Positions 1 through 64,000 of a stretch of DNA of 64,000 bases are shown piece after piece; the stretch's first letter is position 1; each line of letters starts with the position of its first letter. Both the position numbers and the translations under genes were made by a program. The stretch is from a virus (lineage: Duplodnaviria > Heunggongvirae > Uroviricota > Caudoviricetes). Under the pieces are notes generated by a model. That model saw only the letters and a list, made by a program, of their open reading frames with translations, did not search any database and was not told the DNA's origin. Location of the stretch: the IMG/VR virus record IMGVR_UViG_3300017987_005500. One strand, written 5' to 3'.

Positions 1-171
1 CCATTCAAAATTATCACTACCATGTTTTCGTAATGAATTATAAAAATACAAATTATCTTTATTTCTCTTAGAACTATTTAGATGAAGAGTTTTTCTTTTA
101 TCTAAAGAAAATTTAGTTTGGCCAATGTAACATTTTTTAGATATTATATTGGTTGCTTTATATATTATCAT
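1..171 (-). CDS. GIY-YIG homing endonuclease (N-terminal part, runs off window)
   Basis: Hand translation (absent from ORF track): MIIYKATNIISKKCYIGQTKFSLDKRKTLHLNSSKRNKDNLYFYNSLRKHGSDNFEW. IIY..YIG motif, conserved Arg and HG..NFEW; GGAG upstream. Confidence 0.85.
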   Translation of the reverse strand, partial: MIIYKATNIISKKCYIGQTKFSLDKRKTLHLNSSKRNKDNLYFYNSLRKHGSDNFEW

Positions 172-191
172 TTGAAATATTTGAGTATCTC

Positions 192-875
192 CTAATTGTC
201 ATGCAAAATAAATTTATCTTTTTGCTCATCGTATATGACATATGACATATTATGAATCCAATCACCACAATTAACATATCTAAAGTCTTTAGCTATAACA
301 ACTTTTGGTAAATGTGTATGACCCATAACTATATTTTTATAAGCTCTCTTGTAATTATCACAAGTCTCTTTCTCAACTTTCAAGACTAAATCATTGAAAT
401 AATTCTTACCTCTTTTTGATGCAATTGAATAAAACAAATCTCTAAATGGTTCTCTAATATTTATACCAATTCTTGAAAGACATTTATATAATTTATAAAA
501 CACATTTGCTACCCATGAAAAATCTCTAATGAAATGATCATTTTCATTTCCATGAATAAGTATAGTTCCATTATCCATATAAGCACATTTAGTTTTAATA
601 ATACAATTAGGAAATATATCTTTTAGTATATATCCGTCAGGGTCATGATTACCTTTTACAATTGTAATGTCAATATCAATAGCTCTCTCATTAATAACAT
701 TAATTAAATCTCTATACTCTTTTTTTATAGTTTCTACCTTTTCTTCCCATACATCAATTACATCACCAAGTATAAATATCTCCTTATATGGTTCTTTAAT
801 AATACTACTAATGACATTCTTACTACAAAATAATGGACTTCCTAAATGTAAATCTGAAAGAATCAAAGTTCTCAT
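192..875 (-). CDS. Calcineurin-like metallophosphoesterase (LpxH-like)
   Basis: DLHLG, GDVID, GNHD, IHG, GHTH and NCGDW motifs. Confidence 0.85.
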   Translation of the reverse strand: MRTLILSDLHLGSPLFCSKNVISSIIKEPYKEIFILGDVIDVWEEKVETIKKEYRDLINVINERAIDIDITIVKGNHDPDGYILKDIFPNCIIKTKCAYMDNGTILIHGNENDHFIRDFSWVANVFYKLYKCLSRIGINIREPFRDLFYSIASKRGKNYFNDLVLKVEKETCDNYKRAYKNIVMGHTHLPKVVIAKDFRYVNCGDWIHNMSYVIYDEQKDKFILHDN

Positions 876-886
876 TATACCACCTC

Positions 887-2380
887 TTAATCGAAAACAT
901 TGTCTGGTAAAAAATTATAAAACTTACCTAAATCTCCTTCGATAGATTTGTATAATTCCTTTGGTATATCTTTACTCTTACCTGTAAAAAAGTTATGATA
1001 ATCTTGATTGTATTTTATCTTATCAGACAAGTTAATAAAATGGTCAATATCTAATCGACCTGTTAAATTCTTAAGAAAATAAAATAATTTTCCATAAAAT
1101 GGTTTGCATTTACTTACTCTCCTGCATAATAATTTGAATGACTTTTCAGCTTTTAATAAATAAGCATATGACATATAAAACTTAGAAGGGTCACATAATA
1201 ATTTTACATTTGAATATGAAAATCCATTCAATAAATGAAAAGGAATATTTAGAACTCTATCATCTTTTTCAAGAGTTTTTCCTATTGGAGTTGACTCTCC
1301 GAAAATAGTTAATGTTTGAAAGTTGGTATATATACCCGGAGTCTTTCTCATAAGGATTTCAGTTAAAGTAAATGCATCTTCATGACTAATCTTTGTATCA
1401 ATGTCTAAACCAAATATCATATTCAATTGGATAATTGGAATATACTTATTAACCATCTTCATTGTTTCATTTATATATCTTACTTTTTTAATTGGATCTG
1501 AAATTTGCAAACCCTTTAATGATTTACAACCATAAGATTTCCATGACTCCAATCCTGGAGCTACTGCAATAATATTATTTTTTTGTAATGTAATACAATT
1601 TCTTTCAGTTAATTTATGTATATTCATTTCACATATATGAGATAAGTTATCAGCATCAACCTGCTCAATAACATCCATATTATGATCAAATCTAATTCCA
1701 AAATTAGGATCATGCCATAAGACATTGAATTTCTTATTTTGTCTCTTTAAAAATAAAAGATCATTCCTTACATCACTAATTGGAAATGGTTTGAATTTTT
1801 GTTGTGAGTCTATACAAAATTCACAATCATTTACACATCCTGTACTTGATAATACTGGAACAGGTAAATTAACTGCCTTTGGAGTCTTCTTATAAACTTC
1901 TAATAAAAAATCCCATCGTTCTTTTATAGAAGGTAATGAATCAGGTTGTGTATCATTAGTTAAGTGAATACCTAAAGTATCTCTATCATTATGTGTTCTT
2001 AATAATTTTTTAATTAGATCAAAGTCACATAACCCAATAACATAATCAAAGTATTTCCTACAATCTTCAGGAAATGACCTTGCATGAGGTCCTCCAATTA
2101 CAGTTGTGATTCCATGTTGTCTATATATATTAGCGATTGCATACGCAAGATAGGCATTCATCGTATATGATGAAATAAATACAATATCAACATTTAAATT
2201 TATATCATCATATAAAGTATTTAAATCAAAGCATGGATAATACCAAACTAAATTTCCAAGTCTTTCAGCATAAGATCCAATAACTTGTGGCATTATTGAA
2301 TGCATTGATGAATTTGTATACTTGCTATAAAGTCCTTTATCATTTGAGAAACATGCAATATCAATTATTCCTACGATCAT
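887..2380 (-). CDS. B12-binding radical SAM enzyme
   Basis: IGGPHA cobalamin-domain motif followed by CVNDCEFC (CxxxCxxC). Confidence 0.85.
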   Translation of the reverse strand: MIVGIIDIACFSNDKGLYSKYTNSSMHSIMPQVIGSYAERLGNLVWYYPCFDLNTLYDDINLNVDIVFISSYTMNAYLAYAIANIYRQHGITTVIGGPHARSFPEDCRKYFDYVIGLCDFDLIKKLLRTHNDRDTLGIHLTNDTQPDSLPSIKERWDFLLEVYKKTPKAVNLPVPVLSSTGCVNDCEFCIDSQQKFKPFPISDVRNDLLFLKRQNKKFNVLWHDPNFGIRFDHNMDVIEQVDADNLSHICEMNIHKLTERNCITLQKNNIIAVAPGLESWKSYGCKSLKGLQISDPIKKVRYINETMKMVNKYIPIIQLNMIFGLDIDTKISHEDAFTLTEILMRKTPGIYTNFQTLTIFGESTPIGKTLEKDDRVLNIPFHLLNGFSYSNVKLLCDPSKFYMSYAYLLKAEKSFKLLCRRVSKCKPFYGKLFYFLKNLTGRLDIDHFINLSDKIKYNQDYHNFFTGKSKDIPKELYKSIEGDLGKFYNFLPDNVFD

Positions 2381-2419
2381 GGGTTGGGGGTTCCTTGTCG
2401 TGCGACTTTTAGTTATAAG

Positions 2420-3406
2420 TTATACTGTCTTCGCTCTATTAAGAGTTAACCAGGCAGCAAATTTCCAATCATGATTTTCTCCTCGAGTTTCAAGAACAGC
2501 TCTTACTCTCATTCCGTGTCCAATTTCTTCAACGTCAGATGTTTGCAAACATAAAAATCCACTCTTTAATAAAGGTATCCTATTAATAAATCTAAATAGA
2601 ACAATCTCTGCTGCAAACATATTATATTCTCCATCTCCAAATGGAGCGGGCGCTACATTTTTAAATATGTGTTCATCTGGATCATATTCTGCATTCCAAA
2701 ATGAAGGAGTTCTCTCACCAAGTTCATTTATTGGCATATATATAAGACCACAATCTAATGATGCAGTTCCAGCAAGTAAATTAATCGCTGGAACATCAAA
2801 GTAACCATCTCCAGCTGCTGGAATTACCATATAACCGCCATATAAATTAAAAAATGTATTCGATCCTAATTCAACAGTTGTAACACGTGGGACAACTTCC
2901 ATACTTACCGTATCAAGTTCAGCATCACTCCATGTGATATATCCTTCATGTAAAAATGTTTTATTAGCAATCATATTAAAATCAAAATAAATATATTCTA
3001 AAGTCGCAGTACTATCAGTAGTATGCACATTTTCAAATAACGTACCGTATCCATAAGTCATACCAGGAGGATGAAATCCTAAATTATCTCCCGCTCCGGT
3101 AAAATAAGTTACTGTTCCGAAAGGTCTTGAAGATTGATGAACCCAAGGTTTATCTGCAATATCAGTTGGACCGGTTTCTTTTTGAACTACAACAAATTGT
3201 ATTGCTTCTGTAATTGTTAAATCATCAGTCCCATTATTTACAATTATTTTACCAGAAGATATATGTTTAACTAAATCATCGGAGGACGATATTTCATATA
3301 ATTTTTTAAGTAATGCAATATCTTTAGTTTCATGAGGAAGTAAAGTTATTGTTAAATCATTAATTGAAAGTATGGTATCTGTTGTATTCGTTATATTAAT
3401 AATCAT
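2420..3406 (-). CDS. Putative virion structural protein
   Basis: N-terminal ~75-aa module (I.DL...SDDL...G.I..N.GT.DL) shared with 3726..5819 and 5888..7162; structural-gene context. Confidence 0.5.
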   Translation of the reverse strand: MIINITNTTDTILSINDLTITLLPHETKDIALLKKLYEISSSDDLVKHISSGKIIVNNGTDDLTITEAIQFVVVQKETGPTDIADKPWVHQSSRPFGTVTYFTGAGDNLGFHPPGMTYGYGTLFENVHTTDSTATLEYIYFDFNMIANKTFLHEGYITWSDAELDTVSMEVVPRVTTVELGSNTFFNLYGGYMVIPAAGDGYFDVPAINLLAGTASLDCGLIYMPINELGERTPSFWNAEYDPDEHIFKNVAPAPFGDGEYNMFAAEIVLFRFINRIPLLKSGFLCLQTSDVEEIGHGMRVRAVLETRGENHDWKFAAWLTLNRAKTV

Positions 3407-3714
3407 ACTATTATCGCTCCTCCATATAATGGCAATGTTTGTAAAAATGCATAGCTCTGTGTTAATGGAGTTTTAAATGCTTCACCCAACACACTTTCTG
3501 AAAAATAAGTTTCAAATGAAGTAGATGTACATAAATGCTTTAATGCAATAACTTCAGATTTTTCATCATTATATGCTGTAGCATCTTTATAAATTAACAC
3601 TGAAATATCTACATGACTTGGATTCAAATATGTAATACATACATTATTGATTACAACATATCCCTCTTGTAAAGTTATTCCATTGTCAAATGTAATTGTT
3701 GCTTGTAAAGGCAT
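3403..3714 (-). CDS. Hypothetical protein, tail-associated
   Basis: 103-aa ORF with RBS, 4-bp overlap with the downstream gene. Confidence 0.5.
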   Translation of the reverse strand: MPLQATITFDNGITLQEGYVVINNVCITYLNPSHVDISVLIYKDATAYNDEKSEVIALKHLCTSTSFETYFSESVLGEAFKTPLTQSYAFLQTLPLYGGAIIV

Positions 3715-3725
3715 TTATATTCTCC

Positions 3726-5819
3726 TTATCTTATAAATTCTAAAGAAATCCACGATTCATCAATTATAGTTCCTGTTGTGCCTGAAGACCCCTCTTGATC
3801 TCCAAGAATTTCCACATATTCATTCGCTGAAAGATTTATTATAAATGATGCATTATTTGTTGCTTTATCATCAGTTGTATTTCTCATATATGAATAAGCG
3901 GTACCTCTATCTTCATAAGTACTGCCATCTCTTCTAACTCTAGTTCGTATTGTTGTTCTTGAATTATCAGCATTGTCAGTATTTATGCTATAAGTCAATT
4001 TATAATATCCAGCAACATCTGCATAAATTCTTGTATTATTAGATGAATTTGAATGAGAATAATAGTCATCATCCTTAACATCCTCTCCGCCCCAAGAAAT
4101 AGCTTGGGGAGTTGCTTGATTGATATTCACAGATGTTGTATTATAACATTGTATTATTTTTGGAGTAAATCCTCCACTCTCATCCACAGTTATTGTAACT
4201 TTTGAAGTTGAATCTTCAGTTACAGTTATATTATCTCCTTCAAAATTTATTTCTTCAACATTTCCTACAACTAAAGAATCATCTTTGAAAATATTAGGAG
4301 CTGCCCCACTTCCTGGATCTCCTTTTTCACCTTTATCTCCCTGAGAACCTTTTGATCCTTTTAATTTAAAAATCCCTAATATAGAAGGTGGGTATGCAAT
4401 AACTGGAGTTGAAGTTGATCTTAATTGGAGAGTTATATAATCATCAGCATCCAACTCAACTACAAAAATATCAGTCATGTGATGGATTTCATTTTGATAA
4501 GAATTTAAAAATCCTTCACTTGCTGGAATTACATCGCTATCATTTACTCTAACTCTTGCTTCACTCCTACGAGTTGAACCAGTTGCCATCATTTGAGATT
4601 TATAATAAACACAATATATTCCATCTTCTTCAACATATATTCGATCTGTATTTGAATTATCATGATAAATTACATCAGTGTTATTTTCAACATCTGTCTG
4701 ATCAAATAAAATATCTGTAAATGTTGTTGTGCAATTATAATTTGTAGTTCTTCTTGCTTCAACCGCTGGTAATTCTTCAGGAACTCCAGATATATTTATT
4801 GTAACTGAAGATGTTGAGTCAGCTGTTACATCAACTCCACCTTCAAAATTCATAACATTTGCAAATTCAACAACCTCAGTACCATTATCATTTACTTGAA
4901 TAGTTCCACCAGGAGGTCCTGGAACTCCAGAAATACCTTCCATTTTATTAATGATTAAATTAGCGTCAATCATTATATTTTCAGCAGTTGATGATGACAT
5001 AACTTGCATTGTAATATAATCATTTTCAGTTAAATTAACAAAGAATGCATTAGATGCAGTCCCTTGAAAATCATTAACATCTCCAAGTTCTCCACAATTT
5101 CTATAACTTCCATTTATAACTGTCGTATCATTTATTCTAACTCTGACTTCAACTTGATCATCGAAATCAAAATGGTATCCTATTTGATATAAACCTTTTT
5201 CTTTGATCAATATTCTATCTTGATTAACATCATCATGTTCCAATACATCAGAGTATGTTTCAATGTCAGTTAAATCAAAATAAAAGTCTGTCCAAGTTAA
5301 TGGAATATCTGAATATTGAGTTGATCTTCTTACTTGAACAGATGGAGATTTGGAAGGAGAACTTCCCCATTTAATTACACCATCTTCAATTCTTAAATAA
5401 TTATCTCCTGAAGCTGGAACTTCAGGAACTCCGGGAATATCATCAATTGAATTAATTGTTGGCGGAGTTATAATCCAAGTATTTGTTCCATCATCACATT
5501 GTAAAACAGTTTCTCCAGTTTCTGGTTTTGGTGGGACGTCAGTGTGTTGATCAAGTGCATGAGGAGGGAGTTCTTCAAGATCTTCCCACTCTGTCTGAAT
5601 TGTAATTTGTTTAATACCATCAGAAATATTTAAATCTTGAGTTCCATCATTTATTGTAATATCTCCTGATAAAACATATACTAATAAATCATCAGAACTA
5701 GATATTTCTTCTTTTTCAAATATATCAGTTAAATCTACGGAGGCAGATGAATCTATAAACTTTCCAAGGTCTTCAATTAAAATTCGACTTCCTGTATTAT
5801 TAATAGCTATAATTGCCAC
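3726..5819 (-). CDS. Tail fibre/decoration protein with three C1q/TNF-like domains and short collagen stretches
   Basis: Three repeats of the type R.T.....F..TD.E...DV..H......RI.....G.Y...Y; collagen-like GVPGPPG and GSKGSQGDKGEKGDPG. Confidence 0.65.
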   Translation of the reverse strand: MAIIAINNTGSRILIEDLGKFIDSSASVDLTDIFEKEEISSSDDLLVYVLSGDITINDGTQDLNISDGIKQITIQTEWEDLEELPPHALDQHTDVPPKPETGETVLQCDDGTNTWIITPPTINSIDDIPGVPEVPASGDNYLRIEDGVIKWGSSPSKSPSVQVRRSTQYSDIPLTWTDFYFDLTDIETYSDVLEHDDVNQDRILIKEKGLYQIGYHFDFDDQVEVRVRINDTTVINGSYRNCGELGDVNDFQGTASNAFFVNLTENDYITMQVMSSSTAENIMIDANLIINKMEGISGVPGPPGGTIQVNDNGTEVVEFANVMNFEGGVDVTADSTSSVTINISGVPEELPAVEARRTTNYNCTTTFTDILFDQTDVENNTDVIYHDNSNTDRIYVEEDGIYCVYYKSQMMATGSTRRSEARVRVNDSDVIPASEGFLNSYQNEIHHMTDIFVVELDADDYITLQLRSTSTPVIAYPPSILGIFKLKGSKGSQGDKGEKGDPGSGAAPNIFKDDSLVVGNVEEINFEGDNITVTEDSTSKVTITVDESGGFTPKIIQCYNTTSVNINQATPQAISWGGEDVKDDDYYSHSNSSNNTRIYADVAGYYKLTYSINTDNADNSRTTIRTRVRRDGSTYEDRGTAYSYMRNTTDDKATNNASFIINLSANEYVEILGDQEGSSGTTGTIIDESWISLEFIR

Positions 5820-5854
5820 AGTATAAACTCCGCATTTTAAGGTAAAATAAAAGT

Positions 5855-5877
5855 GTGGGAGCTATAATAACTCCCAC
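5855..5877 (-). terminator. Intrinsic terminator hairpin after 5888..7162
   Basis: GTGGGAG-N9-CTCCCAC followed by a T-rich tract on the minus strand. Confidence 0.65.
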
Positions 5878-5887
5878 ATTTCACTAT

Positions 5888-7162
5888 TTATTTTGTATAA
5901 GCATATTCAACTAATATAACAACATCATCAACTTTAGTTGCATTTACTGCATATGCTTGAAGATGATCTTCTGCAGTTAAAGTAACATTTACATCAGCTA
6001 ATACTTCTTTATCAGAAGCTGTAAATTCTAATGTAGCGATTGCAGTTGTATAATTATCATTCTTATATATTTCAATATCAACAACCCCAGGATCTTTAAG
6101 CATTCCCCAAATCTTTGTAATAATTGCATTTTCGGGAATAAGAACTCCAGAATTATTACTTGCCATTCCACCAACATATACATTGAGGAATTGATTTTGA
6201 GTTTTACCTTTTCTCCCAAATACAGCTTGAGGTCTGTCAAATGACATGAATACTCCAGCAGTTGAATCATACATATACATTCTTCCATCAATGTTTTGAA
6301 TATCTCCATCAGTAAGATTCGTAGTTGGAGTAACGTTAATTGGAGTTATATTAATTGCTGAAGAAGTTGATGAAGAAGAATCATATGTTACAGGTCCTGC
6401 CACATCTGTAATTGTAATTGTAGAACCATTCTCATATGCTTGCTGTAAAGTTCCTGAAAGAATATCAACGTCAGCAATTTTTACCCACTCATTTGCATTT
6501 GTATAAGTGTACATTGCTGATTTACCATCACCATCATCAGTGATAATAATAGCATCTCCCTCAGAAGGTATATGTTCAATATCCCAAGAAGCTCCGCCCC
6601 ATTCAAAAACAACTTGAGCAGTCGAGTCTAAGTCAATAACTCTATCGCCAGTTGTTGGAGCACCTTGATCATCCCATGTTGCTCCATTATATTTATATAG
6701 ATGATCATCATCTGTGTCTATATAAAAATCTCCAGCTGCCGGAGCAGGTGGTGGGGTTGCTGAAAATTGAATAATTCTTGCAATACCAGGATCTATCCAA
6801 TGAAGACTTCCAAAGTCAGGAACATTTGTAATATTATCCCAATGAACTGAAGATTGCCCAGAAGTTCCTAATTCAGTTTGTGTATAATAATTATCACCTA
6901 AATAATCTTCAAGATAATAAATATGTACAATAGCTAAAAAGTCAGTACCATCTGCTGGACTTAAATCAGACGTCCCATCATTTATAACTAAAGTTCCAGC
7001 AGTTACAAGATCTCTAAGATCATCACTATCTGCAATATCTGTATAATCAAATTGTTCATGAAAATCTATCTGAGATGTTGCATCAACAGTGATACCCAGA
7101 TCCTCAATCATGACAGGACTTGCCCCGTCATTTTTAATTATGCATGTCCACATTTGTGCCAT
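5888..7162 (-). CDS. Virion structural/fibre protein
   Basis: Shared N-terminal module, PPAPAAGDFY..D fibre motifs, C-terminal domain homologous to 13135..13593. Confidence 0.6.
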   Translation of the reverse strand: MAQMWTCIIKNDGASPVMIEDLGITVDATSQIDFHEQFDYTDIADSDDLRDLVTAGTLVINDGTSDLSPADGTDFLAIVHIYYLEDYLGDNYYTQTELGTSGQSSVHWDNITNVPDFGSLHWIDPGIARIIQFSATPPPAPAAGDFYIDTDDDHLYKYNGATWDDQGAPTTGDRVIDLDSTAQVVFEWGGASWDIEHIPSEGDAIIITDDGDGKSAMYTYTNANEWVKIADVDILSGTLQQAYENGSTITITDVAGPVTYDSSSSTSSAINITPINVTPTTNLTDGDIQNIDGRMYMYDSTAGVFMSFDRPQAVFGRKGKTQNQFLNVYVGGMASNNSGVLIPENAIITKIWGMLKDPGVVDIEIYKNDNYTTAIATLEFTASDKEVLADVNVTLTAEDHLQAYAVNATKVDDVVILVEYAYTK

Positions 7163-7244
7163 GATATTTCCTCCATTAAAGTAATTTATTATGTTATAAG
7201 TTTTCGGAGGTTCAAATTATAAAAATTCAATGTATTCTTTGTAA

Positions 7245-7254
7245 TTTGTTCTTA
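7245..7254 (-). promoter_or_regulatory. Putative late-promoter motif AGAACAAA
   Basis: One of ~10 intergenic copies upstream of minus-strand units. Confidence 0.55.
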
Positions 7255-7271
7255 TATAAAGTATGGTTCAT

Positions 7272-7284
7272 TATATATATTAAT
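7272..7284 (+). promoter_or_regulatory. Putative early-promoter motif TATATATATTAAT
   Basis: Exact 13-mer found upstream of all four plus-strand cassettes. Confidence 0.6.
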
Positions 7285-7328
7285 TACTAGGAGGAGTTTT
7301 AACTAATTTTTTAAGGAGGGTAACTATT

Positions 7329-8105
7329 ATGATATTCCAATTAACACAATATTGTGACATGGAATGTCCTCATTGTATGGGAAGTTATAATGAGGATGGA
7401 GAACATGCAACTATGGACACAGTATCTCAAATATGTAAATTTACACAATTGTATCGTCCTACCTCATTATTAATAAGTGGGGGAGAACCTACTGATCATC
7501 CTAACTTTTTAGAACTATTTGAGTATATATTATATAACACAGATGCTATGATTATTCTTACTTCAAATGGTAAGTTTTTATATAATAAAACTATCAAAGA
7601 TAAACTAATTGAGTTGAATAATAAATTCTTATTTTCTATTCAGATATCAGCAATTAAGGGATTGTATAAAAGAGTTAAGTCAACAAATACTCTTTTCACT
7701 TCAATTAAGCGTAAACTCAAACTTGGATATATTTCCAATGAGTTAGCTGTAGTTGATCAATTAGGAAGAGCTAAAGGAAAGGATTGGTCAAAATATTCAA
7801 CTTATGTAAGACAAGTTCCAAATTGTTTTAACTTATTATCATGTGGGTATTCAAATGATTGTACTACATTTAAAGATGTGATCACTGCAATACACACTAA
7901 AAATAATTGTAAACCTTTTATAACTGAAAAAGGTAATATTCATATAAGTGAATCTCCAGTTTGTAGACATATTGGCACAATTTGGGATGATGATAAAACT
8001 TTATATAATAACTTATATAACACAGAACCTTGTGGAAATTGTGGTGTCCCATATGAACAAGCAATAAGACGTCTCAAACTTGTATATGAACATAAAAGGA
8101 ATTAA
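7329..8105 (+). CDS. Radical SAM protein with Cys-rich C-terminus (Twitch/SPASM-like)
   Basis: CDMECPHC, SGGEPT, LTSNG; C-terminal CKP..C..CGNC. Confidence 0.85.
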   Translation: MIFQLTQYCDMECPHCMGSYNEDGEHATMDTVSQICKFTQLYRPTSLLISGGEPTDHPNFLELFEYILYNTDAMIILTSNGKFLYNKTIKDKLIELNNKFLFSIQISAIKGLYKRVKSTNTLFTSIKRKLKLGYISNELAVVDQLGRAKGKDWSKYSTYVRQVPNCFNLLSCGYSNDCTTFKDVITAIHTKNNCKPFITEKGNIHISESPVCRHIGTIWDDDKTLYNNLYNTEPCGNCGVPYEQAIRRLKLVYEHKRN

Positions 8106-8107
8106 AT

Positions 8108-8569
8108 ATGATAAAATTTACAGACACTGAAACATATAAACATAATGTTGAAGTTTTGATTGCTGAAGATGAAATTATAGATGTTATGATGTATCATAAT
8201 CCCGATAAAGATAAAGCATGGATAAAAATTGATACGATAAGGGATGAGTATAAATCTAAAGGAACTGCTCTTGAGCTTGGTCGTATAGCTTCATCGTTAG
8301 CTAATACACTTGATAGTAAAGGATTCATGCAATTTCCATTACTTTATCAAGCTGTTGATAATCAAGAAGTGCAAAAGATATTGGTAATGCTTCATAAAGA
8401 TAATGTTTCGTTAATTGAATATTCAGGTGATAAAATTGAAATAAGATCTAAAAAGAATCCATTATATGCACATTGGGATAGGATATACATAATTGAAAAT
8501 GATCCAATGTTTTCTGTAAAAGTTGAATATTTTTATAAGCAAATATGTTTAGCTATGGGGGTGGAATGA
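8108..8569 (+). CDS. Hypothetical protein
   Basis: 153-aa ORF, tightly packed with neighbours. Confidence 0.6.
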   Translation: MIKFTDTETYKHNVEVLIAEDEIIDVMMYHNPDKDKAWIKIDTIRDEYKSKGTALELGRIASSLANTLDSKGFMQFPLLYQAVDNQEVQKILVMLHKDNVSLIEYSGDKIEIRSKKNPLYAHWDRIYIIENDPMFSVKVEYFYKQICLAMGVE

Positions 8570-8889
8570 CTGAAAAATGGAGTTCAAATATAGGCAAGAG
8601 GATGGAAATATTTTATTACGTAGTCAAATCTTCTATTATTGATCAAGAGATTGAAAGATTATCTAACTTTATAGGGAAACAACTTACTCCAAAATTATAT
8701 ACTGAGTACATTGAAAAACTCATACCCAATCTTACAAGGGAAGAGTTTTATTTATATACAGATATGCTTGGAGGAATTACCCATGAGAAAGAACTATATG
8801 AGAGATCTCAAATACTGAGAAATATAATAAAGAAACGTAATATTATTTTAACAACCATGCAATTATTAAAAGGAAAGGAAAATGAGTAG
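8545..8889 (+). CDS. Hypothetical protein
   Basis: ORF in the cassette; true start probably at MTEKW after GGGGTGG. Confidence 0.55.
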   Translation: MFSYGGGMTEKWSSNIGKRMEIFYYVVKSSIIDQEIERLSNFIGKQLTPKLYTEYIEKLIPNLTREEFYLYTDMLGGITHEKELYERSQILRNIIKKRNIILTTMQLLKGKENE

Positions 8890-9109
8890 TGACATATTAT
8901 TTGATGGGATGGAAGAACCTGGCGAGTTATGTTTAGATTGTATTCATTTCGATCTTTCAGATGAATGTCCAGAGACAGGTAAGAAATATAATGAAATCAC
9001 TTCGACTTGTGGTTCTTATAGTATAAGCGACCAAACTCGAAAAGGTTTACAGCTTGAAATCGACGAAGACAATGACGTTAACGTTGGTATTGACCCAGAC
9101 TATTATTAA
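8882..9109 (+). CDS. Small acidic Cys-containing protein
   Basis: CLDC..C..C pattern; RBS AAGGAA. Confidence 0.5.
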   Translation: MSSDILFDGMEEPGELCLDCIHFDLSDECPETGKKYNEITSTCGSYSISDQTRKGLQLEIDEDNDVNVGIDPDYY

Positions 9110-9126
9110 AGAAAAGACAAGGAGTA

Positions 9127-9516
9127 TTGAAAATGGCATTAAGCAAAGAACAGAGAAACAAGAAGATGTTACAAAGAATTGGTAAAGGTGTGAAGTTTTG
9201 GAGAAAGGATAAAGGTTTAAATCAAGAAGAACTTTCAAAATTAATGGCAGTCTCACGCAGTTATATAGCTAAAGTTGAAACTGCCGGAACTGGCATTTCA
9301 TTCAATAAAGTTGATGAATTTGCTATTGTATTTAATCTTAGATCTTCCACATTGACAATGGGATCCCCAGATAATGGAATGTTGAATATAATTAAAGGGT
9401 TAAAAAATAAGTATGAATTAGAGCATGGTCATTATGAAAAATTATATAGACTATGTAGAGCTGGAGATGTTAAACATAGAGATGATGCTCTTGACTATCT
9501 TAATAAGATTAAATAA
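9127..9516 (+). CDS. XRE-family HTH transcriptional regulator
   Basis: IGKGVKFWRKDKGLNQEELSKLMAVSRSYIAKVETA is a classic HTH_3 pattern. Confidence 0.85.
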   Translation: MKMALSKEQRNKKMLQRIGKGVKFWRKDKGLNQEELSKLMAVSRSYIAKVETAGTGISFNKVDEFAIVFNLRSSTLTMGSPDNGMLNIIKGLKNKYELEHGHYEKLYRLCRAGDVKHRDDALDYLNKIK

Positions 9517-9519
9517 ATG

Positions 9520-9562
9520 AAGAAGCTACGGGGGATTTTGTAAACACCCCCGCTTCTTTTTT
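9520..9562 (+). terminator. Intrinsic terminator
   Basis: AAGAAGC..CGGGGG-loop-CCCCCG-CTTCTTTTTT. Confidence 0.7.
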
Positions 9563-9585
9563 GGATTCATTATTAAACATACTAC

Positions 9586-9598
9586 TATATATATTAAT
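9586..9598 (+). promoter_or_regulatory. Putative early-promoter motif TATATATATTAAT
   Basis: Exact copy 93 nt upstream of 9691. Confidence 0.6.
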
Positions 9599-9690
9599 AA
9601 ATAGAGAAGACTTATTATCTCTACCTTTAATAGTAATCCACATTGTGTGGATAACTTTTTAATAATAACTTTAAATAAGGAAAAAATATT

Positions 9691-10044
9691 ATGACAAAAG
9701 AAAATAGAAAAGAAAAACTTTGGGAAATGCTTAGTGATGAGTTTATCAAAGCAGATATGGAAAGACTCTCAACAGTCATAAATGTTGAATTTACAAAAGG
9801 TATTTATGAAAAATATGTCAATAACTTAATTGATATTCTGGATGATGATGAAATTAATTATATGATTTCTATGGCAGGTAATAAAGAAAATCTTAAACTT
9901 CTTAGAGGAGAGAAGATGACTGAGGCAGAATTTGATAGTTTAATGGAAGCAATAAGTTTGATTGAGAATGGTGATATAATTGTCAATCTAACTAAAAAGA
10001 CCATGAAAGTATTGTGTGATATGAAACTTGAAATAAGATTATAA
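9691..10044 (+). CDS. Hypothetical helical protein (paralogue of 10067..10513)
   Basis: YV..[LV]I.[IL]L...E...[ML].S and MKL..R shared with the next ORF. Confidence 0.6.
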   Translation: MTKENRKEKLWEMLSDEFIKADMERLSTVINVEFTKGIYEKYVNNLIDILDDDEINYMISMAGNKENLKLLRGEKMTEAEFDSLMEAISLIENGDIIVNLTKKTMKVLCDMKLEIRL

Positions 10045-10066
10045 AACGTAATTACGTAAACTTAAA

Positions 10067-10513
10067 ATGGAGGATATACAAATGGATTATAATAAATTAA
10101 CTATGAATTTTCTGGAAAATCAAATCACTGATAGAGAACTTGAAATTATGAGTGCCATCTTTACCAGGCAGATTACAAAGATTGAATTTCAGCAATATGT
10201 TATCGGCGTAATTGAGCTTCTAACTGAAAGGGAAATGATGTTCCTGATGTCTCTTATAACTGAAGAGACTGCTAAGATTTTAGCAGAAAATGGAGGCAAA
10301 GTGGAGCTTGAGCTGGAAAGAATGGTTAACATTCTTATGGCAAACACTGTACTTGTTAAAAGTATTTCTGAAAAAGTTATAAGTGTTATGCATAGAATGA
10401 AATTGCAATTCAGACCTGTTGAAGATCAGCTCAAGATAATTAGATCTATGAGACCTGCAACGTTTACCGGCAAAGCTATTTACGATACTCCGGAAGATGC
10501 TACAATACATTAA
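10067..10513 (+). CDS. Hypothetical helical protein (paralogue of 9691..10044)
   Basis: Same shared motifs as 9691..10044. Confidence 0.6.
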   Translation: MEDIQMDYNKLTMNFLENQITDRELEIMSAIFTRQITKIEFQQYVIGVIELLTEREMMFLMSLITEETAKILAENGGKVELELERMVNILMANTVLVKSISEKVISVMHRMKLQFRPVEDQLKIIRSMRPATFTGKAIYDTPEDATIH

Positions 10514-10541
10514 TACTCATTATGGATATTCCATAATGGGG

Positions 10542-10562
10542 AAGGGACTTGCGTCCCTTTTT
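10542..10562 (+). terminator. Intrinsic terminator between convergent units
   Basis: AAGGGAC-TTGC-GTCCCTT-TTT. Confidence 0.75.
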
Positions 10563-10575
10563 GGTAAGTATTTTT

Positions 10576-11025
10576 TTATCCTTTTTCATATGGAAACACA
10601 ATCCAATCTTTTGGATTAAGTTCTTTGCATTTTACATCAACACTATAATTTATATGTTTGCTATATAAGACTGCAGTGTGGACTGTTGTTCCTAATAAAG
10701 TAAAATAAGATTTAACATTATCTAGAGTTCTTCCTGAGTCAACTAAATCATCAATTATTAAAACTGAAGTATAAATTGATGTAGGAGTTTGTTCAATTTT
10801 AAGCTCATGTCTTCTTTCTGTGACATCTCCTTTATCGCTATATGAATCGACTCCAATAACCTGTATTTTAGGGTTTTCATTGTCATGACTTACTATGAGT
10901 CCAGGTAAAAACCCACCGCGTGATATGGAGATGATTGGTAGGTTATTTAACTGTTTTTCTTTAATCAACTCAGCTAATATATGACAGTCTTCGATGTACT
11001 CTTCCCAGCTAATATAATTTTTCAT
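10576..11025 (-). CDS. Type I phosphoribosyltransferase (xanthine/guanine PRT-like)
   Basis: ISRGG, PRPP loop LIIDDLVDSGRTL, C-terminal WIVFPYE. Confidence 0.85.
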   Translation of the reverse strand: MKNYISWEEYIEDCHILAELIKEKQLNNLPIISISRGGFLPGLIVSHDNENPKIQVIGVDSYSDKGDVTERRHELKIEQTPTSIYTSVLIIDDLVDSGRTLDNVKSYFTLLGTTVHTAVLYSKHINYSVDVKCKELNPKDWIVFPYEKG

Positions 11026-11040
11026 TATTCGCGAATTCCT

Positions 11041-12873
11041 TTATGCTGCTTTTTTAAGATTGCTTAGTTCACTTTCCATATCTTTTATATTACTTCTAAG
11101 AACTTTAATTCTTCCATTTAATGCTTGAGAACATGATGTTTGATCAGCATGTTTTCTTATTTTAGTACATAACTTTTCTGCTTTTCTAAGATCTATAATT
11201 CTTGCTTGTGTAGCTTTTATTTCAAATGTCAACATACATGCTGACTTAACTTTAAATGATTTACCTCTACATGCTCTTGCAGCTTTTGATGCAAGTCGAC
11301 TATATGCTTTATAACTCATAGTCATTAATAGAGCAGCAGCTGCAGCACCTGAGAGTATAATAAATCCACCAGCCAATGCGGGATTTATTTTCATTTTTGC
11401 TCCTAACTCAGAAGCTCCTTTAACACTTCCCATAAGATCCATAAACATATTCTTTGGATATTTCATCTTACCAGCTATATCTTTCCACCATGAAGAGTCT
11501 TGTCGAGTCCACCAAGAACCTTGACCCGCTCCTCCAGCTCCGCCAGATCCTCCACTAGGTCTCTTTCTTGGACCAGGTCCTGGATCTCTTCCGGTTGATT
11601 TATATGTGTCATATCTTTCGCCAGCTGCTTTAAGTTTCTCAGCAGCTTCTTCAGATCTTGCATTGACTTTTGCTTTTTCAGCAGCTGACATATCTGCATA
11701 TCCCGGAGTATGATCAGGATGAGCTTTGAACATAGCTTTTCTTGCTGCAGTTTTAAGTTTTTGTAATTTCTCTAACTTAGCAGCATCAACCTTTGCTTCA
11801 GTTAAATAAAAACTTTCACCATGAAGAATATCATGATTGATTGTTTCACTTAATATACTTCCTAATATTCCAACTGAAGAAACATCAGGTTCTATAAAGT
11901 CATATCCAAGAGTCTCTGAAATCATATCTAATAATATTTCAGATATACCTTCTCTATTTTCTGGGAAGGTTCCTTCAACTGTATAATATAATATTTCATA
12001 ATCAGTAGCTTCATCTAATATAAATGCTTTATGATTATCATCTTTAACTGACTGCATTATAGACTCTCTTAATGAAGCAATGAAAACTAATGAGTCAGTA
12101 TGTTCTTGTAATGTATATTCAATATTTTCTCCAACAAGAGTTTTCTTTCCTTTTGTAAGAGTCTTTTCATATGTCTTCCAATTATTCTTTTTGATACCAA
12201 TTGAAATTCCCCATAACATTTTTACCATAGATAATATAATTACAATAGCTCCTGCCCAAACTCCAATTGCCCCAATTGCCATAGTTGTAGGAATCGTATA
12301 TACTATTGCTGATAAAAATGAAAGTATTGTTGCAATAATTGAAATCAAATCACCTGTATCACCCATTTCTTTAGATATTTGTAAACTAATATCTTTAGAT
12401 TGTTTATCAGTTCTTGTAACAAGTTTTGCAATAATTGGAGCTGGCATTTGAGCTAATATCCATACTAGCGAGGCAACAAATGAGATGGGTACTGCATAAG
12501 TTATCGACCTACCATAAATCATTACAACTTCCATTATACCTATATATACGGTACTAAGAAGATTAGCTACACCAAACTCAGTAACATCTGCTAAATCTTT
12601 TTTAAGTTTTGATGCAGGAGCTTTTCTTGACTTTTTAAATTCATTAAAATGATTTGTAACCATTTTATGAATTTGTCTATATTTAGGATCAGACTCCTTA
12701 GACTTAAGAAGTTCCTGTCCTTGTTTTTTCTCATCACCTGAAGGTTTTTTAACTCTTGAAAACTTTGACATAACCGCTTTAAGTTTATCAAGAATTTCTC
12801 CTTCAACTACAAACTCATATTCTGTCATGTTATCTGAGAACATACCTTCTAAGTATAAGTCAATAGGATTCAT
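11041..12873 (-). CDS. Multi-pass membrane protein with internal J-domain; putative virion/ejection protein
   Basis: KTAARKAMFKAHPDH...AAEKLKAAGERYDTY (J-domain HPD), Gly-rich linker, several hydrophobic helices, C-terminal Cys-containing coiled coil. Confidence 0.6.
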   Translation of the reverse strand: MNPIDLYLEGMFSDNMTEYEFVVEGEILDKLKAVMSKFSRVKKPSGDEKKQGQELLKSKESDPKYRQIHKMVTNHFNEFKKSRKAPASKLKKDLADVTEFGVANLLSTVYIGIMEVVMIYGRSITYAVPISFVASLVWILAQMPAPIIAKLVTRTDKQSKDISLQISKEMGDTGDLISIIATILSFLSAIVYTIPTTMAIGAIGVWAGAIVIILSMVKMLWGISIGIKKNNWKTYEKTLTKGKKTLVGENIEYTLQEHTDSLVFIASLRESIMQSVKDDNHKAFILDEATDYEILYYTVEGTFPENREGISEILLDMISETLGYDFIEPDVSSVGILGSILSETINHDILHGESFYLTEAKVDAAKLEKLQKLKTAARKAMFKAHPDHTPGYADMSAAEKAKVNARSEEAAEKLKAAGERYDTYKSTGRDPGPGPRKRPSGGSGGAGGAGQGSWWTRQDSSWWKDIAGKMKYPKNMFMDLMGSVKGASELGAKMKINPALAGGFIILSGAAAAALLMTMSYKAYSRLASKAARACRGKSFKVKSACMLTFEIKATQARIIDLRKAEKLCTKIRKHADQTSCSQALNGRIKVLRSNIKDMESELSNLKKAA

Positions 12874-13133
12874 TATACATCTCCATTTAATGTCTTTAAT
12901 TTAGCTTTCTCTTTTCTTAGAGACATTTCAAGAGTAAGCTTTATTTTCTTATCTTTACACTCTTTAATTTTATTTTCTAATGTAGTAATTCTTCCTTGAA
13001 CTCTTTTCAACTGAACATTGAATAATATCCCTTTGTCTTCACCGCTCTCGCTAAGTGATTGAGGAGTCTTCTTAACAATTTTAAACTTAGCATGATTTTT
13101 AAGAAGTTTTTTATACTCAGATGTTGAAACCAT
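12873..13133 (-). CDS. Small basic coiled-coil protein
   Basis: 86-aa ORF, translationally coupled to the downstream gene. Confidence 0.55.
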   Translation of the reverse strand: MVSTSEYKKLLKNHAKFKIVKKTPQSLSESGEDKGILFNVQLKRVQGRITTLENKIKECKDKKIKLTLEMSLRKEKAKLKTLNGDV

Positions 13134-13134
13134 G

Positions 13135-13593
13135 TTACCTCCAGGCGATTTCTAATGTAAAAACTGGATAATCAATTTGCCCAGTTACTACATCAGCAAG
13201 CACTCTAATGTGATCGTTTTGATTTATATTAACTTTCAAATTGTCAATCTTATTAAAGGAAGTTCCTGATAATTGAATTGACGTTATATCAGATCCTGAA
13301 ACTGTGGATCTTATTCTAAAAATTGTATTTGCTGCTATATTTTGTGTAGTTATTGTAAGGCAGGTAATTATTCCATCTCGAGGAACTGGATAACCATTTG
13401 TTAATGCATTAACTCTGCCAGTCAATAACATCCATCTTGGTCTTTTAATTTTTTTATGATCAATGCCAAATGTATAAGTTTCTCTATCCGTACTTACGTA
13501 CATTGCCCGACTTTGATCATAAAAAAAAAGAATCCCAGTATTAGGATCCTGCTTAAATCTTTGACTACTTCCAGGAATCGTATCTCTTAGCAT
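13135..13593 (-). CDS. Structural beta-sandwich protein homologous to the C-terminus of 5888..7162
   Basis: YD......S.DR....FG, [GN].[VI]P....IIT and DH[IL] align between the two. Confidence 0.55.
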   Translation of the reverse strand: MLRDTIPGSSQRFKQDPNTGILFFYDQSRAMYVSTDRETYTFGIDHKKIKRPRWMLLTGRVNALTNGYPVPRDGIITCLTITTQNIAANTIFRIRSTVSGSDITSIQLSGTSFNKIDNLKVNINQNDHIRVLADVVTGQIDYPVFTLEIAWR

Positions 13594-13984
13594 TAAGGAT
13601 CATCCTTTTTATAGATATTGCTCTTTCAACATCCTTATATAAATCATCTGTCATAAATAAAGGTTTGAATGTTGTAAAGTACATATCATTAGTCATACAA
13701 TGTCTTAAAACTTTTTTACATTGTTGTAATGGATCTGTTAAAAATAAAATAGGAATTGTATTCTTTGATATATCATCCATTATTTTAATTTTGTTACTGT
13801 AATTGCAATAACTAACGCACATATCAATCATGTAAAGATCTACATTTTTAGGATGTTTATCTTTTGTATCAAAGAGAGTGCTAAAGTTTCTATAAAACTT
13901 AACTCTAAAACCCTTTTCTTCAAGACCTTGAATGATATATGGAGATGATAATTTATTATAATCTTGATATACAATTTTAAGCAT
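13565..13984 (-). CDS. Degenerate CheY-like receiver domain protein
   Basis: DLYMIDM (acceptor-position Asp), IPILFLT, FKPL; acidic DD pair missing. Confidence 0.5.
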   Translation of the reverse strand: MLKIVYQDYNKLSSPYIIQGLEEKGFRVKFYRNFSTLFDTKDKHPKNVDLYMIDMCVSYCNYSNKIKIMDDISKNTIPILFLTDPLQQCKKVLRHCMTNDMYFTTFKPLFMTDDLYKDVERAISIKRMILNAKRYDSWK

Positions 13985-14029
13985 ATAAGTTTCCTCATAA
14001 GAGTTAAACTTAATTGCTAGGGATTTTAT

Positions 14030-14518
14030 TTATGCATATAATTTATTCACAAACTCTGGAGCAACTTTCGCATAATGATAAGTTGTGTCTTTCAATTTAA
14101 TAATTTTAGAGTTAGCATATTCTCTATAGTCTATATGAATCCACCCATTAGGAAAATACTCAGCAATTGTATTTCTATACTCAAGTTTCCCAACAATAAA
14201 ATTAAAAATTTCAATTAATGTAATATTGGATTCGACTGGTTCAATATCTGCAGCTTCTCCCCTGCAATGATTACTTGTACTACTTCCACCAATTTTTACA
14301 TTTAACTCTGGACAACGATAACCTGATTCAATCCTGAGTCTTCCAAACTGATTTCTTATAGGTTGTAAGACATTAACTGCTAACTTTTCAATACTTAACC
14401 AAACATTTTCATCAGTAGGAATATTATCAATTCCATGTCTTATAGCAGTCATTGATTTTACAAATTCGCCATACCTAAAGTTGGGTGCTCCAGGAATCTT
14501 ATCATTCAAATTTCTCAT
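14030..14518 (-). CDS. Peptidase M15A (Zn D-Ala-D-Ala peptidase / endolysin-like)
   Basis: SGYRC.ELN..IGG...SNH..GEAADI...WIHID. Confidence 0.9.
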   Translation of the reverse strand: MRNLNDKIPGAPNFRYGEFVKSMTAIRHGIDNIPTDENVWLSIEKLAVNVLQPIRNQFGRLRIESGYRCPELNVKIGGSSTSNHCRGEAADIEPVESNITLIEIFNFIVGKLEYRNTIAEYFPNGWIHIDYREYANSKIIKLKDTTYHYAKVAPEFVNKLYA

Positions 14519-14536
14519 CAGTTCCTCCCTTTATAA

Positions 14537-14827
14537 TTATTTACTAAAGAGTCCCTCATGGTCATTGTTTTCATACAATTCGCTAAGCCTATCACCCAAT
14601 AGAGTCGTTTTACCCTCTGAATATGACTTTAAGTTATGTCTCATTATTTGAAATTTCTCAACAAACTCAGATAAATTTCCTACAAGACATACCTCTGTCA
14701 TGTCGGGATCATCTTTAGTTTCAAGAACAGTCATCAACTCGTCAAGAATTTCAAATAGTTCCTTGCCGTTTTTAGAGCTAAGTATTTCCAGAAACCTCTG
14801 GGATAATCTGCTTGCTTGATCTGACAT
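14537..14827 (-). CDS. Hypothetical protein
   Basis: 96-aa ORF with RBS AAGGAG. Confidence 0.6.
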   Translation of the reverse strand: MSDQASRLSQRFLEILSSKNGKELFEILDELMTVLETKDDPDMTEVCLVGNLSEFVEKFQIMRHNLKSYSEGKTTLLGDRLSELYENNDHEGLFSK

Positions 14828-14849
14828 TTAAGTTACTCCTTTTGACTTA

Positions 14850-15359
14850 TTATTGCTTTTTATTAAATGTACCAGTTGGTCCATGTAATGCCCAATCATC
14901 TGGAACATTATATGTTACTTTATAATCCGCAATGAGTCTGTTAAGCTCATCGACTTTTCGTCCATGCTTTTGCTCAACAAGCTTACTTTCAGTTTCAAGA
15001 TTTTGCATTTGTAATTGAGCTACTAATACTCTCAATCTATCTTCTTCACTAATTTGAATTGAAGTTACTGGAGGAACTCCACCCTCATTCGATGAAGTGA
15101 AATCATCAATATGAGGATTTTCCTCAGGTTCTAAATCAAAGTCAGGAACATCATCTCCACTTCCAATTACTTTATCAAGAAGATTCTCAGTATTTTCATC
15201 TTCCTCTTCTTCAATAACATCCTCAATGACATCTTCGGTATCATCTTTCTCTGTCATTGATATTACTTTTCCAGTGCCTTTTTCAATTGTAACTTCTTTT
15301 AATTCTTTTTTGTCATCAGGGTTTTCAAATGTTTGAGCTTCAGTTATTTTCTTTGACAT
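14850..15359 (-). CDS. Acidic hypothetical protein with coiled coil
   Basis: D/E-rich N-half, coiled-coil C-half. Confidence 0.6.
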   Translation of the reverse strand: MSKKITEAQTFENPDDKKELKEVTIEKGTGKVISMTEKDDTEDVIEDVIEEEEDENTENLLDKVIGSGDDVPDFDLEPEENPHIDDFTSSNEGGVPPVTSIQISEEDRLRVLVAQLQMQNLETESKLVEQKHGRKVDELNRLIADYKVTYNVPDDWALHGPTGTFNKKQ

Positions 15360-15386
15360 ATTCTCTCATTCTCCTTAATTAAAATA

Positions 15387-15644
15387 TTATGGGGCAGCTC
15401 CAGATTGTCCAACACATCTTGGAAACCATTCAGCGCCATAATCCACAGTAACAGCACCATCACAAAATGCTGTATTTTCTGAAGTTTTATCATCAACATA
15501 TTCAATATCATATCTGGTACCATTATGTGTAAGACAAGGAACCTGATTATTATCTAAATAATCTGTATTATCTCTCATTTCAGTTAATACTTCTTTTAAA
15601 ACATATAACCCTTTTCCTTTTGGTGCTGTCCAAGTAAATGACAT
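15387..15644 (-). CDS. Putative radical SAM substrate peptide 2
   Basis: MSFTW start, EMRDNTDYLDNN..C motif, Cys at 37/61/77 in a 4-residue register; same operon as two rSAM/SPASM genes. Confidence 0.55.
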   Translation of the reverse strand: MSFTWTAPKGKGLYVLKEVLTEMRDNTDYLDNNQVPCLTHNGTRYDIEYVDDKTSENTAFCDGAVTVDYGAEWFPRCVGQSGAAP

Positions 15645-15655
15645 ATTTATACTCC

Positions 15656-16123
15656 TTATACATTCGATGGGTTATAATAATGTAACCAATTATATTGGAC
15701 AGATGCATGCCAATCTGTATTAGCAGATGAATTATCAGTTGAACATCCTGGATCATATGCTGCATTATCACTATTTAAAATTGTTGTGTAATTAGGTGTC
15801 CAATAAATACTGCAATATCCATAACATCCATGAAAACCCCCATTATACCCAGCATTATCAACTGATTCAGCAGTTCCACAATAAGGGACATATTGATTTA
15901 TATAATTTGCAGTACATACATTATTATTATCTGTATCATCAAGAGCGTTTCTTACTTCATCAGTAGGATTATAAGGAGTTAAATATGATCCTTTTGTAAC
16001 AGGTACTGATGACCAAGACCAAGAACTAAGACCAATATCTGAACGCACCGTATTTATGTTATCTTTTAATTCCTCATAATGACTTGCTTTTACTTGTTCA
16101 GCATCAGACCATACGAATGACAT
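15656..16123 (-). CDS. Putative radical SAM substrate peptide 1
   Basis: MSFVW start, EVRNALDDTDNNNVC motif, C/Y/N/W/H-rich C-terminal half. Confidence 0.55.
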   Translation of the reverse strand: MSFVWSDAEQVKASHYEELKDNINTVRSDIGLSSWSWSSVPVTKGSYLTPYNPTDEVRNALDDTDNNNVCTANYINQYVPYCGTAESVDNAGYNGGFHGCYGYCSIYWTPNYTTILNSDNAAYDPGCSTDNSSANTDWHASVQYNWLHYYNPSNV

Positions 16124-16126
16124 AAA

Positions 16127-16645
16127 TTACTCCTTATCTTTAACATCCTTATCAGAACAACTAAAAATTGTATCAATATAATGTTTTGATAATTCAAATG
16201 ATGGAGGGTTAAATGATTGATAAGTTCTTAATCTTTCTGATAGACTTTTAAATAAATGAATACAATCTCTAAATGACAAAAATCCATCTAGGAAATTTGT
16301 CAAAAATGATACTCTAATAGAAATAGATTCTAACTTCAATGTATTTTGATTATAATTATATAAAAACATTGACATACTTTTAAGAATTTTAATATCATCT
16401 TCAGACGTTTGTCTCTCTAAAGTATTGAACATTACCAAGTCAGTCATTTTAGTAAGATCAAGTTCTGTAATTACCTTATCATCATCTTCCTTTATCTTCT
16501 CATCTTTATATAATATCTCAGCACAATAAAACATCTTTTCCATAATCTCTTTTACAATAGAAGCAGACCCTTCAAAGATAGTATTTAATCTTGGTCCATT
16601 AATAAATTCAGTAATTTCAGTTTTTATTTCTTCAAATGATTGCAT
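16127..16645 (-). CDS. Helical accessory protein of the rSAM cluster
   Basis: 172-aa ORF between the rSAM genes and the peptide genes. Confidence 0.5.
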   Translation of the reverse strand: MQSFEEIKTEITEFINGPRLNTIFEGSASIVKEIMEKMFYCAEILYKDEKIKEDDDKVITELDLTKMTDLVMFNTLERQTSEDDIKILKSMSMFLYNYNQNTLKLESISIRVSFLTNFLDGFLSFRDCIHLFKSLSERLRTYQSFNPPSFELSKHYIDTIFSCSDKDVKDKE

Positions 16646-16660
16646 AATTTCTCCATTTAT

Positions 16661-17965
16661 TTAATTACAAAAAAGTTTATCAATTTCCACCAAACTTTCA
16701 CGTTTGCTATTATTTATTTTATCCAATAATGAATAAAACACTCCAACTTTCTTTAACCCTTTAACTAATGATATTATCTTAGTATGTTCTAGCATACAAA
16801 CAACATCATTAGGATAAAACAAATCATATGAATTTTCAAATTGAGATCCTAAACATCCACTTCCGCATAAAGTATTAAATAATGTGCAATGATCACATTT
16901 AGGAAAATTCTTTGTTAAGCATGACTCTATTGAAATCATTAACTCAGGTTTCTTTACATCATATACTTCAAATTCAGGAAGTTTAAGTTTCCCTATTTCA
17001 AACCATTTATATGCCAATCTATGACATGGGACAATTGTCATATCTCCAAGTCTTATCATTAATGAAGATTGAATTGAACAACCTATACCTCTTACCGTAG
17101 TTGTAAATAATGTAGATAATATATTCAATCCTTTTTTAGATAAAATATAGTCAACCATTGTATCATGATCTGAATTGCATATTCTTTTATATGCAACCTC
17201 AACCAAATACTCCATAAAACTTCCAAATTCTTTTATCTCTTCCTTATTCCAATCTGAATTTCTTACCTCTAATAAATATAAAGATTTAATTGGAATATCA
17301 TATTTCTTATACATATCAATATACCAATCAATATTATCTTTCCATTTATAAATATTAGATGAATGAATCATTGGATGGAAACCAGAACGTTTATTTTCTT
17401 TTACAAATTGGAATGCTCTTTCATAATATGCTTCATCTCTTATGTCTTTAATTTTCCCTTTATAGGGTCTTGATATCTCACAATGAAATCCTTCAACTGA
17501 AAGACTTATCATTATCTCTTTATCTTTAACAGCTTCTTGAATTTCATTTGTTTTCTTTTCATCAGTCAAGAATGTCCCATTGCTAGGAATTGTAACAGCT
17601 CCATACGTTTGAGAATATTCAGAGAATATATCAATTAACTCTAATCCTATTTTTCTATTTAATATCTCTCCTGAAAATAATAAGATTTGAGTCCTAACCT
17701 TATTGTCCATTAACCATTTATTAAATTCTCTTGCATTCTTTAATATATTCTCTTTCTTAAGACTTTCTTCATTATAATATTGATCGCCAAACTTATTATA
17801 ATAACAATACTTACATGCTAAATTGCATTTCTTATCAATTATTAATTCAATTGAATTATAACTTTCTAATATATCCGGATCCCTTTTTCCTAAATAAGCA
17901 CTTAAATGCCTCTTCCTAATTATGTCAGTTACAAGTTTGTTATTTTCTTCTTGGTAAGATTTCAT
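16661..17965 (-). CDS. Radical SAM/SPASM peptide maturase
   Basis: CNLACKYC; SGE; SPASM GC...PCHRL...CDHC....LCGSGC......C. Confidence 0.9.
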   Translation of the reverse strand: MKSYQEENNKLVTDIIRKRHLSAYLGKRDPDILESYNSIELIIDKKCNLACKYCYYNKFGDQYYNEESLKKENILKNAREFNKWLMDNKVRTQILLFSGEILNRKIGLELIDIFSEYSQTYGAVTIPSNGTFLTDEKKTNEIQEAVKDKEIMISLSVEGFHCEISRPYKGKIKDIRDEAYYERAFQFVKENKRSGFHPMIHSSNIYKWKDNIDWYIDMYKKYDIPIKSLYLLEVRNSDWNKEEIKEFGSFMEYLVEVAYKRICNSDHDTMVDYILSKKGLNILSTLFTTTVRGIGCSIQSSLMIRLGDMTIVPCHRLAYKWFEIGKLKLPEFEVYDVKKPELMISIESCLTKNFPKCDHCTLFNTLCGSGCLGSQFENSYDLFYPNDVVCMLEHTKIISLVKGLKKVGVFYSLLDKINNSKRESLVEIDKLFCN

Positions 17966-19269
17966 TATTCGCTTTTCCTCGCATTAGATACAATTTTATT
18001 TATTAATTCAAATGCTCCATTACCAAATAATCTTATTACACTTAATGGAGTTACATGCCAAGAGGATGTTACAAAGAAATTTTCTATAGGACAATATGAA
18101 CATGCATTTAAAAATATCGCCAATACTTCAGCAGCTCTTTTATCTTTGTATATAGGACTTACTTGATTAGAACTTGCACATTCCATAATCGTTGCTGTAG
18201 CAGTACAAACTCTATGAGTATAATTATCATGCAATGATCTCATGTGTAATTTCATAAATTTATGATCAAGTTTATAATATTTCTTATATACTTCAACAAT
18301 CCCACTCTTTAAATAATCAACATCGTCGTTGGTATCATTATCAAGAGTTGCAATTGAGTTAACATGATCATCATATACAAAGTATAAAGGTCTGTGACAT
18401 AAATGCATTCCATTCATTGTATCAATTGAAACATTAGAGTCACCAGCAGAGCATGTAAATTCTCTCTGCTTATTTGTATAATCTCTCATCCTAACTATTG
18501 AGGATGCCCATCTATCTGGGTATACTAAAACAGGAACTATATTTTTTAGTTCCTTAAATCTTCCTTCGTGTAATAATCTTGCTGTATTAGTTAAGTAATT
18601 ACTGAATATTTTTCCATCGTTAGATGTATAAGCTCCTGGACATATTATGGATTCTCCTATTTGCATAGGTTTGAATTTATCTCCAATAATATCCTTAATC
18701 ATTCCAGCAAAGTCATTATAATGAGAGAAGTATTCAAATGCTTTATCGTCATTGGTTAATGTCTTAAAGTTATCAATACTTCCAGTTGATTTAAAATGAT
18801 AATTAAATACACATTTATGTTTGACCAATGTCTTAACAATTTTAATAGTATTCTTTATTAATATTTCATCCTTTAACCCTCTGTTTTCTTCATTAAATAA
18901 TCCATCATCTGATATTTGCAAAGACAGTCCCAGTTTGTTTTCTGAGAGTGTCTTTGAAAATTTATCAAAATGTTTTGGAAATGTCATATTTGATGAAATT
19001 GAAACTTCCGTTAAATTTGGAAACAATTTTTTATACTTATCAAAGTTGTCAGAAATAATGTCTAAATGTAAAGTTGGTTCCCCGCCCCATAATGAGAGGA
19101 TGGTTACTTCATCTTTATTAATTACGTCAGGGATTTTAGGATCTTCTAACCACTTCATTAGATCCTTATCCATATTCTTTATCGCTTCAGTCTTCTTAAT
19201 GTAACAATATTTACATTCAAGTGTGCACTTAGCTCCACCGAATATTGATAATGCTTTGTATTCATTCAT
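17965..19269 (-). CDS. Radical SAM enzyme with partial SPASM/Twitch domain
   Basis: CTLECKYC, WGGEPT, CSAG...LCHR, CSYC; stop overlaps the next start. Confidence 0.85.
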   Translation of the reverse strand: MNEYKALSIFGGAKCTLECKYCYIKKTEAIKNMDKDLMKWLEDPKIPDVINKDEVTILSLWGGEPTLHLDIISDNFDKYKKLFPNLTEVSISSNMTFPKHFDKFSKTLSENKLGLSLQISDDGLFNEENRGLKDEILIKNTIKIVKTLVKHKCVFNYHFKSTGSIDNFKTLTNDDKAFEYFSHYNDFAGMIKDIIGDKFKPMQIGESIICPGAYTSNDGKIFSNYLTNTARLLHEGRFKELKNIVPVLVYPDRWASSIVRMRDYTNKQREFTCSAGDSNVSIDTMNGMHLCHRPLYFVYDDHVNSIATLDNDTNDDVDYLKSGIVEVYKKYYKLDHKFMKLHMRSLHDNYTHRVCTATATIMECASSNQVSPIYKDKRAAEVLAIFLNACSYCPIENFFVTSSWHVTPLSVIRLFGNGAFELINKIVSNARKSE

Positions 19270-19290
19270 AAATCATTCGCCTTTCACTTA

Positions 19291-19635
19291 TTATTGAGCA
19301 ATGAATTTTTCGTCTATATAACTCCAACCCACTTCTGGTATTGGACTTTTATTTGTGAGATCTATAAAGTTCTCTCCAAGCTCTTCAATCCTATACCAAG
19401 ATTCAATTCTATATAAATTTACAATGTTAGTGACTACATTGTCTTCAATTAAAGCATGTGGAATTAATGGCATGTCAAATTCATCATTCTCATATGTCCA
19501 ACCAATTGTAGGTTGAGGAATTATGTCTGTAACGTCGATAATTGTTTTGCCTTGAGCTATCAAATTGTCAGCAACAAAAGGACTCCCAAATTCAACAACT
19601 ACAACATTATTCTCTACTTGAACATATTTTGCCAT
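19291..19635 (-). CDS. Tail-fibre-associated protein with two P..GW.Y....F repeats
   Basis: PQPTIGWTYENDEF and PIPEVGWSYIDEKF. Confidence 0.6.
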   Translation of the reverse strand: MAKYVQVENNVVVVEFGSPFVADNLIAQGKTIIDVTDIIPQPTIGWTYENDEFDMPLIPHALIEDNVVTNIVNLYRIESWYRIEELGENFIDLTNKSPIPEVGWSYIDEKFIAQ

Positions 19636-19650
19636 ATTTTATTTTCCTTA

Positions 19651-19995
19651 TTAAGGTGCTGTGAATATTCCATCTGCATAACCCCAACCTACTTCAGGTT
19701 TTGGAATTATTTGATCAATGTTTACTAAATTATCTCCTCCAGCAATTGCAGCTTGAGCGTCAACGTCATTATATTCAACAATTGAATCAACAGCATCACT
19801 TACTATTTTCGCCCATTCATATACTGGAGCATGATAATCATTCCCATCATATGTCCAACCTGTACTTGGTTTTGGGTCTTCCTCAGTAACGTCCTGAATC
19901 TCTAAACCTTTTGCTAATAGAGCATCAAGATCAGATTGTTTATCAATTACAATTCGATTAACAACGCCATCAATTATTTGTGCATAATCTGCCAT
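19651..19995 (-). CDS. Tail-fibre-associated protein, paralogue of 19291..19635
   Basis: PKPSTGWTYDGNDY and PKPEVGWGYADGIF; also 114 aa. Confidence 0.6.
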   Translation of the reverse strand: MADYAQIIDGVVNRIVIDKQSDLDALLAKGLEIQDVTEEDPKPSTGWTYDGNDYHAPVYEWAKIVSDAVDSIVEYNDVDAQAAIAGGDNLVNIDQIIPKPEVGWGYADGIFTAP

Positions 19996-20018
19996 TTTAA
20001 AATCTCCTTATTTTATAT

Positions 20019-20028
20019 TTTGTTCTTA
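20019..20028 (-). promoter_or_regulatory. Putative late-promoter motif AGAACAAA
   Basis: 24 nt upstream of 19995. Confidence 0.55.
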
Positions 20029-20045
20029 ATATAGAGTCATTAAAG

Positions 20046-20171
20046 TTATTCATTCCAAATTACAACACAATATCCGGGTGCTCCATTTCCTCCTGCCCAA
20101 CCTCCTGATGAAGTCGAAGATCCTCCGCCGCCTCCTGCTCCGATACCCATAATTGCTGAAACACCACTCAT
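20046..20171 (-). CDS. 41-aa internally deleted Gly-rich fibre stub
   Basis: Hand translation MSGVSAIMGIGAGGGGGSSTSSGGWAGGNGAPGYCVVIWNE with AAGGAG RBS; both termini match 41939..42724 and 26512..27339. Confidence 0.7.
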   Translation of the reverse strand: MSGVSAIMGIGAGGGGGSSTSSGGWAGGNGAPGYCVVIWNE

Positions 20172-20193
20172 AATATATTCTCCTTAAAAAAGA

Positions 20194-21210
20194 TTATTTT
20201 ACTTTTACCCAATGTCTTCCATCAACTTCAATTTCTTTAGTTGGAGGTCCCCATAATTTACTAGGTTCTTTCTTCTTATATAAGGCAACAATTCTTTCAG
20301 GATATTCTTTAATCATATCTCTTGACATTTCAGTAAGATCACCATTTGCATTATTCATTAATGGAGTTCCTATCGGATATTCTTTATCAACATAAGCTAA
20401 TGTCCATCCTGCTACGGCAATTGGAACAGCTTTATCTTTTCTTACTCCAACTCCAAATCCAAAAGTATTTGAAGCAATACCCATAACTGCCATTTGACAT
20501 TCTTTATCACAAATTTTAGCGCCTTCTGCTGTGTCATAATAACATTTGCCATGAATCTTTTTTTCATTAGGATATAATAATTGAAAGTCAGCGACATCAT
20601 TCCATACAGCATTCCAAAACTTATCAGCAATAAGTTCCATATCAAGTCCAGCAGTTGTATCACTGGAAAACATAATATCAATTCCTGAAGTTGTATCTAA
20701 GATATCTCCTGTTGAAGAGTCTATTGTACATCTTCTCATTGCTGGGTAAGGTCCTGGTAATTCTCCGCCAAGTGAAAAGTAATTTTCAGATGAGAATGAG
20801 GAAGCATTTATTTGATAACCATCTCCATTATCATTTATGAAATAAATATTATTATCATCTTTGATATATATCTTACCATAACCTGAAGCAGGAGCTGCTG
20901 GATCAGTTGACCTTTCTTTTAATATAAATTCAGTTCCATCAGCTGATACATTGTTTAATGTAAATCTATCACCTGACTCATTTACAAAATAAATATTACC
21001 GTCGGTTTTTACATATAACACACCATATTCAGCTACAGAAGAAGGATCATAACCAATTCCTTTAATTTCTTGTATAGCATTTACAGTTATATTTGTCGAA
21101 GACAAATCTGTGAAGTCAGCGGTTACTCCATTTATAGTGCCTATATCAGCTTCTGTGATATAACCTCGAGTAATGTCTGCTCTAGTTAAATTATAAGTTC
21201 TCTCTGCCAT
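20194..21210 (-). CDS. Tail fibre with peptidase G2/IMC-like autoproteolytic C-terminal domain
   Basis: Two P....G.[LI]Y.K.D.NIYF.N..G repeats; NAVWNDVADF and GIAS..FG...G...VPIAVAG. Confidence 0.65.
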   Translation of the reverse strand: MAERTYNLTRADITRGYITEADIGTINGVTADFTDLSSTNITVNAIQEIKGIGYDPSSVAEYGVLYVKTDGNIYFVNESGDRFTLNNVSADGTEFILKERSTDPAAPASGYGKIYIKDDNNIYFINDNGDGYQINASSFSSENYFSLGGELPGPYPAMRRCTIDSSTGDILDTTSGIDIMFSSDTTAGLDMELIADKFWNAVWNDVADFQLLYPNEKKIHGKCYYDTAEGAKICDKECQMAVMGIASNTFGFGVGVRKDKAVPIAVAGWTLAYVDKEYPIGTPLMNNANGDLTEMSRDMIKEYPERIVALYKKKEPSKLWGPPTKEIEVDGRHWVKVK

Positions 21211-21255
21211 TTGATTTCCTCCGGTATATATTTATTACCGTTATATTATTTTAAT

Positions 21256-21263
21256 TTTGTTCT
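21256..21263 (-). promoter_or_regulatory. Putative late-promoter motif AGAACAAA
   Basis: 46 nt upstream of 21210. Confidence 0.5.
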
Positions 21264-21336
21264 CTACCGAGATACTCAAAGATTATCTATACATTCATCA
21301 CAAAAGAAATTCCTTCTTCTTTAAATCCTAATTTTC

Positions 21337-21819
21337 CTATTTGATTGCTATCTTAATTCTTTTTGCTAATGTTTTCCACCATCGTTTCCAATCTTTATGA
21401 CCATACCAAATTGGAGCAGCAACTACTATTCTTAATTTTCCTTCACCTCTTCCAATATGAGCACTACATTTGGTGATTTTATCAGTTGCTTCAATTCTCT
21501 TTTCAAGTTCTTCAGAAGAATATTTACATTTTTTAGTAAATCTAAAAATTACAAAAGATACCCAATCTTTATCATGACCTTCACATGAAGATCTCATTTC
21601 GATACCTTTTATATTTTTTAAATTATTTAACCATTTATCTTCAAGATGAGCATCTACAAATATTCCATTCCAATCTTTTTCCTCATGCTGGTTAGGACAT
21701 CGTCCCCTTATATGAGGACATTTCTTTTCATATACTGCTTCATATGCAGCACATGGAGCATTTGAATTTAATGTAATATGTTTATTTTCTTGTAAGTATT
21801 TAAGATATTTATTAATCAT
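21337..21819 (-). CDS. Hypothetical protein, possibly TYW3-like fold
   Basis: SSCEGH resembles the TYW3 TSSCSGR loop (weak); N-terminal YLKYLQE motif. Confidence 0.35.
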   Translation of the reverse strand: MINKYLKYLQENKHITLNSNAPCAAYEAVYEKKCPHIRGRCPNQHEEKDWNGIFVDAHLEDKWLNNLKNIKGIEMRSSCEGHDKDWVSFVIFRFTKKCKYSSEELEKRIEATDKITKCSAHIGRGEGKLRIVVAAPIWYGHKDWKRWWKTLAKRIKIAIK

Positions 21820-22243
21820 TTGTTAACTTCCTTATAATCCATAAGTTTTGTTCAGCAATTTCTTTGAAATAATCTTCACTCTTTAATAACTTTGTAAAGT
21901 AAGTCTCTAATCTTTTAACTGGAATTAAAGCTCTATGGAAACTTCCTTCTGGACCATTTCCTAATAGACTTTCATCAATCCCTCCAAAGTCTGCTTTATA
22001 AGAATATGTCTGAGCATGAGTCCAACCATTCCAAGAATCTCTAACAACTAAGTCATCACATATTAATTTTAAATTCTTAGCTGATATTCCCACTTCTTCT
22101 TTAGTTTCTCTTACAGCAGCAACAACAGGAGTCTCTTCTCCTTCAAGGGTTCCGCCAGGTATTGTTATTTTACCATCTTTAATACCTACCCATATTTTGC
22201 CGTTTTGTATAATCCAACATTCAGCTCGTTTTCGTATTATCAT
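21812..22243 (-). CDS. NUDIX hydrolase
   Basis: Nudix box PGGTLEGEETPVVAAVRETKEEVG. Confidence 0.9.
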   Translation of the reverse strand: MIIRKRAECWIIQNGKIWVGIKDGKITIPGGTLEGEETPVVAAVRETKEEVGISAKNLKLICDDLVVRDSWNGWTHAQTYSYKADFGGIDESLLGNGPEGSFHRALIPVKRLETYFTKLLKSEDYFKEIAEQNLWIIRKLTND

Positions 22244-22254
22244 TATAGGTTTCC

Positions 22255-22437
22255 TTATTGATTTAATCCACCTTGATCATCTGCTAATCTGGCAACTTCA
22301 TTATGAGGATGTGTGCCACAATAGAGACATCTCTCAACTAAATATACTGTGTTAGGATCATCACTTCTACATGATTCCATAAGAGTAAGATTGCCATCAC
22401 AATGACCACATTTCTTCTTCAACATAGTATCTTCCAT
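22255..22437 (-). CDS. Small zinc-ribbon protein
   Basis: CGHC...CLYC. Confidence 0.55.
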   Translation of the reverse strand: MEDTMLKKKCGHCDGNLTLMESCRSDDPNTVYLVERCLYCGTHPHNEVARLADDQGGLNQ

Positions 22438-23210
22438 TATATTATTCCTTTATGATTTGGGAGACCTGCTAATTTATTTAAGCTTCTTCCAGGTCCATTA
22501 GGAAATAATTCATATAATTCTTTAAGTTTAACTCCTGTATGTTTACTAAGCACTCTAATCATTGGACCTATATGATTTTTAATATAATAGGTTCTTACAA
22601 AGTTGATTATTTTAAAATGCTCAGGAGTTAATTTTGTAATACCTTCATCTTTTGCATTATATACTACCCACTCTGGAGAATAATCATCTACAAAGAATAA
22701 ATACCCAGTTGGGTTAACTCTAAATCTCTTCCCTTTAAAACTTACAGTTTTATATTTAGCAAACTTTACATCAGCTTCAACTACTCCATCATATTTTGCA
22801 ATTCCCATAGTAAAGATCATCTTCATAAGATTATCATTATGGAATACAAATTTTGTATTAGACTCAAATAAATCTGATTCATGTAAACTTGTGATTTTAA
22901 TAGTCTTTCCCATATTAGATGAAGATGTTCTAGCTTCAAATTCATCATATACTCTATTCTCTCTAATCAATGCACTAGTATCTCTTACTGTTTGCATAGA
23001 AGCTTTCTTATCAACACCTTTGAAATTCTTTAATGTCTTAAACAAAGGAAGTTTAAAGTATATAACAGTACCTGCTTTAATATTTAAACCAGCATTGTAA
23101 ATAACTAAACCAAAATCTTTTTTTGTAGATATTAATGTCACATTCTGAGTCACAAAAGCAGTTGGATTCATATCCATTTCATTTAAATAATGCAAATATA
23201 AGTCTATCAT
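22437..23210 (-). CDS. dsrC: Fusion of an unknown N-terminal domain and a Cys-free DsrC/TusE-like domain
   Basis: Last ~105 aa match sulfate-reducer DsrC as I recall it (FKGK.F.V...G.L..DD..PEWV...EGI...EH.KII.F...YY.KN.I.PM.R.LSK.TG.KLKE.YELFP.GPG...K.AGLP); both C-terminal Cys are replaced. Confidence 0.85.
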   Translation of the reverse strand: MIDLYLHYLNEMDMNPTAFVTQNVTLISTKKDFGLVIYNAGLNIKAGTVIYFKLPLFKTLKNFKGVDKKASMQTVRDTSALIRENRVYDEFEARTSSSNMGKTIKITSLHESDLFESNTKFVFHNDNLMKMIFTMGIAKYDGVVEADVKFAKYKTVSFKGKRFRVNPTGYLFFVDDYSPEWVVYNAKDEGITKLTPEHFKIINFVRTYYIKNHIGPMIRVLSKHTGVKLKELYELFPNGPGRSLNKLAGLPNHKGII

Positions 23211-23212
23211 AA

Positions 23213-23344
23213 TTAAGCTCCAAGATTATCTATAAATTTATCTAACCACTCCATTGAAAAGTAAATAGCAATTGCAATTCCAGCTATAATTATCATAGCT
23301 GGATACCTTAACCAATCAATAAACTTATACAACTTTTTTTTCAT
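23213..23344 (-). CDS. 43-aa single-pass membrane peptide
   Basis: Hand translation MKKKLYKFIDWLRYPAMIIIAGIAIAIYFSMEWLDKFIDNLGA; TGATG coupling to the upstream ORF. Confidence 0.55.
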   Translation of the reverse strand: MKKKLYKFIDWLRYPAMIIIAGIAIAIYFSMEWLDKFIDNLGA

Positions 23345-23655
23345 CAAAAAAATTCTCCATCGTAATAGTCCCATTGATTACTCATACTTGAATAACTTAA
23401 TGGATATTCAATTCGTCTTTTCGATGGACCTACTTCAGGATCTATAAAGGGAAGTGTTACATGCTGAAAATCAAAATCATTCACTGTCTTACAATTATGA
23501 CATTTCCAAGTAATTTTTAATCTGGGAACGTTAGCATAAACTTTACATTTGCTACATATCTCTCCACTAAATATTACATTCTTGTCATTCATTTCTTTTA
23601 ATTGCTCATTAGTAAATGAGAATTCTTCGATAACTTCATTAGATAAATCTTTCAT
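23344..23655 (-). CDS. Zinc-ribbon protein
   Basis: CSKC...CHNC. Confidence 0.6.
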   Translation of the reverse strand: MKDLSNEVIEEFSFTNEQLKEMNDKNVIFSGEICSKCKVYANVPRLKITWKCHNCKTVNDFDFQHVTLPFIDPEVGPSKRRIEYPLSYSSMSNQWDYYDGEFF

Positions 23656-23690
23656 AATATCCCCTTTAGTTCTGGATAAGCAATTTAGTT

Positions 23691-23698
23691 TTTGTTCT
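23691..23698 (-). promoter_or_regulatory. Putative late-promoter motif AGAACAAA
   Basis: 36 nt upstream of 23655, back-to-back with the early motif. Confidence 0.45.
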
Positions 23699-23714
23699 AT
23701 AAAGAAGTTCGTAC

Positions 23715-23727
23715 TATATATATTAAT
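23715..23727 (+). promoter_or_regulatory. Putative early-promoter motif TATATATATTAAT
   Basis: Exact copy 91 nt upstream of 23818. Confidence 0.6.
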
Positions 23728-23817
23728 TTTTAATTAAAGTATAACGTTGTTTGTATCTTAAAGCACATAGGTGCAATTTAAAAGATTAAAAATGACAAAC
23801 TATAAAAGGAGAAAATT

Positions 23818-25080
23818 ATGAAAGCACGAATTACAATCCATAATTATAATGGAGAAATTAAAACATTAGCAGGTGAATATAAAAAAGATAATTCAACCGG
23901 TCAAGTTGAAATCATATTATCAGATTTAAAATTTTTGGGTCAGGATGAAGGAGATGAAGGAGTCCGATTAAAAAGCAATGATCATCTTGCTCAATTGTAT
24001 TGGAAAAACCCTTGGACATTGCATGGTAAATGGAAATCCACAAATGGAGATTGGGATAAATTAACTGTGTCAATGAAAGATATCAAAAAGCTTCATATGA
24101 AAGATTGGTGGGGAAATGATGACTTTGCTGATATAGTAGAGACATCGTTAATTTCATATGATTCTACTAAAAATATAACAAACCTTATGTTTGATAATTC
24201 GTTCAGAGTTTCTAATACTCAATTGAATTTTATTATAAATCAAGGTCCTCATTTTGCTCCATTTATGAATAATGATAATAATCCATTTAAAGATGAAGAT
24301 CTATTTGATAGGTTTAAGGATGATGATTGGAACGGATTATTTCTGGCAGATTATACAAAACCTTTGATACATACTATATCTTCATGTATTGTCCATAATG
24401 ATAATGAGGAACGTTTGTTAGTATTTAATCAGAATGGACAACAGAATTCAATAAAAAATATTATATTATCTGCATTATATTTAAAACCAGAAAGTATTCC
24501 AAAGGGTACATTAGTTCCAGAAACATTTCCAAAAAAATCAAGATCATATGCATTATATAGATTTTCAATCTCAAGTGATTCAACGTCTTGTATTAGTAAA
24601 AGTCCTTGTGTAATAAATTTTAAACATAATTCAGTAGGAGTCATATTCCCAAATTGGTTTAATAAAAAGATGAAAAAAGCAGTTAAACTTGGAAAATCGG
24701 ATGAATTTTTCGATGATCTTGATCATAATGCAGATGGTGATCTTTTATTTAAACAAGGAATTGTATGTGCTAAAACTACTTCAGAATTACTTGATATAAA
24801 TAAATTAGTAAAAGAAAAGAATTTATGGACTGTGGTTGCTGAGGAAGATAAATGTAAAGCTACATTTTATGTGGATTATGAACAAGTTAAATCTTTATTT
24901 CGAGCACGAAGATCTCCTCTTACTCAAACCGGAAGGATGAAACATATTAAACATTGGGTTCGTACTCATCAAAGATATAAAGATGAAGATGAAGAAATTA
25001 CAATTCCAAAACATCTGAGAGGGACATCTGATATTCAAATGGGATCAACTAATTTCAAACTTATAAATCCTCTAATATAA
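23818..25080 (+). CDS. Hypothetical phage protein
   Basis: 420-aa ORF with AGGAG RBS; C-terminal HWVRTHQR basic motif seen in phage hypotheticals. Confidence 0.7.
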   Translation: MKARITIHNYNGEIKTLAGEYKKDNSTGQVEIILSDLKFLGQDEGDEGVRLKSNDHLAQLYWKNPWTLHGKWKSTNGDWDKLTVSMKDIKKLHMKDWWGNDDFADIVETSLISYDSTKNITNLMFDNSFRVSNTQLNFIINQGPHFAPFMNNDNNPFKDEDLFDRFKDDDWNGLFLADYTKPLIHTISSCIVHNDNEERLLVFNQNGQQNSIKNIILSALYLKPESIPKGTLVPETFPKKSRSYALYRFSISSDSTSCISKSPCVINFKHNSVGVIFPNWFNKKMKKAVKLGKSDEFFDDLDHNADGDLLFKQGIVCAKTTSELLDINKLVKEKNLWTVVAEEDKCKATFYVDYEQVKSLFRARRSPLTQTGRMKHIKHWVRTHQRYKDEDEEITIPKHLRGTSDIQMGSTNFKLINPLI

Positions 25081-25206
25081 TTATGGATAATAAATGCTGC
25101 TATATATATTTATTTATGATATATTTTAAATCCTTCTTTCATATTTTAATAGTTATTTGGTCGATCAGGGTTTTACTTGATTTCTAGAGTCGAGATTTTA
25201 CCTGAT

Positions 25207-25279
25207 CATTACATTTTACCGGGTGGGTCTTAAGTCTCATAAGCTTTGGACATAGGTTCGATTCCTATTACGAATGGGA
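25207..25279 (+). tRNA. Degenerate tRNA-like element with CAT anticodon
   Basis: Perfect T arm ATAGG-TTCGATT-CCTAT and anticodon loop CT-CAT-AA; D arm and acceptor stem pair poorly; no CCA. Confidence 0.45.
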
Positions 25280-25280
25280 A

Positions 25281-25328
25281 AGGGGAGGTAGGGTTTTGAC
25301 AAATTTTACCTACCTCCTTCTTTTTTTG
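25281..25328 (+). terminator. Terminator hairpin between convergent units
   Basis: GGAGGTAGG...CCTACCTCC followed by T8. Confidence 0.75.
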
Positions 25329-25329
25329 T

Positions 25330-25533
25330 TTATTTTTCTATTGGGTAATAACCTCCTGGCCATTCAATTGTCTCAATAGGAAAGTCTTTATTCAATTCAA
25401 GAGGACCTACAAAATATGTATGATCAGTGCATCTCTTAATAGCTCTTTCCTCATCATCATAAATACCTTCAAGAGTCCATATAATTCCGTCTTCAGTTTT
25501 GTTGATATACTTACCAACTGCAAAGAGTTTCAT
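25330..25533 (-). CDS. Hypothetical protein
   Basis: 67-aa ORF closing the minus-strand unit. Confidence 0.55.
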   Translation of the reverse strand: MKLFAVGKYINKTEDGIIWTLEGIYDDEERAIKRCTDHTYFVGPLELNKDFPIETIEWPGGYYPIEK

Positions 25534-25534
25534 A

Positions 25535-26488
25535 TCATTCCTCTTTTGATAATAATTTAATTGTTTGTATACCTAAAAAATCCTCCAATTTCATTCCTTC
25601 AAATTCTCCAGGTCCTGTTTTCTTAGGTTCAAATTGATCCCTATATATAATAAAAAGATAATCCCCATCGACAGGGTGAGGATCATCTCCGAATAACTTT
25701 TCTCTTAGAAATGATATATTACTTTGAATTTTCTTTCTTAATACTTCTGGCATTTGAGCAATTGCTTTATTAGTCCCACGGTCAATTTGATGATCTCCTG
25801 TTCGTAACTGATTTTCAGCTTCAGATGTGAAGTACATTACATAATATACTGCTTCACTTTCTTCATATGATAACCCTGACTCTTCAACTTCTTTCTTATA
25901 CCTATCAACTAATTTTCGTTGATGATCAACTTTTAATATTGCATCTTTAATAAGATGGGAAGCATCTTTAAGTCCTCTTTCTGCCTCTTCTTGATCAACT
26001 TCTTTTTCAGAAATTGTTAATTCCCATCTTCGTATTTCATAATCGCTTGGTTCTTTACCAGAAGCAGCTCTTGTGGTCTTTGCATCTTCTTTTGCTTTTT
26101 CTAATTCCTTATATAGATTCTCCATTTCAAATTCAATTCTTTTAACTTTAAGAATTGCTTTCTTTTGTCCTGTTTTTGCAGCATATAAAGCATTGATACG
26201 ATCTTGCATTTCCATTAAAGCTTGTCTTAATTTTTTATGAGAAGTAAAATGCTGAGAATATTGCACAGCTTGATCTTGAAAATGAGATTGAGAAATTGGA
26301 ATCTCTGCTAACTCTTCCGGGTATAAGTCAGTTATTGATTTTTCCTGACCTATGATATTCATTACCTCATTTACTCCTTCTCTAACTTCTAATGGATATT
26401 CCTCTGACTTGATTAATTGTATAAACTTTGAATTAACTTTGTCATTTAAGTTTTCACTCTTCACTAAATCTCTTGTGTTTTCAGTCAT
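25535..26488 (-). CDS. Long coiled-coil protein
   Basis: Heptad-rich E/K/L sequence; lies in the structural unit. Confidence 0.6.
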   Translation of the reverse strand: MTENTRDLVKSENLNDKVNSKFIQLIKSEEYPLEVREGVNEVMNIIGQEKSITDLYPEELAEIPISQSHFQDQAVQYSQHFTSHKKLRQALMEMQDRINALYAAKTGQKKAILKVKRIEFEMENLYKELEKAKEDAKTTRAASGKEPSDYEIRRWELTISEKEVDQEEAERGLKDASHLIKDAILKVDHQRKLVDRYKKEVEESGLSYEESEAVYYVMYFTSEAENQLRTGDHQIDRGTNKAIAQMPEVLRKKIQSNISFLREKLFGDDPHPVDGDYLFIIYRDQFEPKKTGPGEFEGMKLEDFLGIQTIKLLSKEE

Positions 26489-26511
26489 GTTCTTTAATTT
26501 CTCCTATTTAA

Positions 26512-27339
26512 TTATTCATTCCAAAATACAACACAATAACCATCACCACCATCACCGCCAGTATTACTCCAACCACAACCTCCACCGCCACCTGCTCCAA
26601 TCCCACCATTGGCACCGTTTCCGCCAGCTCCTGCTCCGCCAGCTCCACCATCTTCAAGTCCAGCTCCGCCTCCGCCGCCTCCGCCACTTCCCGTTCCAGC
26701 AGATCCCCCTACAGCATACATTGAATCAGATCCTTTGGAATCTGTATGAGTTCCATTATAATATCCTTGTCCTCCACCCGAGCCTCCAATGCTCATTAAA
26801 GTAGGACCTATAATTCCTGGAATTCCTGGCAATCCATAATAATTAATTTGCCCACCACGCATTCCATAATTTGAAAATGAAGATCTAGAAGTTCCACTAT
26901 TTACATCAAAATATGATATATCACTTGCTCCTCCATATCCTCCATAATACCCATAAGAACCTCTTGAATATGGAGCTGAAGCAGCAAGTCCCCCATGAGA
27001 AATAATATTTGATCCAAATAAAGAATTTCCTCCATTTGAACCTTGAAGTCCAACACCCCCACCTGCTCCGCCAGCACCAATTGTAATTGAAATTGAAGTT
27101 TCTCCTTTAAGAAAAACGGAACCTGAGATCATTTCTCCGCCTCCGCCTCCTCCCATTCCAACTGTAGTTCCTCCGTCGAAACCAGTTCCTCCGCCGCCTG
27201 CTCCAATTAAAAGTATATTACAAACTGTAACACCTGAGGGGACTGTCCAAATACCTGAAGATGAGAATATTTGTGAAGATACAAGTCCTCCGCCTCCTGC
27301 TCCAAATCCCATTATTTGAGATACTTTAATATCACTCAT
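26512..27339 (-). CDS. Glycine-rich tail/fibre protein
   Basis: F.SSG.W..P..V.....L.GAGGGG fold start; GG.G repeats; ends GYCVVFWNE. Confidence 0.75.
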   Translation of the reverse strand: MSDIKVSQIMGFGAGGGGLVSSQIFSSSGIWTVPSGVTVCNILLIGAGGGGTGFDGGTTVGMGGGGGGEMISGSVFLKGETSISITIGAGGAGGGVGLQGSNGGNSLFGSNIISHGGLAASAPYSRGSYGYYGGYGGASDISYFDVNSGTSRSSFSNYGMRGGQINYYGLPGIPGIIGPTLMSIGGSGGGQGYYNGTHTDSKGSDSMYAVGGSAGTGSGGGGGGGAGLEDGGAGGAGAGGNGANGGIGAGGGGGCGWSNTGGDGGDGYCVVFWNE

Positions 27340-27462
27340 TTTATATTTCTCCTTAACCCATATAGGGGAATTATTGTATTGTAACTTATTTACTTTCTCT
27401 GATTAGTTATATGTAATAATATTATAAATTCTATACATATTCTTATATGGTGAGTATAGATT

Positions 27463-28530
27463 TTATACAAATTGAGTAACGAAGTCAACCCCATCAACTC
27501 CAGTTCCGCCATTTTTTCCAATTGAAAGATGTCCAGTTATACTTGACGTTCCTGAATTGAAAGGAAATGTCAATCTTTCAATATTTGAAAAATAAGAATA
27601 TCCTCCCGCATTAAATCCATGTATAGTTGAATTAATTCCTCCACAAGCATCCGATATTGTATTATTTAAATTTCCAACATGACTTGCAGTTCCTGAGTCA
27701 AATGGAAATGACATTCTTTCAATATTTGAAACTGCCGTTGATGGGGATCCTCCCATATTAAATCCATGTTCAGAAGAATTACAACCTGAGGGATATCTAC
27801 AATTAATTGTTAAATTTCCAGTTATACTTGACGTTCCTGAGTCAAAAGGAAATGTCAATCTATCAATATTTGAAAGAGTTACAAATCCTGAAAACCTATA
27901 TCCAGCGGAGCAAAATCCATGTTCAGAAGAATTGAATCCAGCATAATCATATCTTTGAGCTGTTAAACTTCCAACTTGACTTGTTGTTCCAGAGTCTTGA
28001 GGAAATACAATTCTATCAATTGTTGATAAATCTGTAGAACCATTATAACCGCCACATACATATCCATATGTTGAACAATTAAAACCACTTTTAATATAAC
28101 CTTTTTGACTAGAAGTATTCCCAACTTGACTTGCTGTTCCTGAGTCAAAAGGAAATTCAATTCTTTCAATATTTGACAAATAAACACCAGATGATGGATT
28201 TCCTGTAGAAGAAAACCCATATGCTGAAGAATTACAACCACTTCCTTGATATCTAGCTGAAGTTAACTTACCAACATTTGAAGAATTTCCTGAATCAAAT
28301 GGGAAAGTAATTCTATCAATTCCTGAAACATAAGAACCAATATGTCCTCCAAGTATATATCCGTATTCACTTCCTTTTGCAGATCCTCCCCAAATTATTT
28401 CCCATTCACTCCCTTTCCATAACTTTATAACTTGAGAAACTGTGTGTAACCACATTTCACCTTTCTTTGGATTGACAGGTGTCTCTGTTTGTCTATATGT
28501 AATTAACGATTTTATCTGAGATAATGACAT
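27463..28530 (-). CDS. Six-blade kelch-like beta-propeller, paralogue 1
   Basis: Six ~49-aa repeats I.RI.FP.DSG....VG.L......G.NSS..G...GG; N-terminal Q.E.P.NP..GE.W. Confidence 0.75.
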   Translation of the reverse strand: MSLSQIKSLITYRQTETPVNPKKGEMWLHTVSQVIKLWKGSEWEIIWGGSAKGSEYGYILGGHIGSYVSGIDRITFPFDSGNSSNVGKLTSARYQGSGCNSSAYGFSSTGNPSSGVYLSNIERIEFPFDSGTASQVGNTSSQKGYIKSGFNCSTYGYVCGGYNGSTDLSTIDRIVFPQDSGTTSQVGSLTAQRYDYAGFNSSEHGFCSAGYRFSGFVTLSNIDRLTFPFDSGTSSITGNLTINCRYPSGCNSSEHGFNMGGSPSTAVSNIERMSFPFDSGTASHVGNLNNTISDACGGINSTIHGFNAGGYSYFSNIERLTFPFNSGTSSITGHLSIGKNGGTGVDGVDFVTQFV

Positions 28531-28559
28531 AATTTATATCTCCTAAGTTGATTTTATAA

Positions 28560-28569
28560 TTTGTTCTTT
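28560..28569 (-). promoter_or_regulatory. Putative late-promoter motif AGAACAAA
   Basis: 30 nt upstream of 28530. Confidence 0.55.
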
Positions 28570-28704
28570 AAAACGTAATTGTATCAATGCCAGCATTTCT
28601 CTATTAAATCCCATTCATCTTCAACTTCTTCTCTATTTAATAAATCTTCATATGCTAATAAATATATTAACCAAAGTTTTATAAAGTTAAACATGATAAA
28701 CTCC

Positions 28705-29808
28705 TTATATAAATTGAGTTACAAAGTCTGTTTCATCAACTCCTACTGTATTTGATTTTGTCGTAGTTAAATTTCCGACTGATGAGGCAGTTCCTGAGTC
28801 AAATGGAAATAAAAATCTTTCAATTGTTGATTGATAAGGAACTGGTTGATCTTGTCTATATCCTCCCATCGAATATCCATAATTACTTGAATTTACAGTT
28901 GTATGTGAATTTTTAAGAGATACTGATAATGTTCCAACATTATTTGCGGTTCCAGAGTCAAATGGAAATGTCCATCGAGCAATAGTTGAATAAACATCTC
29001 CGCCAGTTATATATCCTCCCAGTTGATAAGAATGAGTTGACGAATTACATGCTGGAGATGAATAAGTTCCGCTTGAAGTAATAGCTAAATTTCCAACATG
29101 ATTTGCTGGGCCAGAGTCAAATGGAAATGTTAATCTATTAATTGTAGTTTGACGATGATAAGATCCGTCATGATAAAATCCAGCAGAAGAAAAACCATAA
29201 TTTGATGAATTAGATCCTGCATTATATGAAGTTGAAGCACTTAAATTTCCAACATTAGAACTATTTCCAGAATTGAATGGAAAAGTTATTCTGTCAATCC
29301 TTGAATGATAAGATCCTCCAGACCCTCCCATTGTAAATCCATGAATTGTTGAATTACATCCTGCTGAATGGTGTCTTGAATAACTTAATCCACCGAGTGT
29401 AGTTGAAGTCCCTGAGTCAAATGGGAAATCAATTCTATTAATTAAACTTGTAGTCGCTCCTGCATTTCCTTCCCCTCCCATTATAAAACCATATTGAGAA
29501 GAATTAGCAGCCGCTGCTCCAGTAGACTCTTGAGTCAAATTACTAACTACGGTTGAAGTTCCTGAGTCAAATGGAAACAATACTCTATCTATTGTAGAAA
29601 ATCTGGATGATGAAACCCCTCCTATATCATATCCATATCTTCCGACAATACTATCATATCCTCTCACAATTCTAAATTCAGTTCCATTATATAAATAAGA
29701 AGATTTAGCGCTTGGACGATACCAAATCTCCCCTTCTTTAGGATTGCTTGGTTCTTCATCTTGATAATAATCAACTATTGACTTAACACCTGACCATTTA
29801 TTTGACAT
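28705..29808 (-). CDS. Beta-propeller, paralogue 2
   Basis: Same FPFDSG repeats; ends GVDETDFVTQFI. Confidence 0.75.
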   Translation of the reverse strand: MSNKWSGVKSIVDYYQDEEPSNPKEGEIWYRPSAKSSYLYNGTEFRIVRGYDSIVGRYGYDIGGVSSSRFSTIDRVLFPFDSGTSTVVSNLTQESTGAAAANSSQYGFIMGGEGNAGATTSLINRIDFPFDSGTSTTLGGLSYSRHHSAGCNSTIHGFTMGGSGGSYHSRIDRITFPFNSGNSSNVGNLSASTSYNAGSNSSNYGFSSAGFYHDGSYHRQTTINRLTFPFDSGPANHVGNLAITSSGTYSSPACNSSTHSYQLGGYITGGDVYSTIARWTFPFDSGTANNVGTLSVSLKNSHTTVNSSNYGYSMGGYRQDQPVPYQSTIERFLFPFDSGTASSVGNLTTTKSNTVGVDETDFVTQFI

Positions 29809-29965
29809 TACTTATCTCCTTTTTGTCAGTATATTTTTTACATATCTCATTTAACTTAGGTAAAACACAATTGTAATTCGGAGACTCTTCACATCTACAT
29901 TGTCCTAAAGACCCACTATTTAGATCTTTCCAATGAAAACAATCTTCACATGTATTATCAGTCAA
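29798..29965 (-). CDS. Small Cys-rich protein (TTG start)
   Basis: Hand translation ..TCEDCFHW...QCRCEES..NC...IC..; AAGGAG RBS. Confidence 0.4.
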   Translation of the reverse strand: MTDNTCEDCFHWKDLNSGSLGQCRCEESPNYNCVLPKLNEICKKYTDKKEISNVK

Positions 29966-29976
29966 TAGATATCTCC

Positions 29977-31830
29977 TTACTTTTCTTTTATTTCAGATTT
30001 CACCTCATGAGCAATAGGTTCTCTTGTAAATAATCTATATTGTGTTAACATATTAGGAAATTGAGCATACTTTTTATTTGGATCAAACTTCCCATATATC
30101 ATTTGATTGTTAAAGTCTATATGAAGACATTCAATCTTTGGATCAATATATACATTATATCCATTTTGAAAACATAATTCAGTAAAATGAGCATCCTCAT
30201 TCACATCAGAATGTTTCCCTTTAGCATAACATTGAAACCAAGGTTGTCTTGCTTGCTTAAATATAGTTGTGTCTATAAGAGCAAACCCTAATCCAATTAA
30301 CCAATTGCATTTAAATAAATTGCCACCTTTGAATACTCTTGTCCTATTCATATCAGTAACAATTCCTGGATGTCTCTTGTTATCAGGATCTAATTGTAAA
30401 GATGCTGAATCATCAGGATCGCCTTTCATATAATAATTACCTGATATGACACAAGGTTCATCAATATTTTCCATGTGCTCTAATAACTTAACAAGTCCAG
30501 TCTGAGGTGGCAATACATCATTATCAATAAAGAGTAAATATTGAGCTTCCCTTTTAAGAGCTTCCTGAGCACATACATTTCTTACCTCATCAACTCCCAT
30601 TCCAAAAGGTCTGAATAACTCTGTCCTATAACCTCTTAATAACATAAGTTCATCAAGGTTACATGCTACAGGTTCTTTATCATCTCTCGTTGGAATACAA
30701 ACTAATATAAGAGGATACTCAGGAGGGACACGCATTCTTTCAAAATGTTTAATGTCAGTATGATCCCATATGCCAGTGGAATATACAACTTCATTATCTC
30801 TTTCTCCATATATCCTCTTCCATACTTTATCCATATGTAAACATTTAATTGATGTGTCTATGAGACAAGCTTTCTTAGTCCGTTCAAATAGGTTCTGAGT
30901 GAAGAATGCGTCTTCTCCCATTGACCAATATCCATCTGGTGCTCCAAACTCCCAAAACAACGGTAATGCCACGTCCTGAGTGATTTGTTTTAAATCCAAT
31001 AATGCAAATCCCATTCCACATATTTTATTAGCAGGTTGAATATGAGAAGCTGCTTCTTCATTTGCTTTAAGCTTATCTGTCTTTGGAATTATAATCTCAC
31101 CTCCATCATTTTCAAATGGAGCTTCCAAAGGTTCAACCTTTTTATAATATAATGCTGAAGTTGCTGGAGCTTCCTCTTCTTTCATTAAGTTATATAATTT
31201 CATTAAAGCATTATTAGGAGCTATAACATCATCGTCTATAAAGAGTAAGTATCTTGCTCCTAATTTCAATGCTTGTTCAACAGCAAAGTTTCTTCCTTTA
31301 GTTACTTGATAACCCCATATCTCAATGATCTTATGTTTAAGTCCATTAGGGACAATGAGTCTATTCCAAGCATCTGTTAAACATATATCTTTCTCATCTC
31401 TTTTAACACAGCATATTAATAAGTCATATTTTGGATTTACTTTAGAAGGTAATAACTTATCAGCTTGCTCATACATTTTATAGACAAAGTTTAAATCTCC
31501 AGAATCCTTTGCCATATTAACTCTTAATATAAAGTCTTGGACAATTCGATATTCCCAATCAGGTAACTCTGATAATGTTTCCCATGTTGCTTGATCGAAT
31601 TGACTATTCGCTCTTATTTGAATTTCAAGTTGTCTTAGCATTTTAATAAAACATGGATTACCAAAACCTACTTTTTCAGTTTTCATAGATTTATCTACCT
31701 TTTCTCTTATGGTTTTCACCAATTCTATAAACTCACTTTTTTCTCTTAATACAGGAGTTATCTTTCTATCAGTATTAAGAACTCTTTTTCGTTTCTTCTT
31801 CGGTCCTATCTTCGCTGGTCTCTTTATCAT
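29977..31830 (-). CDS. Tandem double GT-A (GT2-like) glycosyltransferase
   Basis: Two copies of RN.....AL...A.YLLFID[DN]DV..P...L..L ... G.GFAL.D ... ED..F ... D..I.C.H. Confidence 0.85.
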   Translation of the reverse strand: MIKRPAKIGPKKKRKRVLNTDRKITPVLREKSEFIELVKTIREKVDKSMKTEKVGFGNPCFIKMLRQLEIQIRANSQFDQATWETLSELPDWEYRIVQDFILRVNMAKDSGDLNFVYKMYEQADKLLPSKVNPKYDLLICCVKRDEKDICLTDAWNRLIVPNGLKHKIIEIWGYQVTKGRNFAVEQALKLGARYLLFIDDDVIAPNNALMKLYNLMKEEEAPATSALYYKKVEPLEAPFENDGGEIIIPKTDKLKANEEAASHIQPANKICGMGFALLDLKQITQDVALPLFWEFGAPDGYWSMGEDAFFTQNLFERTKKACLIDTSIKCLHMDKVWKRIYGERDNEVVYSTGIWDHTDIKHFERMRVPPEYPLILVCIPTRDDKEPVACNLDELMLLRGYRTELFRPFGMGVDEVRNVCAQEALKREAQYLLFIDNDVLPPQTGLVKLLEHMENIDEPCVISGNYYMKGDPDDSASLQLDPDNKRHPGIVTDMNRTRVFKGGNLFKCNWLIGLGFALIDTTIFKQARQPWFQCYAKGKHSDVNEDAHFTELCFQNGYNVYIDPKIECLHIDFNNQMIYGKFDPNKKYAQFPNMLTQYRLFTREPIAHEVKSEIKEK

Positions 31831-32050
31831 TCACAAATCTCCCATGTCTCTGTTCTTCGAATGTTAATTCAGTTTTGAATTTATCCTCATTGTCTCTTTC
31901 TTCATCATAAGGAGGAAGTCTCTTTTCAATTTTATAATGACATATTGCATTATCTAATTGATCATATAGCATATCAAAGTTTTTAATATTATCTCTATTC
32001 TCAATGACTATAAGTAATGCTTTTTCGAGATGTTCAATTGTTTGTGCCAT
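31775..32050 (-). CDS. Hypothetical protein
   Basis: 91-aa ORF overlapping both neighbours. Confidence 0.45.
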   Translation of the reverse strand: MAQTIEHLEKALLIVIENRDNIKNFDMLYDQLDNAICHYKIEKRLPPYDEERDNEDKFKTELTFEEQRHGRFVNDKETSEDRTEEETKKSS

Positions 32051-32247
32051 ATAGCATCCTTTCGCATTTTAATGTGTTCAAGACATTCGTTTAATAAAGA
32101 TATTTCATTTTCTAATATACTAGGATATAAACTTCCTACCATATCACCTATTAATTCTTCACGTTTCTTAATATTAAACCTAACCTCTTTTTCAGTTAAG
32201 TTTTTAAATTCATCCTTATTCCAACACATTTCAATTTTATCTTTCAT
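32008..32247 (-). CDS. Hypothetical protein
   Basis: 79-aa ORF directly after an AGAACAAA motif. Confidence 0.5.
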   Translation of the reverse strand: MKDKIEMCWNKDEFKNLTEKEVRFNIKKREELIGDMVGSLYPSILENEISLLNECLEHIKMRKDAIWHKQLNISKKHYL

Positions 32248-32278
32248 GAGTTCACCATTTAATTATTCGTATTTATAG

Positions 32279-32288
32279 TTTGTTCTTT
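32279..32288 (-). promoter_or_regulatory. Putative late-promoter motif AGAACAAA
   Basis: 32 nt upstream of 32247. Confidence 0.5.
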
Positions 32289-32296
32289 ATATAACA

Positions 32297-33367
32297 TTAC
32301 ACAAACATATTATTGAAATCAGTATTATCAATTCCTCCACAATAGTTCTTTGATGCACTTATATTTCCAACAATTGAAGAAGTTCCTGAAGAAAATGGAA
32401 AGGTAAATCTCTCAACTGTAGATACTCTTACTGAAACTAATCTTCCACCACTTGAATATCCATAAGTATCTGAATTGCAACCCGCCATATTATAATTACT
32501 TTGAGATAAATTACTAAGATGACTTGCAGTTCCTGAAGCAAATGGAAATGTTATTCTATCGACTGCTGAGATTCTTCCTGGAGACCCATTTCCTCCAAAT
32601 AAATAACCATGTTCAGATGAATTACATGCATTACCAGAGTTTCTTCCTATTGAAGTATTTCCTACATGACTTGCGGTTCCTGAATTGAATGGGAATGTAA
32701 TTCTTTCAATATTTGTTTGATATGCTCCGGAATATCCAAAGAATGTAAAACCGTGTACAGAAGAATTACATCCTGAAACTCCTTCTGATGAAGTAGTTAA
32801 AGTCCCAACATTACTTGCAGTTCCTGAAGCAAATGGAAATAATATTCTTGATACATGAGATTGGTCTGCTCCATAACCTCCGCCTGTATTAAATCCATGC
32901 TCAGATGAATTATATGCTCCAGAAGTATTATTACTTTGAGATAAATTACCAATATGAACTGAAGATCCTGAATCGAAAGGAAATGTCAATCTATCAATTG
33001 CAGATGTATGAGCAGTTCCATAACTTCCAAATATAAATCCATAATCAGTTGAATTACAACATGCTCCTCTACAATCTGCTGCTCTTGATAAAGTCCCAAC
33101 AGTTGAAGTAGTTCCTGAGTCAAAAGGAAATATAATTTTATCAACATTTGTTGAAACATTATATCCACCTGCAACTAACCCAAATCCTGGAACTGGCATT
33201 CTTATCCAAGTCCAACTTGTATTCGGACCATCATAAACTTTTAACTTATTTTCAGAAGTATCAAACCAAGATGTTCCATTTTTAGGATTTGATGGAGCAA
33301 CTCCTTGAGTATATTCAGGACCCCAATTTTTAGAATCGACTGCGATTGGCATTATATAATCCTCCAA
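32297..33367 (-). CDS. Beta-propeller, paralogue 3
   Basis: Six FPF[DAN S]SG-type repeats; N-terminal QGVAPSNPKNGTSWF. Confidence 0.75.
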   Translation of the reverse strand: MEDYIMPIAVDSKNWGPEYTQGVAPSNPKNGTSWFDTSENKLKVYDGPNTSWTWIRMPVPGFGLVAGGYNVSTNVDKIIFPFDSGTTSTVGTLSRAADCRGACCNSTDYGFIFGSYGTAHTSAIDRLTFPFDSGSSVHIGNLSQSNNTSGAYNSSEHGFNTGGGYGADQSHVSRILFPFASGTASNVGTLTTSSEGVSGCNSSVHGFTFFGYSGAYQTNIERITFPFNSGTASHVGNTSIGRNSGNACNSSEHGYLFGGNGSPGRISAVDRITFPFASGTASHLSNLSQSNYNMAGCNSDTYGYSSGGRLVSVRVSTVERFTFPFSSGTSSIVGNISASKNYCGGIDNTDFNNMFV

Positions 33368-33511
33368 TTAGTAATTATTTTTAATATCTTGTTTGCTCTT
33401 TTTCCTATTACGTTTATTATTTTGTTTAGGAGTTCCTCCAAATGTTTTAGAAGGCGGAGCTACTGGTTTTCTTATTCTCTTTATTGAATCAATTTCTTTA
33501 ATCACTTTCAT
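33368..33511 (-). CDS. 47-aa basic peptide
   Basis: Hand translation MKVIKEIDSIKRIRKPVAPPSKTFGGTPKQNNKRNRKKSKQDIKNNY fills the gap exactly. Confidence 0.4.
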   Translation of the reverse strand: MKVIKEIDSIKRIRKPVAPPSKTFGGTPKQNNKRNRKKSKQDIKNNY

Positions 33512-33520
33512 TTTCTTTAC

Positions 33521-34570
33521 CTAAAGTTTAATCAAGTTTCTCAACTTAAATATCCAACCCTTTCTATAATCTTTTATTTCTTCAATAACTTCTTTTAAGT
33601 TAAGGAAGAAGTTTACATTAGAACCTTCGGCATGAGGATCATCAATAAGACCAAAGTATTCTTTACCTTTATATCTATCTTCTTGAGTGTCTCTTTTAAA
33701 TCTTGTGTGTTTAGATAATCTTGCTTGAGGGTAAATCCAAAATCCATCATATATAGACTTCTTACCCATGAGTTCAATATAATCTATAAAATCATTAGCT
33801 GTAAATCGCTCTATCCAAAGACCAGCTGATATATGAACCTTTTGTCCATATAATAATCTAGCAAAGAATTTTCTTCCCCACATACTTGAATGATGTTTCC
33901 AAAATAATGATTTACTTGGTTTCTTATGTATAGGATAAGTCTTCTCAGTCCATAACCATTTCTTTCCAGTATATTTATCAAAGTTCCAAAGATTGAAATA
34001 AGCTAATTGTCCTGACTCATCTAAATTCATTTTCTTAAGTTGTGTTTTAAATTCCTTATGATGAAGCTTCCATTGTTCTTTTTTAGTAAAGTCTTTACAT
34101 CTTGGACAATGACATTTATGGTCAGGTTTCCATTTACCATCCCATATTTCTTCAACTGCTGGAGTTCTCCAATTATAATGCTCAACATCAAACATTACAC
34201 TTTTGACATTATAAACACTAACTAATTTTGCAACTATATTAAGTCTTGAAGAAATCCATTCTTTACTTAATGGACAAGGTGTTCGTCTAAGGTATTTTTC
34301 TCCATCATGGAAACACATTCTTTCAGGTTTATCAGCGAAGCATGTATTTAAGGTAGGTATGAGGACTATATCGACTCTATCATCTTTTGAATATTTTTCT
34401 AACATCTCTATGACTTCAAAGTAATGTCCATAGTGATCATGGGATATATCTTCTTCTAAAGAGAAGTTAGTCATGACAACTCCAATTGTATTAACACCTG
34501 CTTGAATACATCTTTCGATATAGTCATGATCTGGCCATATACAATACATTCCTATTGGATATTTTTTCAT
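33521..34570 (-). CDS. Putative TIM-barrel glycoside-hydrolase-like protein
   Basis: I..C.QAGVNTI.V, FDVEHY, CHCPRC; judged by eye only. Confidence 0.4.
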   Translation of the reverse strand: MKKYPIGMYCIWPDHDYIERCIQAGVNTIGVVMTNFSLEEDISHDHYGHYFEVIEMLEKYSKDDRVDIVLIPTLNTCFADKPERMCFHDGEKYLRRTPCPLSKEWISSRLNIVAKLVSVYNVKSVMFDVEHYNWRTPAVEEIWDGKWKPDHKCHCPRCKDFTKKEQWKLHHKEFKTQLKKMNLDESGQLAYFNLWNFDKYTGKKWLWTEKTYPIHKKPSKSLFWKHHSSMWGRKFFARLLYGQKVHISAGLWIERFTANDFIDYIELMGKKSIYDGFWIYPQARLSKHTRFKRDTQEDRYKGKEYFGLIDDPHAEGSNVNFFLNLKEVIEEIKDYRKGWIFKLRNLIKL

Positions 34571-34571
34571 G

Positions 34572-35780
34572 TTATTTCTCCTGTTCTTTATTGGTTAACA
34601 TAAGACCTGAATCGAAGAACTCTTTAACATCATATGATTTTTCAGATAACATATGGGTGATCTTTTTAGTAGTGAACATTAATCGAGTTGTGGCATTTTT
34701 AAGATCATTAAGTCTTTTCTCTGTTAACTTTTTAGGTTCACTTAATATATTTGAAAGTCCTAATAAAATCATAATAGGTTGATTCAGCTCATGACAATCT
34801 TTAGTAAGATTTGACAATAATCCTTGGAGTTCATATAACTTGCTTTCTTTAATTTCCAATATAGCTCTACTTACAGCTATACAAATACATTTAGATACTT
34901 CTTCTAAAAATAATACATCTTTTAAATTAAGAGCATTAACTCTCTTATCATTGATTTGTAATAGACCATAAGTAATTTCATTTTCTTTAAGAGGTATTAG
35001 GGCAACTGTCTCATAACCATATTTATTACAAATATCTCTAAACTTATCTTTATCAATTTCTTTTAATATCTTTGTAGACTCACCAGTAAAGAAACTTCCA
35101 TAATCAGTTATACATGGTAAGTCAGATGAAAGTTTCCTTTGTATTATGTTACCGCACATACAATCAAGAATCGGGTCTTTATCAAACAATTTAGTCTTAG
35201 GACATAAAGACATCTCTTCTTTTATAAAGTTGTCAGGAAAACCTTTTGTTGTAAAGTATGGGTAATCATTCATATGTTTAAGTCTTAATCCAGCAACATC
35301 AACTTGCATAAAGTCTTTAATCATATGGACAATAGTCTTAATGATATCTAAAATATCATCTGAGTTATTTGCCATATCAATAATGTCTTGAATGAACTTT
35401 AATTTATCTTCAGCAGAAAAGTTGTATATATGAAATTGTGTTAATTGATTGAATAATTCTTCTTTGGTGAAAGGTTTGAATAATATTGAATTTATTCCAG
35501 ATGAAAGCATTGTATTGATATCAGAGAAGAATTTATTTCCTCCTCCACTCATTATAATAACTTTAATAGATGGTTTTATTTTTTTAAGTTTCTTAGCTAA
35601 ATGAACGCCATCACCATCTTGTAAATAACGATCTATAATAGCTACATCAAATGTATTATCAAATTTATCTAAAGCATCTTTTATTCCATAAGACTTTACA
35701 GACTCAAAGTTTGATAATTTAAGAAACTCGAATAATAATTTAACTATTTGTTTTTCATCATCTACTATTAATACTTTCAT
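34572..35780 (-). CDS. Receiver-GAF-HisKA protein lacking the HATPase domain
   Basis: LIVDDE, IIDRY, IMSG, FKPF receiver; GAF (GLRL...DYPY...GF...CMCG...ALIPL); H-box HELNQP; ends about 55 aa later. Confidence 0.8.
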   Translation of the reverse strand: MKVLIVDDEKQIVKLLFEFLKLSNFESVKSYGIKDALDKFDNTFDVAIIDRYLQDGDGVHLAKKLKKIKPSIKVIIMSGGGNKFFSDINTMLSSGINSILFKPFTKEELFNQLTQFHIYNFSAEDKLKFIQDIIDMANNSDDILDIIKTIVHMIKDFMQVDVAGLRLKHMNDYPYFTTKGFPDNFIKEEMSLCPKTKLFDKDPILDCMCGNIIQRKLSSDLPCITDYGSFFTGESTKILKEIDKDKFRDICNKYGYETVALIPLKENEITYGLLQINDKRVNALNLKDVLFLEEVSKCICIAVSRAILEIKESKLYELQGLLSNLTKDCHELNQPIMILLGLSNILSEPKKLTEKRLNDLKNATTRLMFTTKKITHMLSEKSYDVKEFFDSGLMLTNKEQEK

Positions 35781-36063
35781 TGGTTTCTCCTCTCAAATCT
35801 TGGTATAACCAAACAGGAGGATCTTGAAAACCTGTTATTGATTTCTCCCCTTTATTTCTATATACAATTGTATTTCCTGCAGTTGTCTCAAATCTTCCCT
35901 CAATTATAATCTCACCCATATGAATCTTCCTATGACAATTACGACATACTTTACATTTATTCCAAGGTTTGTCTTTTCCTCCTTTTGATAAAGAGTGTAT
36001 ATGATGATTGTCTATTTTTATCTTTTCTTCGCATTCCTTAAATTCGCATTTATCAATTTTCAT
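35758..36063 (-). CDS. HNH endonuclease
   Basis: C...C...DNHHI..LSKGG....N...CRNCHRKIH. Confidence 0.85.
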   Translation of the reverse strand: MKIDKCEFKECEEKIKIDNHHIHSLSKGGKDKPWNKCKVCRNCHRKIHMGEIIIEGRFETTAGNTIVYRNKGEKSITGFQDPPVWLYQDLRGETNESINSR

Positions 36064-36120
36064 ATTATATTATTCACTCCAAAATATTATTGCTGAAATT
36101 CCTGACATTATAATTCTCCT

Positions 36121-37209
36121 TTATGAATTAGTTCCACCTGGATTAAATAATGAAACAAAATCAACTCCGTCAAATGATGCAGACCCTTCACAAGCATATG
36201 ATAAATTTCCAACAACTGAAGAAGAACCTGAAGAAAATGGAAATGTAATCCTACTTATAAATGAATGATCTCCACTAGCATTTGATCCACCAATTGAAAA
36301 TCCATGTTCAGTTGAATTATTTCCTGATAATTGATTTGCAGTAGAGTTTAAATTGCCAACATTATTTGAAGTTCCTGAGTCAAATGGAAATTCCATTCTC
36401 TCAATTGAAGATATAATTCCTCCACTATAACCTCCACAATGAAATCCATGAGTTGATGAATTAAATTGAGAACCACTTCTTCTTGAGCCACTTAAATTTC
36501 CAGTCACTGGGACAGTTCCTGAATCAAATGGAAATGTTATTCGATGTATATTTGTCGTCGCAAGAGATCCATTATAACCGCCTATTAAATATCCATGTTG
36601 AGAAGAATTACAACAATTCATTGCATGACTTCTTAATCCTGATAAATCTCCAACACGATCTGCAGTTCCTGAGTCAAATGGAAAAGTAAATCTATGAACA
36701 AATGATGCTGCAAGAGAAGGGTAACCTCCCATATTATAACCATGAATTGAAGAATTACAAGCTGCCGCATATCTTGAAATAACTGGTAAATTTCCTACAT
36801 GACTTGAACTTCCTGAGTCAAATGGAAATTCAATTCTACCAATAGTTGAAATATATCCCGAACCTTGTTCTCCGCCTATTACAAATCCATAATTAGATGA
36901 ATTGCATGCTCCAAAATATGCTCGACTTCCTGACAATGTTCCTATTATTGAAGCAGTCCCTGAGTCAAATGGGAAAGTCATCCTACTTATTGTTGAAGAT
37001 TTATTTGGAGCTGGCCGACCTCCTGCTACATAACCATATTTATCTCCCGGTCCATATCCACCTAATACTCTTTTCCATTCAGAGTCTCCTCTTACTTTTA
37101 TATCTCCTTCATCTTTATAATAATAAGAATCCCCTGTATTAGGATTGCTCGGATCGACATTTTGTTTATATTGTAATCCTTTTCTATTCTGACCTTTTAT
37201 CATTGGCAT
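36121..37209 (-). CDS. Beta-propeller, paralogue 4
   Basis: Six FPFDSG-type repeats. Confidence 0.75.
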   Translation of the reverse strand: MPMIKGQNRKGLQYKQNVDPSNPNTGDSYYYKDEGDIKVRGDSEWKRVLGGYGPGDKYGYVAGGRPAPNKSSTISRMTFPFDSGTASIIGTLSGSRAYFGACNSSNYGFVIGGEQGSGYISTIGRIEFPFDSGSSSHVGNLPVISRYAAACNSSIHGYNMGGYPSLAASFVHRFTFPFDSGTADRVGDLSGLRSHAMNCCNSSQHGYLIGGYNGSLATTNIHRITFPFDSGTVPVTGNLSGSRRSGSQFNSSTHGFHCGGYSGGIISSIERMEFPFDSGTSNNVGNLNSTANQLSGNNSTEHGFSIGGSNASGDHSFISRITFPFSSGSSSVVGNLSYACEGSASFDGVDFVSLFNPGGTNS

Positions 37210-37376
37210 AATTTTATCTCCAACTCTTAGTTAAGAAACGAACTGAAATGTATCTTTAAAAAAAATGTACCTTGTCCTATAGGAAAACCATATAGAATTT
37301 AGCACATTATTGCTTATATTTAATCTAAAGTATAATTAAATGAATTATACCATTATTCCCCTATGGGAGGACAGTA

Positions 37377-38453
37377 TTATAGTATTTCTAACAATCGTTT
37401 TGCTGTATTTAAGAATGTCCATTGTTGAGCAAACTTTTGAGCTCTAACTCTATCCTTATATAAGTAATCTTTAGTTTGATAAGGATCTAATAAGATGCTA
37501 CATATTTTAATAAACTCATTATAACATTCTTCATTATAAATTGTTTTTCCCATTGTAATAAAACCAGTTCGATTATTATCAATGACTTCATTAACAGCTC
37601 CGTCATTAATAGTAACTGGAAGACAACCTGCCGCTTGTGCCATTACATAATTAATTCCAAAAGACTCATGATAAGTCTGAGGATGAATCATTAAAGAACT
37701 TGAAGCAAACTCATATGCTAATTCTTTCATTGATACAGCATTATGTAATATACAACCTTTCGTCCTTTGTAATTCAGAGAATGCTTGCTCATAATCTCTA
37801 TCGCCTTGAGTGTCTCCATATATATTCATTGAAGAAAATATATGAAACTCTAAGTCATCTCTTTTAGTTTCATGACATATGTCTTTATATAAGTCAGCTA
37901 ATACATCAATTCCTTTATATGGTATTGAAGCAAAGATTAACTTATTATCTTTTCTTTCAGTATATCCTGAAAATAGAAAGGGGTCGATAGAGTTGCCTAT
38001 TACAGCAAATTTATCTTTATCAACCCCATAATATTTTGATAATGTTTCCTTTTGCCATTCACTTACACATAATATCTTTTCAATCCTATCAACAACTTTA
38101 GGATTCACTAACCAATATAATATATGATCTTGGTCATAAGCATCATGTGTATAATAAAAGATTCTCTTATCTGACATAAATACTTCTTCAGGTAAACACC
38201 TATTTAATATAACAATGTCTGACTCTGGTAATATCTGAGGAAGGTTATTTACGTTATGCAATAACCTATTAAAACTCTGATTAGGCACGTTTATTTGAGA
38301 ATTGGTTAACAATATAACCGACTCATTATTTTCTGCCAGTCCTTGCGATAATAGAAGGAATGAAGTCTCACTTCCTCCTAAAGGTTCTTCATAAGGAGTT
38401 GTTAAATTAAACGGTTGCCCTTTATCAATCATTAAGATTTTTCTTGGATTCAT
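37377..38453 (-). CDS. GT-B (GT4-like) glycosyltransferase
   Basis: GGSE, HD, CVSEWQ, NSID, IFAS..YKG, ESFGI...AQAAG. Confidence 0.85.
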   Translation of the reverse strand: MNPRKILMIDKGQPFNLTTPYEEPLGGSETSFLLLSQGLAENNESVILLTNSQINVPNQSFNRLLHNVNNLPQILPESDIVILNRCLPEEVFMSDKRIFYYTHDAYDQDHILYWLVNPKVVDRIEKILCVSEWQKETLSKYYGVDKDKFAVIGNSIDPFLFSGYTERKDNKLIFASIPYKGIDVLADLYKDICHETKRDDLEFHIFSSMNIYGDTQGDRDYEQAFSELQRTKGCILHNAVSMKELAYEFASSSLMIHPQTYHESFGINYVMAQAAGCLPVTINDGAVNEVIDNNRTGFITMGKTIYNEECYNEFIKICSILLDPYQTKDYLYKDRVRAQKFAQQWTFLNTAKRLLEIL

Positions 38454-38482
38454 TATTCACCTATTCGCGTATTATAAATTGT

Positions 38483-39550
38483 TTAATCAAATAAACCATT
38501 AAAGTCAGTTGTGTCTACTGGAGCACCGTATGACTTATTAGTAGTTAAATTTCCAATTACTAAACTTATTCCTGAATCAAATGGAAAAATAAACTTTTCA
38601 ACGATAGACGTTAGTGATTCATTCCCTCCCATAAAATATCCGTGAGATGATGAATTTACTCCAGCACCTGATATTTTACTTGTAGATAAATTTCCAACAT
38701 TTGAAGAAGTTCCTGAATTGAATGGAAACATAATTCTATTTATATGTGAATGAGCAACTCCAGCATTAAATACTCCCATTGCATATCCATATTCTGAAGA
38801 ATTACAACCCATTGGATTAGAACCACTGTGAGCCATATTTCCAACATGTGATGATATTCCAGATGAAAAAGGAAAATCAATTCTCATAATTCTAGATGAA
38901 TATGCAACTCCATTATATCCTGCTAAAGTATATCCTCTTATAGATGAATTTACTTGAGCAGTATTTGCAGCTGCTGAATAATTTAAATTCCCAACAACTG
39001 ATGAAGTTCCTGAAGAAAAAGGAAAAATAATTCTATTTATATTAGAAGTATATAATCCACCTCCCGGAGCTCCTCCCATTGTAAAACCATGTTGAGATGA
39101 ATTACAACCTCCGATTGAATAAAATGTTGATGATAAATTCCCAACATTTGAAGAATTTCCTGAATCAAATGGAAAAGTAAATCTTTCAATAGTTGAAGTC
39201 AATGTCGGACCCGCTCCTGTTTGACCACCCATCACAAATCCATACTGACTTGAATTACAACCTGCGCAATTGCCGGGAGAATCATTTAAATTTCCAATTA
39301 TTGTAGAAGTTCCTGAATCGAAAGGAAATTGAATTCTATCAATAGATGATACATAATTTGTGCCACCACAATTATACCCAAATCCTTTTCCATCAATTAT
39401 AACTTTCCATCTATTTTCATTATCATCCCATACTCTTCCATATTCAAGAATTGTGTCAAACCAAGTGTCTCCTCCTGTTATATTTCCGGAAGGAGCTTCT
39501 GCTTGAATATGTGTATAACCTTTTACTTTCTTTGGTATATTAATTGCCAT
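38483..39550 (-). CDS. Beta-propeller, paralogue 5
   Basis: Six FPF[DSN]SG repeats. Confidence 0.75.
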   Translation of the reverse strand: MAINIPKKVKGYTHIQAEAPSGNITGGDTWFDTILEYGRVWDDNENRWKVIIDGKGFGYNCGGTNYVSSIDRIQFPFDSGTSTIIGNLNDSPGNCAGCNSSQYGFVMGGQTGAGPTLTSTIERFTFPFDSGNSSNVGNLSSTFYSIGGCNSSQHGFTMGGAPGGGLYTSNINRIIFPFSSGTSSVVGNLNYSAAANTAQVNSSIRGYTLAGYNGVAYSSRIMRIDFPFSSGISSHVGNMAHSGSNPMGCNSSEYGYAMGVFNAGVAHSHINRIMFPFNSGTSSNVGNLSTSKISGAGVNSSSHGYFMGGNESLTSIVEKFIFPFDSGISLVIGNLTTNKSYGAPVDTTDFNGLFD

Positions 39551-39568
39551 ATTATTAAGCTCCTTATA

Positions 39569-40651
39569 TTAAACAAACATTGAAACAAAGTCTGTATTAT
39601 CAATTCCACTTTGTTCGCTTGAAGTAGTATTTAAATTTCCTACATTTGAAGCGGTGCCTGAAGCAAATGGAAAAAGTATTCTTTGAATATAAGAAAAATA
39701 AACACTTCCATAACCGCCAATACAATAACCATAATTAGTTGAATTAACTACGGCATGTGTATAATTTGTGCCAATTAAGTTTCCAACTGCCGAAGCGGTG
39801 CCAGAGTCTAATGGGAAAGCAAATCTATCAATTGTAGATATTCTTGAACCATTTATGGCGCCAGAAATATTAAAACCATGATTAGATGAGTTACAACATT
39901 GATTCCAATATCGCTTTCCTGATAAATTTCCAGTATGACTTGCGGTTCCTGAAGAAAATGGAAATGTAATTCTATCAATTGTAGATGCGTAAGCGGTATC
40001 TTGATATGCTCCAACTGAATAACCATGGAGTGAAGAATTACATCCTCCCTGAGTATCAGTTGTAGTTGATAAATTTCCAACTGTTGCAGCGGTTCCACTC
40101 GTAAAAGGAAATATAATTCTTTGAATTGTTGAAACAAGAACACTTCCAGTATAACCGCCCATATTAAAACCATGGGTTGAGGAATTACAACCTGCCGGAG
40201 CGTTTACTGACGATGATAAAGTCCCAGCAGTTGTAGCGGTACCAGAGTCAAATGGAAATTCAAATGATCGAATTGCATTTTGACTAACAGATCCATTCGT
40301 TCCACCCATGACATAACCATAAGTTGAATCATTAACTCCAGCAGCATCTCTTAATGTTGAATTTAAATTTCCAACATAATCTGCCGTACCGGAGTCAAAT
40401 GGAAATGTAATTCTTTGAATTGATGAAACTGGCCCAACGTTTCCACCAACTGAAAATCCCTGACTATAAGTAGGAGTATAATTTATAAATTCTCCATCAT
40501 AATAATAATATACTTGTCCATCATCTGCGGAAAACCAGCAATCTCTCTCATTAGGATTTGCTGGTTCATCAGCTTGTCTAAAAGTATTTCCTTTTGTTTT
40601 TGACCTATTTTCACCTGAAGTTACCCAAAAAGGTCTTGAGGGAATTGGCAT
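39569..40651 (-). CDS. Beta-propeller, paralogue 6
   Basis: Six repeats; N-terminal QADEPANPNERDCWF. Confidence 0.75.
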   Translation of the reverse strand: MPIPSRPFWVTSGENRSKTKGNTFRQADEPANPNERDCWFSADDGQVYYYYDGEFINYTPTYSQGFSVGGNVGPVSSIQRITFPFDSGTADYVGNLNSTLRDAAGVNDSTYGYVMGGTNGSVSQNAIRSFEFPFDSGTATTAGTLSSSVNAPAGCNSSTHGFNMGGYTGSVLVSTIQRIIFPFTSGTAATVGNLSTTTDTQGGCNSSLHGYSVGAYQDTAYASTIDRITFPFSSGTASHTGNLSGKRYWNQCCNSSNHGFNISGAINGSRISTIDRFAFPLDSGTASAVGNLIGTNYTHAVVNSTNYGYCIGGYGSVYFSYIQRILFPFASGTASNVGNLNTTSSEQSGIDNTDFVSMFV

Positions 40652-40670
40652 AATAATACCTCCCTATTTA

Positions 40671-41333
40671 TTACCCATTATATTCAACAGCTTTTACAGC
40701 AGCTTTATCAGCAGCAGCGTCGACATTTACACAAGCTGTATAATAACCGGTTAATATAGTTTGCAAATTAGTAACCATGCTATCAAGAGATGCAACACAA
40801 GAAGCTTGATCATAAATTGCTTTGAGAGTTGTCATATTTGCATCGACTGCTGCTTTTGTTGGAGCATCAAGATCAGGATAATGTCCATTCAATAATGTAA
40901 CGACTCTACAAACATCTGCGATAAGGTCATTATAATCATCAAATTGTTTTTTAGCAACTTCTTTGAATAGGACTTTCTTCATAGCTTTTACAGAAGCTAA
41001 TTCATCAGAGACTGTAATTGAATGAGTTCCTAAATAATCAACAAGAGTCATTGGTGGAGTGATTCCATCATCAATTGGAACATAATTATCTTCAGCAAAT
41101 CCAATAAGCTCATCTTCAGTTATCTTTTTAATTGAAAATCTTCCTTCAATTGTCATAAGAGCTTTACTTACAAGATCGCCATCTCCTTCAATATATCCAA
41201 AGTGAATCATATCATCTGAGATAACTCCAGAAAAAGTAACTCCATTGAAATGTTCATCAAGAAAAGGTGCTAAAAATTCAGATCCTGTAAGACCTGCTTT
41301 AACTGGGGTATATTTAATATAAACTTTTGCCAT
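40671..41333 (-). CDS. Hypothetical tail-associated protein
   Basis: C-terminal VDAAADKAAVKAV resembles the end of 50297..50857 (fibre-chaperone-like). Confidence 0.5.
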   Translation of the reverse strand: MAKVYIKYTPVKAGLTGSEFLAPFLDEHFNGVTFSGVISDDMIHFGYIEGDGDLVSKALMTIEGRFSIKKITEDELIGFAEDNYVPIDDGITPPMTLVDYLGTHSITVSDELASVKAMKKVLFKEVAKKQFDDYNDLIADVCRVVTLLNGHYPDLDAPTKAAVDANMTTLKAIYDQASCVASLDSMVTNLQTILTGYYTACVNVDAAADKAAVKAVEYNG

Positions 41334-41354
41334 TTTATTTTCTCCTTAAGTTTA

Positions 41355-41897
41355 TTATGATGCTTGATATACTCTTACACTCATTAACTGAAAAGTTCCA
41401 GTGTATGTATCAGTGACACCTTCTCTTGATATTTTAACTGCAAATCTTTGAGTTGTTGATCCAATTAAAGCATTTGCAATTTTACCATTAGTTAATGAGA
41501 CACTTGTCATTTTTCCAGTATTTGTTGATGAAGAAGTTAAAGTATCTGAAGCACTTACATCAGGACTTCCTTCAACTGGAGTGTCAGTTTCATCAACTGC
41601 CCAACAATCTGTGCCAAGAATTATTGACTTTGAATTATCAGCTCCATTGAGAGCATACTTTAAGTCGAATAATACGTCCTTAGTGATGTCAAATCCATCT
41701 GGCATATTAAAGTTAAACCAAATAGATCCTGTCCCATCAGGAGAGAAGTCTGCGGTATCAAAGATATCGAAAATCGTCCCAGCATCAATGTCAGTATCAT
41801 TTTCATCCATGATAAATTCATCTGGTTTTATTTCAATTTCATTAATTCCTCCGCCAGAACCTCCTCCGCCGGTAACGAAGTCTGAATAATTAGACAT
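41355..41897 (-). CDS. Virion beta-sandwich protein
   Basis: Gly-rich N-terminal linker followed by a beta-rich domain. Confidence 0.5.
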   Translation of the reverse strand: MSNYSDFVTGGGGSGGGINEIEIKPDEFIMDENDTDIDAGTIFDIFDTADFSPDGTGSIWFNFNMPDGFDITKDVLFDLKYALNGADNSKSIILGTDCWAVDETDTPVEGSPDVSASDTLTSSSTNTGKMTSVSLTNGKIANALIGSTTQRFAVKISREGVTDTYTGTFQLMSVRVYQAS

Positions 41898-41925
41898 TAT
41901 ATTTCCTCCCGTCTTTCGTTTATAA

Positions 41926-41935
41926 TTTGTTCTTA
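41926..41935 (-). promoter_or_regulatory. Putative late-promoter motif AGAACAAA
   Basis: 29 nt upstream of 41897. Confidence 0.55.
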
Positions 41936-41938
41936 TAT

Positions 41939-42724
41939 TTATTCATTCCAAAATACTATACAATATCCTGGAGCGCCAGCTCCTCCGTTTCGAGAACCTC
42001 CTGAAGCTCCATAACCTCCCCCGCCTCCATTCCCATAACCTGTCGCAGCAAATCCAGTTTGGCCACTTGCTCCGCCTGCTCCGCCATTGCCAATATAAGA
42101 ACAACCGCCGCCGCCGCCTCCGCCAGTTCCTCCGGTATTTCCTCCATTTGCCATCCCAAGCATTCGAGAAGATCCTCCTGCCTGTGGAAATGCTTGACCT
42201 TGCCCTTCGTAATACCCACATCCGCCAGCAGACCCACCAATTGAATATAATAATGGTCCTCCTCCTCCATGTGAATGTAAATATGTGGATGTATTTCGAT
42301 TTTGATTTCCATTTGTGTAAAAATTTTCATTTTCTGAATAATTAAATGCCCACAATCTTCCTCCACCTCCTCCTCCTGAGCCAGATGATCCTGCATTCCC
42401 TCCATTAGCAATAATACCTTCGATTGAAGTACTTCCTCCATTACTTGCAGGTTGCCCAGCAGCTCCTCCCGCTCCAATTGTAATTGAAACATTAGCAGTT
42501 ACATATAAAGACCCAATTACAACTTCTCCGCCACCGCCTCCTCCGCCACAAATTCTTGCGACATTGGAACCATAACCTCCCCCGCCGCCTCCAGCAACTA
42601 AAATAAATGAAATTAAATTGACATCATTAGGTTTTATCCAAACTCCTGAAGAAGTAAATTCTTGTGAAGAAACTTTTCCACCACCTCCTGCACCAAATCC
42701 CATTATTGCTGATATTCCACTCAT
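41939..42724 (-). CDS. Glycine-rich tail/fibre protein (paralogue of 26512..27339)
   Basis: MSGISAIMGFGAGGGG...FTSSGVW.KP...GYCIVFWNE. Confidence 0.75.
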   Translation of the reverse strand: MSGISAIMGFGAGGGGKVSSQEFTSSGVWIKPNDVNLISFILVAGGGGGGYGSNVARICGGGGGGGEVVIGSLYVTANVSITIGAGGAAGQPASNGGSTSIEGIIANGGNAGSSGSGGGGGGRLWAFNYSENENFYTNGNQNRNTSTYLHSHGGGGPLLYSIGGSAGGCGYYEGQGQAFPQAGGSSRMLGMANGGNTGGTGGGGGGGCSYIGNGGAGGASGQTGFAATGYGNGGGGGYGASGGSRNGGAGAPGYCIVFWNE

Positions 42725-42742
42725 TATATTGTCTCCTTTTAA

Positions 42743-43543
42743 TTAAAATTCAATTCCCCAACCTCTTGTTGAATCTAAGTAAGTAAACGTACAAGTTACA
42801 TAATTTGTATTAATATTAAAGTTCTCTGCTAACTTCATTATATTACTGCCATTTCGATTAATGATTGTAGCATTTGAAGTCATTAGACCGCTTAAGTCAG
42901 TAACTTTAATTCGATCTCCGGCATTGACTTCAGCGGAAGTTGGTAAGGTTATATTAATAGCTGACGTCCCATCTCCATCTAACCAAATATGATCATTAAC
43001 ATTTGCTTCATAATCGTCATCGACAATTTGAAGACTCCATATTCTTTGAGAGAATGATTGAGTAACAACTAATTTCCATCCAACGTCAGATGAGGTAGAG
43101 TCCATAAACATAAATTTCAACTCTAAGTCATCAACATCACATATAACATTACTTTGAACTCCGTCTATATTATTACCATTTCGATCAATGGTTAAATTAT
43201 TAGTTGCAAAACTTCCTTTTAAATCTAAAAAATAAACTTCATCATTTGCTTCAGGATTGGGAGGAAGTTTTAAAGTAAAAGCAGCTGAAGTTGAATCGCA
43301 TATTAAATAAGTATTTGATGAAACAACATCTCCATTATTAGTATGGTCTTTATCAACTCTTTCAAGACCTGCTGAAAATGTAACATCTCCGGTTCCTTCA
43401 TCAGCTCCAGTACTTTGCATTGTAATTCCTGATCCTGGAAGAGCTTTTGTAATAACTGCTTGCCCGGAAGTTGTCGTATTAAGGTCTTCTCTTAAAATAG
43501 TTCCGTCCTTAATTTGATCTCCAGTTAATTGAGTTCGTCCCAT
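42743..43543 (-). CDS. Mosaic virion fibre protein
   Basis: QIKDGTI.REDLNTT.SG N-module shared with 48187..49575; two copies of the [IL].LP..P...D...[FV].D......N...I.RNG..I module. Confidence 0.65.
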   Translation of the reverse strand: MGRTQLTGDQIKDGTILREDLNTTTSGQAVITKALPGSGITMQSTGADEGTGDVTFSAGLERVDKDHTNNGDVVSSNTYLICDSTSAAFTLKLPPNPEANDEVYFLDLKGSFATNNLTIDRNGNNIDGVQSNVICDVDDLELKFMFMDSTSSDVGWKLVVTQSFSQRIWSLQIVDDDYEANVNDHIWLDGDGTSAINITLPTSAEVNAGDRIKVTDLSGLMTSNATIINRNGSNIMKLAENFNINTNYVTCTFTYLDSTRGWGIEF

Positions 43544-43555
43544 ATTATATTTCCT

Positions 43556-44650
43556 TTATGCTGCTTTCATAATAAATGATAAAGAATAGTAAGGCGGAAC
43601 ATATGCTTGACTTATACTTATACTATGATTATGATTATTCTCATCAGTATTATGATAACTAATACCTGAAAATACATTAAATCTAAATGACCCAACATGA
43701 TTATGTAGTCCATTTGTACTTGAACTTCCTGATCCACTTATTGTGTCATTTCCAGTAATTGTTCCAGTGTTTCCTGAACTCGATCCTATAATAAAATGAT
43801 CTCTTAAATTAGGAGTTCCATTTGACCCATCACATAAAACCCAACCTTCCGGTGGAGTCAAAGACTCATACATTCCAATTATATTAGGAGTCAACTCAAA
43901 TTCAGCAGAAGCATTTGTCCAAGCTCTTAAATAAGCTCTTCTAATATTTTGTGTTACTGACATTGAACTTAATGAATGACTATGATTTCCACCTTGAACA
44001 CTATATAAAACAGTAGAGCCGAAACCGCCAGAGTTAAAGTAAAGATCACCATGTCTATGTTCACCGGTTGTGCTGAATGAAGCACTTTGACTATTTCCTT
44101 GAGATACTGTTGAATTTCCTCTAAAAAATCTATCATCTTCAAAAACACTTGTCAAACTTCCAGGATTTGTATTGTCTTGAGTCATAACAATTGATTTACT
44201 GGGTAATGTTTTGTGCTCTTGTGTTGCTTTTATCAATACAACATTTTGATAATCAGGGAGATAACTTCCTGACCAAGTATGAGAATGAGAATCAGTTGCG
44301 TTAACATTACTGACATCTCCACCGCCAGGACTACTAAATGCAATAACATTCATTGTATTACCTAAATGAGCACTTGAATTTGTAGTTCCTCCTGATAATG
44401 AAGTACTTCCTCCAGTTTGTCCTACGCTATATGTACTTCCTGCTCCAACAATCATCCTATTATCAGCAGAATCAAATCTTTCCCATCCAGTAGGTACTGA
44501 AGTATCATTTAAAGGAACTATAAGTCCAATGGGAACTGCTGAGAAATCAACTCCAAATCCCATTATCTCAATAATGTCTCCACTATCAAATTCATTAACT
44601 TTATTAATATCTCCAGTTTCATAACCTAATACTTTATTTACATTTGACAT
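43556..44650 (-). CDS. Tail-collar/fibre protein with HxH motifs, paralogue 1
   Basis: P.GWERF..AD.R.IVGAG..Y..G..GG; PPEGWVLCDG.NGTP.LRD.F; HSH/HRH/HNH. Confidence 0.75.
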   Translation of the reverse strand: MSNVNKVLGYETGDINKVNEFDSGDIIEIMGFGVDFSAVPIGLIVPLNDTSVPTGWERFDSADNRMIVGAGSTYSVGQTGGSTSLSGGTTNSSAHLGNTMNVIAFSSPGGGDVSNVNATDSHSHTWSGSYLPDYQNVVLIKATQEHKTLPSKSIVMTQDNTNPGSLTSVFEDDRFFRGNSTVSQGNSQSASFSTTGEHRHGDLYFNSGGFGSTVLYSVQGGNHSHSLSSMSVTQNIRRAYLRAWTNASAEFELTPNIIGMYESLTPPEGWVLCDGSNGTPNLRDHFIIGSSSGNTGTITGNDTISGSGSSSTNGLHNHVGSFRFNVFSGISYHNTDENNHNHSISISQAYVPPYYSLSFIMKAA

Positions 44651-44660
44651 ATATAACTCC

Positions 44661-45797
44661 TTATAGTTTTATAATAAATACAAGAGCATAATAAGGTGGA
44701 GTGTATCCAGATGATTTACTAAATGATAAAGTGTGAGAATGAGAATTACTGTCTGCATAATGTCTCATTCCACCAGTATATTCAAATACTTGTGTAGAAG
44801 AAATATGATCATGTGTATTAGAATGATTAAGTCCTGAACCATAACTATAACTTAATGTTCCATTTCCTTGTCCAGATGCTTCACTTCCACCATTAACTGT
44901 ATTAACAAAATAATTTCTCAAGTCAGGACTTCCATTATTTCCATCACATAAAATCCAACCTTCTGGTGGAGTTAAGCTCTCATACATTCCAATCATATTA
45001 GAGTCTAAATTAAATTCTTGACTAGCATTTGTCCAAGCTGATAATTGTACTCTTCTTATATTAACATTATTTATTGAACATGATATATTTGACGGAGTGT
45101 GTGCTCCAGAAACTTTTACAGTATCTACAGTTGCTGTTGGGCCAGAAGTCCAATATTTTTTATTATAATCATTATTATGTATATGATTTCCAGCACTACT
45201 TATGCTTACTGAAAGAGAACTTTGACCACTACTATTTATAGAACTATTTGATTTTAAATATCTATTATTATTTATTATATTAGTTAATCCTGAGGTTTCT
45301 ACATTTCCAGATGATAAAATTGTAGAATTAACAGGAAATGCAGCATGTTCTATAGATGACTTAATTAAAACAATTTCATTATATGCAGGAGTGAATGTAC
45401 CACTTGTTGCAGAATGAATATGATTTCCATATCCAGTTCCAGCTGAATTATAATAACCATTAGCAAAATTAATTCCTGCTGCTGGAGCTGTGAATGCCGG
45501 AGGATTATGAGCACCCGCATTACTTGAAGATTCATTAACTGTAACATTTGTTGAACCGCCAGTGTCTCCAGGATTATATGAATCTCCAGCCCCAATTAAA
45601 AATTTATCATCCGCTGAAGTAAATCTTTCCCACCCACTTGGTATTGAAGTATCATTGAAAGGAATTATAAGTCCAATTGGGATAACTGAAAAATCAACTC
45701 CAACTCCCATAATTCCTACGACACTTGAAGATTCAATTTCACTTATTTCAGCTATATCCCCAGTTTCAACTCCCAATACTTTATTTATACTTGTCAT
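44661..45797 (-). CDS. Tail-collar/fibre protein, paralogue 2
   Basis: Same collar motifs as 43556..44650. Confidence 0.75.
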   Translation of the reverse strand: MTSINKVLGVETGDIAEISEIESSSVVGIMGVGVDFSVIPIGLIIPFNDTSIPSGWERFTSADDKFLIGAGDSYNPGDTGGSTNVTVNESSSNAGAHNPPAFTAPAAGINFANGYYNSAGTGYGNHIHSATSGTFTPAYNEIVLIKSSIEHAAFPVNSTILSSGNVETSGLTNIINNNRYLKSNSSINSSGQSSLSVSISSAGNHIHNNDYNKKYWTSGPTATVDTVKVSGAHTPSNISCSINNVNIRRVQLSAWTNASQEFNLDSNMIGMYESLTPPEGWILCDGNNGSPDLRNYFVNTVNGGSEASGQGNGTLSYSYGSGLNHSNTHDHISSTQVFEYTGGMRHYADSNSHSHTLSFSKSSGYTPPYYALVFIIKL

Positions 45798-45812
45798 ATA
45801 TGAACTCCTTTA

Positions 45813-46955
45813 TTAAGCTGTTTTCATAATAAATGATAATGCATAATATTCAGGTAAAAATGAAACATCATTATCTGAAAATCCTGTATGACTATGAGAC
45901 CAACTATAAGTACCATGTTGAGTATCAGCATGATAATAAGCAGTGTAATTACTTCCATAATGATTATGAGATGATGAATGATTTACTGAAGGACAAGATA
46001 TATCAATTGTATTATCTCCAACCCCTGTTGTATTTTCATTTCCATCTGTTGTCAATCCTATAAAGTAATCTCTTAAGTCAGGACTTCCATTATTTCCATC
46101 ACATAAAATCCAACCATCAGGTGGTGTTAAACTCTCATACATTCCAATCATATTAGGTAATATTTCAAAGTCATTACTTGCATTTGTCCAAGCGGAAATC
46201 AATACTTTCTTTATAGACTCTGATATATTAACATTGACTGAACCTGAGTGACTTCCATCATAAGCAATGGAATATACAGATTGTGATCCTGAATGAGTAT
46301 AATTAATTTTATTAGCTAAATGCCAATGATTTCCAGCATTTGAATAATTGCATGGAACTGATAAACTTCCTACTTGACCTATCGAACTATTTGATTTAAT
46401 ATATCTATTATCACTAAGGACATTTGTCAAACTTGATGCATCAACATTACCATCTGATAAAAGCAATGCATTAGCAGGTAAAATACTAAGATCCTGAGTA
46501 GCTTTTATTAATAATAAATCATTACATAAGGGAATAAAGTCTGGACTTCCACTAACTGTATGAGAATGATCTCCGCCAGATGTTTGACCATAACCTAAAT
46601 TAGGAGAAGACCCTAAAGTTCCCCAATATTCTCCATGAATAGGAATATAAGGACTTGAAGTTGTATGAGCTCCCGCAGTTGAAGTTGTCTCACTTATATT
46701 TAAAGAGTAATCTCCTCCAGAAGTATTAACTCCATAAGAATTCCCAGCTCCGACTATCATTTTATCATCAGCGCTTGCGAATCTTTCCCAACCATTTGGA
46801 ACATTTGTATCATTCAATGGAATAATTAACCCAGCTGGAACAACTGAGAAATTTGCTTCAATATTATAAATATGAGATATTGTACTTGCATCAATTTCAT
46901 TTATCTTAGAAATATCTCCGGTTTCAATTTGATTAATTTTATTTGCTTGAGACAT
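45813..46955 (-). CDS. Tail-collar/fibre protein, paralogue 3
   Basis: Same collar motifs as 43556..44650. Confidence 0.75.
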   Translation of the reverse strand: MSQANKINQIETGDISKINEIDASTISHIYNIEANFSVVPAGLIIPLNDTNVPNGWERFASADDKMIVGAGNSYGVNTSGGDYSLNISETTSTAGAHTTSSPYIPIHGEYWGTLGSSPNLGYGQTSGGDHSHTVSGSPDFIPLCNDLLLIKATQDLSILPANALLLSDGNVDASSLTNVLSDNRYIKSNSSIGQVGSLSVPCNYSNAGNHWHLANKINYTHSGSQSVYSIAYDGSHSGSVNVNISESIKKVLISAWTNASNDFEILPNMIGMYESLTPPDGWILCDGNNGSPDLRDYFIGLTTDGNENTTGVGDNTIDISCPSVNHSSSHNHYGSNYTAYYHADTQHGTYSWSHSHTGFSDNDVSFLPEYYALSFIMKTA

Positions 46956-46966
46956 TATAATACTCC

Positions 46967-47725
46967 TTATCCTAATGTTATGAATGTCTTATCAGGATCA
47001 AAATAAATAGTTGATGAAGTTGTTGCATAACCGAGAAATTGAACAACGTCCCCTTCATCAATCGGTTCAATATTAGTTATTTCTCCTGATATTACAGACA
47101 TATAAATATCATCACCTGGAGAGAATGACCATATATCATTTCGTATAAATCCTTTAACAAGAACATCTTTAACTCCTGTGCCAGTCTCAATAGCTAAATA
47201 CCGACAAGGAACTATTGAGGCAGTTGAATCGGCACAAGCTTCGATTAAATATCCTGAAGTTGAATCGATTGCCAAACAAGCTCCCAAACCAATTGTATTT
47301 TGGGTTACATTGAGATTTGTTTTAATTCCATTTGCTTGAAGATTATCAGGATTAGGTGACATCAACATATTACTAGATGTAAAATCTTCAACAACATAAG
47401 CTCCAGCGACTATAAATTCAATAACATCTGTGTCTAATAAGGACCCACCAAATGTAATTACAGTTGAGGTATTTTCTTCGTATTGTGTTTCATCGCTTGG
47501 AGTTGCATTAATCTCAGCTTTTTGCCCATTTACAAAGACCATTAAGGTATGAGTTCCAACAAAGTATTGTCCAGTTTTAAGACTATAGACTGTATTTGAG
47601 GAAGTTCCTTGTGACCCTAATTGCTTTTCATAAAGTTGTATTGCGGTATAAGCAGAGATGTCAGCATTCGTTTTAACTTTTTCTAAAAATTGAATTCCCG
47701 TATCTGTGTTTCTTATTAGTGACAT
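46967..47725 (-). CDS. Mosaic virion protein (LMVFVNGQ module plus cement-like module)
   Basis: C-terminal G.GACL...ETGTG.K.VL.KG.IRND.W...PG..IY.S...G...F.PD module shared with three neighbours. Confidence 0.65.
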   Translation of the reverse strand: MSLIRNTDTGIQFLEKVKTNADISAYTAIQLYEKQLGSQGTSSNTVYSLKTGQYFVGTHTLMVFVNGQKAEINATPSDETQYEENTSTVITFGGSLLDTDVIEFIVAGAYVVEDFTSSNMLMSPNPDNLQANGIKTNLNVTQNTIGLGACLAIDSTSGYLIEACADSTASIVPCRYLAIETGTGVKDVLVKGFIRNDIWSFSPGDDIYMSVISGEITNIEPIDEGDVVQFLGYATTSSTIYFDPDKTFITLG

Positions 47726-47743
47726 ATCTTTTTATCCTTTATA

Positions 47744-48175
47744 TTAAAGTCTCAACCATGTTTTATCTGGATCAAATAATAATGTATTTGAATTTATAGC
47801 AACTCCAATTACTTGAACAAGATCATCAGGATTTATAGGTTTTGTAGTTGTCAATAATCCCGGAGATGTGTTGCTTAAATATACTTCACTTCCCGGAGAT
47901 AATGTCCATACATCATTCCTAATAAGACCTTTCATCATAACTTCTTTGATTGATGTACCAGTCTCAATTGCTATATATGTGCAAATAACTAAAGATGTTG
48001 AATCAGCATTTGTTAATACAATATCTCCAGTACTATCGTAACCAAGACAAGCTCCAATACCTACTGAATTTTCAGATATATTCAATAATGTAGTATTCCC
48101 AGCAGCTTCAAGGTTCTCAAGTGATGAATTAAAATTAAATAAATTTGGTAAATTGGATGAGCTAAATTTTGCCAT
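47744..48175 (-). CDS. Stand-alone cement-like module protein
   Basis: Same module; start moved to MAKFSS at 48175 because of an AAGGA RBS and to avoid overlap. Confidence 0.6.
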   Translation of the reverse strand: MAKFSSSNLPNLFNFNSSLENLEAAGNTTLLNISENSVGIGACLGYDSTGDIVLTNADSTSLVICTYIAIETGTSIKEVMMKGLIRNDVWTLSPGSEVYLSNTSPGLLTTTKPINPDDLVQVIGVAINSNTLLFDPDKTWLRL

Positions 48176-48186
48176 TGGAATTTCCT

Positions 48187-49575
48187 TTATGCTAATGTAA
48201 TCCAAGTCTTATCAGGATTAAAACTTATTATATTACTTGTAAGAGCAAATCCCACAACTTGAATAGATTCTCCTGATAAAGAAGGTTGTGTTTGAGATAA
48301 CATTCCTGAAGTCGTACTTAAATAAATAAGTTGACCAGGAGTCCATGACCAAACATCATTTCTTAATAAACCTTTCATAAGGACATTCTTTGTGCCAGTT
48401 CCTGTTTCAAGTGCTAAGAATTGACATATCTCAAATGCAGTTGAATCAGTAATTGCTTCATATAGATCTCCTGAAGAATCCATATTAAGAGATGCACCAA
48501 CTCCAACTGAGTTTTCACTTACAGTTAATTGAATTGAATCTCCTGAATATTGAAGGTTTTCAAGATTTGTTGTAAATTCAAATACTTTTGGTTCAGGAAT
48601 TAATGTGACAGCTTCATCATCATAATTATAAAGAATTGCCCAACTTATAACTGACCCACTTCCTCCTCCAGTAAACTTAAGTCTTAAATCATTACCTGGA
48701 AATGAGAATTCATGTATTTGATTTAATGTGACAGCGTCCCAATTTGCTCCACCATTTGCTGAAGCTTGAATTGTTGGAGTTCCTGTATCTTCATAATCAA
48801 TGCTTATTAAACATTTATCAACAGTTGTCATTCCTGAAACAGAGTCAAATATATTAAGACTTTGCAATATCTCTCCTGCTGCAAAGTTATAAATCTTTTC
48901 ATCTTCATCATGAACCATATCTGTATTTATGATATCTATATAAGCAGTTGAATCAAAATTGTCATATGTTGAATTAAGGAAAGCAACACCGTCTAATAAA
49001 TCAGCATAAGTATCTCGAGATATTGTGGCATCTCCAGTTCCTCCACCTCCAACATTTGCTAAAATAGCTTGCTTAATTCTCTCAGAACTCCATAGAGTTG
49101 TAGCAGATTGAATTGAGTCATTCATCTCTCTATGGATTACAAGATTATTCATATGATTTAATAAGATATTTAAAACATCTTCTTGGATTTTATGAGCACT
49201 CCAAACTTGTGCTGTTGAGTCAGAGTAATCATCAATCAACCCGTCTATTTCAGCTCTAATTTCTTCAGAACTCCAAGTGAAAGAATCTGAAATAAGATTA
49301 TCATCAATGAGATCAGCAATTGAAGTTTTTGTTTTATGAGAACTCCAAACAAGAGCAGTTGAATCTGATGAATCATCAATTAAGAGTCCTGGATCAACAT
49401 AGGCATTTATCGTAACATCTCCAGTTCCTGAGTCAGCTCCATCATATGTGATGCTTATTCCAGTTCCTTCTAATATTCTTCGTACGAGAGCTCTTCCAGA
49501 GATCGTAGTATTTAAATCTTCTCTGAAAATAGTTCCGTCTTTTATTTGATTTCCTGTAAACTCTTGTCTTGGCAT
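48187..49575 (-). CDS. Mosaic virion/fibre protein
   Basis: QIKDGT N-module, four WS[SA].[KE] repeats, C-terminal cement-like module. Confidence 0.65.
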   Translation of the reverse strand: MPRQEFTGNQIKDGTIFREDLNTTISGRALVRRILEGTGISITYDGADSGTGDVTINAYVDPGLLIDDSSDSTALVWSSHKTKTSIADLIDDNLISDSFTWSSEEIRAEIDGLIDDYSDSTAQVWSAHKIQEDVLNILLNHMNNLVIHREMNDSIQSATTLWSSERIKQAILANVGGGGTGDATISRDTYADLLDGVAFLNSTYDNFDSTAYIDIINTDMVHDEDEKIYNFAAGEILQSLNIFDSVSGMTTVDKCLISIDYEDTGTPTIQASANGGANWDAVTLNQIHEFSFPGNDLRLKFTGGGSGSVISWAILYNYDDEAVTLIPEPKVFEFTTNLENLQYSGDSIQLTVSENSVGVGASLNMDSSGDLYEAITDSTAFEICQFLALETGTGTKNVLMKGLLRNDVWSWTPGQLIYLSTTSGMLSQTQPSLSGESIQVVGFALTSNIISFNPDKTWITLA

Positions 49576-49583
49576 ATTAACCT

Positions 49584-50210
49584 CTACGTTTGATGAGTTT
49601 GGTTTAATATATCTTCATGTGGTTGAAATGAATATAATTTGAGTAATTCAATTGCCACTTCGTTTATTTTAATTTTGTTCTTATTTTCTTTTATACTCCG
49701 ACGTCGTTTTCGGATCATTTTGTTTATAACACCTTTAAACCCAAGATCATCATTTTCATTGTTTGATTTAATTCCATTTTTTATTGATCTTAATATTTCA
49801 TTATCTTTTCTTATGTTTGCATTAAGATCTTTAATAATATCATTCTCATTTACAAAAAGGATCTTAATGTGATTGATAATATCACTATTTATCATGTTAC
49901 TTATTTTTTCTTGGGACATATAATTACGGAATGTATTTAATATTTTTATTTTTGCAGTTTCTTGGATTGTATCGGTGGGAGTACCCTTTTTATTTTCAAC
50001 AGGGTTTTCGGGGGAATCTTCTTTCTTTGATTTCTCTATTAAAATCTCATACCCTCTTGCTAAAGCAATAAAGATATTCGGATCAATATCTTTATGCTTA
50101 TCAGGATGAAACTCTTTAGCAATTCGTCTATATGACTCCTTTAAGTCTTCTTCAGTTGAATCCTTATCCACTCCAAATAATAGATAAAGGATTTCCATTA
50201 AATCGTCCAT
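49584..50210 (-). CDS. J-domain (DnaJ-like) protein
   Basis: LFGVDKDSTEEDLKESYRRIAKEFHPDK...ARGYEIL. Confidence 0.85.
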   Translation of the reverse strand: MDDLMEILYLLFGVDKDSTEEDLKESYRRIAKEFHPDKHKDIDPNIFIALARGYEILIEKSKKEDSPENPVENKKGTPTDTIQETAKIKILNTFRNYMSQEKISNMINSDIINHIKILFVNENDIIKDLNANIRKDNEILRSIKNGIKSNNENDDLGFKGVINKMIRKRRRSIKENKNKIKINEVAIELLKLYSFQPHEDILNQTHQT

Positions 50211-50236
50211 TCGCGATATCCTTTCTTATTGAAATA

Positions 50237-50273
50237 TGACGTTGCCCAATTTAATGGGAATTAGGCAACGTCA
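50237..50273 (-). terminator. Hairpin between 50297 and the J-domain gene
   Basis: TGACGTTGCC-N17-GGCAACGTCA. Confidence 0.55.
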
Positions 50274-50296
50274 TTATCTTCGTAGGATATGTTCAA

Positions 50297-50857
50297 TTAA
50301 ATACTTGGCCAACTTGCTGTAATTGCTTTAACTGCATTTATATCAGCAGCAGCATCTACATTTGCTTCTTCTGTATTACATACATCTCTTACTGAAACAA
50401 CGTCAGCATCTTTTTCAGTTTTATCGCCAGTGCCAACGATTCCAGCATTAATGTTAAGCTGAGTATATACTGGCCATTTTGCAATAATAATTGCATTTGC
50501 TTCAGCTTGAAGTTGTTCTTTTCTTAATGCTTTTGCTTCAGCTAAGGATAGACCATAAAAAGGATCATCAACTCGACTTTTTATGACATCAACATTACTG
50601 ATAAGTCCATCATATAAAGCATTAGGAATATCAGCATTTGTAATTGATGGATCTTCAGAGTCAATGAATATATTTCTTGAAGCATGTGGTTCATAGTCTA
50701 TATAAACTTTAGCTGTCAAGTCAACATTGAACTCTCCAATTGGACAATATTTTTCAAAATCAGTAAACGAACCAAAACCAACTTCGGTTCCTGCTTCATC
50801 TCTAATAACTACAAATTGCCCTTTTTCAACTAGAAACATTTTATCTGCATCTGCCAT
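50297..50857 (-). CDS. Putative tail-fibre assembly chaperone-like protein
   Basis: LAEAKALRKEQLQAEA...VDAAADINAVKAI helical C-terminus. Confidence 0.45.
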   Translation of the reverse strand: MADADKMFLVEKGQFVVIRDEAGTEVGFGSFTDFEKYCPIGEFNVDLTAKVYIDYEPHASRNIFIDSEDPSITNADIPNALYDGLISNVDVIKSRVDDPFYGLSLAEAKALRKEQLQAEANAIIIAKWPVYTQLNINAGIVGTGDKTEKDADVVSVRDVCNTEEANVDAAADINAVKAITASWPSI

Positions 50858-50906
50858 TTCTTTTTCCTCCTAAGGTTATTAAGTATTCATTGTTTAAATT
50901 ATTCAA

Positions 50907-51707
50907 TTACCCAATTGTTAGATCTGTAAAATCTGGGTTAAAATAAATCAATGTTGCGGTCACAGCATAACCAACTATCTGAACTCTATCATTTTCTGCT
51001 GATGGAGCTGTTTGAGTAAGTTCACCGGCAGTTGTTGAAACATAAAGTGGATCGCCTGGACTCCAAGACCAAGTATCATCTCTTGCAAAACCTTGAAGAA
51101 GAACTTGTTTCATTCCAGTTCCTGTTTCTGCAGCAAGGAAATGACATGGAATTACTGAAGTTGCATCAGCGTCTGCCATAATGAGATTTCCATCTGTGTC
51201 AATATGTAATGCTGCAGCAAATCCAACAGAGTTTTCATCAACTGTTAAATTAGTTACATTGCCTTGAACACTGAGATCAGCTGGAGAAGAGTTTATTGAA
51301 GTAACTCCTGAAGTTGCTGAAGTGTCAATTGACACATATGTTACGTCGATTTTCATTCCAGACTCTAAATCAACACTTGCGTCAATTGTCAATGTAGAAC
51401 CTGAGACTGTATAATCATTTGACCCGCCTTGACTCAATGCCATACCTTCTAAAGTCACAATGACTGAGGCAACTTCTGGCGCTGCGGTTAATGAATAAAT
51501 ACGGGTTGACCCATCTGAAGTGAATATTTCATTGTAATATACAACAGGTGGTAAAATATCATTTTTATCTTTAAACTCCATTGCGTCGCCAGCGTCATTT
51601 ACAACTGTAAGGAATCCTGCACTTGTGCCATACTCTACAGGAGTATCTGTAAGATCCAAAAATGTTGCATTAAGCTGCTGGGAACCACGAACTTTTGTTC
51701 TTGCCAT
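50907..51707 (-). CDS. Mosaic virion protein
   Basis: MART.VRGSQQLNA N-module, EIFTSDGS module, cement-like C-module. Confidence 0.65.
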   Translation of the reverse strand: MARTKVRGSQQLNATFLDLTDTPVEYGTSAGFLTVVNDAGDAMEFKDKNDILPPVVYYNEIFTSDGSTRIYSLTAAPEVASVIVTLEGMALSQGGSNDYTVSGSTLTIDASVDLESGMKIDVTYVSIDTSATSGVTSINSSPADLSVQGNVTNLTVDENSVGFAAALHIDTDGNLIMADADATSVIPCHFLAAETGTGMKQVLLQGFARDDTWSWSPGDPLYVSTTAGELTQTAPSAENDRVQIVGYAVTATLIYFNPDFTDLTIG

Positions 51708-51725
51708 TGTAATTCTCCTTATAAT

Positions 51726-52418
51726 TTATGCTGGGAATATTAACCAACCCCAAGCTGATCCTGAATAAACTAACCTAAAACCAGCGTTGTTTACGTCAAT
51801 TGTCATATTTTCATCCAATCTCATTATCTTTTCTCCATTCCTATTTACCACAGGTAATTGTGTGGCAAAATCTCCAGGTCCGTCTAAGAAATATACTTCA
51901 TCACTTAGACTTGGAGAAACAGGTAATTCAATTTCAAGACTTGACGTAGCGTCAATGATCATTCGATCACCATTTACTGCAGTATAATCTTCATCAACAG
52001 TAAACCAATTCCTAAGTCCCGGTGTTGCAATTCCATCTGACGTTACATAGCTCACGTCAATTTTCATTCCAGACTCTAAGTCAACACTTGCGTCAATCGT
52101 CAATGTTGTGCCTGAGACTGTATAATCATTCGAAGCACCAATACTTAATGCCATACCTTCTAAAGTAATAATGATAGAGCTTGCATTTGGCGTATTTGAT
52201 AAAGTGTAAACTCTTTGACTTCCATCTGAGGTAAATATTTCATTTACCCAAGAGACGGGAGGAAGAATTACATCTTTGTCAACAAATTCAATTCCGTCAG
52301 TTGTTGACTTAACTCTGACTAAATAATCACCAGAACCTGTATAGGACGACGGGGTATCATTAAGATCGATTAGGTCAGCATTTAATTGTTGTGAACCTCT
52401 AACCCTTGTCCTTGCCAT
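51726..52418 (-). CDS. Mosaic virion protein (N-half a recent duplicate of 50907..51707)
   Basis: Near-identical TLEGMALS.G.SNDYTVSG.TLTIDASVDLESGMKIDV; different C-module. Confidence 0.65.
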   Translation of the reverse strand: MARTRVRGSQQLNADLIDLNDTPSSYTGSGDYLVRVKSTTDGIEFVDKDVILPPVSWVNEIFTSDGSQRVYTLSNTPNASSIIITLEGMALSIGASNDYTVSGTTLTIDASVDLESGMKIDVSYVTSDGIATPGLRNWFTVDEDYTAVNGDRMIIDATSSLEIELPVSPSLSDEVYFLDGPGDFATQLPVVNRNGEKIMRLDENMTIDVNNAGFRLVYSGSAWGWLIFPA

Positions 52419-52518
52419 AGGTTTTCTCCTATTAGATATGTAATTACATACTTTTAACTGCTAAAATCAAAAAGGTAATGTAGTAATACATTTAATATGT
52501 GTAACGATAATCTGTAAA

Positions 52519-52554
52519 ATGTAGATGGGAAAAAATTAATCTTCCCATCTACAT
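52519..52554 (-). terminator. Terminator hairpin after 52570..55119
   Basis: ATGTAGATGGGAA-N10-TTCCCATCTACAT. Confidence 0.65.
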
Positions 52555-52569
52555 ATTTAAGGTTAAAGA

Positions 52570-55119
52570 TTAAGCACTAATATATCTGACTTTTAATCTG
52601 TCGCCAGCAATTGGTGCATCAACCATTGTGATTGAAGTACCAGATATTGTATAATCTTCTCCGCCTGGTTCTTGAAGAACACCATTGAGGAATAATTCTT
52701 CAGTGTCACTTGATGGAGTATTTGCCAGAGTAAAGCTTGTGTTCACTCCATTAATTGTTCCGCTCGGAGTTTCTCTGATTACAAGAGTGTGTCCAACAAC
52801 ACTTGTGCCATCATTATAAAGAATTTCTCCAGAGTCAAGAGCAACTTCCATCTCATTTCCACTTAAGCGAATTCCACCATTGGCAACAAGATCTGCTCTA
52901 AAGTCATCGCCAACTCTTTCAACACCCAGACTTCCAGTCAATGTGGAAGCTCCAGAACTTGCAATTGTCACAGTTCCTGAAGTTGAATCAGTTGTGATTG
53001 TAATATCTTGTCCAGCAGCAAATGTCAATGCGTCAGCAAGTCCATCAGCAACAATGTCATCTTGCCCAGCAACAGAAACTGTCTTAAAGATATCAACATC
53101 TGCGATTAACTCATTACCGTCAAGAGCAATACCTCCACTTGCTTTAATGTCTGCTCTAATATCATCGCCAACTCTTTCACAACCTAAGCTTGCAGTGATA
53201 TTATCTCCGCCAAGAGCATTAATTGTCAATGCTCCGGTTGTTGAGTCAGTTGTCATTGAAATATCATTTCCAGCAACAAATGTCAGAGTGTCTTGCCCAT
53301 CAGCAACAAGATTATCTTGCCCAGCAACAGCAACTGTGCTATATGCATTTACATTACCCAATCCTGTTTCAAGTGCCACAAGAGCGCTTTGAACATCATT
53401 TTCGCCCTCAATTGTCACGGTAGTTGGGATTGCCAATGCATTAACTTGATCGCCTGAAGTTCCCCAGTCAATCATATTTGTGTCAACACCATCAACGTCA
53501 ATTCCAATTCCAGCAGTTGAATCAATTATCAATCCGCCTTCTGAATTTGTATTGATTGCAATGTCTCCGCCAACAATTTCAAGACCTTTGCTTGTATCAA
53601 TAATGTCAGCAGCTTCAACTCGTACTTCATTTCCAGTTAAAGCAATACCGCCATTTGCAAGAATGTCAAGTCTGAAATCATTTGTAACTCTTTCAACACC
53701 AAGACTTGCTGTCAATGTTGAAGAACCTGAGCTATTAATTGTCAGAGCACCTGAAGTTGAATCAGTTGTGATTGCAATGTCAGTTCCAGCAACAAATGTC
53801 AATGTATCAGTATTTCCATCAGCAACAAGATCATCTTGTCCAGCAACACTCACAGTCTTGAAAATATCAAGATTTGTTGTGTCAGTTTCAAGAGCTACAA
53901 GAGCTGCTTGAACGTCAGTTTGTCCAGAGACTGAAGTTGTTAAAGGAATATCTGCAGCATTTACTTGATTTGCTCCAGTACCGAAATCAATTAGAGTATC
54001 ATCAATTCCATCTGTGGCAATTACAACAGCTCCAGTTGTTACAGTGAAGTGATTACTGCTAAATGAAGCAATACCCTTTGTGGAAGATGTGGCATCAATA
54101 TAAATACCTGAAGATAATTGAGCAGCAGCAACTCTTTCATATGAAGTTCCATCAGGAACGTCATCAAGAGAAACTTGCCCAGCGCCAGTACCCCAGTCAA
54201 TATGACTTGAGTCAATACCATCTGCAGCAACTGTGACATCTCCAGAAGTTAATGAGAATACATTTCCATCAAATGAGGCAATACCCTTTGAAGAAGTTGT
54301 TGCATCAATATAAATACCTGAAGATAATTGACTTGCAGCAACTCTTTCATATGAAGAACCATCAGGAACATCGTCAAGGTCAACTTGAGTTGCTCCATTA
54401 CCCCAATCAATCATGGATTCTTTAATGCCATCTTCAGCAACATAAATCTGATTTCCAGATTTCTCAAGACCAGGACCTGCTGTGATTTGACCAGCGCCTG
54501 TGAATTGAACCCAAGCTGTGCCATCATCATTGTAAGTCCAACCTGTATCTTCATCAACTTCATAAGACTCTTGTCTCATAAGGCGAGCTTCATTTACAGC
54601 TGGATCTGTGCTTGTCCAAGCGCCAGTATCCCAATCATAAACTTTATTGTCATGAACATAAGTTCCTGAACTTCCTGAAGTATCAGTACCTGATTTACCA
54701 AATACAAAAAGGTCTTGATCAACAAGAGTTATTTCTTGCCAAGCTGTACCATCATGTTGATAAAGTTTATCATCGTTTGTATTAATACAAACTTCAAGTT
54801 GTGCGGCACTTCCACTTGGAGCGCCAGCATCTGTTTTTACATATTGAATCATGAATCTTGCAGGTTCTTTCCAAAACAAACCTGTTACTAAATTATCGAC
54901 ATAAGACTTTCTTGCAGCGTCAGTTCCAAGAATTGGAGCGGCAAGATTAGTAATCTTTTGATTACCCCAATCAATGTCAACAGTTGGTGAGTTAAACCCA
55001 TCTGTTGCTAAAGGAACGTGTTCAAGTTTTGTGAACTCAATTCCTGCAGTTGTGTCTACGTGTCGATTAAGTAAGGTAAGATCCTTAATCTGTACACCAC
55101 GAATCTTTGTAATAGACAT
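52570..55119 (-). CDS. Long tail-fibre protein with internal repeats
   Basis: DAARKSYVD fibre motif; two ~70-aa IDWG...LDDVPDG.SYERVAA repeats; three TV.VAGQD..VADG..LTF.AG repeats. Confidence 0.75.
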   Translation of the reverse strand: MSITKIRGVQIKDLTLLNRHVDTTAGIEFTKLEHVPLATDGFNSPTVDIDWGNQKITNLAAPILGTDAARKSYVDNLVTGLFWKEPARFMIQYVKTDAGAPSGSAAQLEVCINTNDDKLYQHDGTAWQEITLVDQDLFVFGKSGTDTSGSSGTYVHDNKVYDWDTGAWTSTDPAVNEARLMRQESYEVDEDTGWTYNDDGTAWVQFTGAGQITAGPGLEKSGNQIYVAEDGIKESMIDWGNGATQVDLDDVPDGSSYERVAASQLSSGIYIDATTSSKGIASFDGNVFSLTSGDVTVAADGIDSSHIDWGTGAGQVSLDDVPDGTSYERVAAAQLSSGIYIDATSSTKGIASFSSNHFTVTTGAVVIATDGIDDTLIDFGTGANQVNAADIPLTTSVSGQTDVQAALVALETDTTNLDIFKTVSVAGQDDLVADGNTDTLTFVAGTDIAITTDSTSGALTINSSGSSTLTASLGVERVTNDFRLDILANGGIALTGNEVRVEAADIIDTSKGLEIVGGDIAINTNSEGGLIIDSTAGIGIDVDGVDTNMIDWGTSGDQVNALAIPTTVTIEGENDVQSALVALETGLGNVNAYSTVAVAGQDNLVADGQDTLTFVAGNDISMTTDSTTGALTINALGGDNITASLGCERVGDDIRADIKASGGIALDGNELIADVDIFKTVSVAGQDDIVADGLADALTFAAGQDITITTDSTSGTVTIASSGASTLTGSLGVERVGDDFRADLVANGGIRLSGNEMEVALDSGEILYNDGTSVVGHTLVIRETPSGTINGVNTSFTLANTPSSDTEELFLNGVLQEPGGEDYTISGTSITMVDAPIAGDRLKVRYISA

Positions 55120-55188
55120 GTGTAATTTCCTCCTACGAAGTCTCTTGTTTAATTACCTTCTCTAACACTAATCAATTTGTATAAATGT

Positions 55189-55944
55189 TTAACTATTCAG
55201 ACTTCGATTCAATTCGTACCAGACCGACCCATCATAAATAAGTTGAATAGTATCTCCCGCAGCTCCCAAAAAGTCAGTAGCTCCTTGAAGTTTAATATTC
55301 GCATTATGTTTAAGAGTTGTCAGTCCATTCGAGAATATAATATTTTTCACGTCATCAGCTCTACATTGTGTAAAGTTAACAATCTCTACATCAATTCCAG
55401 CAGTTGCAGTCTTCCATGTTCTGTAGCCAGATAAGTCGGGTGAATTACCATTATCAGGCATAATACCTATATTTCTGGTTGAGGGATTTCCTGTATAAGC
55501 AAAAACGTAATTGTCTCCAAATACTTCTTTTCCCAATTGACTTAAATTATTTTCGAGATCTGTAATATCTTTAGCAGCACCGCCAGTTCCTCCGCCAGCA
55601 AAGACTGAAGAATAATTAGCACTTGTAACTCTGAATCTTACAATATCTCCAATTGAAATATAAGCTGGGATAAATCTTATTGAGTAATTTGTATACTCTT
55701 CATATTCACCATATAATTGCCCATCAATCCACTCAGTTGCTCTAATATATTGACCATTTAAATAAACCTCTAATTGGTTATCGCCTATCTCATACCTAAA
55801 TCCTGTTTCAATAATTCGGGTTGAAACGTGTGATGCATTTATAACAACGACTGAATCTGCAAGAATTCCAGTAGGTCTTAAAAAGTCAGCTTCAGTAGGT
55901 TGTTTTCTATAAACATTATTATTAATTTCAATCAGTTTAGGCAT
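55189..55944 (-). CDS. Virion structural protein
   Basis: LEVYLNGQ module; C-terminal NIKLQGATDF..I.LIYDG..W.E..R module shared with 55963..58638. Confidence 0.6.
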   Translation of the reverse strand: MPKLIEINNNVYRKQPTEADFLRPTGILADSVVVINASHVSTRIIETGFRYEIGDNQLEVYLNGQYIRATEWIDGQLYGEYEEYTNYSIRFIPAYISIGDIVRFRVTSANYSSVFAGGGTGGAAKDITDLENNLSQLGKEVFGDNYVFAYTGNPSTRNIGIMPDNGNSPDLSGYRTWKTATAGIDVEIVNFTQCRADDVKNIIFSNGLTTLKHNANIKLQGATDFLGAAGDTIQLIYDGSVWYELNRSLNS

Positions 55945-55962
55945 ATCTCTTGATCTCCTTAC

Positions 55963-58638
55963 TTATTGCTGAAAAGCAATTCTCCAGCCATTACTCGAAT
56001 TATAATATACTAAACTAAAGGACGCATAATCTATATTTATGTTCATGTCCTCTGATAACCCCATTATTCTTTCTCCATTTCTTCCAACGACTGTATTATT
56101 TACACTACATAATCCAGCACCATCAACAAATGTAACCATTGTGCCAAATTTTGGAGAAGGTGGTAAAGTAATTTCAAATGATGAAGTTGAATCAATTAAG
56201 AACTTATCGTTATGTTTTGCAGTTACAGCTCCGTCTGCTTCAGTCCATTCATTTGTGAAATCAGTATTATCACTTCTTGAAATTTCATGCCAACCACTTG
56301 ATCCATATATAAATGTTATATTATCTAATTGATTAGGTGAGAAGTCTTTAGCTCCTTTTAACCTAATGTTGGCACTATTTTGAATTGTTGTATTATCATC
56401 TCCAATCATCAATGTAAATTCAATTCCAGCAGTTGCGTCATCGAAATTAGTAATTGTAGTCGGAGTTGTATTTGAAGTTAGGAGAATACCATTCTTATTT
56501 CCTCCAAGAAGAACACTCGGAGTACTATCCCCATCTGGGATTGTCGAGTTCCCTGAGTGTCTCATCACCTCATTATAAATTGCATCATCAAGATTCCCAA
56601 CTGATGAAGTTAAATTATCACCTTGGGAAATATATCGAATTGATGAATAACTTGGCATTGTAGCGCCTATGCTAACTTTACCCATGTAATCTCTCATGTT
56701 ACCCATTTCTCCAGTTGGAGATGACGCATAAAGAGCTGTGTCAAGTTGAGAAATTGCAATTGATAAATTAGCACTCGAGTCTATAAAATAATGAGACCCA
56801 TATACAGGAGTTGTCTGAGTATCTCCAGTCGATCCAACAAACTCTTGTAGGTTGTCCTTACATGATTCCAAAGGAGTTATTAAGTTAGGTAACCCATCAT
56901 TATCTTCACTCGGAGTCTTATAAACATCAGCATATAATGTTGAAATATTCTTTGCATTATCTGTATTACTATGTACGATACGTTGGTCAGGATCGTATAT
57001 GACTCCATAATCATCTAAAGATGCCCAAGTTATAAATTGAGCTCTCACTCTTAAATCATTTTCTTGAGTTTTATCAACTAGAGATGTTAATGTTGCCGTT
57101 GCTCCAGACGTACTACCGACAATGGTTTCCCCCAATTGGAAATCATTGGGACCTGTCGTATAATTAATTCCAATTACTGACGTACTATCTGTCCATAAGA
57201 CATGACCTCGCTTATGACTTATACTTCCTTCAACTTCTTCTCCGATTACAAATCCAAGAGCTGAAGTTGAGTCAAGACCAAGTACATATTCTGCAAAGTA
57301 ATGTATTCTATTTAATGTAGCAGGACCCCAAGTTTCACCGCCGTCATTTGATAATTCCCAAATTACAGTTCCCGTACCGTCACCGCTTAACTGACAATGT
57401 TGAACTGCGGTTGAATCATAATCTTCAGACAGAGATTTTGAATAAAACCAATCTCCAGGAAGACCTTCCATATGGAAATTTTGGGTATTTATTTCGGCAG
57501 TTGTTTTTGTGGTATCAACTAAATCGAGATTTATGAATGTATCAACAGTTAATCTTTTATAAATTGAAGCGAGCATTAAATCTTGGTATCTATCATACCA
57601 ATCACCAGTTCCCTCAATTGGGGAACCTCCGCCTTCTCCGATAACTCTGGCGGGAGTTAACCACATTGAACATTCTAAAGTACTTGAACCCGGTGTTACA
57701 CAAACTCCTAAGAATTGTGGAAATTCACCAGGAATTAAATCTGTAACTGTTCCAGGATGTGTCTTTGATAAATATACATTCTCTCCATATTCAATTGTTC
57801 TTCCCGGTTCAATTGGGACATGATCGATCTCACCATAGAGTCTTACTTTACCATCTCCATTATGAGCAGGTCCGACTTGAAGAACTCCGGCATCTGCTAA
57901 AGTCGCATTACTTGTTGCTGAGGCAGGATGACATTTTCCATCAAGTCCAACATAAACCATTTGACCAATTTCACATAGAGTTGTATCTGCTACAACTCTT
58001 ACTGCACCAAACCTTTCCCAGGTTCCATGCATTCCATAATAAACTTCATCTCTATCTCTTACATATATTATACGACCTTCATCATACTCTGGTCTATATG
58101 GCCAAGGTAATGAATTTTCAGTTCCTAAATAGTATTGACAATACTCTCTTTTATTATCTTCATTTTCAGGATCCCAGTCGTATACTGAGTCTATTTCAAA
58201 ATTTGTGCCATTGAATGTGACTTTAACTGCTTTAAGAAATACATGCGCTTGTTTATTAAAAAGACCTCTTTCAGTAGGTTTGAGTAATTGAATAGATCCT
58301 TTTGGAGCTGGTCTTGCTTTGACAAATTCATAATTTAAAAGAACGTAATAATATCCAGCTTCATTAAACGGCGGTGATACATAAAATTGTGGATCAGTGA
58401 AATCTACTGTAAAATCATTGTCTACGGAAAAATAAACATCATCTTTAAATACCTCACCTGATTTAACAACTACGTGAGTGAGAGGAGATGTTGAATCAAT
58501 TTCCACGTCAATAGAGTGCGGACTATGTAAACAGTCTTGTCCTCGAGATATCATTCGTGTAAGTCTATTGACTACATTACTATGATAACTCGCGTATGGA
58601 TCAACTGATCTCGTCTGACTTGGGTATATGTTTCCCAT
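55963..58638 (-). CDS. Large baseplate/tail structural protein
   Basis: First gene of the structural unit; mosaic of modules shared with downstream fibres. Confidence 0.6.
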   Translation of the reverse strand: MGNIYPSQTRSVDPYASYHSNVVNRLTRMISRGQDCLHSPHSIDVEIDSTSPLTHVVVKSGEVFKDDVYFSVDNDFTVDFTDPQFYVSPPFNEAGYYYVLLNYEFVKARPAPKGSIQLLKPTERGLFNKQAHVFLKAVKVTFNGTNFEIDSVYDWDPENEDNKREYCQYYLGTENSLPWPYRPEYDEGRIIYVRDRDEVYYGMHGTWERFGAVRVVADTTLCEIGQMVYVGLDGKCHPASATSNATLADAGVLQVGPAHNGDGKVRLYGEIDHVPIEPGRTIEYGENVYLSKTHPGTVTDLIPGEFPQFLGVCVTPGSSTLECSMWLTPARVIGEGGGSPIEGTGDWYDRYQDLMLASIYKRLTVDTFINLDLVDTTKTTAEINTQNFHMEGLPGDWFYSKSLSEDYDSTAVQHCQLSGDGTGTVIWELSNDGGETWGPATLNRIHYFAEYVLGLDSTSALGFVIGEEVEGSISHKRGHVLWTDSTSVIGINYTTGPNDFQLGETIVGSTSGATATLTSLVDKTQENDLRVRAQFITWASLDDYGVIYDPDQRIVHSNTDNAKNISTLYADVYKTPSEDNDGLPNLITPLESCKDNLQEFVGSTGDTQTTPVYGSHYFIDSSANLSIAISQLDTALYASSPTGEMGNMRDYMGKVSIGATMPSYSSIRYISQGDNLTSSVGNLDDAIYNEVMRHSGNSTIPDGDSTPSVLLGGNKNGILLTSNTTPTTITNFDDATAGIEFTLMIGDDNTTIQNSANIRLKGAKDFSPNQLDNITFIYGSSGWHEISRSDNTDFTNEWTEADGAVTAKHNDKFLIDSTSSFEITLPPSPKFGTMVTFVDGAGLCSVNNTVVGRNGERIMGLSEDMNINIDYASFSLVYYNSSNGWRIAFQQ

Positions 58639-58695
58639 TTAAATCTCTCCTAAATTATTTGAATTCCTTTCATACGCATGTCGATAGATTTTAAT

Positions 58696-58705
58696 TTTGT
58701 TCTTG
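58696..58705 (-). promoter_or_regulatory. Putative late-promoter motif AGAACAAA
   Basis: 58 nt upstream of 58638, in the context GCAAGAACAAAATTAA. Confidence 0.55.
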
Positions 58706-58799
58706 CTACGGACATTGTTTAGTAGTGTACACAAGGGATTCTTTTTAGAGATGAATTCTCAATGATTTCGTAAAGATGTGTGGAATAAAAGGATAGGGT

Positions 58800-58827
58800 A
58801 GGGCGCCAGTATTTTAACCAGCGCCCT
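58800..58827 (-). terminator. Hairpin after 58892..59746
   Basis: AGGGCGC-N14-GCGCCCT. Confidence 0.5.
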
Positions 58828-58891
58828 GTAACATACTCGTAATTGTAAAATAATTTTCTCTGTATTTGGGTTTGAGTATTTGTTCTTCAGT

Positions 58892-59746
58892 TTATATAAG
58901 ATTAGATTTTCTTAGTTGTTCTGCAACTTCTTCCATAGTTGGACTATTCCCTTTAATTACAATTGCCTTCCACCCATCTTCAGCAATTTTTGTGTATTTA
59001 TTAGGATCTGAAGCAAGCTCTCTATTATGCCAAAATGTATCTGGAAAAAAGAATGCTACTTTCAATTCCGGGATTGCAATATCTGTTATAAAACTATACT
59101 TTAAATGTGTCGTCCCAGGAAATGCTCCGCTTCCTGAACTCTCCTCAATAAAATAATTTTCTCTTGCCGTAATGTTGCCCATTAATTCTTCAATATTATA
59201 AGCAAGTTCAGTTCTTGTATATAGAGGATCTTGTGTAGCTTCAGGACCTTTGATGTCTTTAATATCTTGATCGAATGAAATGTCATCTGCTTCTTCAAGC
59301 ATTATATCGTCGATAGTTACTTCTTCAATTGGAACTTCTGCCTCAGGTGGTTTATCTTCATGCTCTTTGAAAATATCTTTAAACTTTGCTTTATTAACAA
59401 CACTTAAATGTTGCTTTTGTTGTTCAGTGACAAGAGGAGTTCCGAATTTATTTTTATAGGACTCTGGACTCATTCCATGAAATTTTAGATGTGATTGTGT
59501 AATTGCTTTGAAGTCTTTTCCACATACCTGACATACAATTCTTGTCCCATCTTCATTTAATTCAGGAAAGTTTAATTCAGTTTGAATGTCTTCTTCGTCA
59601 GTTATTTCATCATTTTGCATTAATGATGGAGGAGGTTGTACTGGTTTTTCTTCTTCGATAATTTCATCTTCTTTAAGATCATCTAACCCAGTGAATTTTA
59701 TTTCATCTCCATCACCAACAAACGCGTCGTCATATTGGTTTTCCAT
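58892..59746 (-). CDS. Acidic protein with Ros/MucR-like Zn finger and C-terminal DUF559/PD-(D/E)xK-like domain
   Basis: CQVCGKDFKAITQSHLKFHGMS.E.YK.KFG; FITDIAIPELKVA...DTFWH. Confidence 0.6.
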   Translation of the reverse strand: MENQYDDAFVGDGDEIKFTGLDDLKEDEIIEEEKPVQPPPSLMQNDEITDEEDIQTELNFPELNEDGTRIVCQVCGKDFKAITQSHLKFHGMSPESYKNKFGTPLVTEQQKQHLSVVNKAKFKDIFKEHEDKPPEAEVPIEEVTIDDIMLEEADDISFDQDIKDIKGPEATQDPLYTRTELAYNIEELMGNITARENYFIEESSGSGAFPGTTHLKYSFITDIAIPELKVAFFFPDTFWHNRELASDPNKYTKIAEDGWKAIVIKGNSPTMEEVAEQLRKSNLI

Positions 59747-59797
59747 AATTCATCCTTTCGATTATATAGATTCGATTATCCAAATTTTAATTTGTTT

Positions 59798-59807
59798 TTT
59801 GTTCTAC
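59798..59807 (-). promoter_or_regulatory. Putative late-promoter motif AGAACAAA
   Basis: 52 nt upstream of 59746. Confidence 0.45.
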
Positions 59808-59878
59808 ATAATTACCCATAAAGAATATAAAAAAATTAAAAGTAACATAATTAAAAAAATATGTTTAGTATATAATCC

Positions 59879-59891
59879 TATATATATTAAT
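59879..59891 (+). promoter_or_regulatory. Putative early-promoter motif TATATATATTAAT
   Basis: Exact copy 39 nt upstream of 59930. Confidence 0.6.
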
Positions 59892-59929
59892 TTCTATAGG
59901 AAGTTATTATAAATTTTTTAGGAGGAGGA

Positions 59930-60505
59930 ATGAAAACATTTTATACATTACTTCTGCTATCAGTTGCAACAATGTGTTTTGCTAAGACTTTAAATTATGA
60001 AGCATATCGTGATATAACTCATTACGATACATATTTTAAAGAGTATTCAAACAAGTTTTTTGGTAACGAGTTTGATTGGAAACTTTTTAAATCTCAGGCA
60101 ATTGCTGAGTCAAATTTCAATGTCTTTGCAAAATCAAAAGCTGGGGCAGAAGGACTTATGCAAGTAATGCCAGATACTTTTAAAGAAGTTAGTACAAAGT
60201 GTCCAGATGTAAAAGGTTCGTCGTATGATGCAAAATCAAATATTGCAGCAGGAATTTATTATAACAGGGAATTATATGAACTCTGGAAAACTAAGAAAGG
60301 AGAAGAAAGGATTTTATTTATGCTTGCCTCATATAATGCAGGCAAAGGAAACATTATTAAAGCTCAAAAGGAAGCAATCAGTATTGGTGAAGATCCTCAT
60401 AAATGGGATTCAATTAAGCAAACATTACATAAAGTTACAGGAAACCGAAGTAAAGAAACAATTAATTATGTAAGACGTGTTAAGAAGATTAGGAGGGAAA
60501 TATAA
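59930..60505 (+). CDS. Lytic transglycosylase (SLT domain, MltF-like) with signal peptide
   Basis: AESNF...A.S.AGA.GLMQVMP, ASYNAG, ET.NYV; N-terminal MKTFYTLLLLSVATMCFA. Confidence 0.9.
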   Translation: MKTFYTLLLLSVATMCFAKTLNYEAYRDITHYDTYFKEYSNKFFGNEFDWKLFKSQAIAESNFNVFAKSKAGAEGLMQVMPDTFKEVSTKCPDVKGSSYDAKSNIAAGIYYNRELYELWKTKKGEERILFMLASYNAGKGNIIKAQKEAISIGEDPHKWDSIKQTLHKVTGNRSKETINYVRRVKKIRREI

Positions 60506-60756
60506 TGAGTTTCCCATTTGATCAAATAAGAAATGTAAGAAATAAGTTACTCTTATTGTCTCTTGAAGATTTAAAAGAGATATTAGGAAGACATGATGAA
60601 TGGTTTAATAGTTGGGATGAATTTCCCGATGAAAGACGTAGAGTGAATGAAGAAGATCACCCTGAGATTATTGATTGGATTATGGAAACTGATCCAATCA
60701 CAACTCAGGGAGGACTCTTAGACTTTTTGAAACAATCGACTGAAATATACAATTAA
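60505..60756 (+). CDS. Hypothetical protein
   Basis: 83-aa ORF coupled by TAATG. Confidence 0.55.
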   Translation: MSFPFDQIRNVRNKLLLLSLEDLKEILGRHDEWFNSWDEFPDERRRVNEEDHPEIIDWIMETDPITTQGGLLDFLKQSTEIYN

Positions 60757-60886
60757 TACATATTAAGTTGGAATGACTCCAATCGTATTACGACAAAATA
60801 GTTTTGACTGTGAATGCTTTATGACTATATAAAGCAACTGATAAATGATTATATAAAACTATAATGTTTAGTAATAGGAGTTAAAA

Positions 60887-61762
60887 ATGTTAAAAGTACA
60901 CTTGTTACTTATAGATCCTCAAAACGATTTCTGTTATCCGGGTTTTGATATTTATGCTCAAGCTATGGGTTTAGACTCTATTGACCCAAAAGCAATTCCT
61001 GAAGCATGGTATAAAGAAGGTTCTCTTTATGTACCCGGCGCATTTGAAGATATGATTCGAGTTGGTGAAATGATTCAAAGAATCGGCGATAAAATATATG
61101 ACATGCATGTTACTCTTGACACACATCATCATTTAGATATTGCCCATCCATCATTCTGGGTTTCTGGCTCAGATGGAAAAGTTAACCCGAATCCTTTTAC
61201 CCTTATCACTCCAGACGATGTTGACAGTGGTGTTTGGAGATGCGCAATTCCTAGTTGGCAAGACAGAGCTGTTAAATACGTTCATTCATTGAAAGACAAT
61301 GATCGTTATATGCTTTGCATTTGGCCACCTCATTGTTTAATCGGTACTTATGGACATAATATAGTAAGTCCATTGAGCGATGCATTATTAGACTGGGAAA
61401 AGAAAGCAGGATGGATTGACTATGTAACAAAAGGATCAAATATGTTCACTGAACATTATTCAGCTGTCTGTGCTGATGTTCCAGATCCTGAAGATCCCAC
61501 AACAGACATTAATCGACCCTTAATTGAAGTTCTCGAAAAAGGAGAACTCATTGCAGTTGCCGGCCAAGCTCAATCTCATTGTGTTGCAAATACAATCAGA
61601 GATATTGCCGAAGAATTTGGTGAAGAACACACCAAGAAAATAGTACTCTTAGAAGATGCTATGTCAAATGTTCCTGGTTTTGAAGACCTCGGAACTAAAT
61701 TCTTTGATGATATGAAAGCTATGGGCGTTACAATCACAAAAACAACTGAACTGCTTGCTTAA
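60887..61762 (+). CDS. Nicotinamidase/isochorismatase-family cysteine hydrolase (PncA-like)
   Basis: IDPQNDF, DTH, WPPHC, KG.N, SHCV: Asp-Lys-Cys triad plus metal ligands. Confidence 0.85.
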   Translation: MLKVHLLLIDPQNDFCYPGFDIYAQAMGLDSIDPKAIPEAWYKEGSLYVPGAFEDMIRVGEMIQRIGDKIYDMHVTLDTHHHLDIAHPSFWVSGSDGKVNPNPFTLITPDDVDSGVWRCAIPSWQDRAVKYVHSLKDNDRYMLCIWPPHCLIGTYGHNIVSPLSDALLDWEKKAGWIDYVTKGSNMFTEHYSAVCADVPDPEDPTTDINRPLIEVLEKGELIAVAGQAQSHCVANTIRDIAEEFGEEHTKKIVLLEDAMSNVPGFEDLGTKFFDDMKAMGVTITKTTELLA

Positions 61763-61777
61763 GGGGAGATTATAAAC

Positions 61778-62563
61778 ATGCCAAGAATTGATACATTAGA
61801 AGATCAAATGGAAGAAATGAGCATTCCCGGACCTGGGACTTTCAAATTTTCAGCAATAAAACCTGACGTTCTCGCTGAAGAGGGCGCCTCAGAATATACT
61901 CTTGTAACAATATGCATTGACAGATCTGGCAGCGTTAGATCGTTTAAAGGCGATCTTCTCGATTGTATTAAAGCAATCGTTAAAGCATGTCTAAAGTCTG
62001 AAAGATCAGAGAACCTTATGTTAAGAGTTCTTACTTTCAGCAACGACTTAGAAGAAGTTCATGGTTTCAAAGAACTTCACACAATCGACCCGAGCACATA
62101 CGATGACTTTAATCCTTACGGCGGAACTGCATTATATGACTCCGCTTATTCAGGAATTGGTGCTTCAATAACATACGCCGAAACATTAATCAATAATGGT
62201 TTTAATGTAAATGGCGCAGTATATATCGTGACTGATGGAGTTGACAATTCATCAACACGTGATGCTAAACATATAAAAGAACTCACTGATGAAGCACTCA
62301 GAGGTGAGAAAATTGAATCTTTGATTTCCATTCTTATTGGATTGAAAGATCCCAATGAAAAAGATACTTATTGGAAAAATGAGGTTACTAAAAGATTGGA
62401 TGAGTTTAAAGATGAGGGAGGTCTTACAGAATATCTTGAAGTTGGTGAAGTAACTCCTCAAAAGCTTGCCAAACTTGCTGAATTTGTTTCTCAGAGTGTT
62501 TCCAGTCAAAGTAATGCAATAACAACTGGCGCTCCATCAAATCCAATTCCCGTTACTTTCTAA
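61778..62563 (+). CDS. vWA (TerY-like) domain protein
   Basis: MIDAS DRSGS, GGTALYD, VTDG. Confidence 0.85.
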   Translation: MPRIDTLEDQMEEMSIPGPGTFKFSAIKPDVLAEEGASEYTLVTICIDRSGSVRSFKGDLLDCIKAIVKACLKSERSENLMLRVLTFSNDLEEVHGFKELHTIDPSTYDDFNPYGGTALYDSAYSGIGASITYAETLINNGFNVNGAVYIVTDGVDNSSTRDAKHIKELTDEALRGEKIESLISILIGLKDPNEKDTYWKNEVTKRLDEFKDEGGLTEYLEVGEVTPQKLAKLAEFVSQSVSSQSNAITTGAPSNPIPVTF

Positions 62564-62575
62564 ATTAATTATTAA

Positions 62576-62607
62576 CATTATGGGGGTTATTTATAATCCC
62601 CATAATG
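62576..62607 (+). terminator. Stem-loop after the vWA gene
   Basis: CATTATGGGG...CCCCATAATG; no U-tract. Confidence 0.4.
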
Positions 62608-62623
62608 TATAAAGGAAATATAT

Positions 62624-62779
62624 ATGAGCAAAGAAGATAAAAAATTCTTAAAATTTTTGACAGCTATGATGATCATATTTGTTATATCTATATTGCTTAT
62701 GAAATATACAATGGGTGATGATATGAGACAAGCTAAAATAAATGCACATAATCAATATTACCACGGAGAAGGTCCATGA
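62624..62779 (+). CDS. 51-aa single-pass membrane peptide
   Basis: Hand translation MSKEDKKFLKFLTAMMIIFVISILLMKYTMG...; AAGGA RBS; ATGA overlap with the PP2C gene. Confidence 0.55.
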   Translation: MSKEDKKFLKFLTAMMIIFVISILLMKYTMGDDMRQAKINAHNQYYHGEGP

Positions 62780-63612
62780 ATATTAAAATTTTTACTGATT
62801 GGTTTCTAGCACAAGGATCCACTCATAGGATATGTCAGGATTATACATGGGTTGGAGAAAATTATGCTATTATTGCAGATGGGTGTTCTTCATCAAAATA
62901 TAAAATCAATGGAAAAAAGCATCCTGCTCCAACTGATATGGGCGCTAGACTTCTTTGTCATTCAGCAAAATACTTTTTAGAATTACAAAGAGGTACTATT
63001 CCAGCTTATAAAACATTTGGTATTCAAGTAATTGCATTTGCAGATTTATGGTGTCAAATGCTTCATCTTCCAGTTGAATGTTTAGATGCAACTCTTATGG
63101 TTGCTTTTGTTCAAAATGGTTCAATTCATGTATATCGTTATGGAGATGGATATCTTATATATGAAGATGCAAATGATAAGCATTATATGAAATTTGAATA
63201 CTCTGGTAATGCTCCATATTATTTATCATATTGGAATGACGATGATAGACGAAAAAGATATGAAGATGAATATGGCGGAGAGTGTGAGTTCAGTGCTTCT
63301 GTAAGTGGTGATGAATGGGAAGTTAAAAATAAGGTAAGAGAAATTGAGTGTGCATCTGAATACTTTGTTACAGATAAATCAACAACTGTAACATTATTAT
63401 CAGATGGTGCTGTATCATTCTTATCAAAATATTCTGGTAAAATTATACCTTATGCTGACTTACACGTTTTAAATCATTTTACAGAACTCAAACCTGGCGG
63501 TGCTTATATAAGACGACGTTGGAATGTGGCAAATAAAGTTTTTAAGAAAGATGAAATTGAACATACTGATGACTTATCAATTGCCGGTATTCATATTAAA
63601 TCGGAGGGTTAA
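62776..63612 (+). CDS. PP2C-like protein phosphatase
   Basis: CQDY, IADGCSS, DATL, YGDG, LLSDG, DDLS. Confidence 0.85.
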   Translation: MNIKIFTDWFLAQGSTHRICQDYTWVGENYAIIADGCSSSKYKINGKKHPAPTDMGARLLCHSAKYFLELQRGTIPAYKTFGIQVIAFADLWCQMLHLPVECLDATLMVAFVQNGSIHVYRYGDGYLIYEDANDKHYMKFEYSGNAPYYLSYWNDDDRRKRYEDEYGGECEFSASVSGDEWEVKNKVREIECASEYFVTDKSTTVTLLSDGAVSFLSKYSGKIIPYADLHVLNHFTELKPGGAYIRRRWNVANKVFKKDEIEHTDDLSIAGIHIKSEG

Positions 63613-64000
63613 ATGGACGACATCTTTGAACGAGGGAAAGGTAAAGTTAAATTTACAAAGAATGACTTTGCTTCCTCGGGAGGTGAAGCAAAGGTATATA
63701 AAAAGGGTAACATATGTTATAAGGTATTTCATACTCCAAAGAAGATGATCCCAGAAGGGAAGATTGGAGAACTTCAAACTTTAGACATGCCCAATATAAT
63801 AAAACCTCTCAGTATACTTTTAAACAAAAATAATACTCCAATTGGATTTACTTCAGCTTGGGTTGACGGTCTTCCTTTATGTAAAGTTTTTGTAACTGGG
63901 TTTCGAAAGAGAAACGGGATTACTGATGACCATGCAGTTGAACTCGTTAAAAATATGTGCAAAACAACTCATTTCATTCATAGCAAGAAATGTGTTATCG
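63613..64000 (+). CDS. Ser/Thr protein kinase (YegI-like), runs off window
   Basis: Hand translation: SSGGEAKVY, YKVF, NIIKP, ..HFIHSKKCVI leading into the expected catalytic loop. Confidence 0.8.
   Translation, partial: MDDIFERGKGKVKFTKNDFASSGGEAKVYKKGNICYKVFHTPKKMIPEGKIGELQTLDMPNIIKPLSILLNKNNTPIGFTSAWVDGLPLCKVFVTGFRKRNGITDDHAVELVKNMCKTTHFIHSKKCVI

Follow-up and report, generated by a model that had tools for sequence, protein, structure and literature searches.

Radical-SAM/SPASM maturases have been known from bacterial peptide natural products. The targets reported later include a defence effector (HXS, PMC13128918) and an archaeal Cys-rich protein (PMC13692751). The HXS anti-phage system consists of HxsD-HxsB-HxsC-HxsA (Li et al., Nat Commun 2026, PMC13128918; TIGR03976-03979), and matured HxsA blocks, in bacteria, the entry of phage DNA at the cell envelope (PMC13128918). 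HXS is the closest described analogue of the phage-encoded cassette analysed here, of which our literature searches found no description.

The cassette lies on the minus strand of a 64,000-nucleotide stretch of DNA (hereafter the window, meaning the whole stretch analysed) from a giant phage of marine sediment. It occupies positions 15387-19269 and comprises five close-packed genes: rSAM-A (17965-19269, 434 aa, with the motifs CTLECKYC and CSAG...CHR), rSAM-B (16661-17965, 434 aa, CNLACKYC), a helper (16127-16645, 172 aa), and two putative substrate proteins, pepL (15656-16123, 155 aa) and pepS (15387-15644, 85 aa). An ORF check recovered all five on this strand and at these positions, in agreement with an earlier, sequence-only reading of the window. 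The start of rSAM-B and the stop of rSAM-A overlap by 1 nt, the remaining intergenic gaps measure 15, 3 and 11 nt, and an AAGGAG ribosome-binding site precedes both pepL and pepS. A scan for promoters and terminators gave nothing beyond shuffle expectation.

Both enzymes belong to the radical SAM superfamily, as they match Pfam Radical_SAM (PF04055) at 37.8 bits (rSAM-A) and 40.6 bits (rSAM-B) against a cut-off of 29.5. The cysteines of the CX3CX2C motif (C15, C19 and C22 in rSAM-A; C47, C51 and C54 in rSAM-B) are kept at 98-100% among 53 homologues of rSAM-A and 56 of rSAM-B. rSAM-B has a conserved N-terminal extension of ~40 aa and seven further cysteines (C296, C314 within C314-H-R, C357, C360, C367, C371 and C390), which are invariant (100%) in 16 and in 56 homologues. 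These fit the motif that defines a SPASM domain with two auxiliary 4Fe-4S clusters (C-x9-17-G-x4-C ... C-x2-C-x5-6-C-x3-C ... C), though the SPASM HMM (TIGR04085) scores only 21.3 bits on rSAM-B, under its cut-off of 27. rSAM-A has neither an N-terminal domain nor the seven-Cys SPASM motif. Its only conserved cysteines beyond the SAM cluster are C273, C291 (in C291-H292) and C393, a pattern consistent with a twitch-like enzyme bearing a single auxiliary cluster.

For both enzymes, every top named-family match is to a maturase of peptides or proteins (PapB, YhhB, CbpB, SCIFF, GrrM/OscB, AmcB, nif11 and QhpD). Both enzymes fall far under the cut-off of every named maturase family, the nearest being PapB and CteB, and the bond type can therefore not be read from homology. 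A likeness to CXXX-repeat maturase clusters, seen in the sequence-only reading, did not withstand HMM comparison, since rSAM-A scores 25.8 bits on TIGR04115 against a cut-off of 350 and neither pepL nor pepS contains CXXX repeats; the SPASM assignment of rSAM-B, made in the same reading, was upheld by the motif. In neither enzyme is there room for an RRE ahead of the SAM motif, which starts at residue 15 in A and 47 in B.

The helper sits after rSAM-B in almost every locus, and some loci have one helper behind each enzyme (order A-H-P-P-B-H). It is predicted to be all-alpha, with seven helices (pLDDT 91.7), which would not be an RRE fold. No residue reaches 85% conservation, and no catalytic residue is conserved. 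Structure searches returned nothing at E <= 1e-3 with Foldseek against the PDB, a best VIA-align Z of 9.2 to 9jht_B, which is in the noise range of helical bundles, no usable match in the ESM Atlas, and in AFDB only two uncharacterised MAG proteins that are apparently family members. No Pfam or NCBIfam model covers either the helper or the precursors. HxsD was considered as an identity for the helper and rejected, a profile comparison with true HxsD giving an hhalign probability of 0.15%. A predicted complex of the helper with pepS residues 1-50 (score 0.15, mark 0.32) weighs neither way. Since an RRE domain would fit in neither enzyme, the most likely role of the helper is a non-catalytic one, in presenting the substrate or in scaffolding an enzyme.

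Each putative substrate can be divided into a leader and a core. The leader module, M-[SAG]-F-x-W ... E-[IVLM]-[RKQ]-[DNT]-N-x-D ... D-[DN]-x-x-C, occurs once in pepS, giving a short leader (residues 1-37, 15534-15644, minus strand) that ends at Cys37-Leu38, and twice in pepL, where the copies are joined by a W-x-W..VPV linker to give a long leader (residues 1-70, 15914-16123, minus strand) that ends at Cys70. The leader-ending cysteine is invariant in the five-member clade of the window. Behind it lie a 48-aa core in pepS (15390-15533, minus strand) and, in pepL, a core (15659-15913, minus strand) in which aromatics, Asn and Cys abound and C100, C104 and C127 are invariant. The common motif noted in the sequence-only reading, MSF[VT]W followed by E[VM]R[ND]..D..DNN..C, is indeed present in both proteins. 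It is not a chance resemblance, since the leader HMM matches only beside the enzyme pair (in 57/83 sequences searched), with no match away from a cassette in about 0.97 Mb searched. In the 32 short-type precursors a conserved leader is followed by a variable core, and these lie beside modifying enzymes, which is the general pattern by which RiPP precursors are recognised.

The leader profile matches 1,019 clusters (50% identity), most of them proteins 70-250 aa long that carry the motif from residue 1 on. Typical cores in this family are D/S/Y/N/T-rich repeats built of [Y/H/V]-[D/N]-[S/T/G/A]-x tetrads with a period of 4/8, ~18% of which begin with Val; their composition is strongly acidic, with 13% D against about 3% K+R, and most contain about 1% Cys. 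Many are repeat stretches 100-350 aa long or fusions to lectin domains, as with Laminin_G_3 in loci L030 and L055. The cores of the window's clade are aromatic-rich, without periodicity and marked by invariant cysteines; being short and non-repetitive, they resemble a peptide natural product more than a fibre. We also considered whether family cores are in general gp5/VgrG-like spikes, and found no support for this as a general rule: beta-helix Pfam matches of that kind were found in a single L054 precursor and in 0/32 of the short-type precursors. By eye, the leader weakly resembles N-terminal motifs of some fibre-like neighbours (e.g. L064 and L080).

The gene order A-B-helper is kept in about 80 distant loci at 31-40% identity; it holds in nearly all of 67 non-redundant loci. 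Among the 45 non-redundant loci with full flanks, rSAM-A is present in 42, the helper in 41 and at least two ORFs matching the leader HMM in 31, as a rule a long protein with two motifs and a short one with a single motif; some of the seeming misses hold diverged pairs, as in locus L065. After A-B-H, no element is co-inherited as consistently as the leader pair, which is kept also in cellular loci that have no fibre-like gene. This co-occurrence of leader, enzyme-helper trio and long-plus-short pair in dozens of distant loci bears out the earlier suggestion that pepL and pepS are dedicated partners of the other three genes; enzyme pairs are not commonly found without such peptides, nor beside cofactor or nucleotide enzymes. 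No cofactor or nucleotide-metabolism gene is conserved with the pair and, across the 67 loci, neither is any protease, transporter or exporter cluster, C39-ABC exporter or immunity gene.

The family is large (at least 679 rSAM-B matches at E <= 0.001). The habitat is marine sediment or hydrothermal vent, a setting suited to O2-sensitive enzymes. The cassette occurs on contigs labelled CPR/DPANN, tiny symbiotic microbes, where a glycosyltransferase, TatAC or HxsB/HxsD often accompanies it, and on viral contigs, where it adjoins fibre or decoration genes of the virion. GT1 glycosyltransferases are found in 18 loci or fused to rSAM-A, and many cellular members adjoin TatAC or Hxs genes, not virion genes. 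We did not accept the taxonomic labels of MAGs as evidence of host, several 'MAG' contigs being the same contigs as IMG/VR entries. Among GenBank/INPHARED phages, a megablast of the operon and tblastn with rSAM-B, a consensus-type precursor and the 338-aa neighbour described below returned only one chance-level match. The backbone of a quick tree of the family was not resolved, and we draw no direction of transfer from it.

Upstream of the cassette in the window lies a 338-aa gene (20194-21210, minus strand), which is context rather than a demonstrated part of the system. Its N-terminus is variable; residues ~205-338 form a conserved C-terminal domain whose fold is that of the phi29 head-fibre base, of the gp12 C-terminal fragment and of capsid decoration proteins. 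A gene of this type is found upstream of the cassette in 14 loci, and a PHROG tail protein neighbours it in L065. The sequence-only reading had placed the cassette among late tail genes; this virion-fold neighbour and an M15 peptidase gene downstream bear that placement out only in part, as most other nearby genes of the window have no assignable function.

From gene content, cofactor-binding motifs, the leader/core pattern and co-inheritance, the three genes A, B and H and the leader pair appear to form one unit, and we consider it probable, on these sequence-based grounds, that the five genes are a single self-contained, RiPP-like two-substrate maturation cassette that modifies pepL and pepS. 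The conserved N-terminal module would be the recognition element of both substrates, and the variable region after the conserved cysteine the part that is modified. rSAM-A, with one auxiliary cluster held by three Cys ligands, and rSAM-B, with the two of a full SPASM domain, would generate 5'-deoxyadenosyl radicals that abstract hydrogen atoms from core residues. The products are most likely intramolecular cross-links, for which thioethers from the invariant cysteines of the window's clade and/or aromatic-to-C-beta bonds on the plentiful Tyr, His and Trp are candidates; a zero-mass change such as epimerisation may be made instead.

As to the destination of the products, the gene neighbourhood suggests that modified pepL and pepS may be late, virion-associated surface components, a reading to which we give somewhat less than an even chance. 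Stapling would take place before assembly, in the host's anoxic cytoplasm. We are led to this because the cassette stands directly behind a fibre/decoration-type gene, with neither protease nor exporter, and because the same leader is elsewhere fused to lectin domains and long repeat proteins. The PHROG tail protein of L065, the beta-helix matches in L054 and the GT1 glycosyltransferases also fit a virion or surface role, whereas the short cores of the window's clade and the many cellular members next to TatAC or Hxs genes count against it. More tentative still is the wider proposal that the virus uses two radical SAM enzymes to cross-link small particle-surface proteins beside a fibre/decoration protein, and that the same machinery builds modified, sometimes glycosylated surface proteins with repeats or lectin domains in ultra-small CPR bacteria and DPANN archaea.

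The short, Cys-bearing cores of the window's clade could instead belong to a two-component RiPP natural product, in which cross-linked pepL and pepS, their leaders cut by a host or unlinked protease, would leave the cell as small products at lysis, to act like a bacteriocin, as a signal or against the host. The leader/core precursors, the matching of two enzymes with two precursors, the sacti- and ranthipeptide maturases that are the nearest named families, and the precedent of thuricin CD, a two-peptide sactibiotic that requires two radical SAM enzymes acting together (PMC12093266), all fit this scheme. We nonetheless regard it as unlikely, given the lack of a conserved protease, C39-ABC exporter or immunity gene in the 67 loci, the absence of an RRE domain, the virion genes that are the phage-side neighbours, and the many cores that, as long repeats or lectin fusions, are unlike diffusible peptides.

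A still less probable scenario takes the resemblance to HXS as functional, in that the matured proteins would serve the phage at the cell envelope by keeping out the DNA of competing phages (superinfection exclusion). Two adjacent radical SAM enzymes, a small partner and a repeat-bearing protein substrate are found in HXS as well (PMC13128918), [H/Y]-x-[S/T] tetrads are plentiful in family cores, and four CPR-type loci carry true HxsB (507 bits) and HxsD (59 bits) genes directly beside A-B-H, together with an ORF, seen in these four loci alone, in which a signal/TM segment is followed by HSSHSS. However, the cassette enzymes score 17-36 bits against HxsB/HxsC cut-offs of 268-370, PADLOC gives only generic matches to viperin-type radical SAM proteins, and the helper is unrelated to HxsD. 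Neither pepL nor pepS has a signal peptide, a peptidoglycan-binding domain or an HxS array, and the cores are acidic, whereas the basic repeats of HxsA are proposed to bind DNA (PMC13128918). Finally, that the enzyme pair acts elsewhere (on the fibre/decoration-like neighbour, a cofactor or a nucleic acid), with pepL and pepS as structural or accessory travellers, is very improbable: a fibre/decoration-like gene frequently adjoins the cassette, and the weak likeness of N-terminal motifs in some such neighbours to the leader would fit, but the leader pair is co-inherited also where no such gene exists, no cofactor or nucleotide genes accompany the enzymes, and their nearest families all modify peptides or proteins.

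The enzymes, helper and leader of this large family (about 1,000 leader clusters) stand outside every curated model, and the family ties giant and smaller uncultured phages to CPR and DPANN, the cellular lineages about which least is understood. If the virion/cell-surface reading is true, the cassette would be an enzyme-made radical 'staple' for surface appendages, with a new helper fold and leader family, and a new way to build host-recognition or particle-stabilising structures; diffusible products would make it a rare case of a two-component RiPP encoded by a phage. In either case the cassette adds two new enzymes, one of which seems to have an open auxiliary cluster with three Cys, and a leader that may serve peptide engineering.

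Among characterised maturases, CteB (SCIFF, PDB 5WGG) is the nearest solved structure to rSAM-B (E 1e-10), and PapB (ranthipeptides, NF047865) its best NCBIfam match, at 67.8-73 bits over nearly the full length. They share with rSAM-B the seven-Cys SPASM motif and substrates with conserved cysteines. The scores are, however, about one fifth of the cut-offs (for PapB, 67.8 bits for rSAM-B and 39.4 for rSAM-A, where at least 340 is required), and unlike these systems the cassette has no N-terminal RRE domain, needs a second, twitch-like enzyme and a separate helper, and has mostly Cys-poor cores. Of the triceptide (three-residue cyclophane) maturases (YhhB, GrrM/OscB, AmcB, FxsB), GrrM/OscB, AmcB and YhhB rank next after PapB for rSAM-A homologues, and the omega-x-x motifs of triceptides resemble the aromatic-x-small tetrads that dominate family cores ([Y/H]-[D/N]-[S/T]-x). 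Nevertheless, the corresponding models (NF041707, TIGR04261, NF041718, TIGR04269) give 15-39 bits against cut-offs of 310-445, and the tetrads starting with Val and the unrepetitive cores of the window's clade depart from the triceptide pattern.

CrpC/CrpA of methanogens (PMC13692751) also places radical SAM/SPASM thioether cross-links on a protein-sized substrate; it differs in that one enzyme, for which an RRE is predicted, works alone on a Cys-rich substrate, with no helper, MxFxW leader or phage link. Thuricin CD (TrnC/TrnD, Trn-alpha, Trn-beta; PMC12093266) likewise groups two radical SAM enzymes and two precursors in one cluster, a likeness of architecture rather than a demonstrated one of sequence. 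This bacteriocin is secreted by Bacillus through a dedicated export route; its cores are short and its enzymes contain an RRE.

HXS resembles the cassette more closely in plan: its adjacent radical SAM enzymes are one SPASM-type and one shorter, its small non-enzymatic partner binds one enzyme, and its protein substrate, with short His/Ser-type repeats, is covalently modified, in addition to the direct adjacency of true HxsB and HxsD genes in the four CPR-type loci. In contrast, rSAM-A of the window scores 17 bits on HxsB (TIGR03978, cut-off 370), and in L008 the B and A homologues score 36 bits on HxsB and 23.9 on HxsC (TIGR03977, cut-off 267.9), respectively. In place of HxsD (TIGR03976) there is a helical bundle of 170-200 aa, and in place of HxsA two substrates with an M-x-F-x-W leader. 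The hosts differ as well, HXS being found to 99.7% in Pseudomonadota (PMC13128918) and the cassette in CPR/DPANN-labelled contigs and viruses.

All five ORFs of the cassette described in the sequence-only reading are present where it placed them, on the minus strand: the radical SAM enzymes rSAM-A (17965-19269) and rSAM-B (16661-17965), each of 434 aa, the 172-aa helper (16127-16645), and the candidate substrates pepL (155 aa, 15656-16123) and pepS (85 aa, 15387-15644). One base is common to the rSAM-A stop and the rSAM-B start, the remaining intergenic gaps are 15, 3 and 11 nt, and an AAGGAG ribosome-binding site lies 7-8 nt ahead of the ATG of both pepL and pepS. A promoter and terminator scan within the five-gene block gave no signal above shuffle expectation. 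The window has a G+C content of ~30%, and an identical rSAM-B protein is encoded on a 308 kb contig. Within the 115 kb of phage genome searched, pepL and pepS were the sole leader-bearing ORFs.

Among the candidates scored in a word-indexed search, 679 relatives of rSAM-B were found at E ≤ 0.001. The close relatives (L002-L005, L081 and L082, 50-80% identity) keep the whole gene arrangement: NUDIX, a ~300-aa protein, rSAM-A, rSAM-B, helper, a ~155-aa and a ~85-aa protein and, farther on, an M15 peptidase. Even in loci at just 31-40% identity, drawn from cellular contigs, 23 GTDB contigs and 49 IMG/VR contigs, enzyme-adjacent ORFs start with M-[AGSP]-F-x-W and repeat the window motif E-[IVL]-x-[DNT]-N-x-D ... 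D-[DN]-x-x-C; the genuine cellular contigs among these distant loci encode TatC, TatA, RNase Y, NusA and H+-PPase. A script survey of all loci found the A-B-helper order to be near-universal, four loci being linked to genes of the HxsA-D anti-phage system (HXS). In a non-redundant set of 45 loci whose upstream flank spans 4 kb or more and whose downstream flank spans 2.5 kb or more, rSAM-A was present in 42, the helper in 41, and at least two leader ORFs in 31. A 42-column leader HMM matched 57 of the 83 sequences searched and, over ~0.97 Mb, had no match outside a cassette. Some of the 14 leader-pair misses are false negatives, and one of them, L065, holds a diverged yet clearly homologous pair; in L001, proteins of 654 and 815 aa with leader-like segments replace the pair. 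When 1.84 billion representatives were searched exhaustively with the leader profile, 1,019 clusters carried the leader, 161 of them at E ≤ 1e-10; the majority of the top 150 are 70-250 aa long with the motif at residue 1, and a minority are 370-670 aa long with an internal motif. Since its parts are co-inherited across loci, the earlier proposal that the cassette is a twin-enzyme maturation system dedicated to two leader-tagged proteins is well supported.

The precursors come in a short form with one motif (pepS-like) and a long form with two motifs and a W..LPV-type linker (pepL-like), and most loci carry one of each. Among 32 precursors of the short type there is no variation at M1, W5 or E22 and almost none at F3, N26 or D28, and conservation ends past the leader-terminal Cys. 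The pooled cores of 91 unique precursors (~10,000 aa) are composed of Asp 13%, Ser 13%, Tyr 10%, Asn 10%, Thr 10%, Gly 8% and His 5%, with just ~3% Lys plus Arg, and show strong autocorrelation at periods 4 and 8 with the consensus tetrad [Y/H/V]-[D/N]-[S/T/G/A]-[T/G/S/D]. The cores of the window clade are atypical: short (those of pepS and pepL have 48 and 85 aa), without periodicity, and aromatic- and Cys-rich. Across its five members the leader residues are invariant in both proteins, together with C37-L38 and Y49 in pepS and C70, C100, C104 and C127 in pepL. From these patterns we infer the bond chemistry: given such invariant and abundant cysteines, Cys-based, thioether-type cross-links would be the simplest guess for the window clade, and Tyr/His-x-Ser/Thr chemistry the obvious alternative for the family at large. 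A few precursors carry additional domains. A Laminin_G_3 (ConA-like lectin) domain is fused to the leader in two loci, ending just ahead of it on its N-terminal side in one (L030:2499-4190) and lying between two leader motifs in the other (L055:2989-4185). The L054 precursor has matches to DUF2345 and Gp5_trimer_C, two beta-helix families with octad repeats; it is an exception, as none of the 32 short-type precursors match such families.

Both enzymes score above the Pfam Radical_SAM cut-off. In rSAM-B, the SAM-cluster residues C47/C51/C54 and the C-terminal C296, C314 (followed by H-R), C357, C360, C367, C371 and C390 are invariant in alignments of 16 and then 56 homologues, and these seven C-terminal cysteines form the canonical SPASM pattern. 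Among 53 homologues of rSAM-A, only C273, C291(-H292) and C393 are conserved beyond C15/C19/C22, which suggests that a domain of half-SPASM or twitch-like type binds a single auxiliary cluster through three cysteines. The two enzymes are distant paralogues and align within the SAM core alone, at 25% identity (E 3e-7). All named families matched by either are peptide or protein maturases: PapB (67.8-73 bits), nif11 (52), QhpD (40), SCIFF (39), YhhB (39) and CbpB (36) for rSAM-B, and PapB (39-41), GrrM/OscB (31-33), AmcB (28) and HxsC (24) for rSAM-A, every score being many-fold lower than the curated cut-offs of 268-520 bits. The nearest solved structure to rSAM-B by profile is CteB (5WGG, E 1e-10), and a sequence search of the PDB with rSAM-A returned no match. 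Maturase matches so far under cut-off, with CteB as the nearest structure, mark the family as a deep, unnamed branch within the maturase-type radical SAM enzymes. In four loci (L065:5383-7200, and also L064, L067 and L068) an intein-like insert of ~170 aa, which ends in HN followed by Cys, interrupts CX3CX2C of rSAM-B between cluster cysteines one and two and brings the protein to 605 aa.

The helper follows rSAM-B in nearly all loci, and in four (L050, L051, L054 and L060) a second paralogue lies immediately behind rSAM-A, suggesting one helper for each enzyme. AlphaFold2 with 60 homologues confidently predicted a seven-helix protein (pLDDT 91.7), and structural searches for relatives gave none that was informative. 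The helper is unrelated to HxsD, and we rejected this identification. It is unlikely to be an enzyme, as its alignment has no residue at ≥ 85% conservation. Because neither rSAM-A nor rSAM-B has an N-terminal domain able to serve as a RiPP recognition element, the helper would rather present the substrate or scaffold an enzyme.

We clustered ~650 flanking ORFs and scanned their representatives; no protease or exporter family was conserved with the cassette. A GT1 glycosyltransferase lies immediately past the helper in 18 loci and is fused to rSAM-A in two (L006 and L010). In a subset from CPR, an ultra-small cellular lineage by contig label, the cassette is accompanied by TatC/TatA, a small RRxFLK protein and a zinc-ribbon protein. 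Two of these loci (L006:1614-3306 and L008:3101-4811) encode, ahead of the precursors, TatC and TatA together with a 76-aa protein whose twin-arginine signal reads RRxFLK and a zinc-ribbon protein of 120 aa with four Cys; this set may offer the modified proteins a piggy-back export route. In the four Hxs-linked, CPR-type loci (L007:1718-5604, L021, L026 and L029), the A-B-helper trio is adjoined by genuine HxsB and HxsD genes, which score 507 and 59 bits where the cut-offs are 370 and 50, and HxsC is absent. Between the Hxs genes and the trio sit a TPR protein and, directly upstream of rSAM-A, an ORF of 197 aa in which a signal or transmembrane segment precedes HSSHSS and a region rich in D/S/Y/N; these loci may be hybrids of HXS and the twin-rSAM cassette. 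Downstream of the cassette in five loci (e.g. L059:10731-11189) lies a protein of ~150 aa that matches Agglutinin_C and the papain fold (Gln_amidase) and could be a leader protease in those members; the window lacks it.

A ~330-aa protein family lies upstream of the cassette in 14 loci, including the window (20194-21210). Members of the family of the window's 338-aa neighbour have in common only a ~130-aa C-terminal domain, behind N-termini of 120-760 aa, and the predicted structure of the neighbour is confident just at residues ~210-338. After trimming of low-confidence stretches, the eleven best matches among 48,161 PDB representatives were all virion proteins of phages or archaeal viruses: the base of the phi29 head fibre gp8.5 (Z 8.5, rmsd 2.6 Å, 93 aligned residues), a C-terminal fragment of the phi29 appendage gp12 (Z 7.8), capsid decoration or cement proteins of HFTV1, Sf11, BB1, FCWL1, XM1 and TW1 (Z 6.2-7.9), and two further capsid entries (Z 4.3), unrelated proteins appearing from ~Z 4. 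Matches in BFVD and Atlas were weaker and to viruses only. A PHROG tail protein lies immediately upstream in L064-L068, and an M15 peptidase/endolysin downstream of the cassette in the window. The virion-protein folds and the PHROG tail protein thus place the phage cassettes in a virion-surface gene neighbourhood; the earlier placement among late tail genes holds to that extent, though not as regards 'tail' for the window itself.

Several other features of the window were noted on the minus strand. Two 114-aa paralogues (19291-19635 and 19651-19995) separate the fibre/decoration-like gene from rSAM-A. Both are internally duplicated with a GW.Y...F motif ending the duplication, and one matches phrog_14370 (unknown function); the number of copies is three in L002 and zero in L004, L081 and L082. 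Unrelated proteins at 11041-12873, 21337-21819 and 22437-23210 have a similar M..(D)LYL.YL.E-type N-terminus, which may be a common targeting or processing signal. At 36121-46955, ~ten consecutive same-strand ORFs, mostly of 355-380 aa, look like a paralogue array.

Operon DNA was found in metagenomes that several studies had obtained from sediment, marine sediment, hydrothermal vents and seawater, and about half of the operon words were present in two metagenomes not flagged as possible sources; the habitat is an anoxic setting where O2-labile radical SAM enzymes can work. In a quick maximum likelihood tree, the window clade had a long branch with full support, the backbone being unresolved, and loci linked to GT, Tat or Hxs genes were interleaved with fibre-linked ones. 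The taxonomic labels of the cassette contigs are unreliable, because several 'MAG' contigs are identical to IMG/VR entries.

As to the destination of the products, we infer and favour a virion-surface or other structural use over either a diffusible peptide or an exclusion factor of the HXS type. In the latter system, HxsA, a protein with HxS repeats, is matured by HxsB and HxsC acting with HxsD. The steps include processing at the N-terminus and a mass change of +8 Da on SHRSS, and the mature protein stops phage DNA entry, acting from the periplasm (Li et al. 2026, PMC13128918).

Our literature searches returned no paper describing a cassette of twin rSAMs, a helper and two leader proteins. 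The nearest enzymes are CteB and PapB; triceptide maturases offer a comparator for the substrate motif, CrpC/CrpA for protein-sized substrates and thuricin CD for two enzymes acting on two peptides. By architecture, HXS is the closest described system. Nevertheless, the twin-rSAM family fell outside it on every point of membership examined, and its cores are acidic whereas those of HXS are basic, so that the cassette probably has some likeness to HXS in its mode of action yet is a different system.

Follow-up and report, generated by a model that had tools for sequence, protein, structure and literature searches.

We find that a four-residue register, with positions a-b-c-d, is the hallmark of an undescribed protein family encoded beside a pair of radical SAM enzymes in large uncultured phages. 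The register is real, non-random and conserved, its Cys residues are placed at position d, and the linkage of the genes for the tetrad proteins with those for the enzymes is obligatory. In the window, by which we mean the whole 64,000-nucleotide stretch of phage DNA analysed here, the register is carried by two neighbouring proteins of 85 and 155 residues (p85 and p155). We propose that modification by the two radical SAM enzymes goes tetrad by tetrad, a reading to which we give roughly an even chance.

All five genes of the cassette lie on the minus strand: two radical SAM enzymes of 434 aa each, rSAM-A (17965..19269) and rSAM-B (16661..17965), a helper of 172 aa (16127..16645), the double-leader protein p155 (15656-16123) and the single-leader protein p85 (15387-15644), the coordinates of the last two having been confirmed. 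The same five gene families, with a helper of ~170 aa, recur over 33 loci in permuted order and between unrelated flanks; rSAM-A adjoins rSAM-B in nearly all related loci and helper homologues are present in 30 of the 33. The sequence-only reading had taken p85 and p155 for putative substrates, and the proteins that carry the register are indeed tightly linked to the two radical SAM/SPASM enzymes. At loci that fail the leader model a strongly tetrad-periodic ORF still lies directly upstream of rSAM-A (z=15, 8.9 and 6.5), so that the tetrad model picks up putative substrates even where the leader has diverged past recognition. The two cores of a locus share their composition type (within-locus r=0.47 vs -0.03 between loci, permutation p<0.0002), and within 115 kb of this genome the leader is carried only by p85 and p155. 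As the p85 alignment, used as a pattern, matched nothing among the viral contigs, these were scanned with the enzyme alignment. The cassette was found only on viral contigs and on MAG contigs, the latter probably misbinned phage, and a literature search retrieved no publication describing it. The TAAGGAG ribosome-binding sites of p85 and p155 are stronger than those of the enzyme genes, and late promoter motifs of the T4 type (TATAAATA) show no enrichment (18 vs 13.4 expected). At other loci neighbouring genes encode lectin-like and discoidin-domain proteins, and in 11 loci a glycosyltransferase gene follows rSAM-B.

Both enzymes score above the cutoff of PF04055 (Pfam Radical_SAM, 2.8e-9 for rSAM-A, which also matches Fer4_12 at 4.9e-7, and 3.9e-10 for rSAM-B) and both contain a CX3CX2C motif, CTLECKYC at residues 15-22 of rSAM-A and CNLACKYC in rSAM-B. 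rSAM-B carries a full seven-Cys SPASM domain (C296, C314, C357, C360, C367, C371 and C390), and these residues together with C47, C51 and C54 are invariant in 24 homologues; in rSAM-A the C-terminal Cys cluster is incomplete. The match of rSAM-B to the SPASM model TIGR04085 (aligned residues 307-388) reaches 21.3 bits against a cutoff of 27. Among NCBIfam models the enzymes lie nearest to peptide-modifying rSAM/SPASM maturases, namely PapB, YhhB, CbpB and the SCIFF maturase: PapB is the best match of rSAM-A (4e-10, far under the cutoff) and is matched by rSAM-B at 9.3e-19 (67.8 bits vs a cutoff of 340), the nearest solved structure to rSAM-B being CteB (5wgg, 1.3e-11). Neither of the triceptide maturase families YhhB and FxsB is matched above its cutoff (39.2 bits vs 445 and 23.6 vs 370). 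The helper, the conserved third component of the cassette, is in no known family: it has no significant match in Pfam or NCBIfam, one weak match in PHROG (phrog_8862, E=0.006) and no usable match in the protein atlas, and neither Pfam nor NCBIfam recognises a leader-binding (RRE/PqqD) domain in it.

The leader of p85 (residues 1-36, MSFTW...EMRDNTDYLDNN; 15537..15644, minus strand) is a single unit in which 23 of 36 columns are invariant among 7 homologues (leader HMM E=5e-27). In p155 the leader (residues 1-69; 15917..16123, minus strand) stops directly before the invariant Cys70 and is made of two tandem units, at roughly residues 2-28 and 37-75, as the single-leader HMM matches twice; W5, W37, D62 and C70 are invariant in an alignment of 21 double-leader proteins, and by HMM the unit of p85 is the counterpart of the second of the two. 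Both leaders end at a near-invariant Cys followed by x-[T/S]-His, this single junction Cys being the most conserved residue outside the leader, and homologue alignments A1, A4 and A5 combine invariant leader residues with hypervariable cores. The core of p85 (residues 37-85; 15390..15536, minus strand) consists of the invariant junction Cys37, ten in-phase tetrads (LTHN GTRY DIEY VDDK TSEN TAFC DGAV TVDY GAEW FPRC) and a conserved tail; that of p155 (residues 70-155; 15659..15916, minus strand) consists of ~20 tetrads in three in-register blocks, each headed by Cys. A profile-profile comparison of the p85 and p155 families returned one 14-residue core match at 6% probability, and their relation is recognised only through the leader HMMs. 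Neither protein has a significant match in Pfam, PHROG or NCBIfam (DUF6447 in Pfam is marginal for p85, E=0.046), and in NCBIfam neither matches any family at E<=0.01. In AF2 monomer models the leaders are predicted mostly at pLDDT 74-89 and the cores at 30-58 (~30 for the p155 core); the p155 leader, at 74-87 for most of residues 10-70 and 59 around 41-50, has predicted helices at 13-29 and 53-67. When the p155 model was compared with known folds, BFVD held no match at E<=0.001 and VIA-align over 48,161 chains reached a best Z of 4.9, on generic helical hairpins, neither search being informative.

The spacing of four residues noticed by the sequence-only reading in p85 and p155 is conserved among homologues, in ~55 divergent cores from 33 loci. 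Similarity is positive at each multiple of 4 through lag 48; unbiased BLOSUM62 autocorrelation over 54 cores averages z=+2.5 at lag 4, +3.8 at lag 8, +2.6 at lag 12 and +4.4 at lag 16 and is negative at lags 2, 6, 10 and 14. The cores run for 50-330 residues and contain the tetrad in 10-80 copies, with small residues (S/A/T/G) at position a, T/G/S at b, Tyr/Val/His/Asp/Glu at c and Asp/Asn/Tyr/Lys/Arg/Cys at d. States a and b together take at least 97% of S/T/G/P in the family cores, and state d takes 89% of Cys, 87% of Arg, 71% of Lys, 54% of Asn, 49% of Trp, 41% of Tyr and 24% of His. The earlier assignment of Cys, Tyr, Asn, His and Trp to one position is borne out in that all five occur together at d; the aromatics and His are commoner at c than at d. 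Most cores contain 0-1% Cys, those of the window, at 4-6%, being among the most Cys-rich. When cores are aligned in pairs, 49% of the gaps have a length divisible by 4 vs 25% expected, which is not independent evidence since in-phase gaps are favoured whenever periodic sequences are aligned and the pairs are non-independent.

Every residue and number listed for the two window proteins by the sequence-only reading was right. Shuffle tests were first run on its own residue set, C/Y/W/N/H. With this set the period-4 power of p85 was equalled in 0 of 2000 shuffles (p=0.002 corrected over 11 periods) and pairs at lags 4, 8 and 12 numbered 8 each vs ~2.6 expected, a test that is biased because the set was picked post hoc. 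The three Cys of p85 share one phase (1,1,1 modulo 4), and taken alone their period-4 signal is not significant (p ~0.05). In p155, whose Cys phases are 2,2,0,0,3, a global phase is absent (p=0.34, C/Y/W/N/H) and a local excess at lag 4 is present (13 vs 6.2 expected for C/Y/W/F/H, p=0.002; 20 vs 14.7 for C/Y/W/N/H, p=0.047). The unbiased test was a four-state cyclic HMM trained on 51 cores of other loci, the window sequences being excluded. It gave z=3.25 for residues 37-85 of p85 (p=0.0018 vs 5000 shuffles) and z=6.5 for residues 70-155 of p155 (p<0.0002 vs shuffles), whereas the leaders, used as controls, were not significant (z=-1.75 and +1.9). The periodicity claimed for these proteins is upheld against shuffles by the family-trained model in both cores, but not by Cys alone in p85 or as a global phase in p155.

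The Viterbi path places 8 of 8 window Cys in state d, 3 among the 13 d positions of p85 and 5 in the ~20 tetrads of p155. It also reproduces the three Cys-headed blocks of the sequence-only reading in p155, with breaks at G99-C100 (a shift of +2 residues; 15824..15829, minus strand) and at P125-G126-C127 (a three-residue unit; 15743..15751, minus strand), both at translation-checked coordinates, and has two further short slips close to the C-terminus (about residues 142-150). Of the 10 core columns that are invariant across the 7 sequences of the p85 subfamily, 6 fall at d (hypergeometric p=0.014). By themselves the window cores give a weak signal in unbiased autocorrelation (lag-4 z=1.5 and 2.4), and Tandem Repeats Finder detected no DNA tandem repeat able to create the register.

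If the tetrad is what the enzymes modify, p85 and p155 would be two dedicated substrates of a phage-specific cassette, each starting with a helical recognition domain, of which p85 has one and p155 a tandem pair, and continuing with a hypervariable core lacking a confident fold prediction and set in the a-b-c-d register. We infer that the leader docks on the helper and the enzymes, which would read the tetrad and place modifications (crosslinks or other C-H chemistry) at phased sites of the core; the product might then be a polar rod or adhesin, stiffened by covalent bonds and used on or with the virion, not a small secreted peptide. The contrast between a folded leader and an unpredicted core, and the strong ribosome-binding sites, were counted as substrate-like features, and as in rSAM/SPASM RiPP systems the enzymes adjoin a candidate precursor whose leader is conserved and whose core varies. 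There is precedent for such action on repeats: TvgB, an rSAM-SPASM enzyme, modifies TVGG repeats (PMC9062424), and HxsA, itself a repeat protein, is matured by a pair of rSAM enzymes together with a small partner, HxsB/HxsC acting on its S-H-R-S-S motif (PMC13128918). Counting against the tetrad as modification unit, independent motifs need no phase coherence over at least 48 residues, no one chemistry suits all occupants of position c (Tyr, Val, His, Asp, Glu), and no RRE/PqqD domain is recognised in the helper. The enzymes could act at the junction Cys alone. That they lay a regular ladder of modifications along the 50-330-residue cores, one per tetrad or octad, is in our estimation unlikely.

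As the tetrad is a pattern of residue classes with no fixed motif, it resembles a structural repeat more than it does TVGG, CXXX or HxS, and the register may instead be the signature of a fibrous beta fold, either a triple-stranded beta-helix as in T4 gp5C and the VgrG C-terminus or another polar beta-rod, which we regard as possible though somewhat improbable. On this account a/c and b/d would be the two faces of a strand, and on each face small side chains would alternate with large ones; the proteins would act as virion fibres or adhesins, and the radical SAM enzymes would staple the assembly at a few sites, the junction Cys and an occasional d Cys. It draws on one homologue, L024:3707-4876, which matches DUF2345 (52.8 bits, 5e-14) and Gp5_trimer_C (41.2 bits, 2e-10) above the Pfam cutoffs, on the superperiods of 8 and 16 residues, which are the strongest lags and of which the former is shared with the beta-helix of T4 gp5 and VgrG, on a leader fused within the cassette to a folded LamG domain with no repeat core (L025/L026), and on the lectin-like, discoidin and glycosyltransferase neighbours. 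Yet the beta-helix models are matched by 1 of ~45 scanned members, p85 and p155 not being matched, and the cores here are rich in Asp/Ser/Tyr/Asn whereas the beta-helix is rich in Val/Gly. The multiples of 4 are similar in strength, not confined to 8 and 24 or to 16, and simple amphipathic strands would not usually be anticorrelated at lag 2, as these cores are. On the beta-solenoid alternative, which the sequence-only reading had marked for structure prediction, AF2 monomers, with their low core pLDDT, show no solenoid; an intertwined trimer would be invisible to a monomer model, and a three-copy model of a single-leader homologue (L013:4159-4659, alignment A5) has an ipSAE of 0.01 that has no bearing on trimerisation. 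A fold also leaves unexplained the obligatory pairing with two SPASM-type enzymes and a helper, and we know of no obligatory enzyme partners of this kind for gp5 or VgrG.

The sequence-only reading itself had proposed a degenerate CXXX repeat, with most Cys replaced by Tyr, Trp, Asn and His, and had suggested that mixed thioether and aromatic crosslinks might be put in processively every four residues, which would be at each d. Window and family Cys do share position d with much Asn, Tyr and Trp, the nearest enzyme relatives PapB and CteB form thioethers, and rSAM-A matches the CXXX-repeat maturase model TIGR04115 weakly (E=6.8e-6). That match, however, reaches 25.8 bits vs a cutoff of 350, rSAM-B does not match the model among its 25 best listed, and no NCBIfam target model matches p85 or p155. 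The frequencies at d in the tetrad HMM are Asp 0.29, Asn 0.20, Tyr 0.16 and Cys 0.037, so that Asp and Asn make up 49%, and His and much of Tyr are at c; moreover, as most cassette cores are nearly free of Cys, Cys cannot be the essential or ancestral register residue. In 50,697 GenBank phage records, which should presumably take in the Salmonella giant phages with CXXX cassettes, tblastn found no match to p85, p155 or either enzyme (limits of 1e-5 and 1e-3 for the enzymes). We abandon the degenerate CXXX repeat as a description of the family and hold this reading as a whole to be quite improbable; processive mixed crosslinks every four residues would be one possible form of the modification proposed above. 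Least tenable of all is that the register has no function and is an artefact of chance or composition in two Asn/Tyr/Ser-rich low-complexity ORFs: the post hoc residue set, the non-significant Cys signal of p85 with none in p155 and the weak autocorrelation of the window cores would suit it, but the independently trained HMM with its silent leader controls, the ~55 divergent cores with a common register and the absence of a DNA tandem repeat as source make it very improbable.

Returning to the tetrad as modification unit, the leader and the four-residue rhythm are the only features that the putative substrates keep. If the rhythm marks modification sites, it provides a map testable by mass spectrometry, residues c and d of each tetrad, and would open up an unexplored world of viral proteins modified by enzymes, both large in number and hypervariable. 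Were there a full ladder, whether of C-C, C-S or C-O crosslinks or of epimerisations, it would yield a backbone beyond ordinary folding, for example a covalently laddered rod or a D/L-patterned beta-helix, used by the phage on the virion or at the host surface, and viruses would then have their first known RiPP-type modification system that is periodic and works at protein scale. If the rhythm marks a fold, it would be a new polar fibrous repeat that needs radical chemistry for its assembly.

Among known systems, PapB/freyrasin and CteB/thermocellin share with the cassette the SPASM architecture and, as proposed here, leader-dependent action on Cys-containing cores, and are nearest by enzyme profile; the enzymes here, in contrast, have no leader-binding domain fused to their N-terminus, Cys is missing from most cores of the family, and p85 has no CX3D/E acceptor motif of the PapB type (Cys+4 being N41, V65 and S81). 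Set against the repeated aromatic-X-X3 motifs of triceptide systems, the tetrad most commonly reads [Y/H] at c and [S/A/T/G] at a with d free, though c is often Val, Asp or Glu. The CXXX-repeat system (TIGR04114/TIGR04115) likewise has a period of four, Cys in a single phase and adjacent radical SAM maturases, but the cores here do not, for most of their length, carry a Cys every four residues. In the poly-cyclopropylglycine RiPP TvgA/TvgB (PMC9062424) an rSAM-SPASM enzyme repeatedly modifies a precursor with a four-residue repeat behind a conserved N-terminal region, and T/S-V at b-c is common in some cores here; that system, however, has strict TVGG in short peptides, one enzyme, an oxygenase and transporters, whereas the phage cassette has a degenerate tetrad, cores of up to 330 residues, two enzymes and a helper, and no exporter or protease. 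In the HXS system (HxsA/B/C/D; Nat Commun 2026, PMC13128918), as is proposed here, two radical SAM enzymes and a small partner mature a repeat protein instead of a short peptide, and S-H-R-S-S of HxsA fits the tetrad classes b-c-d-a-b, many cores here containing [T/S]-H-x-[S/A]. HXS, unlike the phage-encoded cassette, is bacterial and anti-phage, and repeats the three-residue unit HxS five times as against 10-80 copies of a four-residue unit. HxsA has a peptidoglycan-binding domain that Pfam does not detect in p85 or p155, rSAM-A reaches 17 bits against HxsB (TIGR03978, cutoff 370), the helper has no HxsD match, and HxsC is absent from the full NCBIfam match list of rSAM-A and the 25 best of rSAM-B. 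In bacteria, rSAM/SPASM enzymes that act repeatedly on short repeats are known for a few peptide pathways (TVGG, CXXX) and for one anti-phage protein (HxsA). The phage cassette, with its two enzymes, helper and two co-evolving putative substrates, would show this repeat-modifying logic in a viral setting.

The candidate substrates lie at the end of a tight five-gene operon on the minus strand of AT-rich, phage-like DNA (33% GC), in the order rSAM-A (17965-19269), a radical SAM enzyme, rSAM-B (16661-17965), a radical SAM/SPASM enzyme, a 172-aa helper of no known family (16127-16645), and the small genes of the 155-aa and 85-aa leader-bearing proteins, p155 (15656-16123) and p85 (15387-15644). 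The TAAGGAG ribosome-binding sites of p85 (15645-15655) and p155 (16124-16140) are canonical and outdo those of the three upstream genes, enzymes included, and their strength suggests that the substrates would be made in excess over the enzymes. Both enzymes carry a CX3CX2C motif, and in rSAM-B seven SPASM cysteines are invariant. Profile searches place the two enzymes closest to peptide maturases, in every case far under the family cutoffs (PapB at 9.3e-19 and 4e-10, next YhhB, CbpB and the SCIFF maturase), and the nearest solved structure is that of CteB. In neither enzyme does the stretch ahead of the first cluster leave space for a fused leader-binding domain, so this role may fall to the conserved helper. 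A peptidase M15_3 protein (5e-18; 14030-14518), probably a cell-wall hydrolase or endolysin, is encoded on the same strand ~870 bp beyond the downstream end of the cassette.

The sequence-only reading had listed residues recurring every four positions in both proteins, and these lists are correct throughout on re-check. In p85 the period-4 signal of the set C/Y/W/N/H was matched by none of 2000 shuffles (p=0.002 corrected over 11 periods), a test that is biased because the residue set was picked after looking; pairs of these residues number 8 at each of lags 4, 8 and 12 versus ~2.6 expected, and the periodicity of Cys alone is borderline (p ~0.05). With the same set p155 shows no global period-4 phase (p=0.34), and what stands of the proposed periodicity there is a local i/i+4 excess of C/Y/W/F/H (13 versus 6.2 expected, p=0.002). 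The window by itself thus makes a suggestive case for p85 and a weak one for p155. No DNA tandem repeat explaining the register was found.

The homologues settle the register as real and family-wide. Word-based searches found six proteins close to p85 (64-93% identity) and two close to p155, and profile searching among 1.84 billion representatives added 16 more distant p85 relatives, all sharing the leader M-[AS]-F-x-W ... E-I-R-D-N-x-D-x-x-D-N-x-x-C. The cores behind these leaders are hypervariable and many are plainly tetrapeptide repeats, e.g. C-STHY-ASYL-STHY-STNQ-AGHY-SSYC-GSNY. The tail P-R-C-x-G-Q-x-G-A-A-P (p85 residues 74-85, window 15390-15425) is kept throughout the p85 subfamily, also in relatives at ~50% identity or less (P0129, P0131), and is absent from the other subfamilies. 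There are at least 679 rSAM-B relatives, and an alignment of 24 of them was used to gather 79 viral loci, so that the family sample is one enzyme-anchored search. A leader HMM finds ~55 leader-bearing ORFs in 32 of the 79 loci, nearly always as a tandem pair beside the enzyme pair; within 115 kb of the present genome p85 and p155 are the only carriers. Where the leader model fails, loci still have an ORF with strong tetrad periodicity immediately upstream of rSAM-A (z=15, 8.9 and 6.5). The leader proteins are of two kinds, ancient paralogues with a single leader (p85-like) or a tandemly duplicated one (p155-like). The loci have just three gene families in common, those of the enzyme pair, of the two leader proteins and of the helper, in permuted order and with unrelated flanks; the architecture is a leader followed by a tetrad core, and its linkage to two rSAM/SPASM enzymes and the helper is obligatory. 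The two cores of a locus change composition in concert, being His-rich, Tyr/Asp-rich, Val/Asp-rich or Cys/Asn-rich together (r=0.47 within versus -0.03 between loci, p<0.0002; 23 two-core loci, window included).

Full-length relatives of the enzymes come from viral contigs in IMG/VR and from short MAG contigs that bear the labels Nanohalarchaeota, Saccharibacteria and Paceibacterota, among others. As a locus deposited as a 'Candidatus Paceibacterota' MAG (L085) equals an IMG/VR viral one (L027) in length, 26,635 bp, and in match coordinates, the cellular labels (CPR, DPANN) are probably binning errors, i.e. misbinned phage. Isolate genomes share the generic radical SAM core only, and none of 50,697 GenBank phage records matches. 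No published description of the cassette was found in the literature searched; in pelagimyophages, one study notes unnamed radical SAM cassettes within the host-recognition cluster (PMC7029224), which may or may not be the same.

Unbiased BLOSUM62 autocorrelation of 54 cores against shuffles gives mean z of +2.5, +3.8, +2.6 and +4.4 at lags 4, 8, 12 and 16, and of -1.7 to -2.3 at lags 2, 6, 10 and 14; the 22 cores of at least 110 residues are positive at every multiple of 4 to lag 48 (mean z 2.7-4.7). A four-state cyclic HMM, whose residue classes started from a pattern seen by eye and were then trained on 51 cores from outside the window, resolves the tetrad into a (S 0.30, then A, T, G), b (T 0.26, G 0.21, S 0.20), c (Y 0.21, V 0.16, H 0.15, D 0.15) and d (D 0.29, N 0.20, Y 0.16; next K, H, L, R; C 0.04). 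The residues divide sharply between the states, S, T, G and P falling in a or b in 97% of cases or more, and Cys (89%), Arg (87%) and Lys (71%) mostly in d. Under this model the cores of p85 (z=3.25, p=0.0018) and p155 (z=6.5, p<0.0002) score well, their leaders serving as controls (z=-1.75 and +1.9). The Viterbi path places all eight window cysteines at d, and its breaks in p155 at G99-C100 and P125-G126-C127 are the phase changes of the sequence-only reading, along with two short C-terminal slips. The i+4 positions are conserved, d positions being six of the ten invariant core columns of the p85 subfamily (p=0.014). A decayed CXXX repeat, in which Tyr, Trp, Asn and His replace most Cys, is disfavoured: Cys makes up ~0.04 of d and 0-1% of most cassettes' cores (the window's, at 4-6%, are among the richest), His and about half of Tyr sit at c rather than d, the CXXX maturase model reaches 25.8 bits where its cutoff is 350, and NCBIfam target models match neither p85 nor p155.

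The rhythm could also be the signature of a fibrous beta-fold that the enzymes would staple at a handful of sites, chiefly the near-invariant junction Cys; we regard this as the main alternative, less likely than a tetrad read by the enzymes and compatible with it. AF2 gave pLDDT mostly 74-87 for the helical leader of p155 and ~30 for its core (21 family sequences), and 81-89 versus 42-58 in a clean-repeat single-leader homologue, predictions that carry little weight for repeat proteins aligned this shallowly. As the cores are of low confidence in both models, the monomeric beta-solenoid raised earlier is not predicted, while an intertwined oligomer lies beyond such models. Fold searches with the leader gave nothing informative. 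In favour of a fibrous beta-fold is one double-leader homologue of 390 aa (L024:3707-4876), with near-perfect 8/16-residue Asp/Val/Thr repeats and very regular Val/Asp octads, which exceeds the Pfam cutoffs for VgrG DUF2345 (52.8 bits) and T4 Gp5_trimer_C (41.2 bits); it is the sole family match, neither domain being found in ~44 other members including p85 and p155. Elsewhere a first cassette protein (L025:2983-4185, identical in L026) joins a leader-like N-terminus to a LamG/concanavalin-like domain (3e-16) without a tetrad core, and a 286-aa metagenomic p85 relative (P0134) continues from leader and tetrad core into a Hint/intein-like domain beginning at Cys (Pfam Hom_end_hint 5.7e-4, a weak match under the cutoff), a sign that the modified part may be released or transferred by autoproteolysis. 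Judging by these fusions, the products would be functional proteins, not small diffusible peptides. Directly after rSAM-B, 11 of the 33 loci encode a GT4-type glycosyltransferase (Pfam Glycos_transf_1, 1.8e-8; L007:7269-8204 for one), and therefore glycosylation of positions a and b, rich in Ser and Thr, could occur as well.

We propose, with about even confidence, that the leader would draw the enzymes to the substrate protein and that they would read the tetrad as a unit along the core. The range of residues that occupy c, from Tyr and Val to His, Asp and Glu, speaks against one reaction on one residue type. Enzymes of this kind acting on repeats are known: TvgB modifies TVGG repeats (PMC9062424), and in the repeat protein HxsA the S-H-R-S-S motif is modified by HxsB/HxsC together with a small partner, HxsD (PMC13128918); this motif agrees with the tetrad classes b-c-d-a-b described here.
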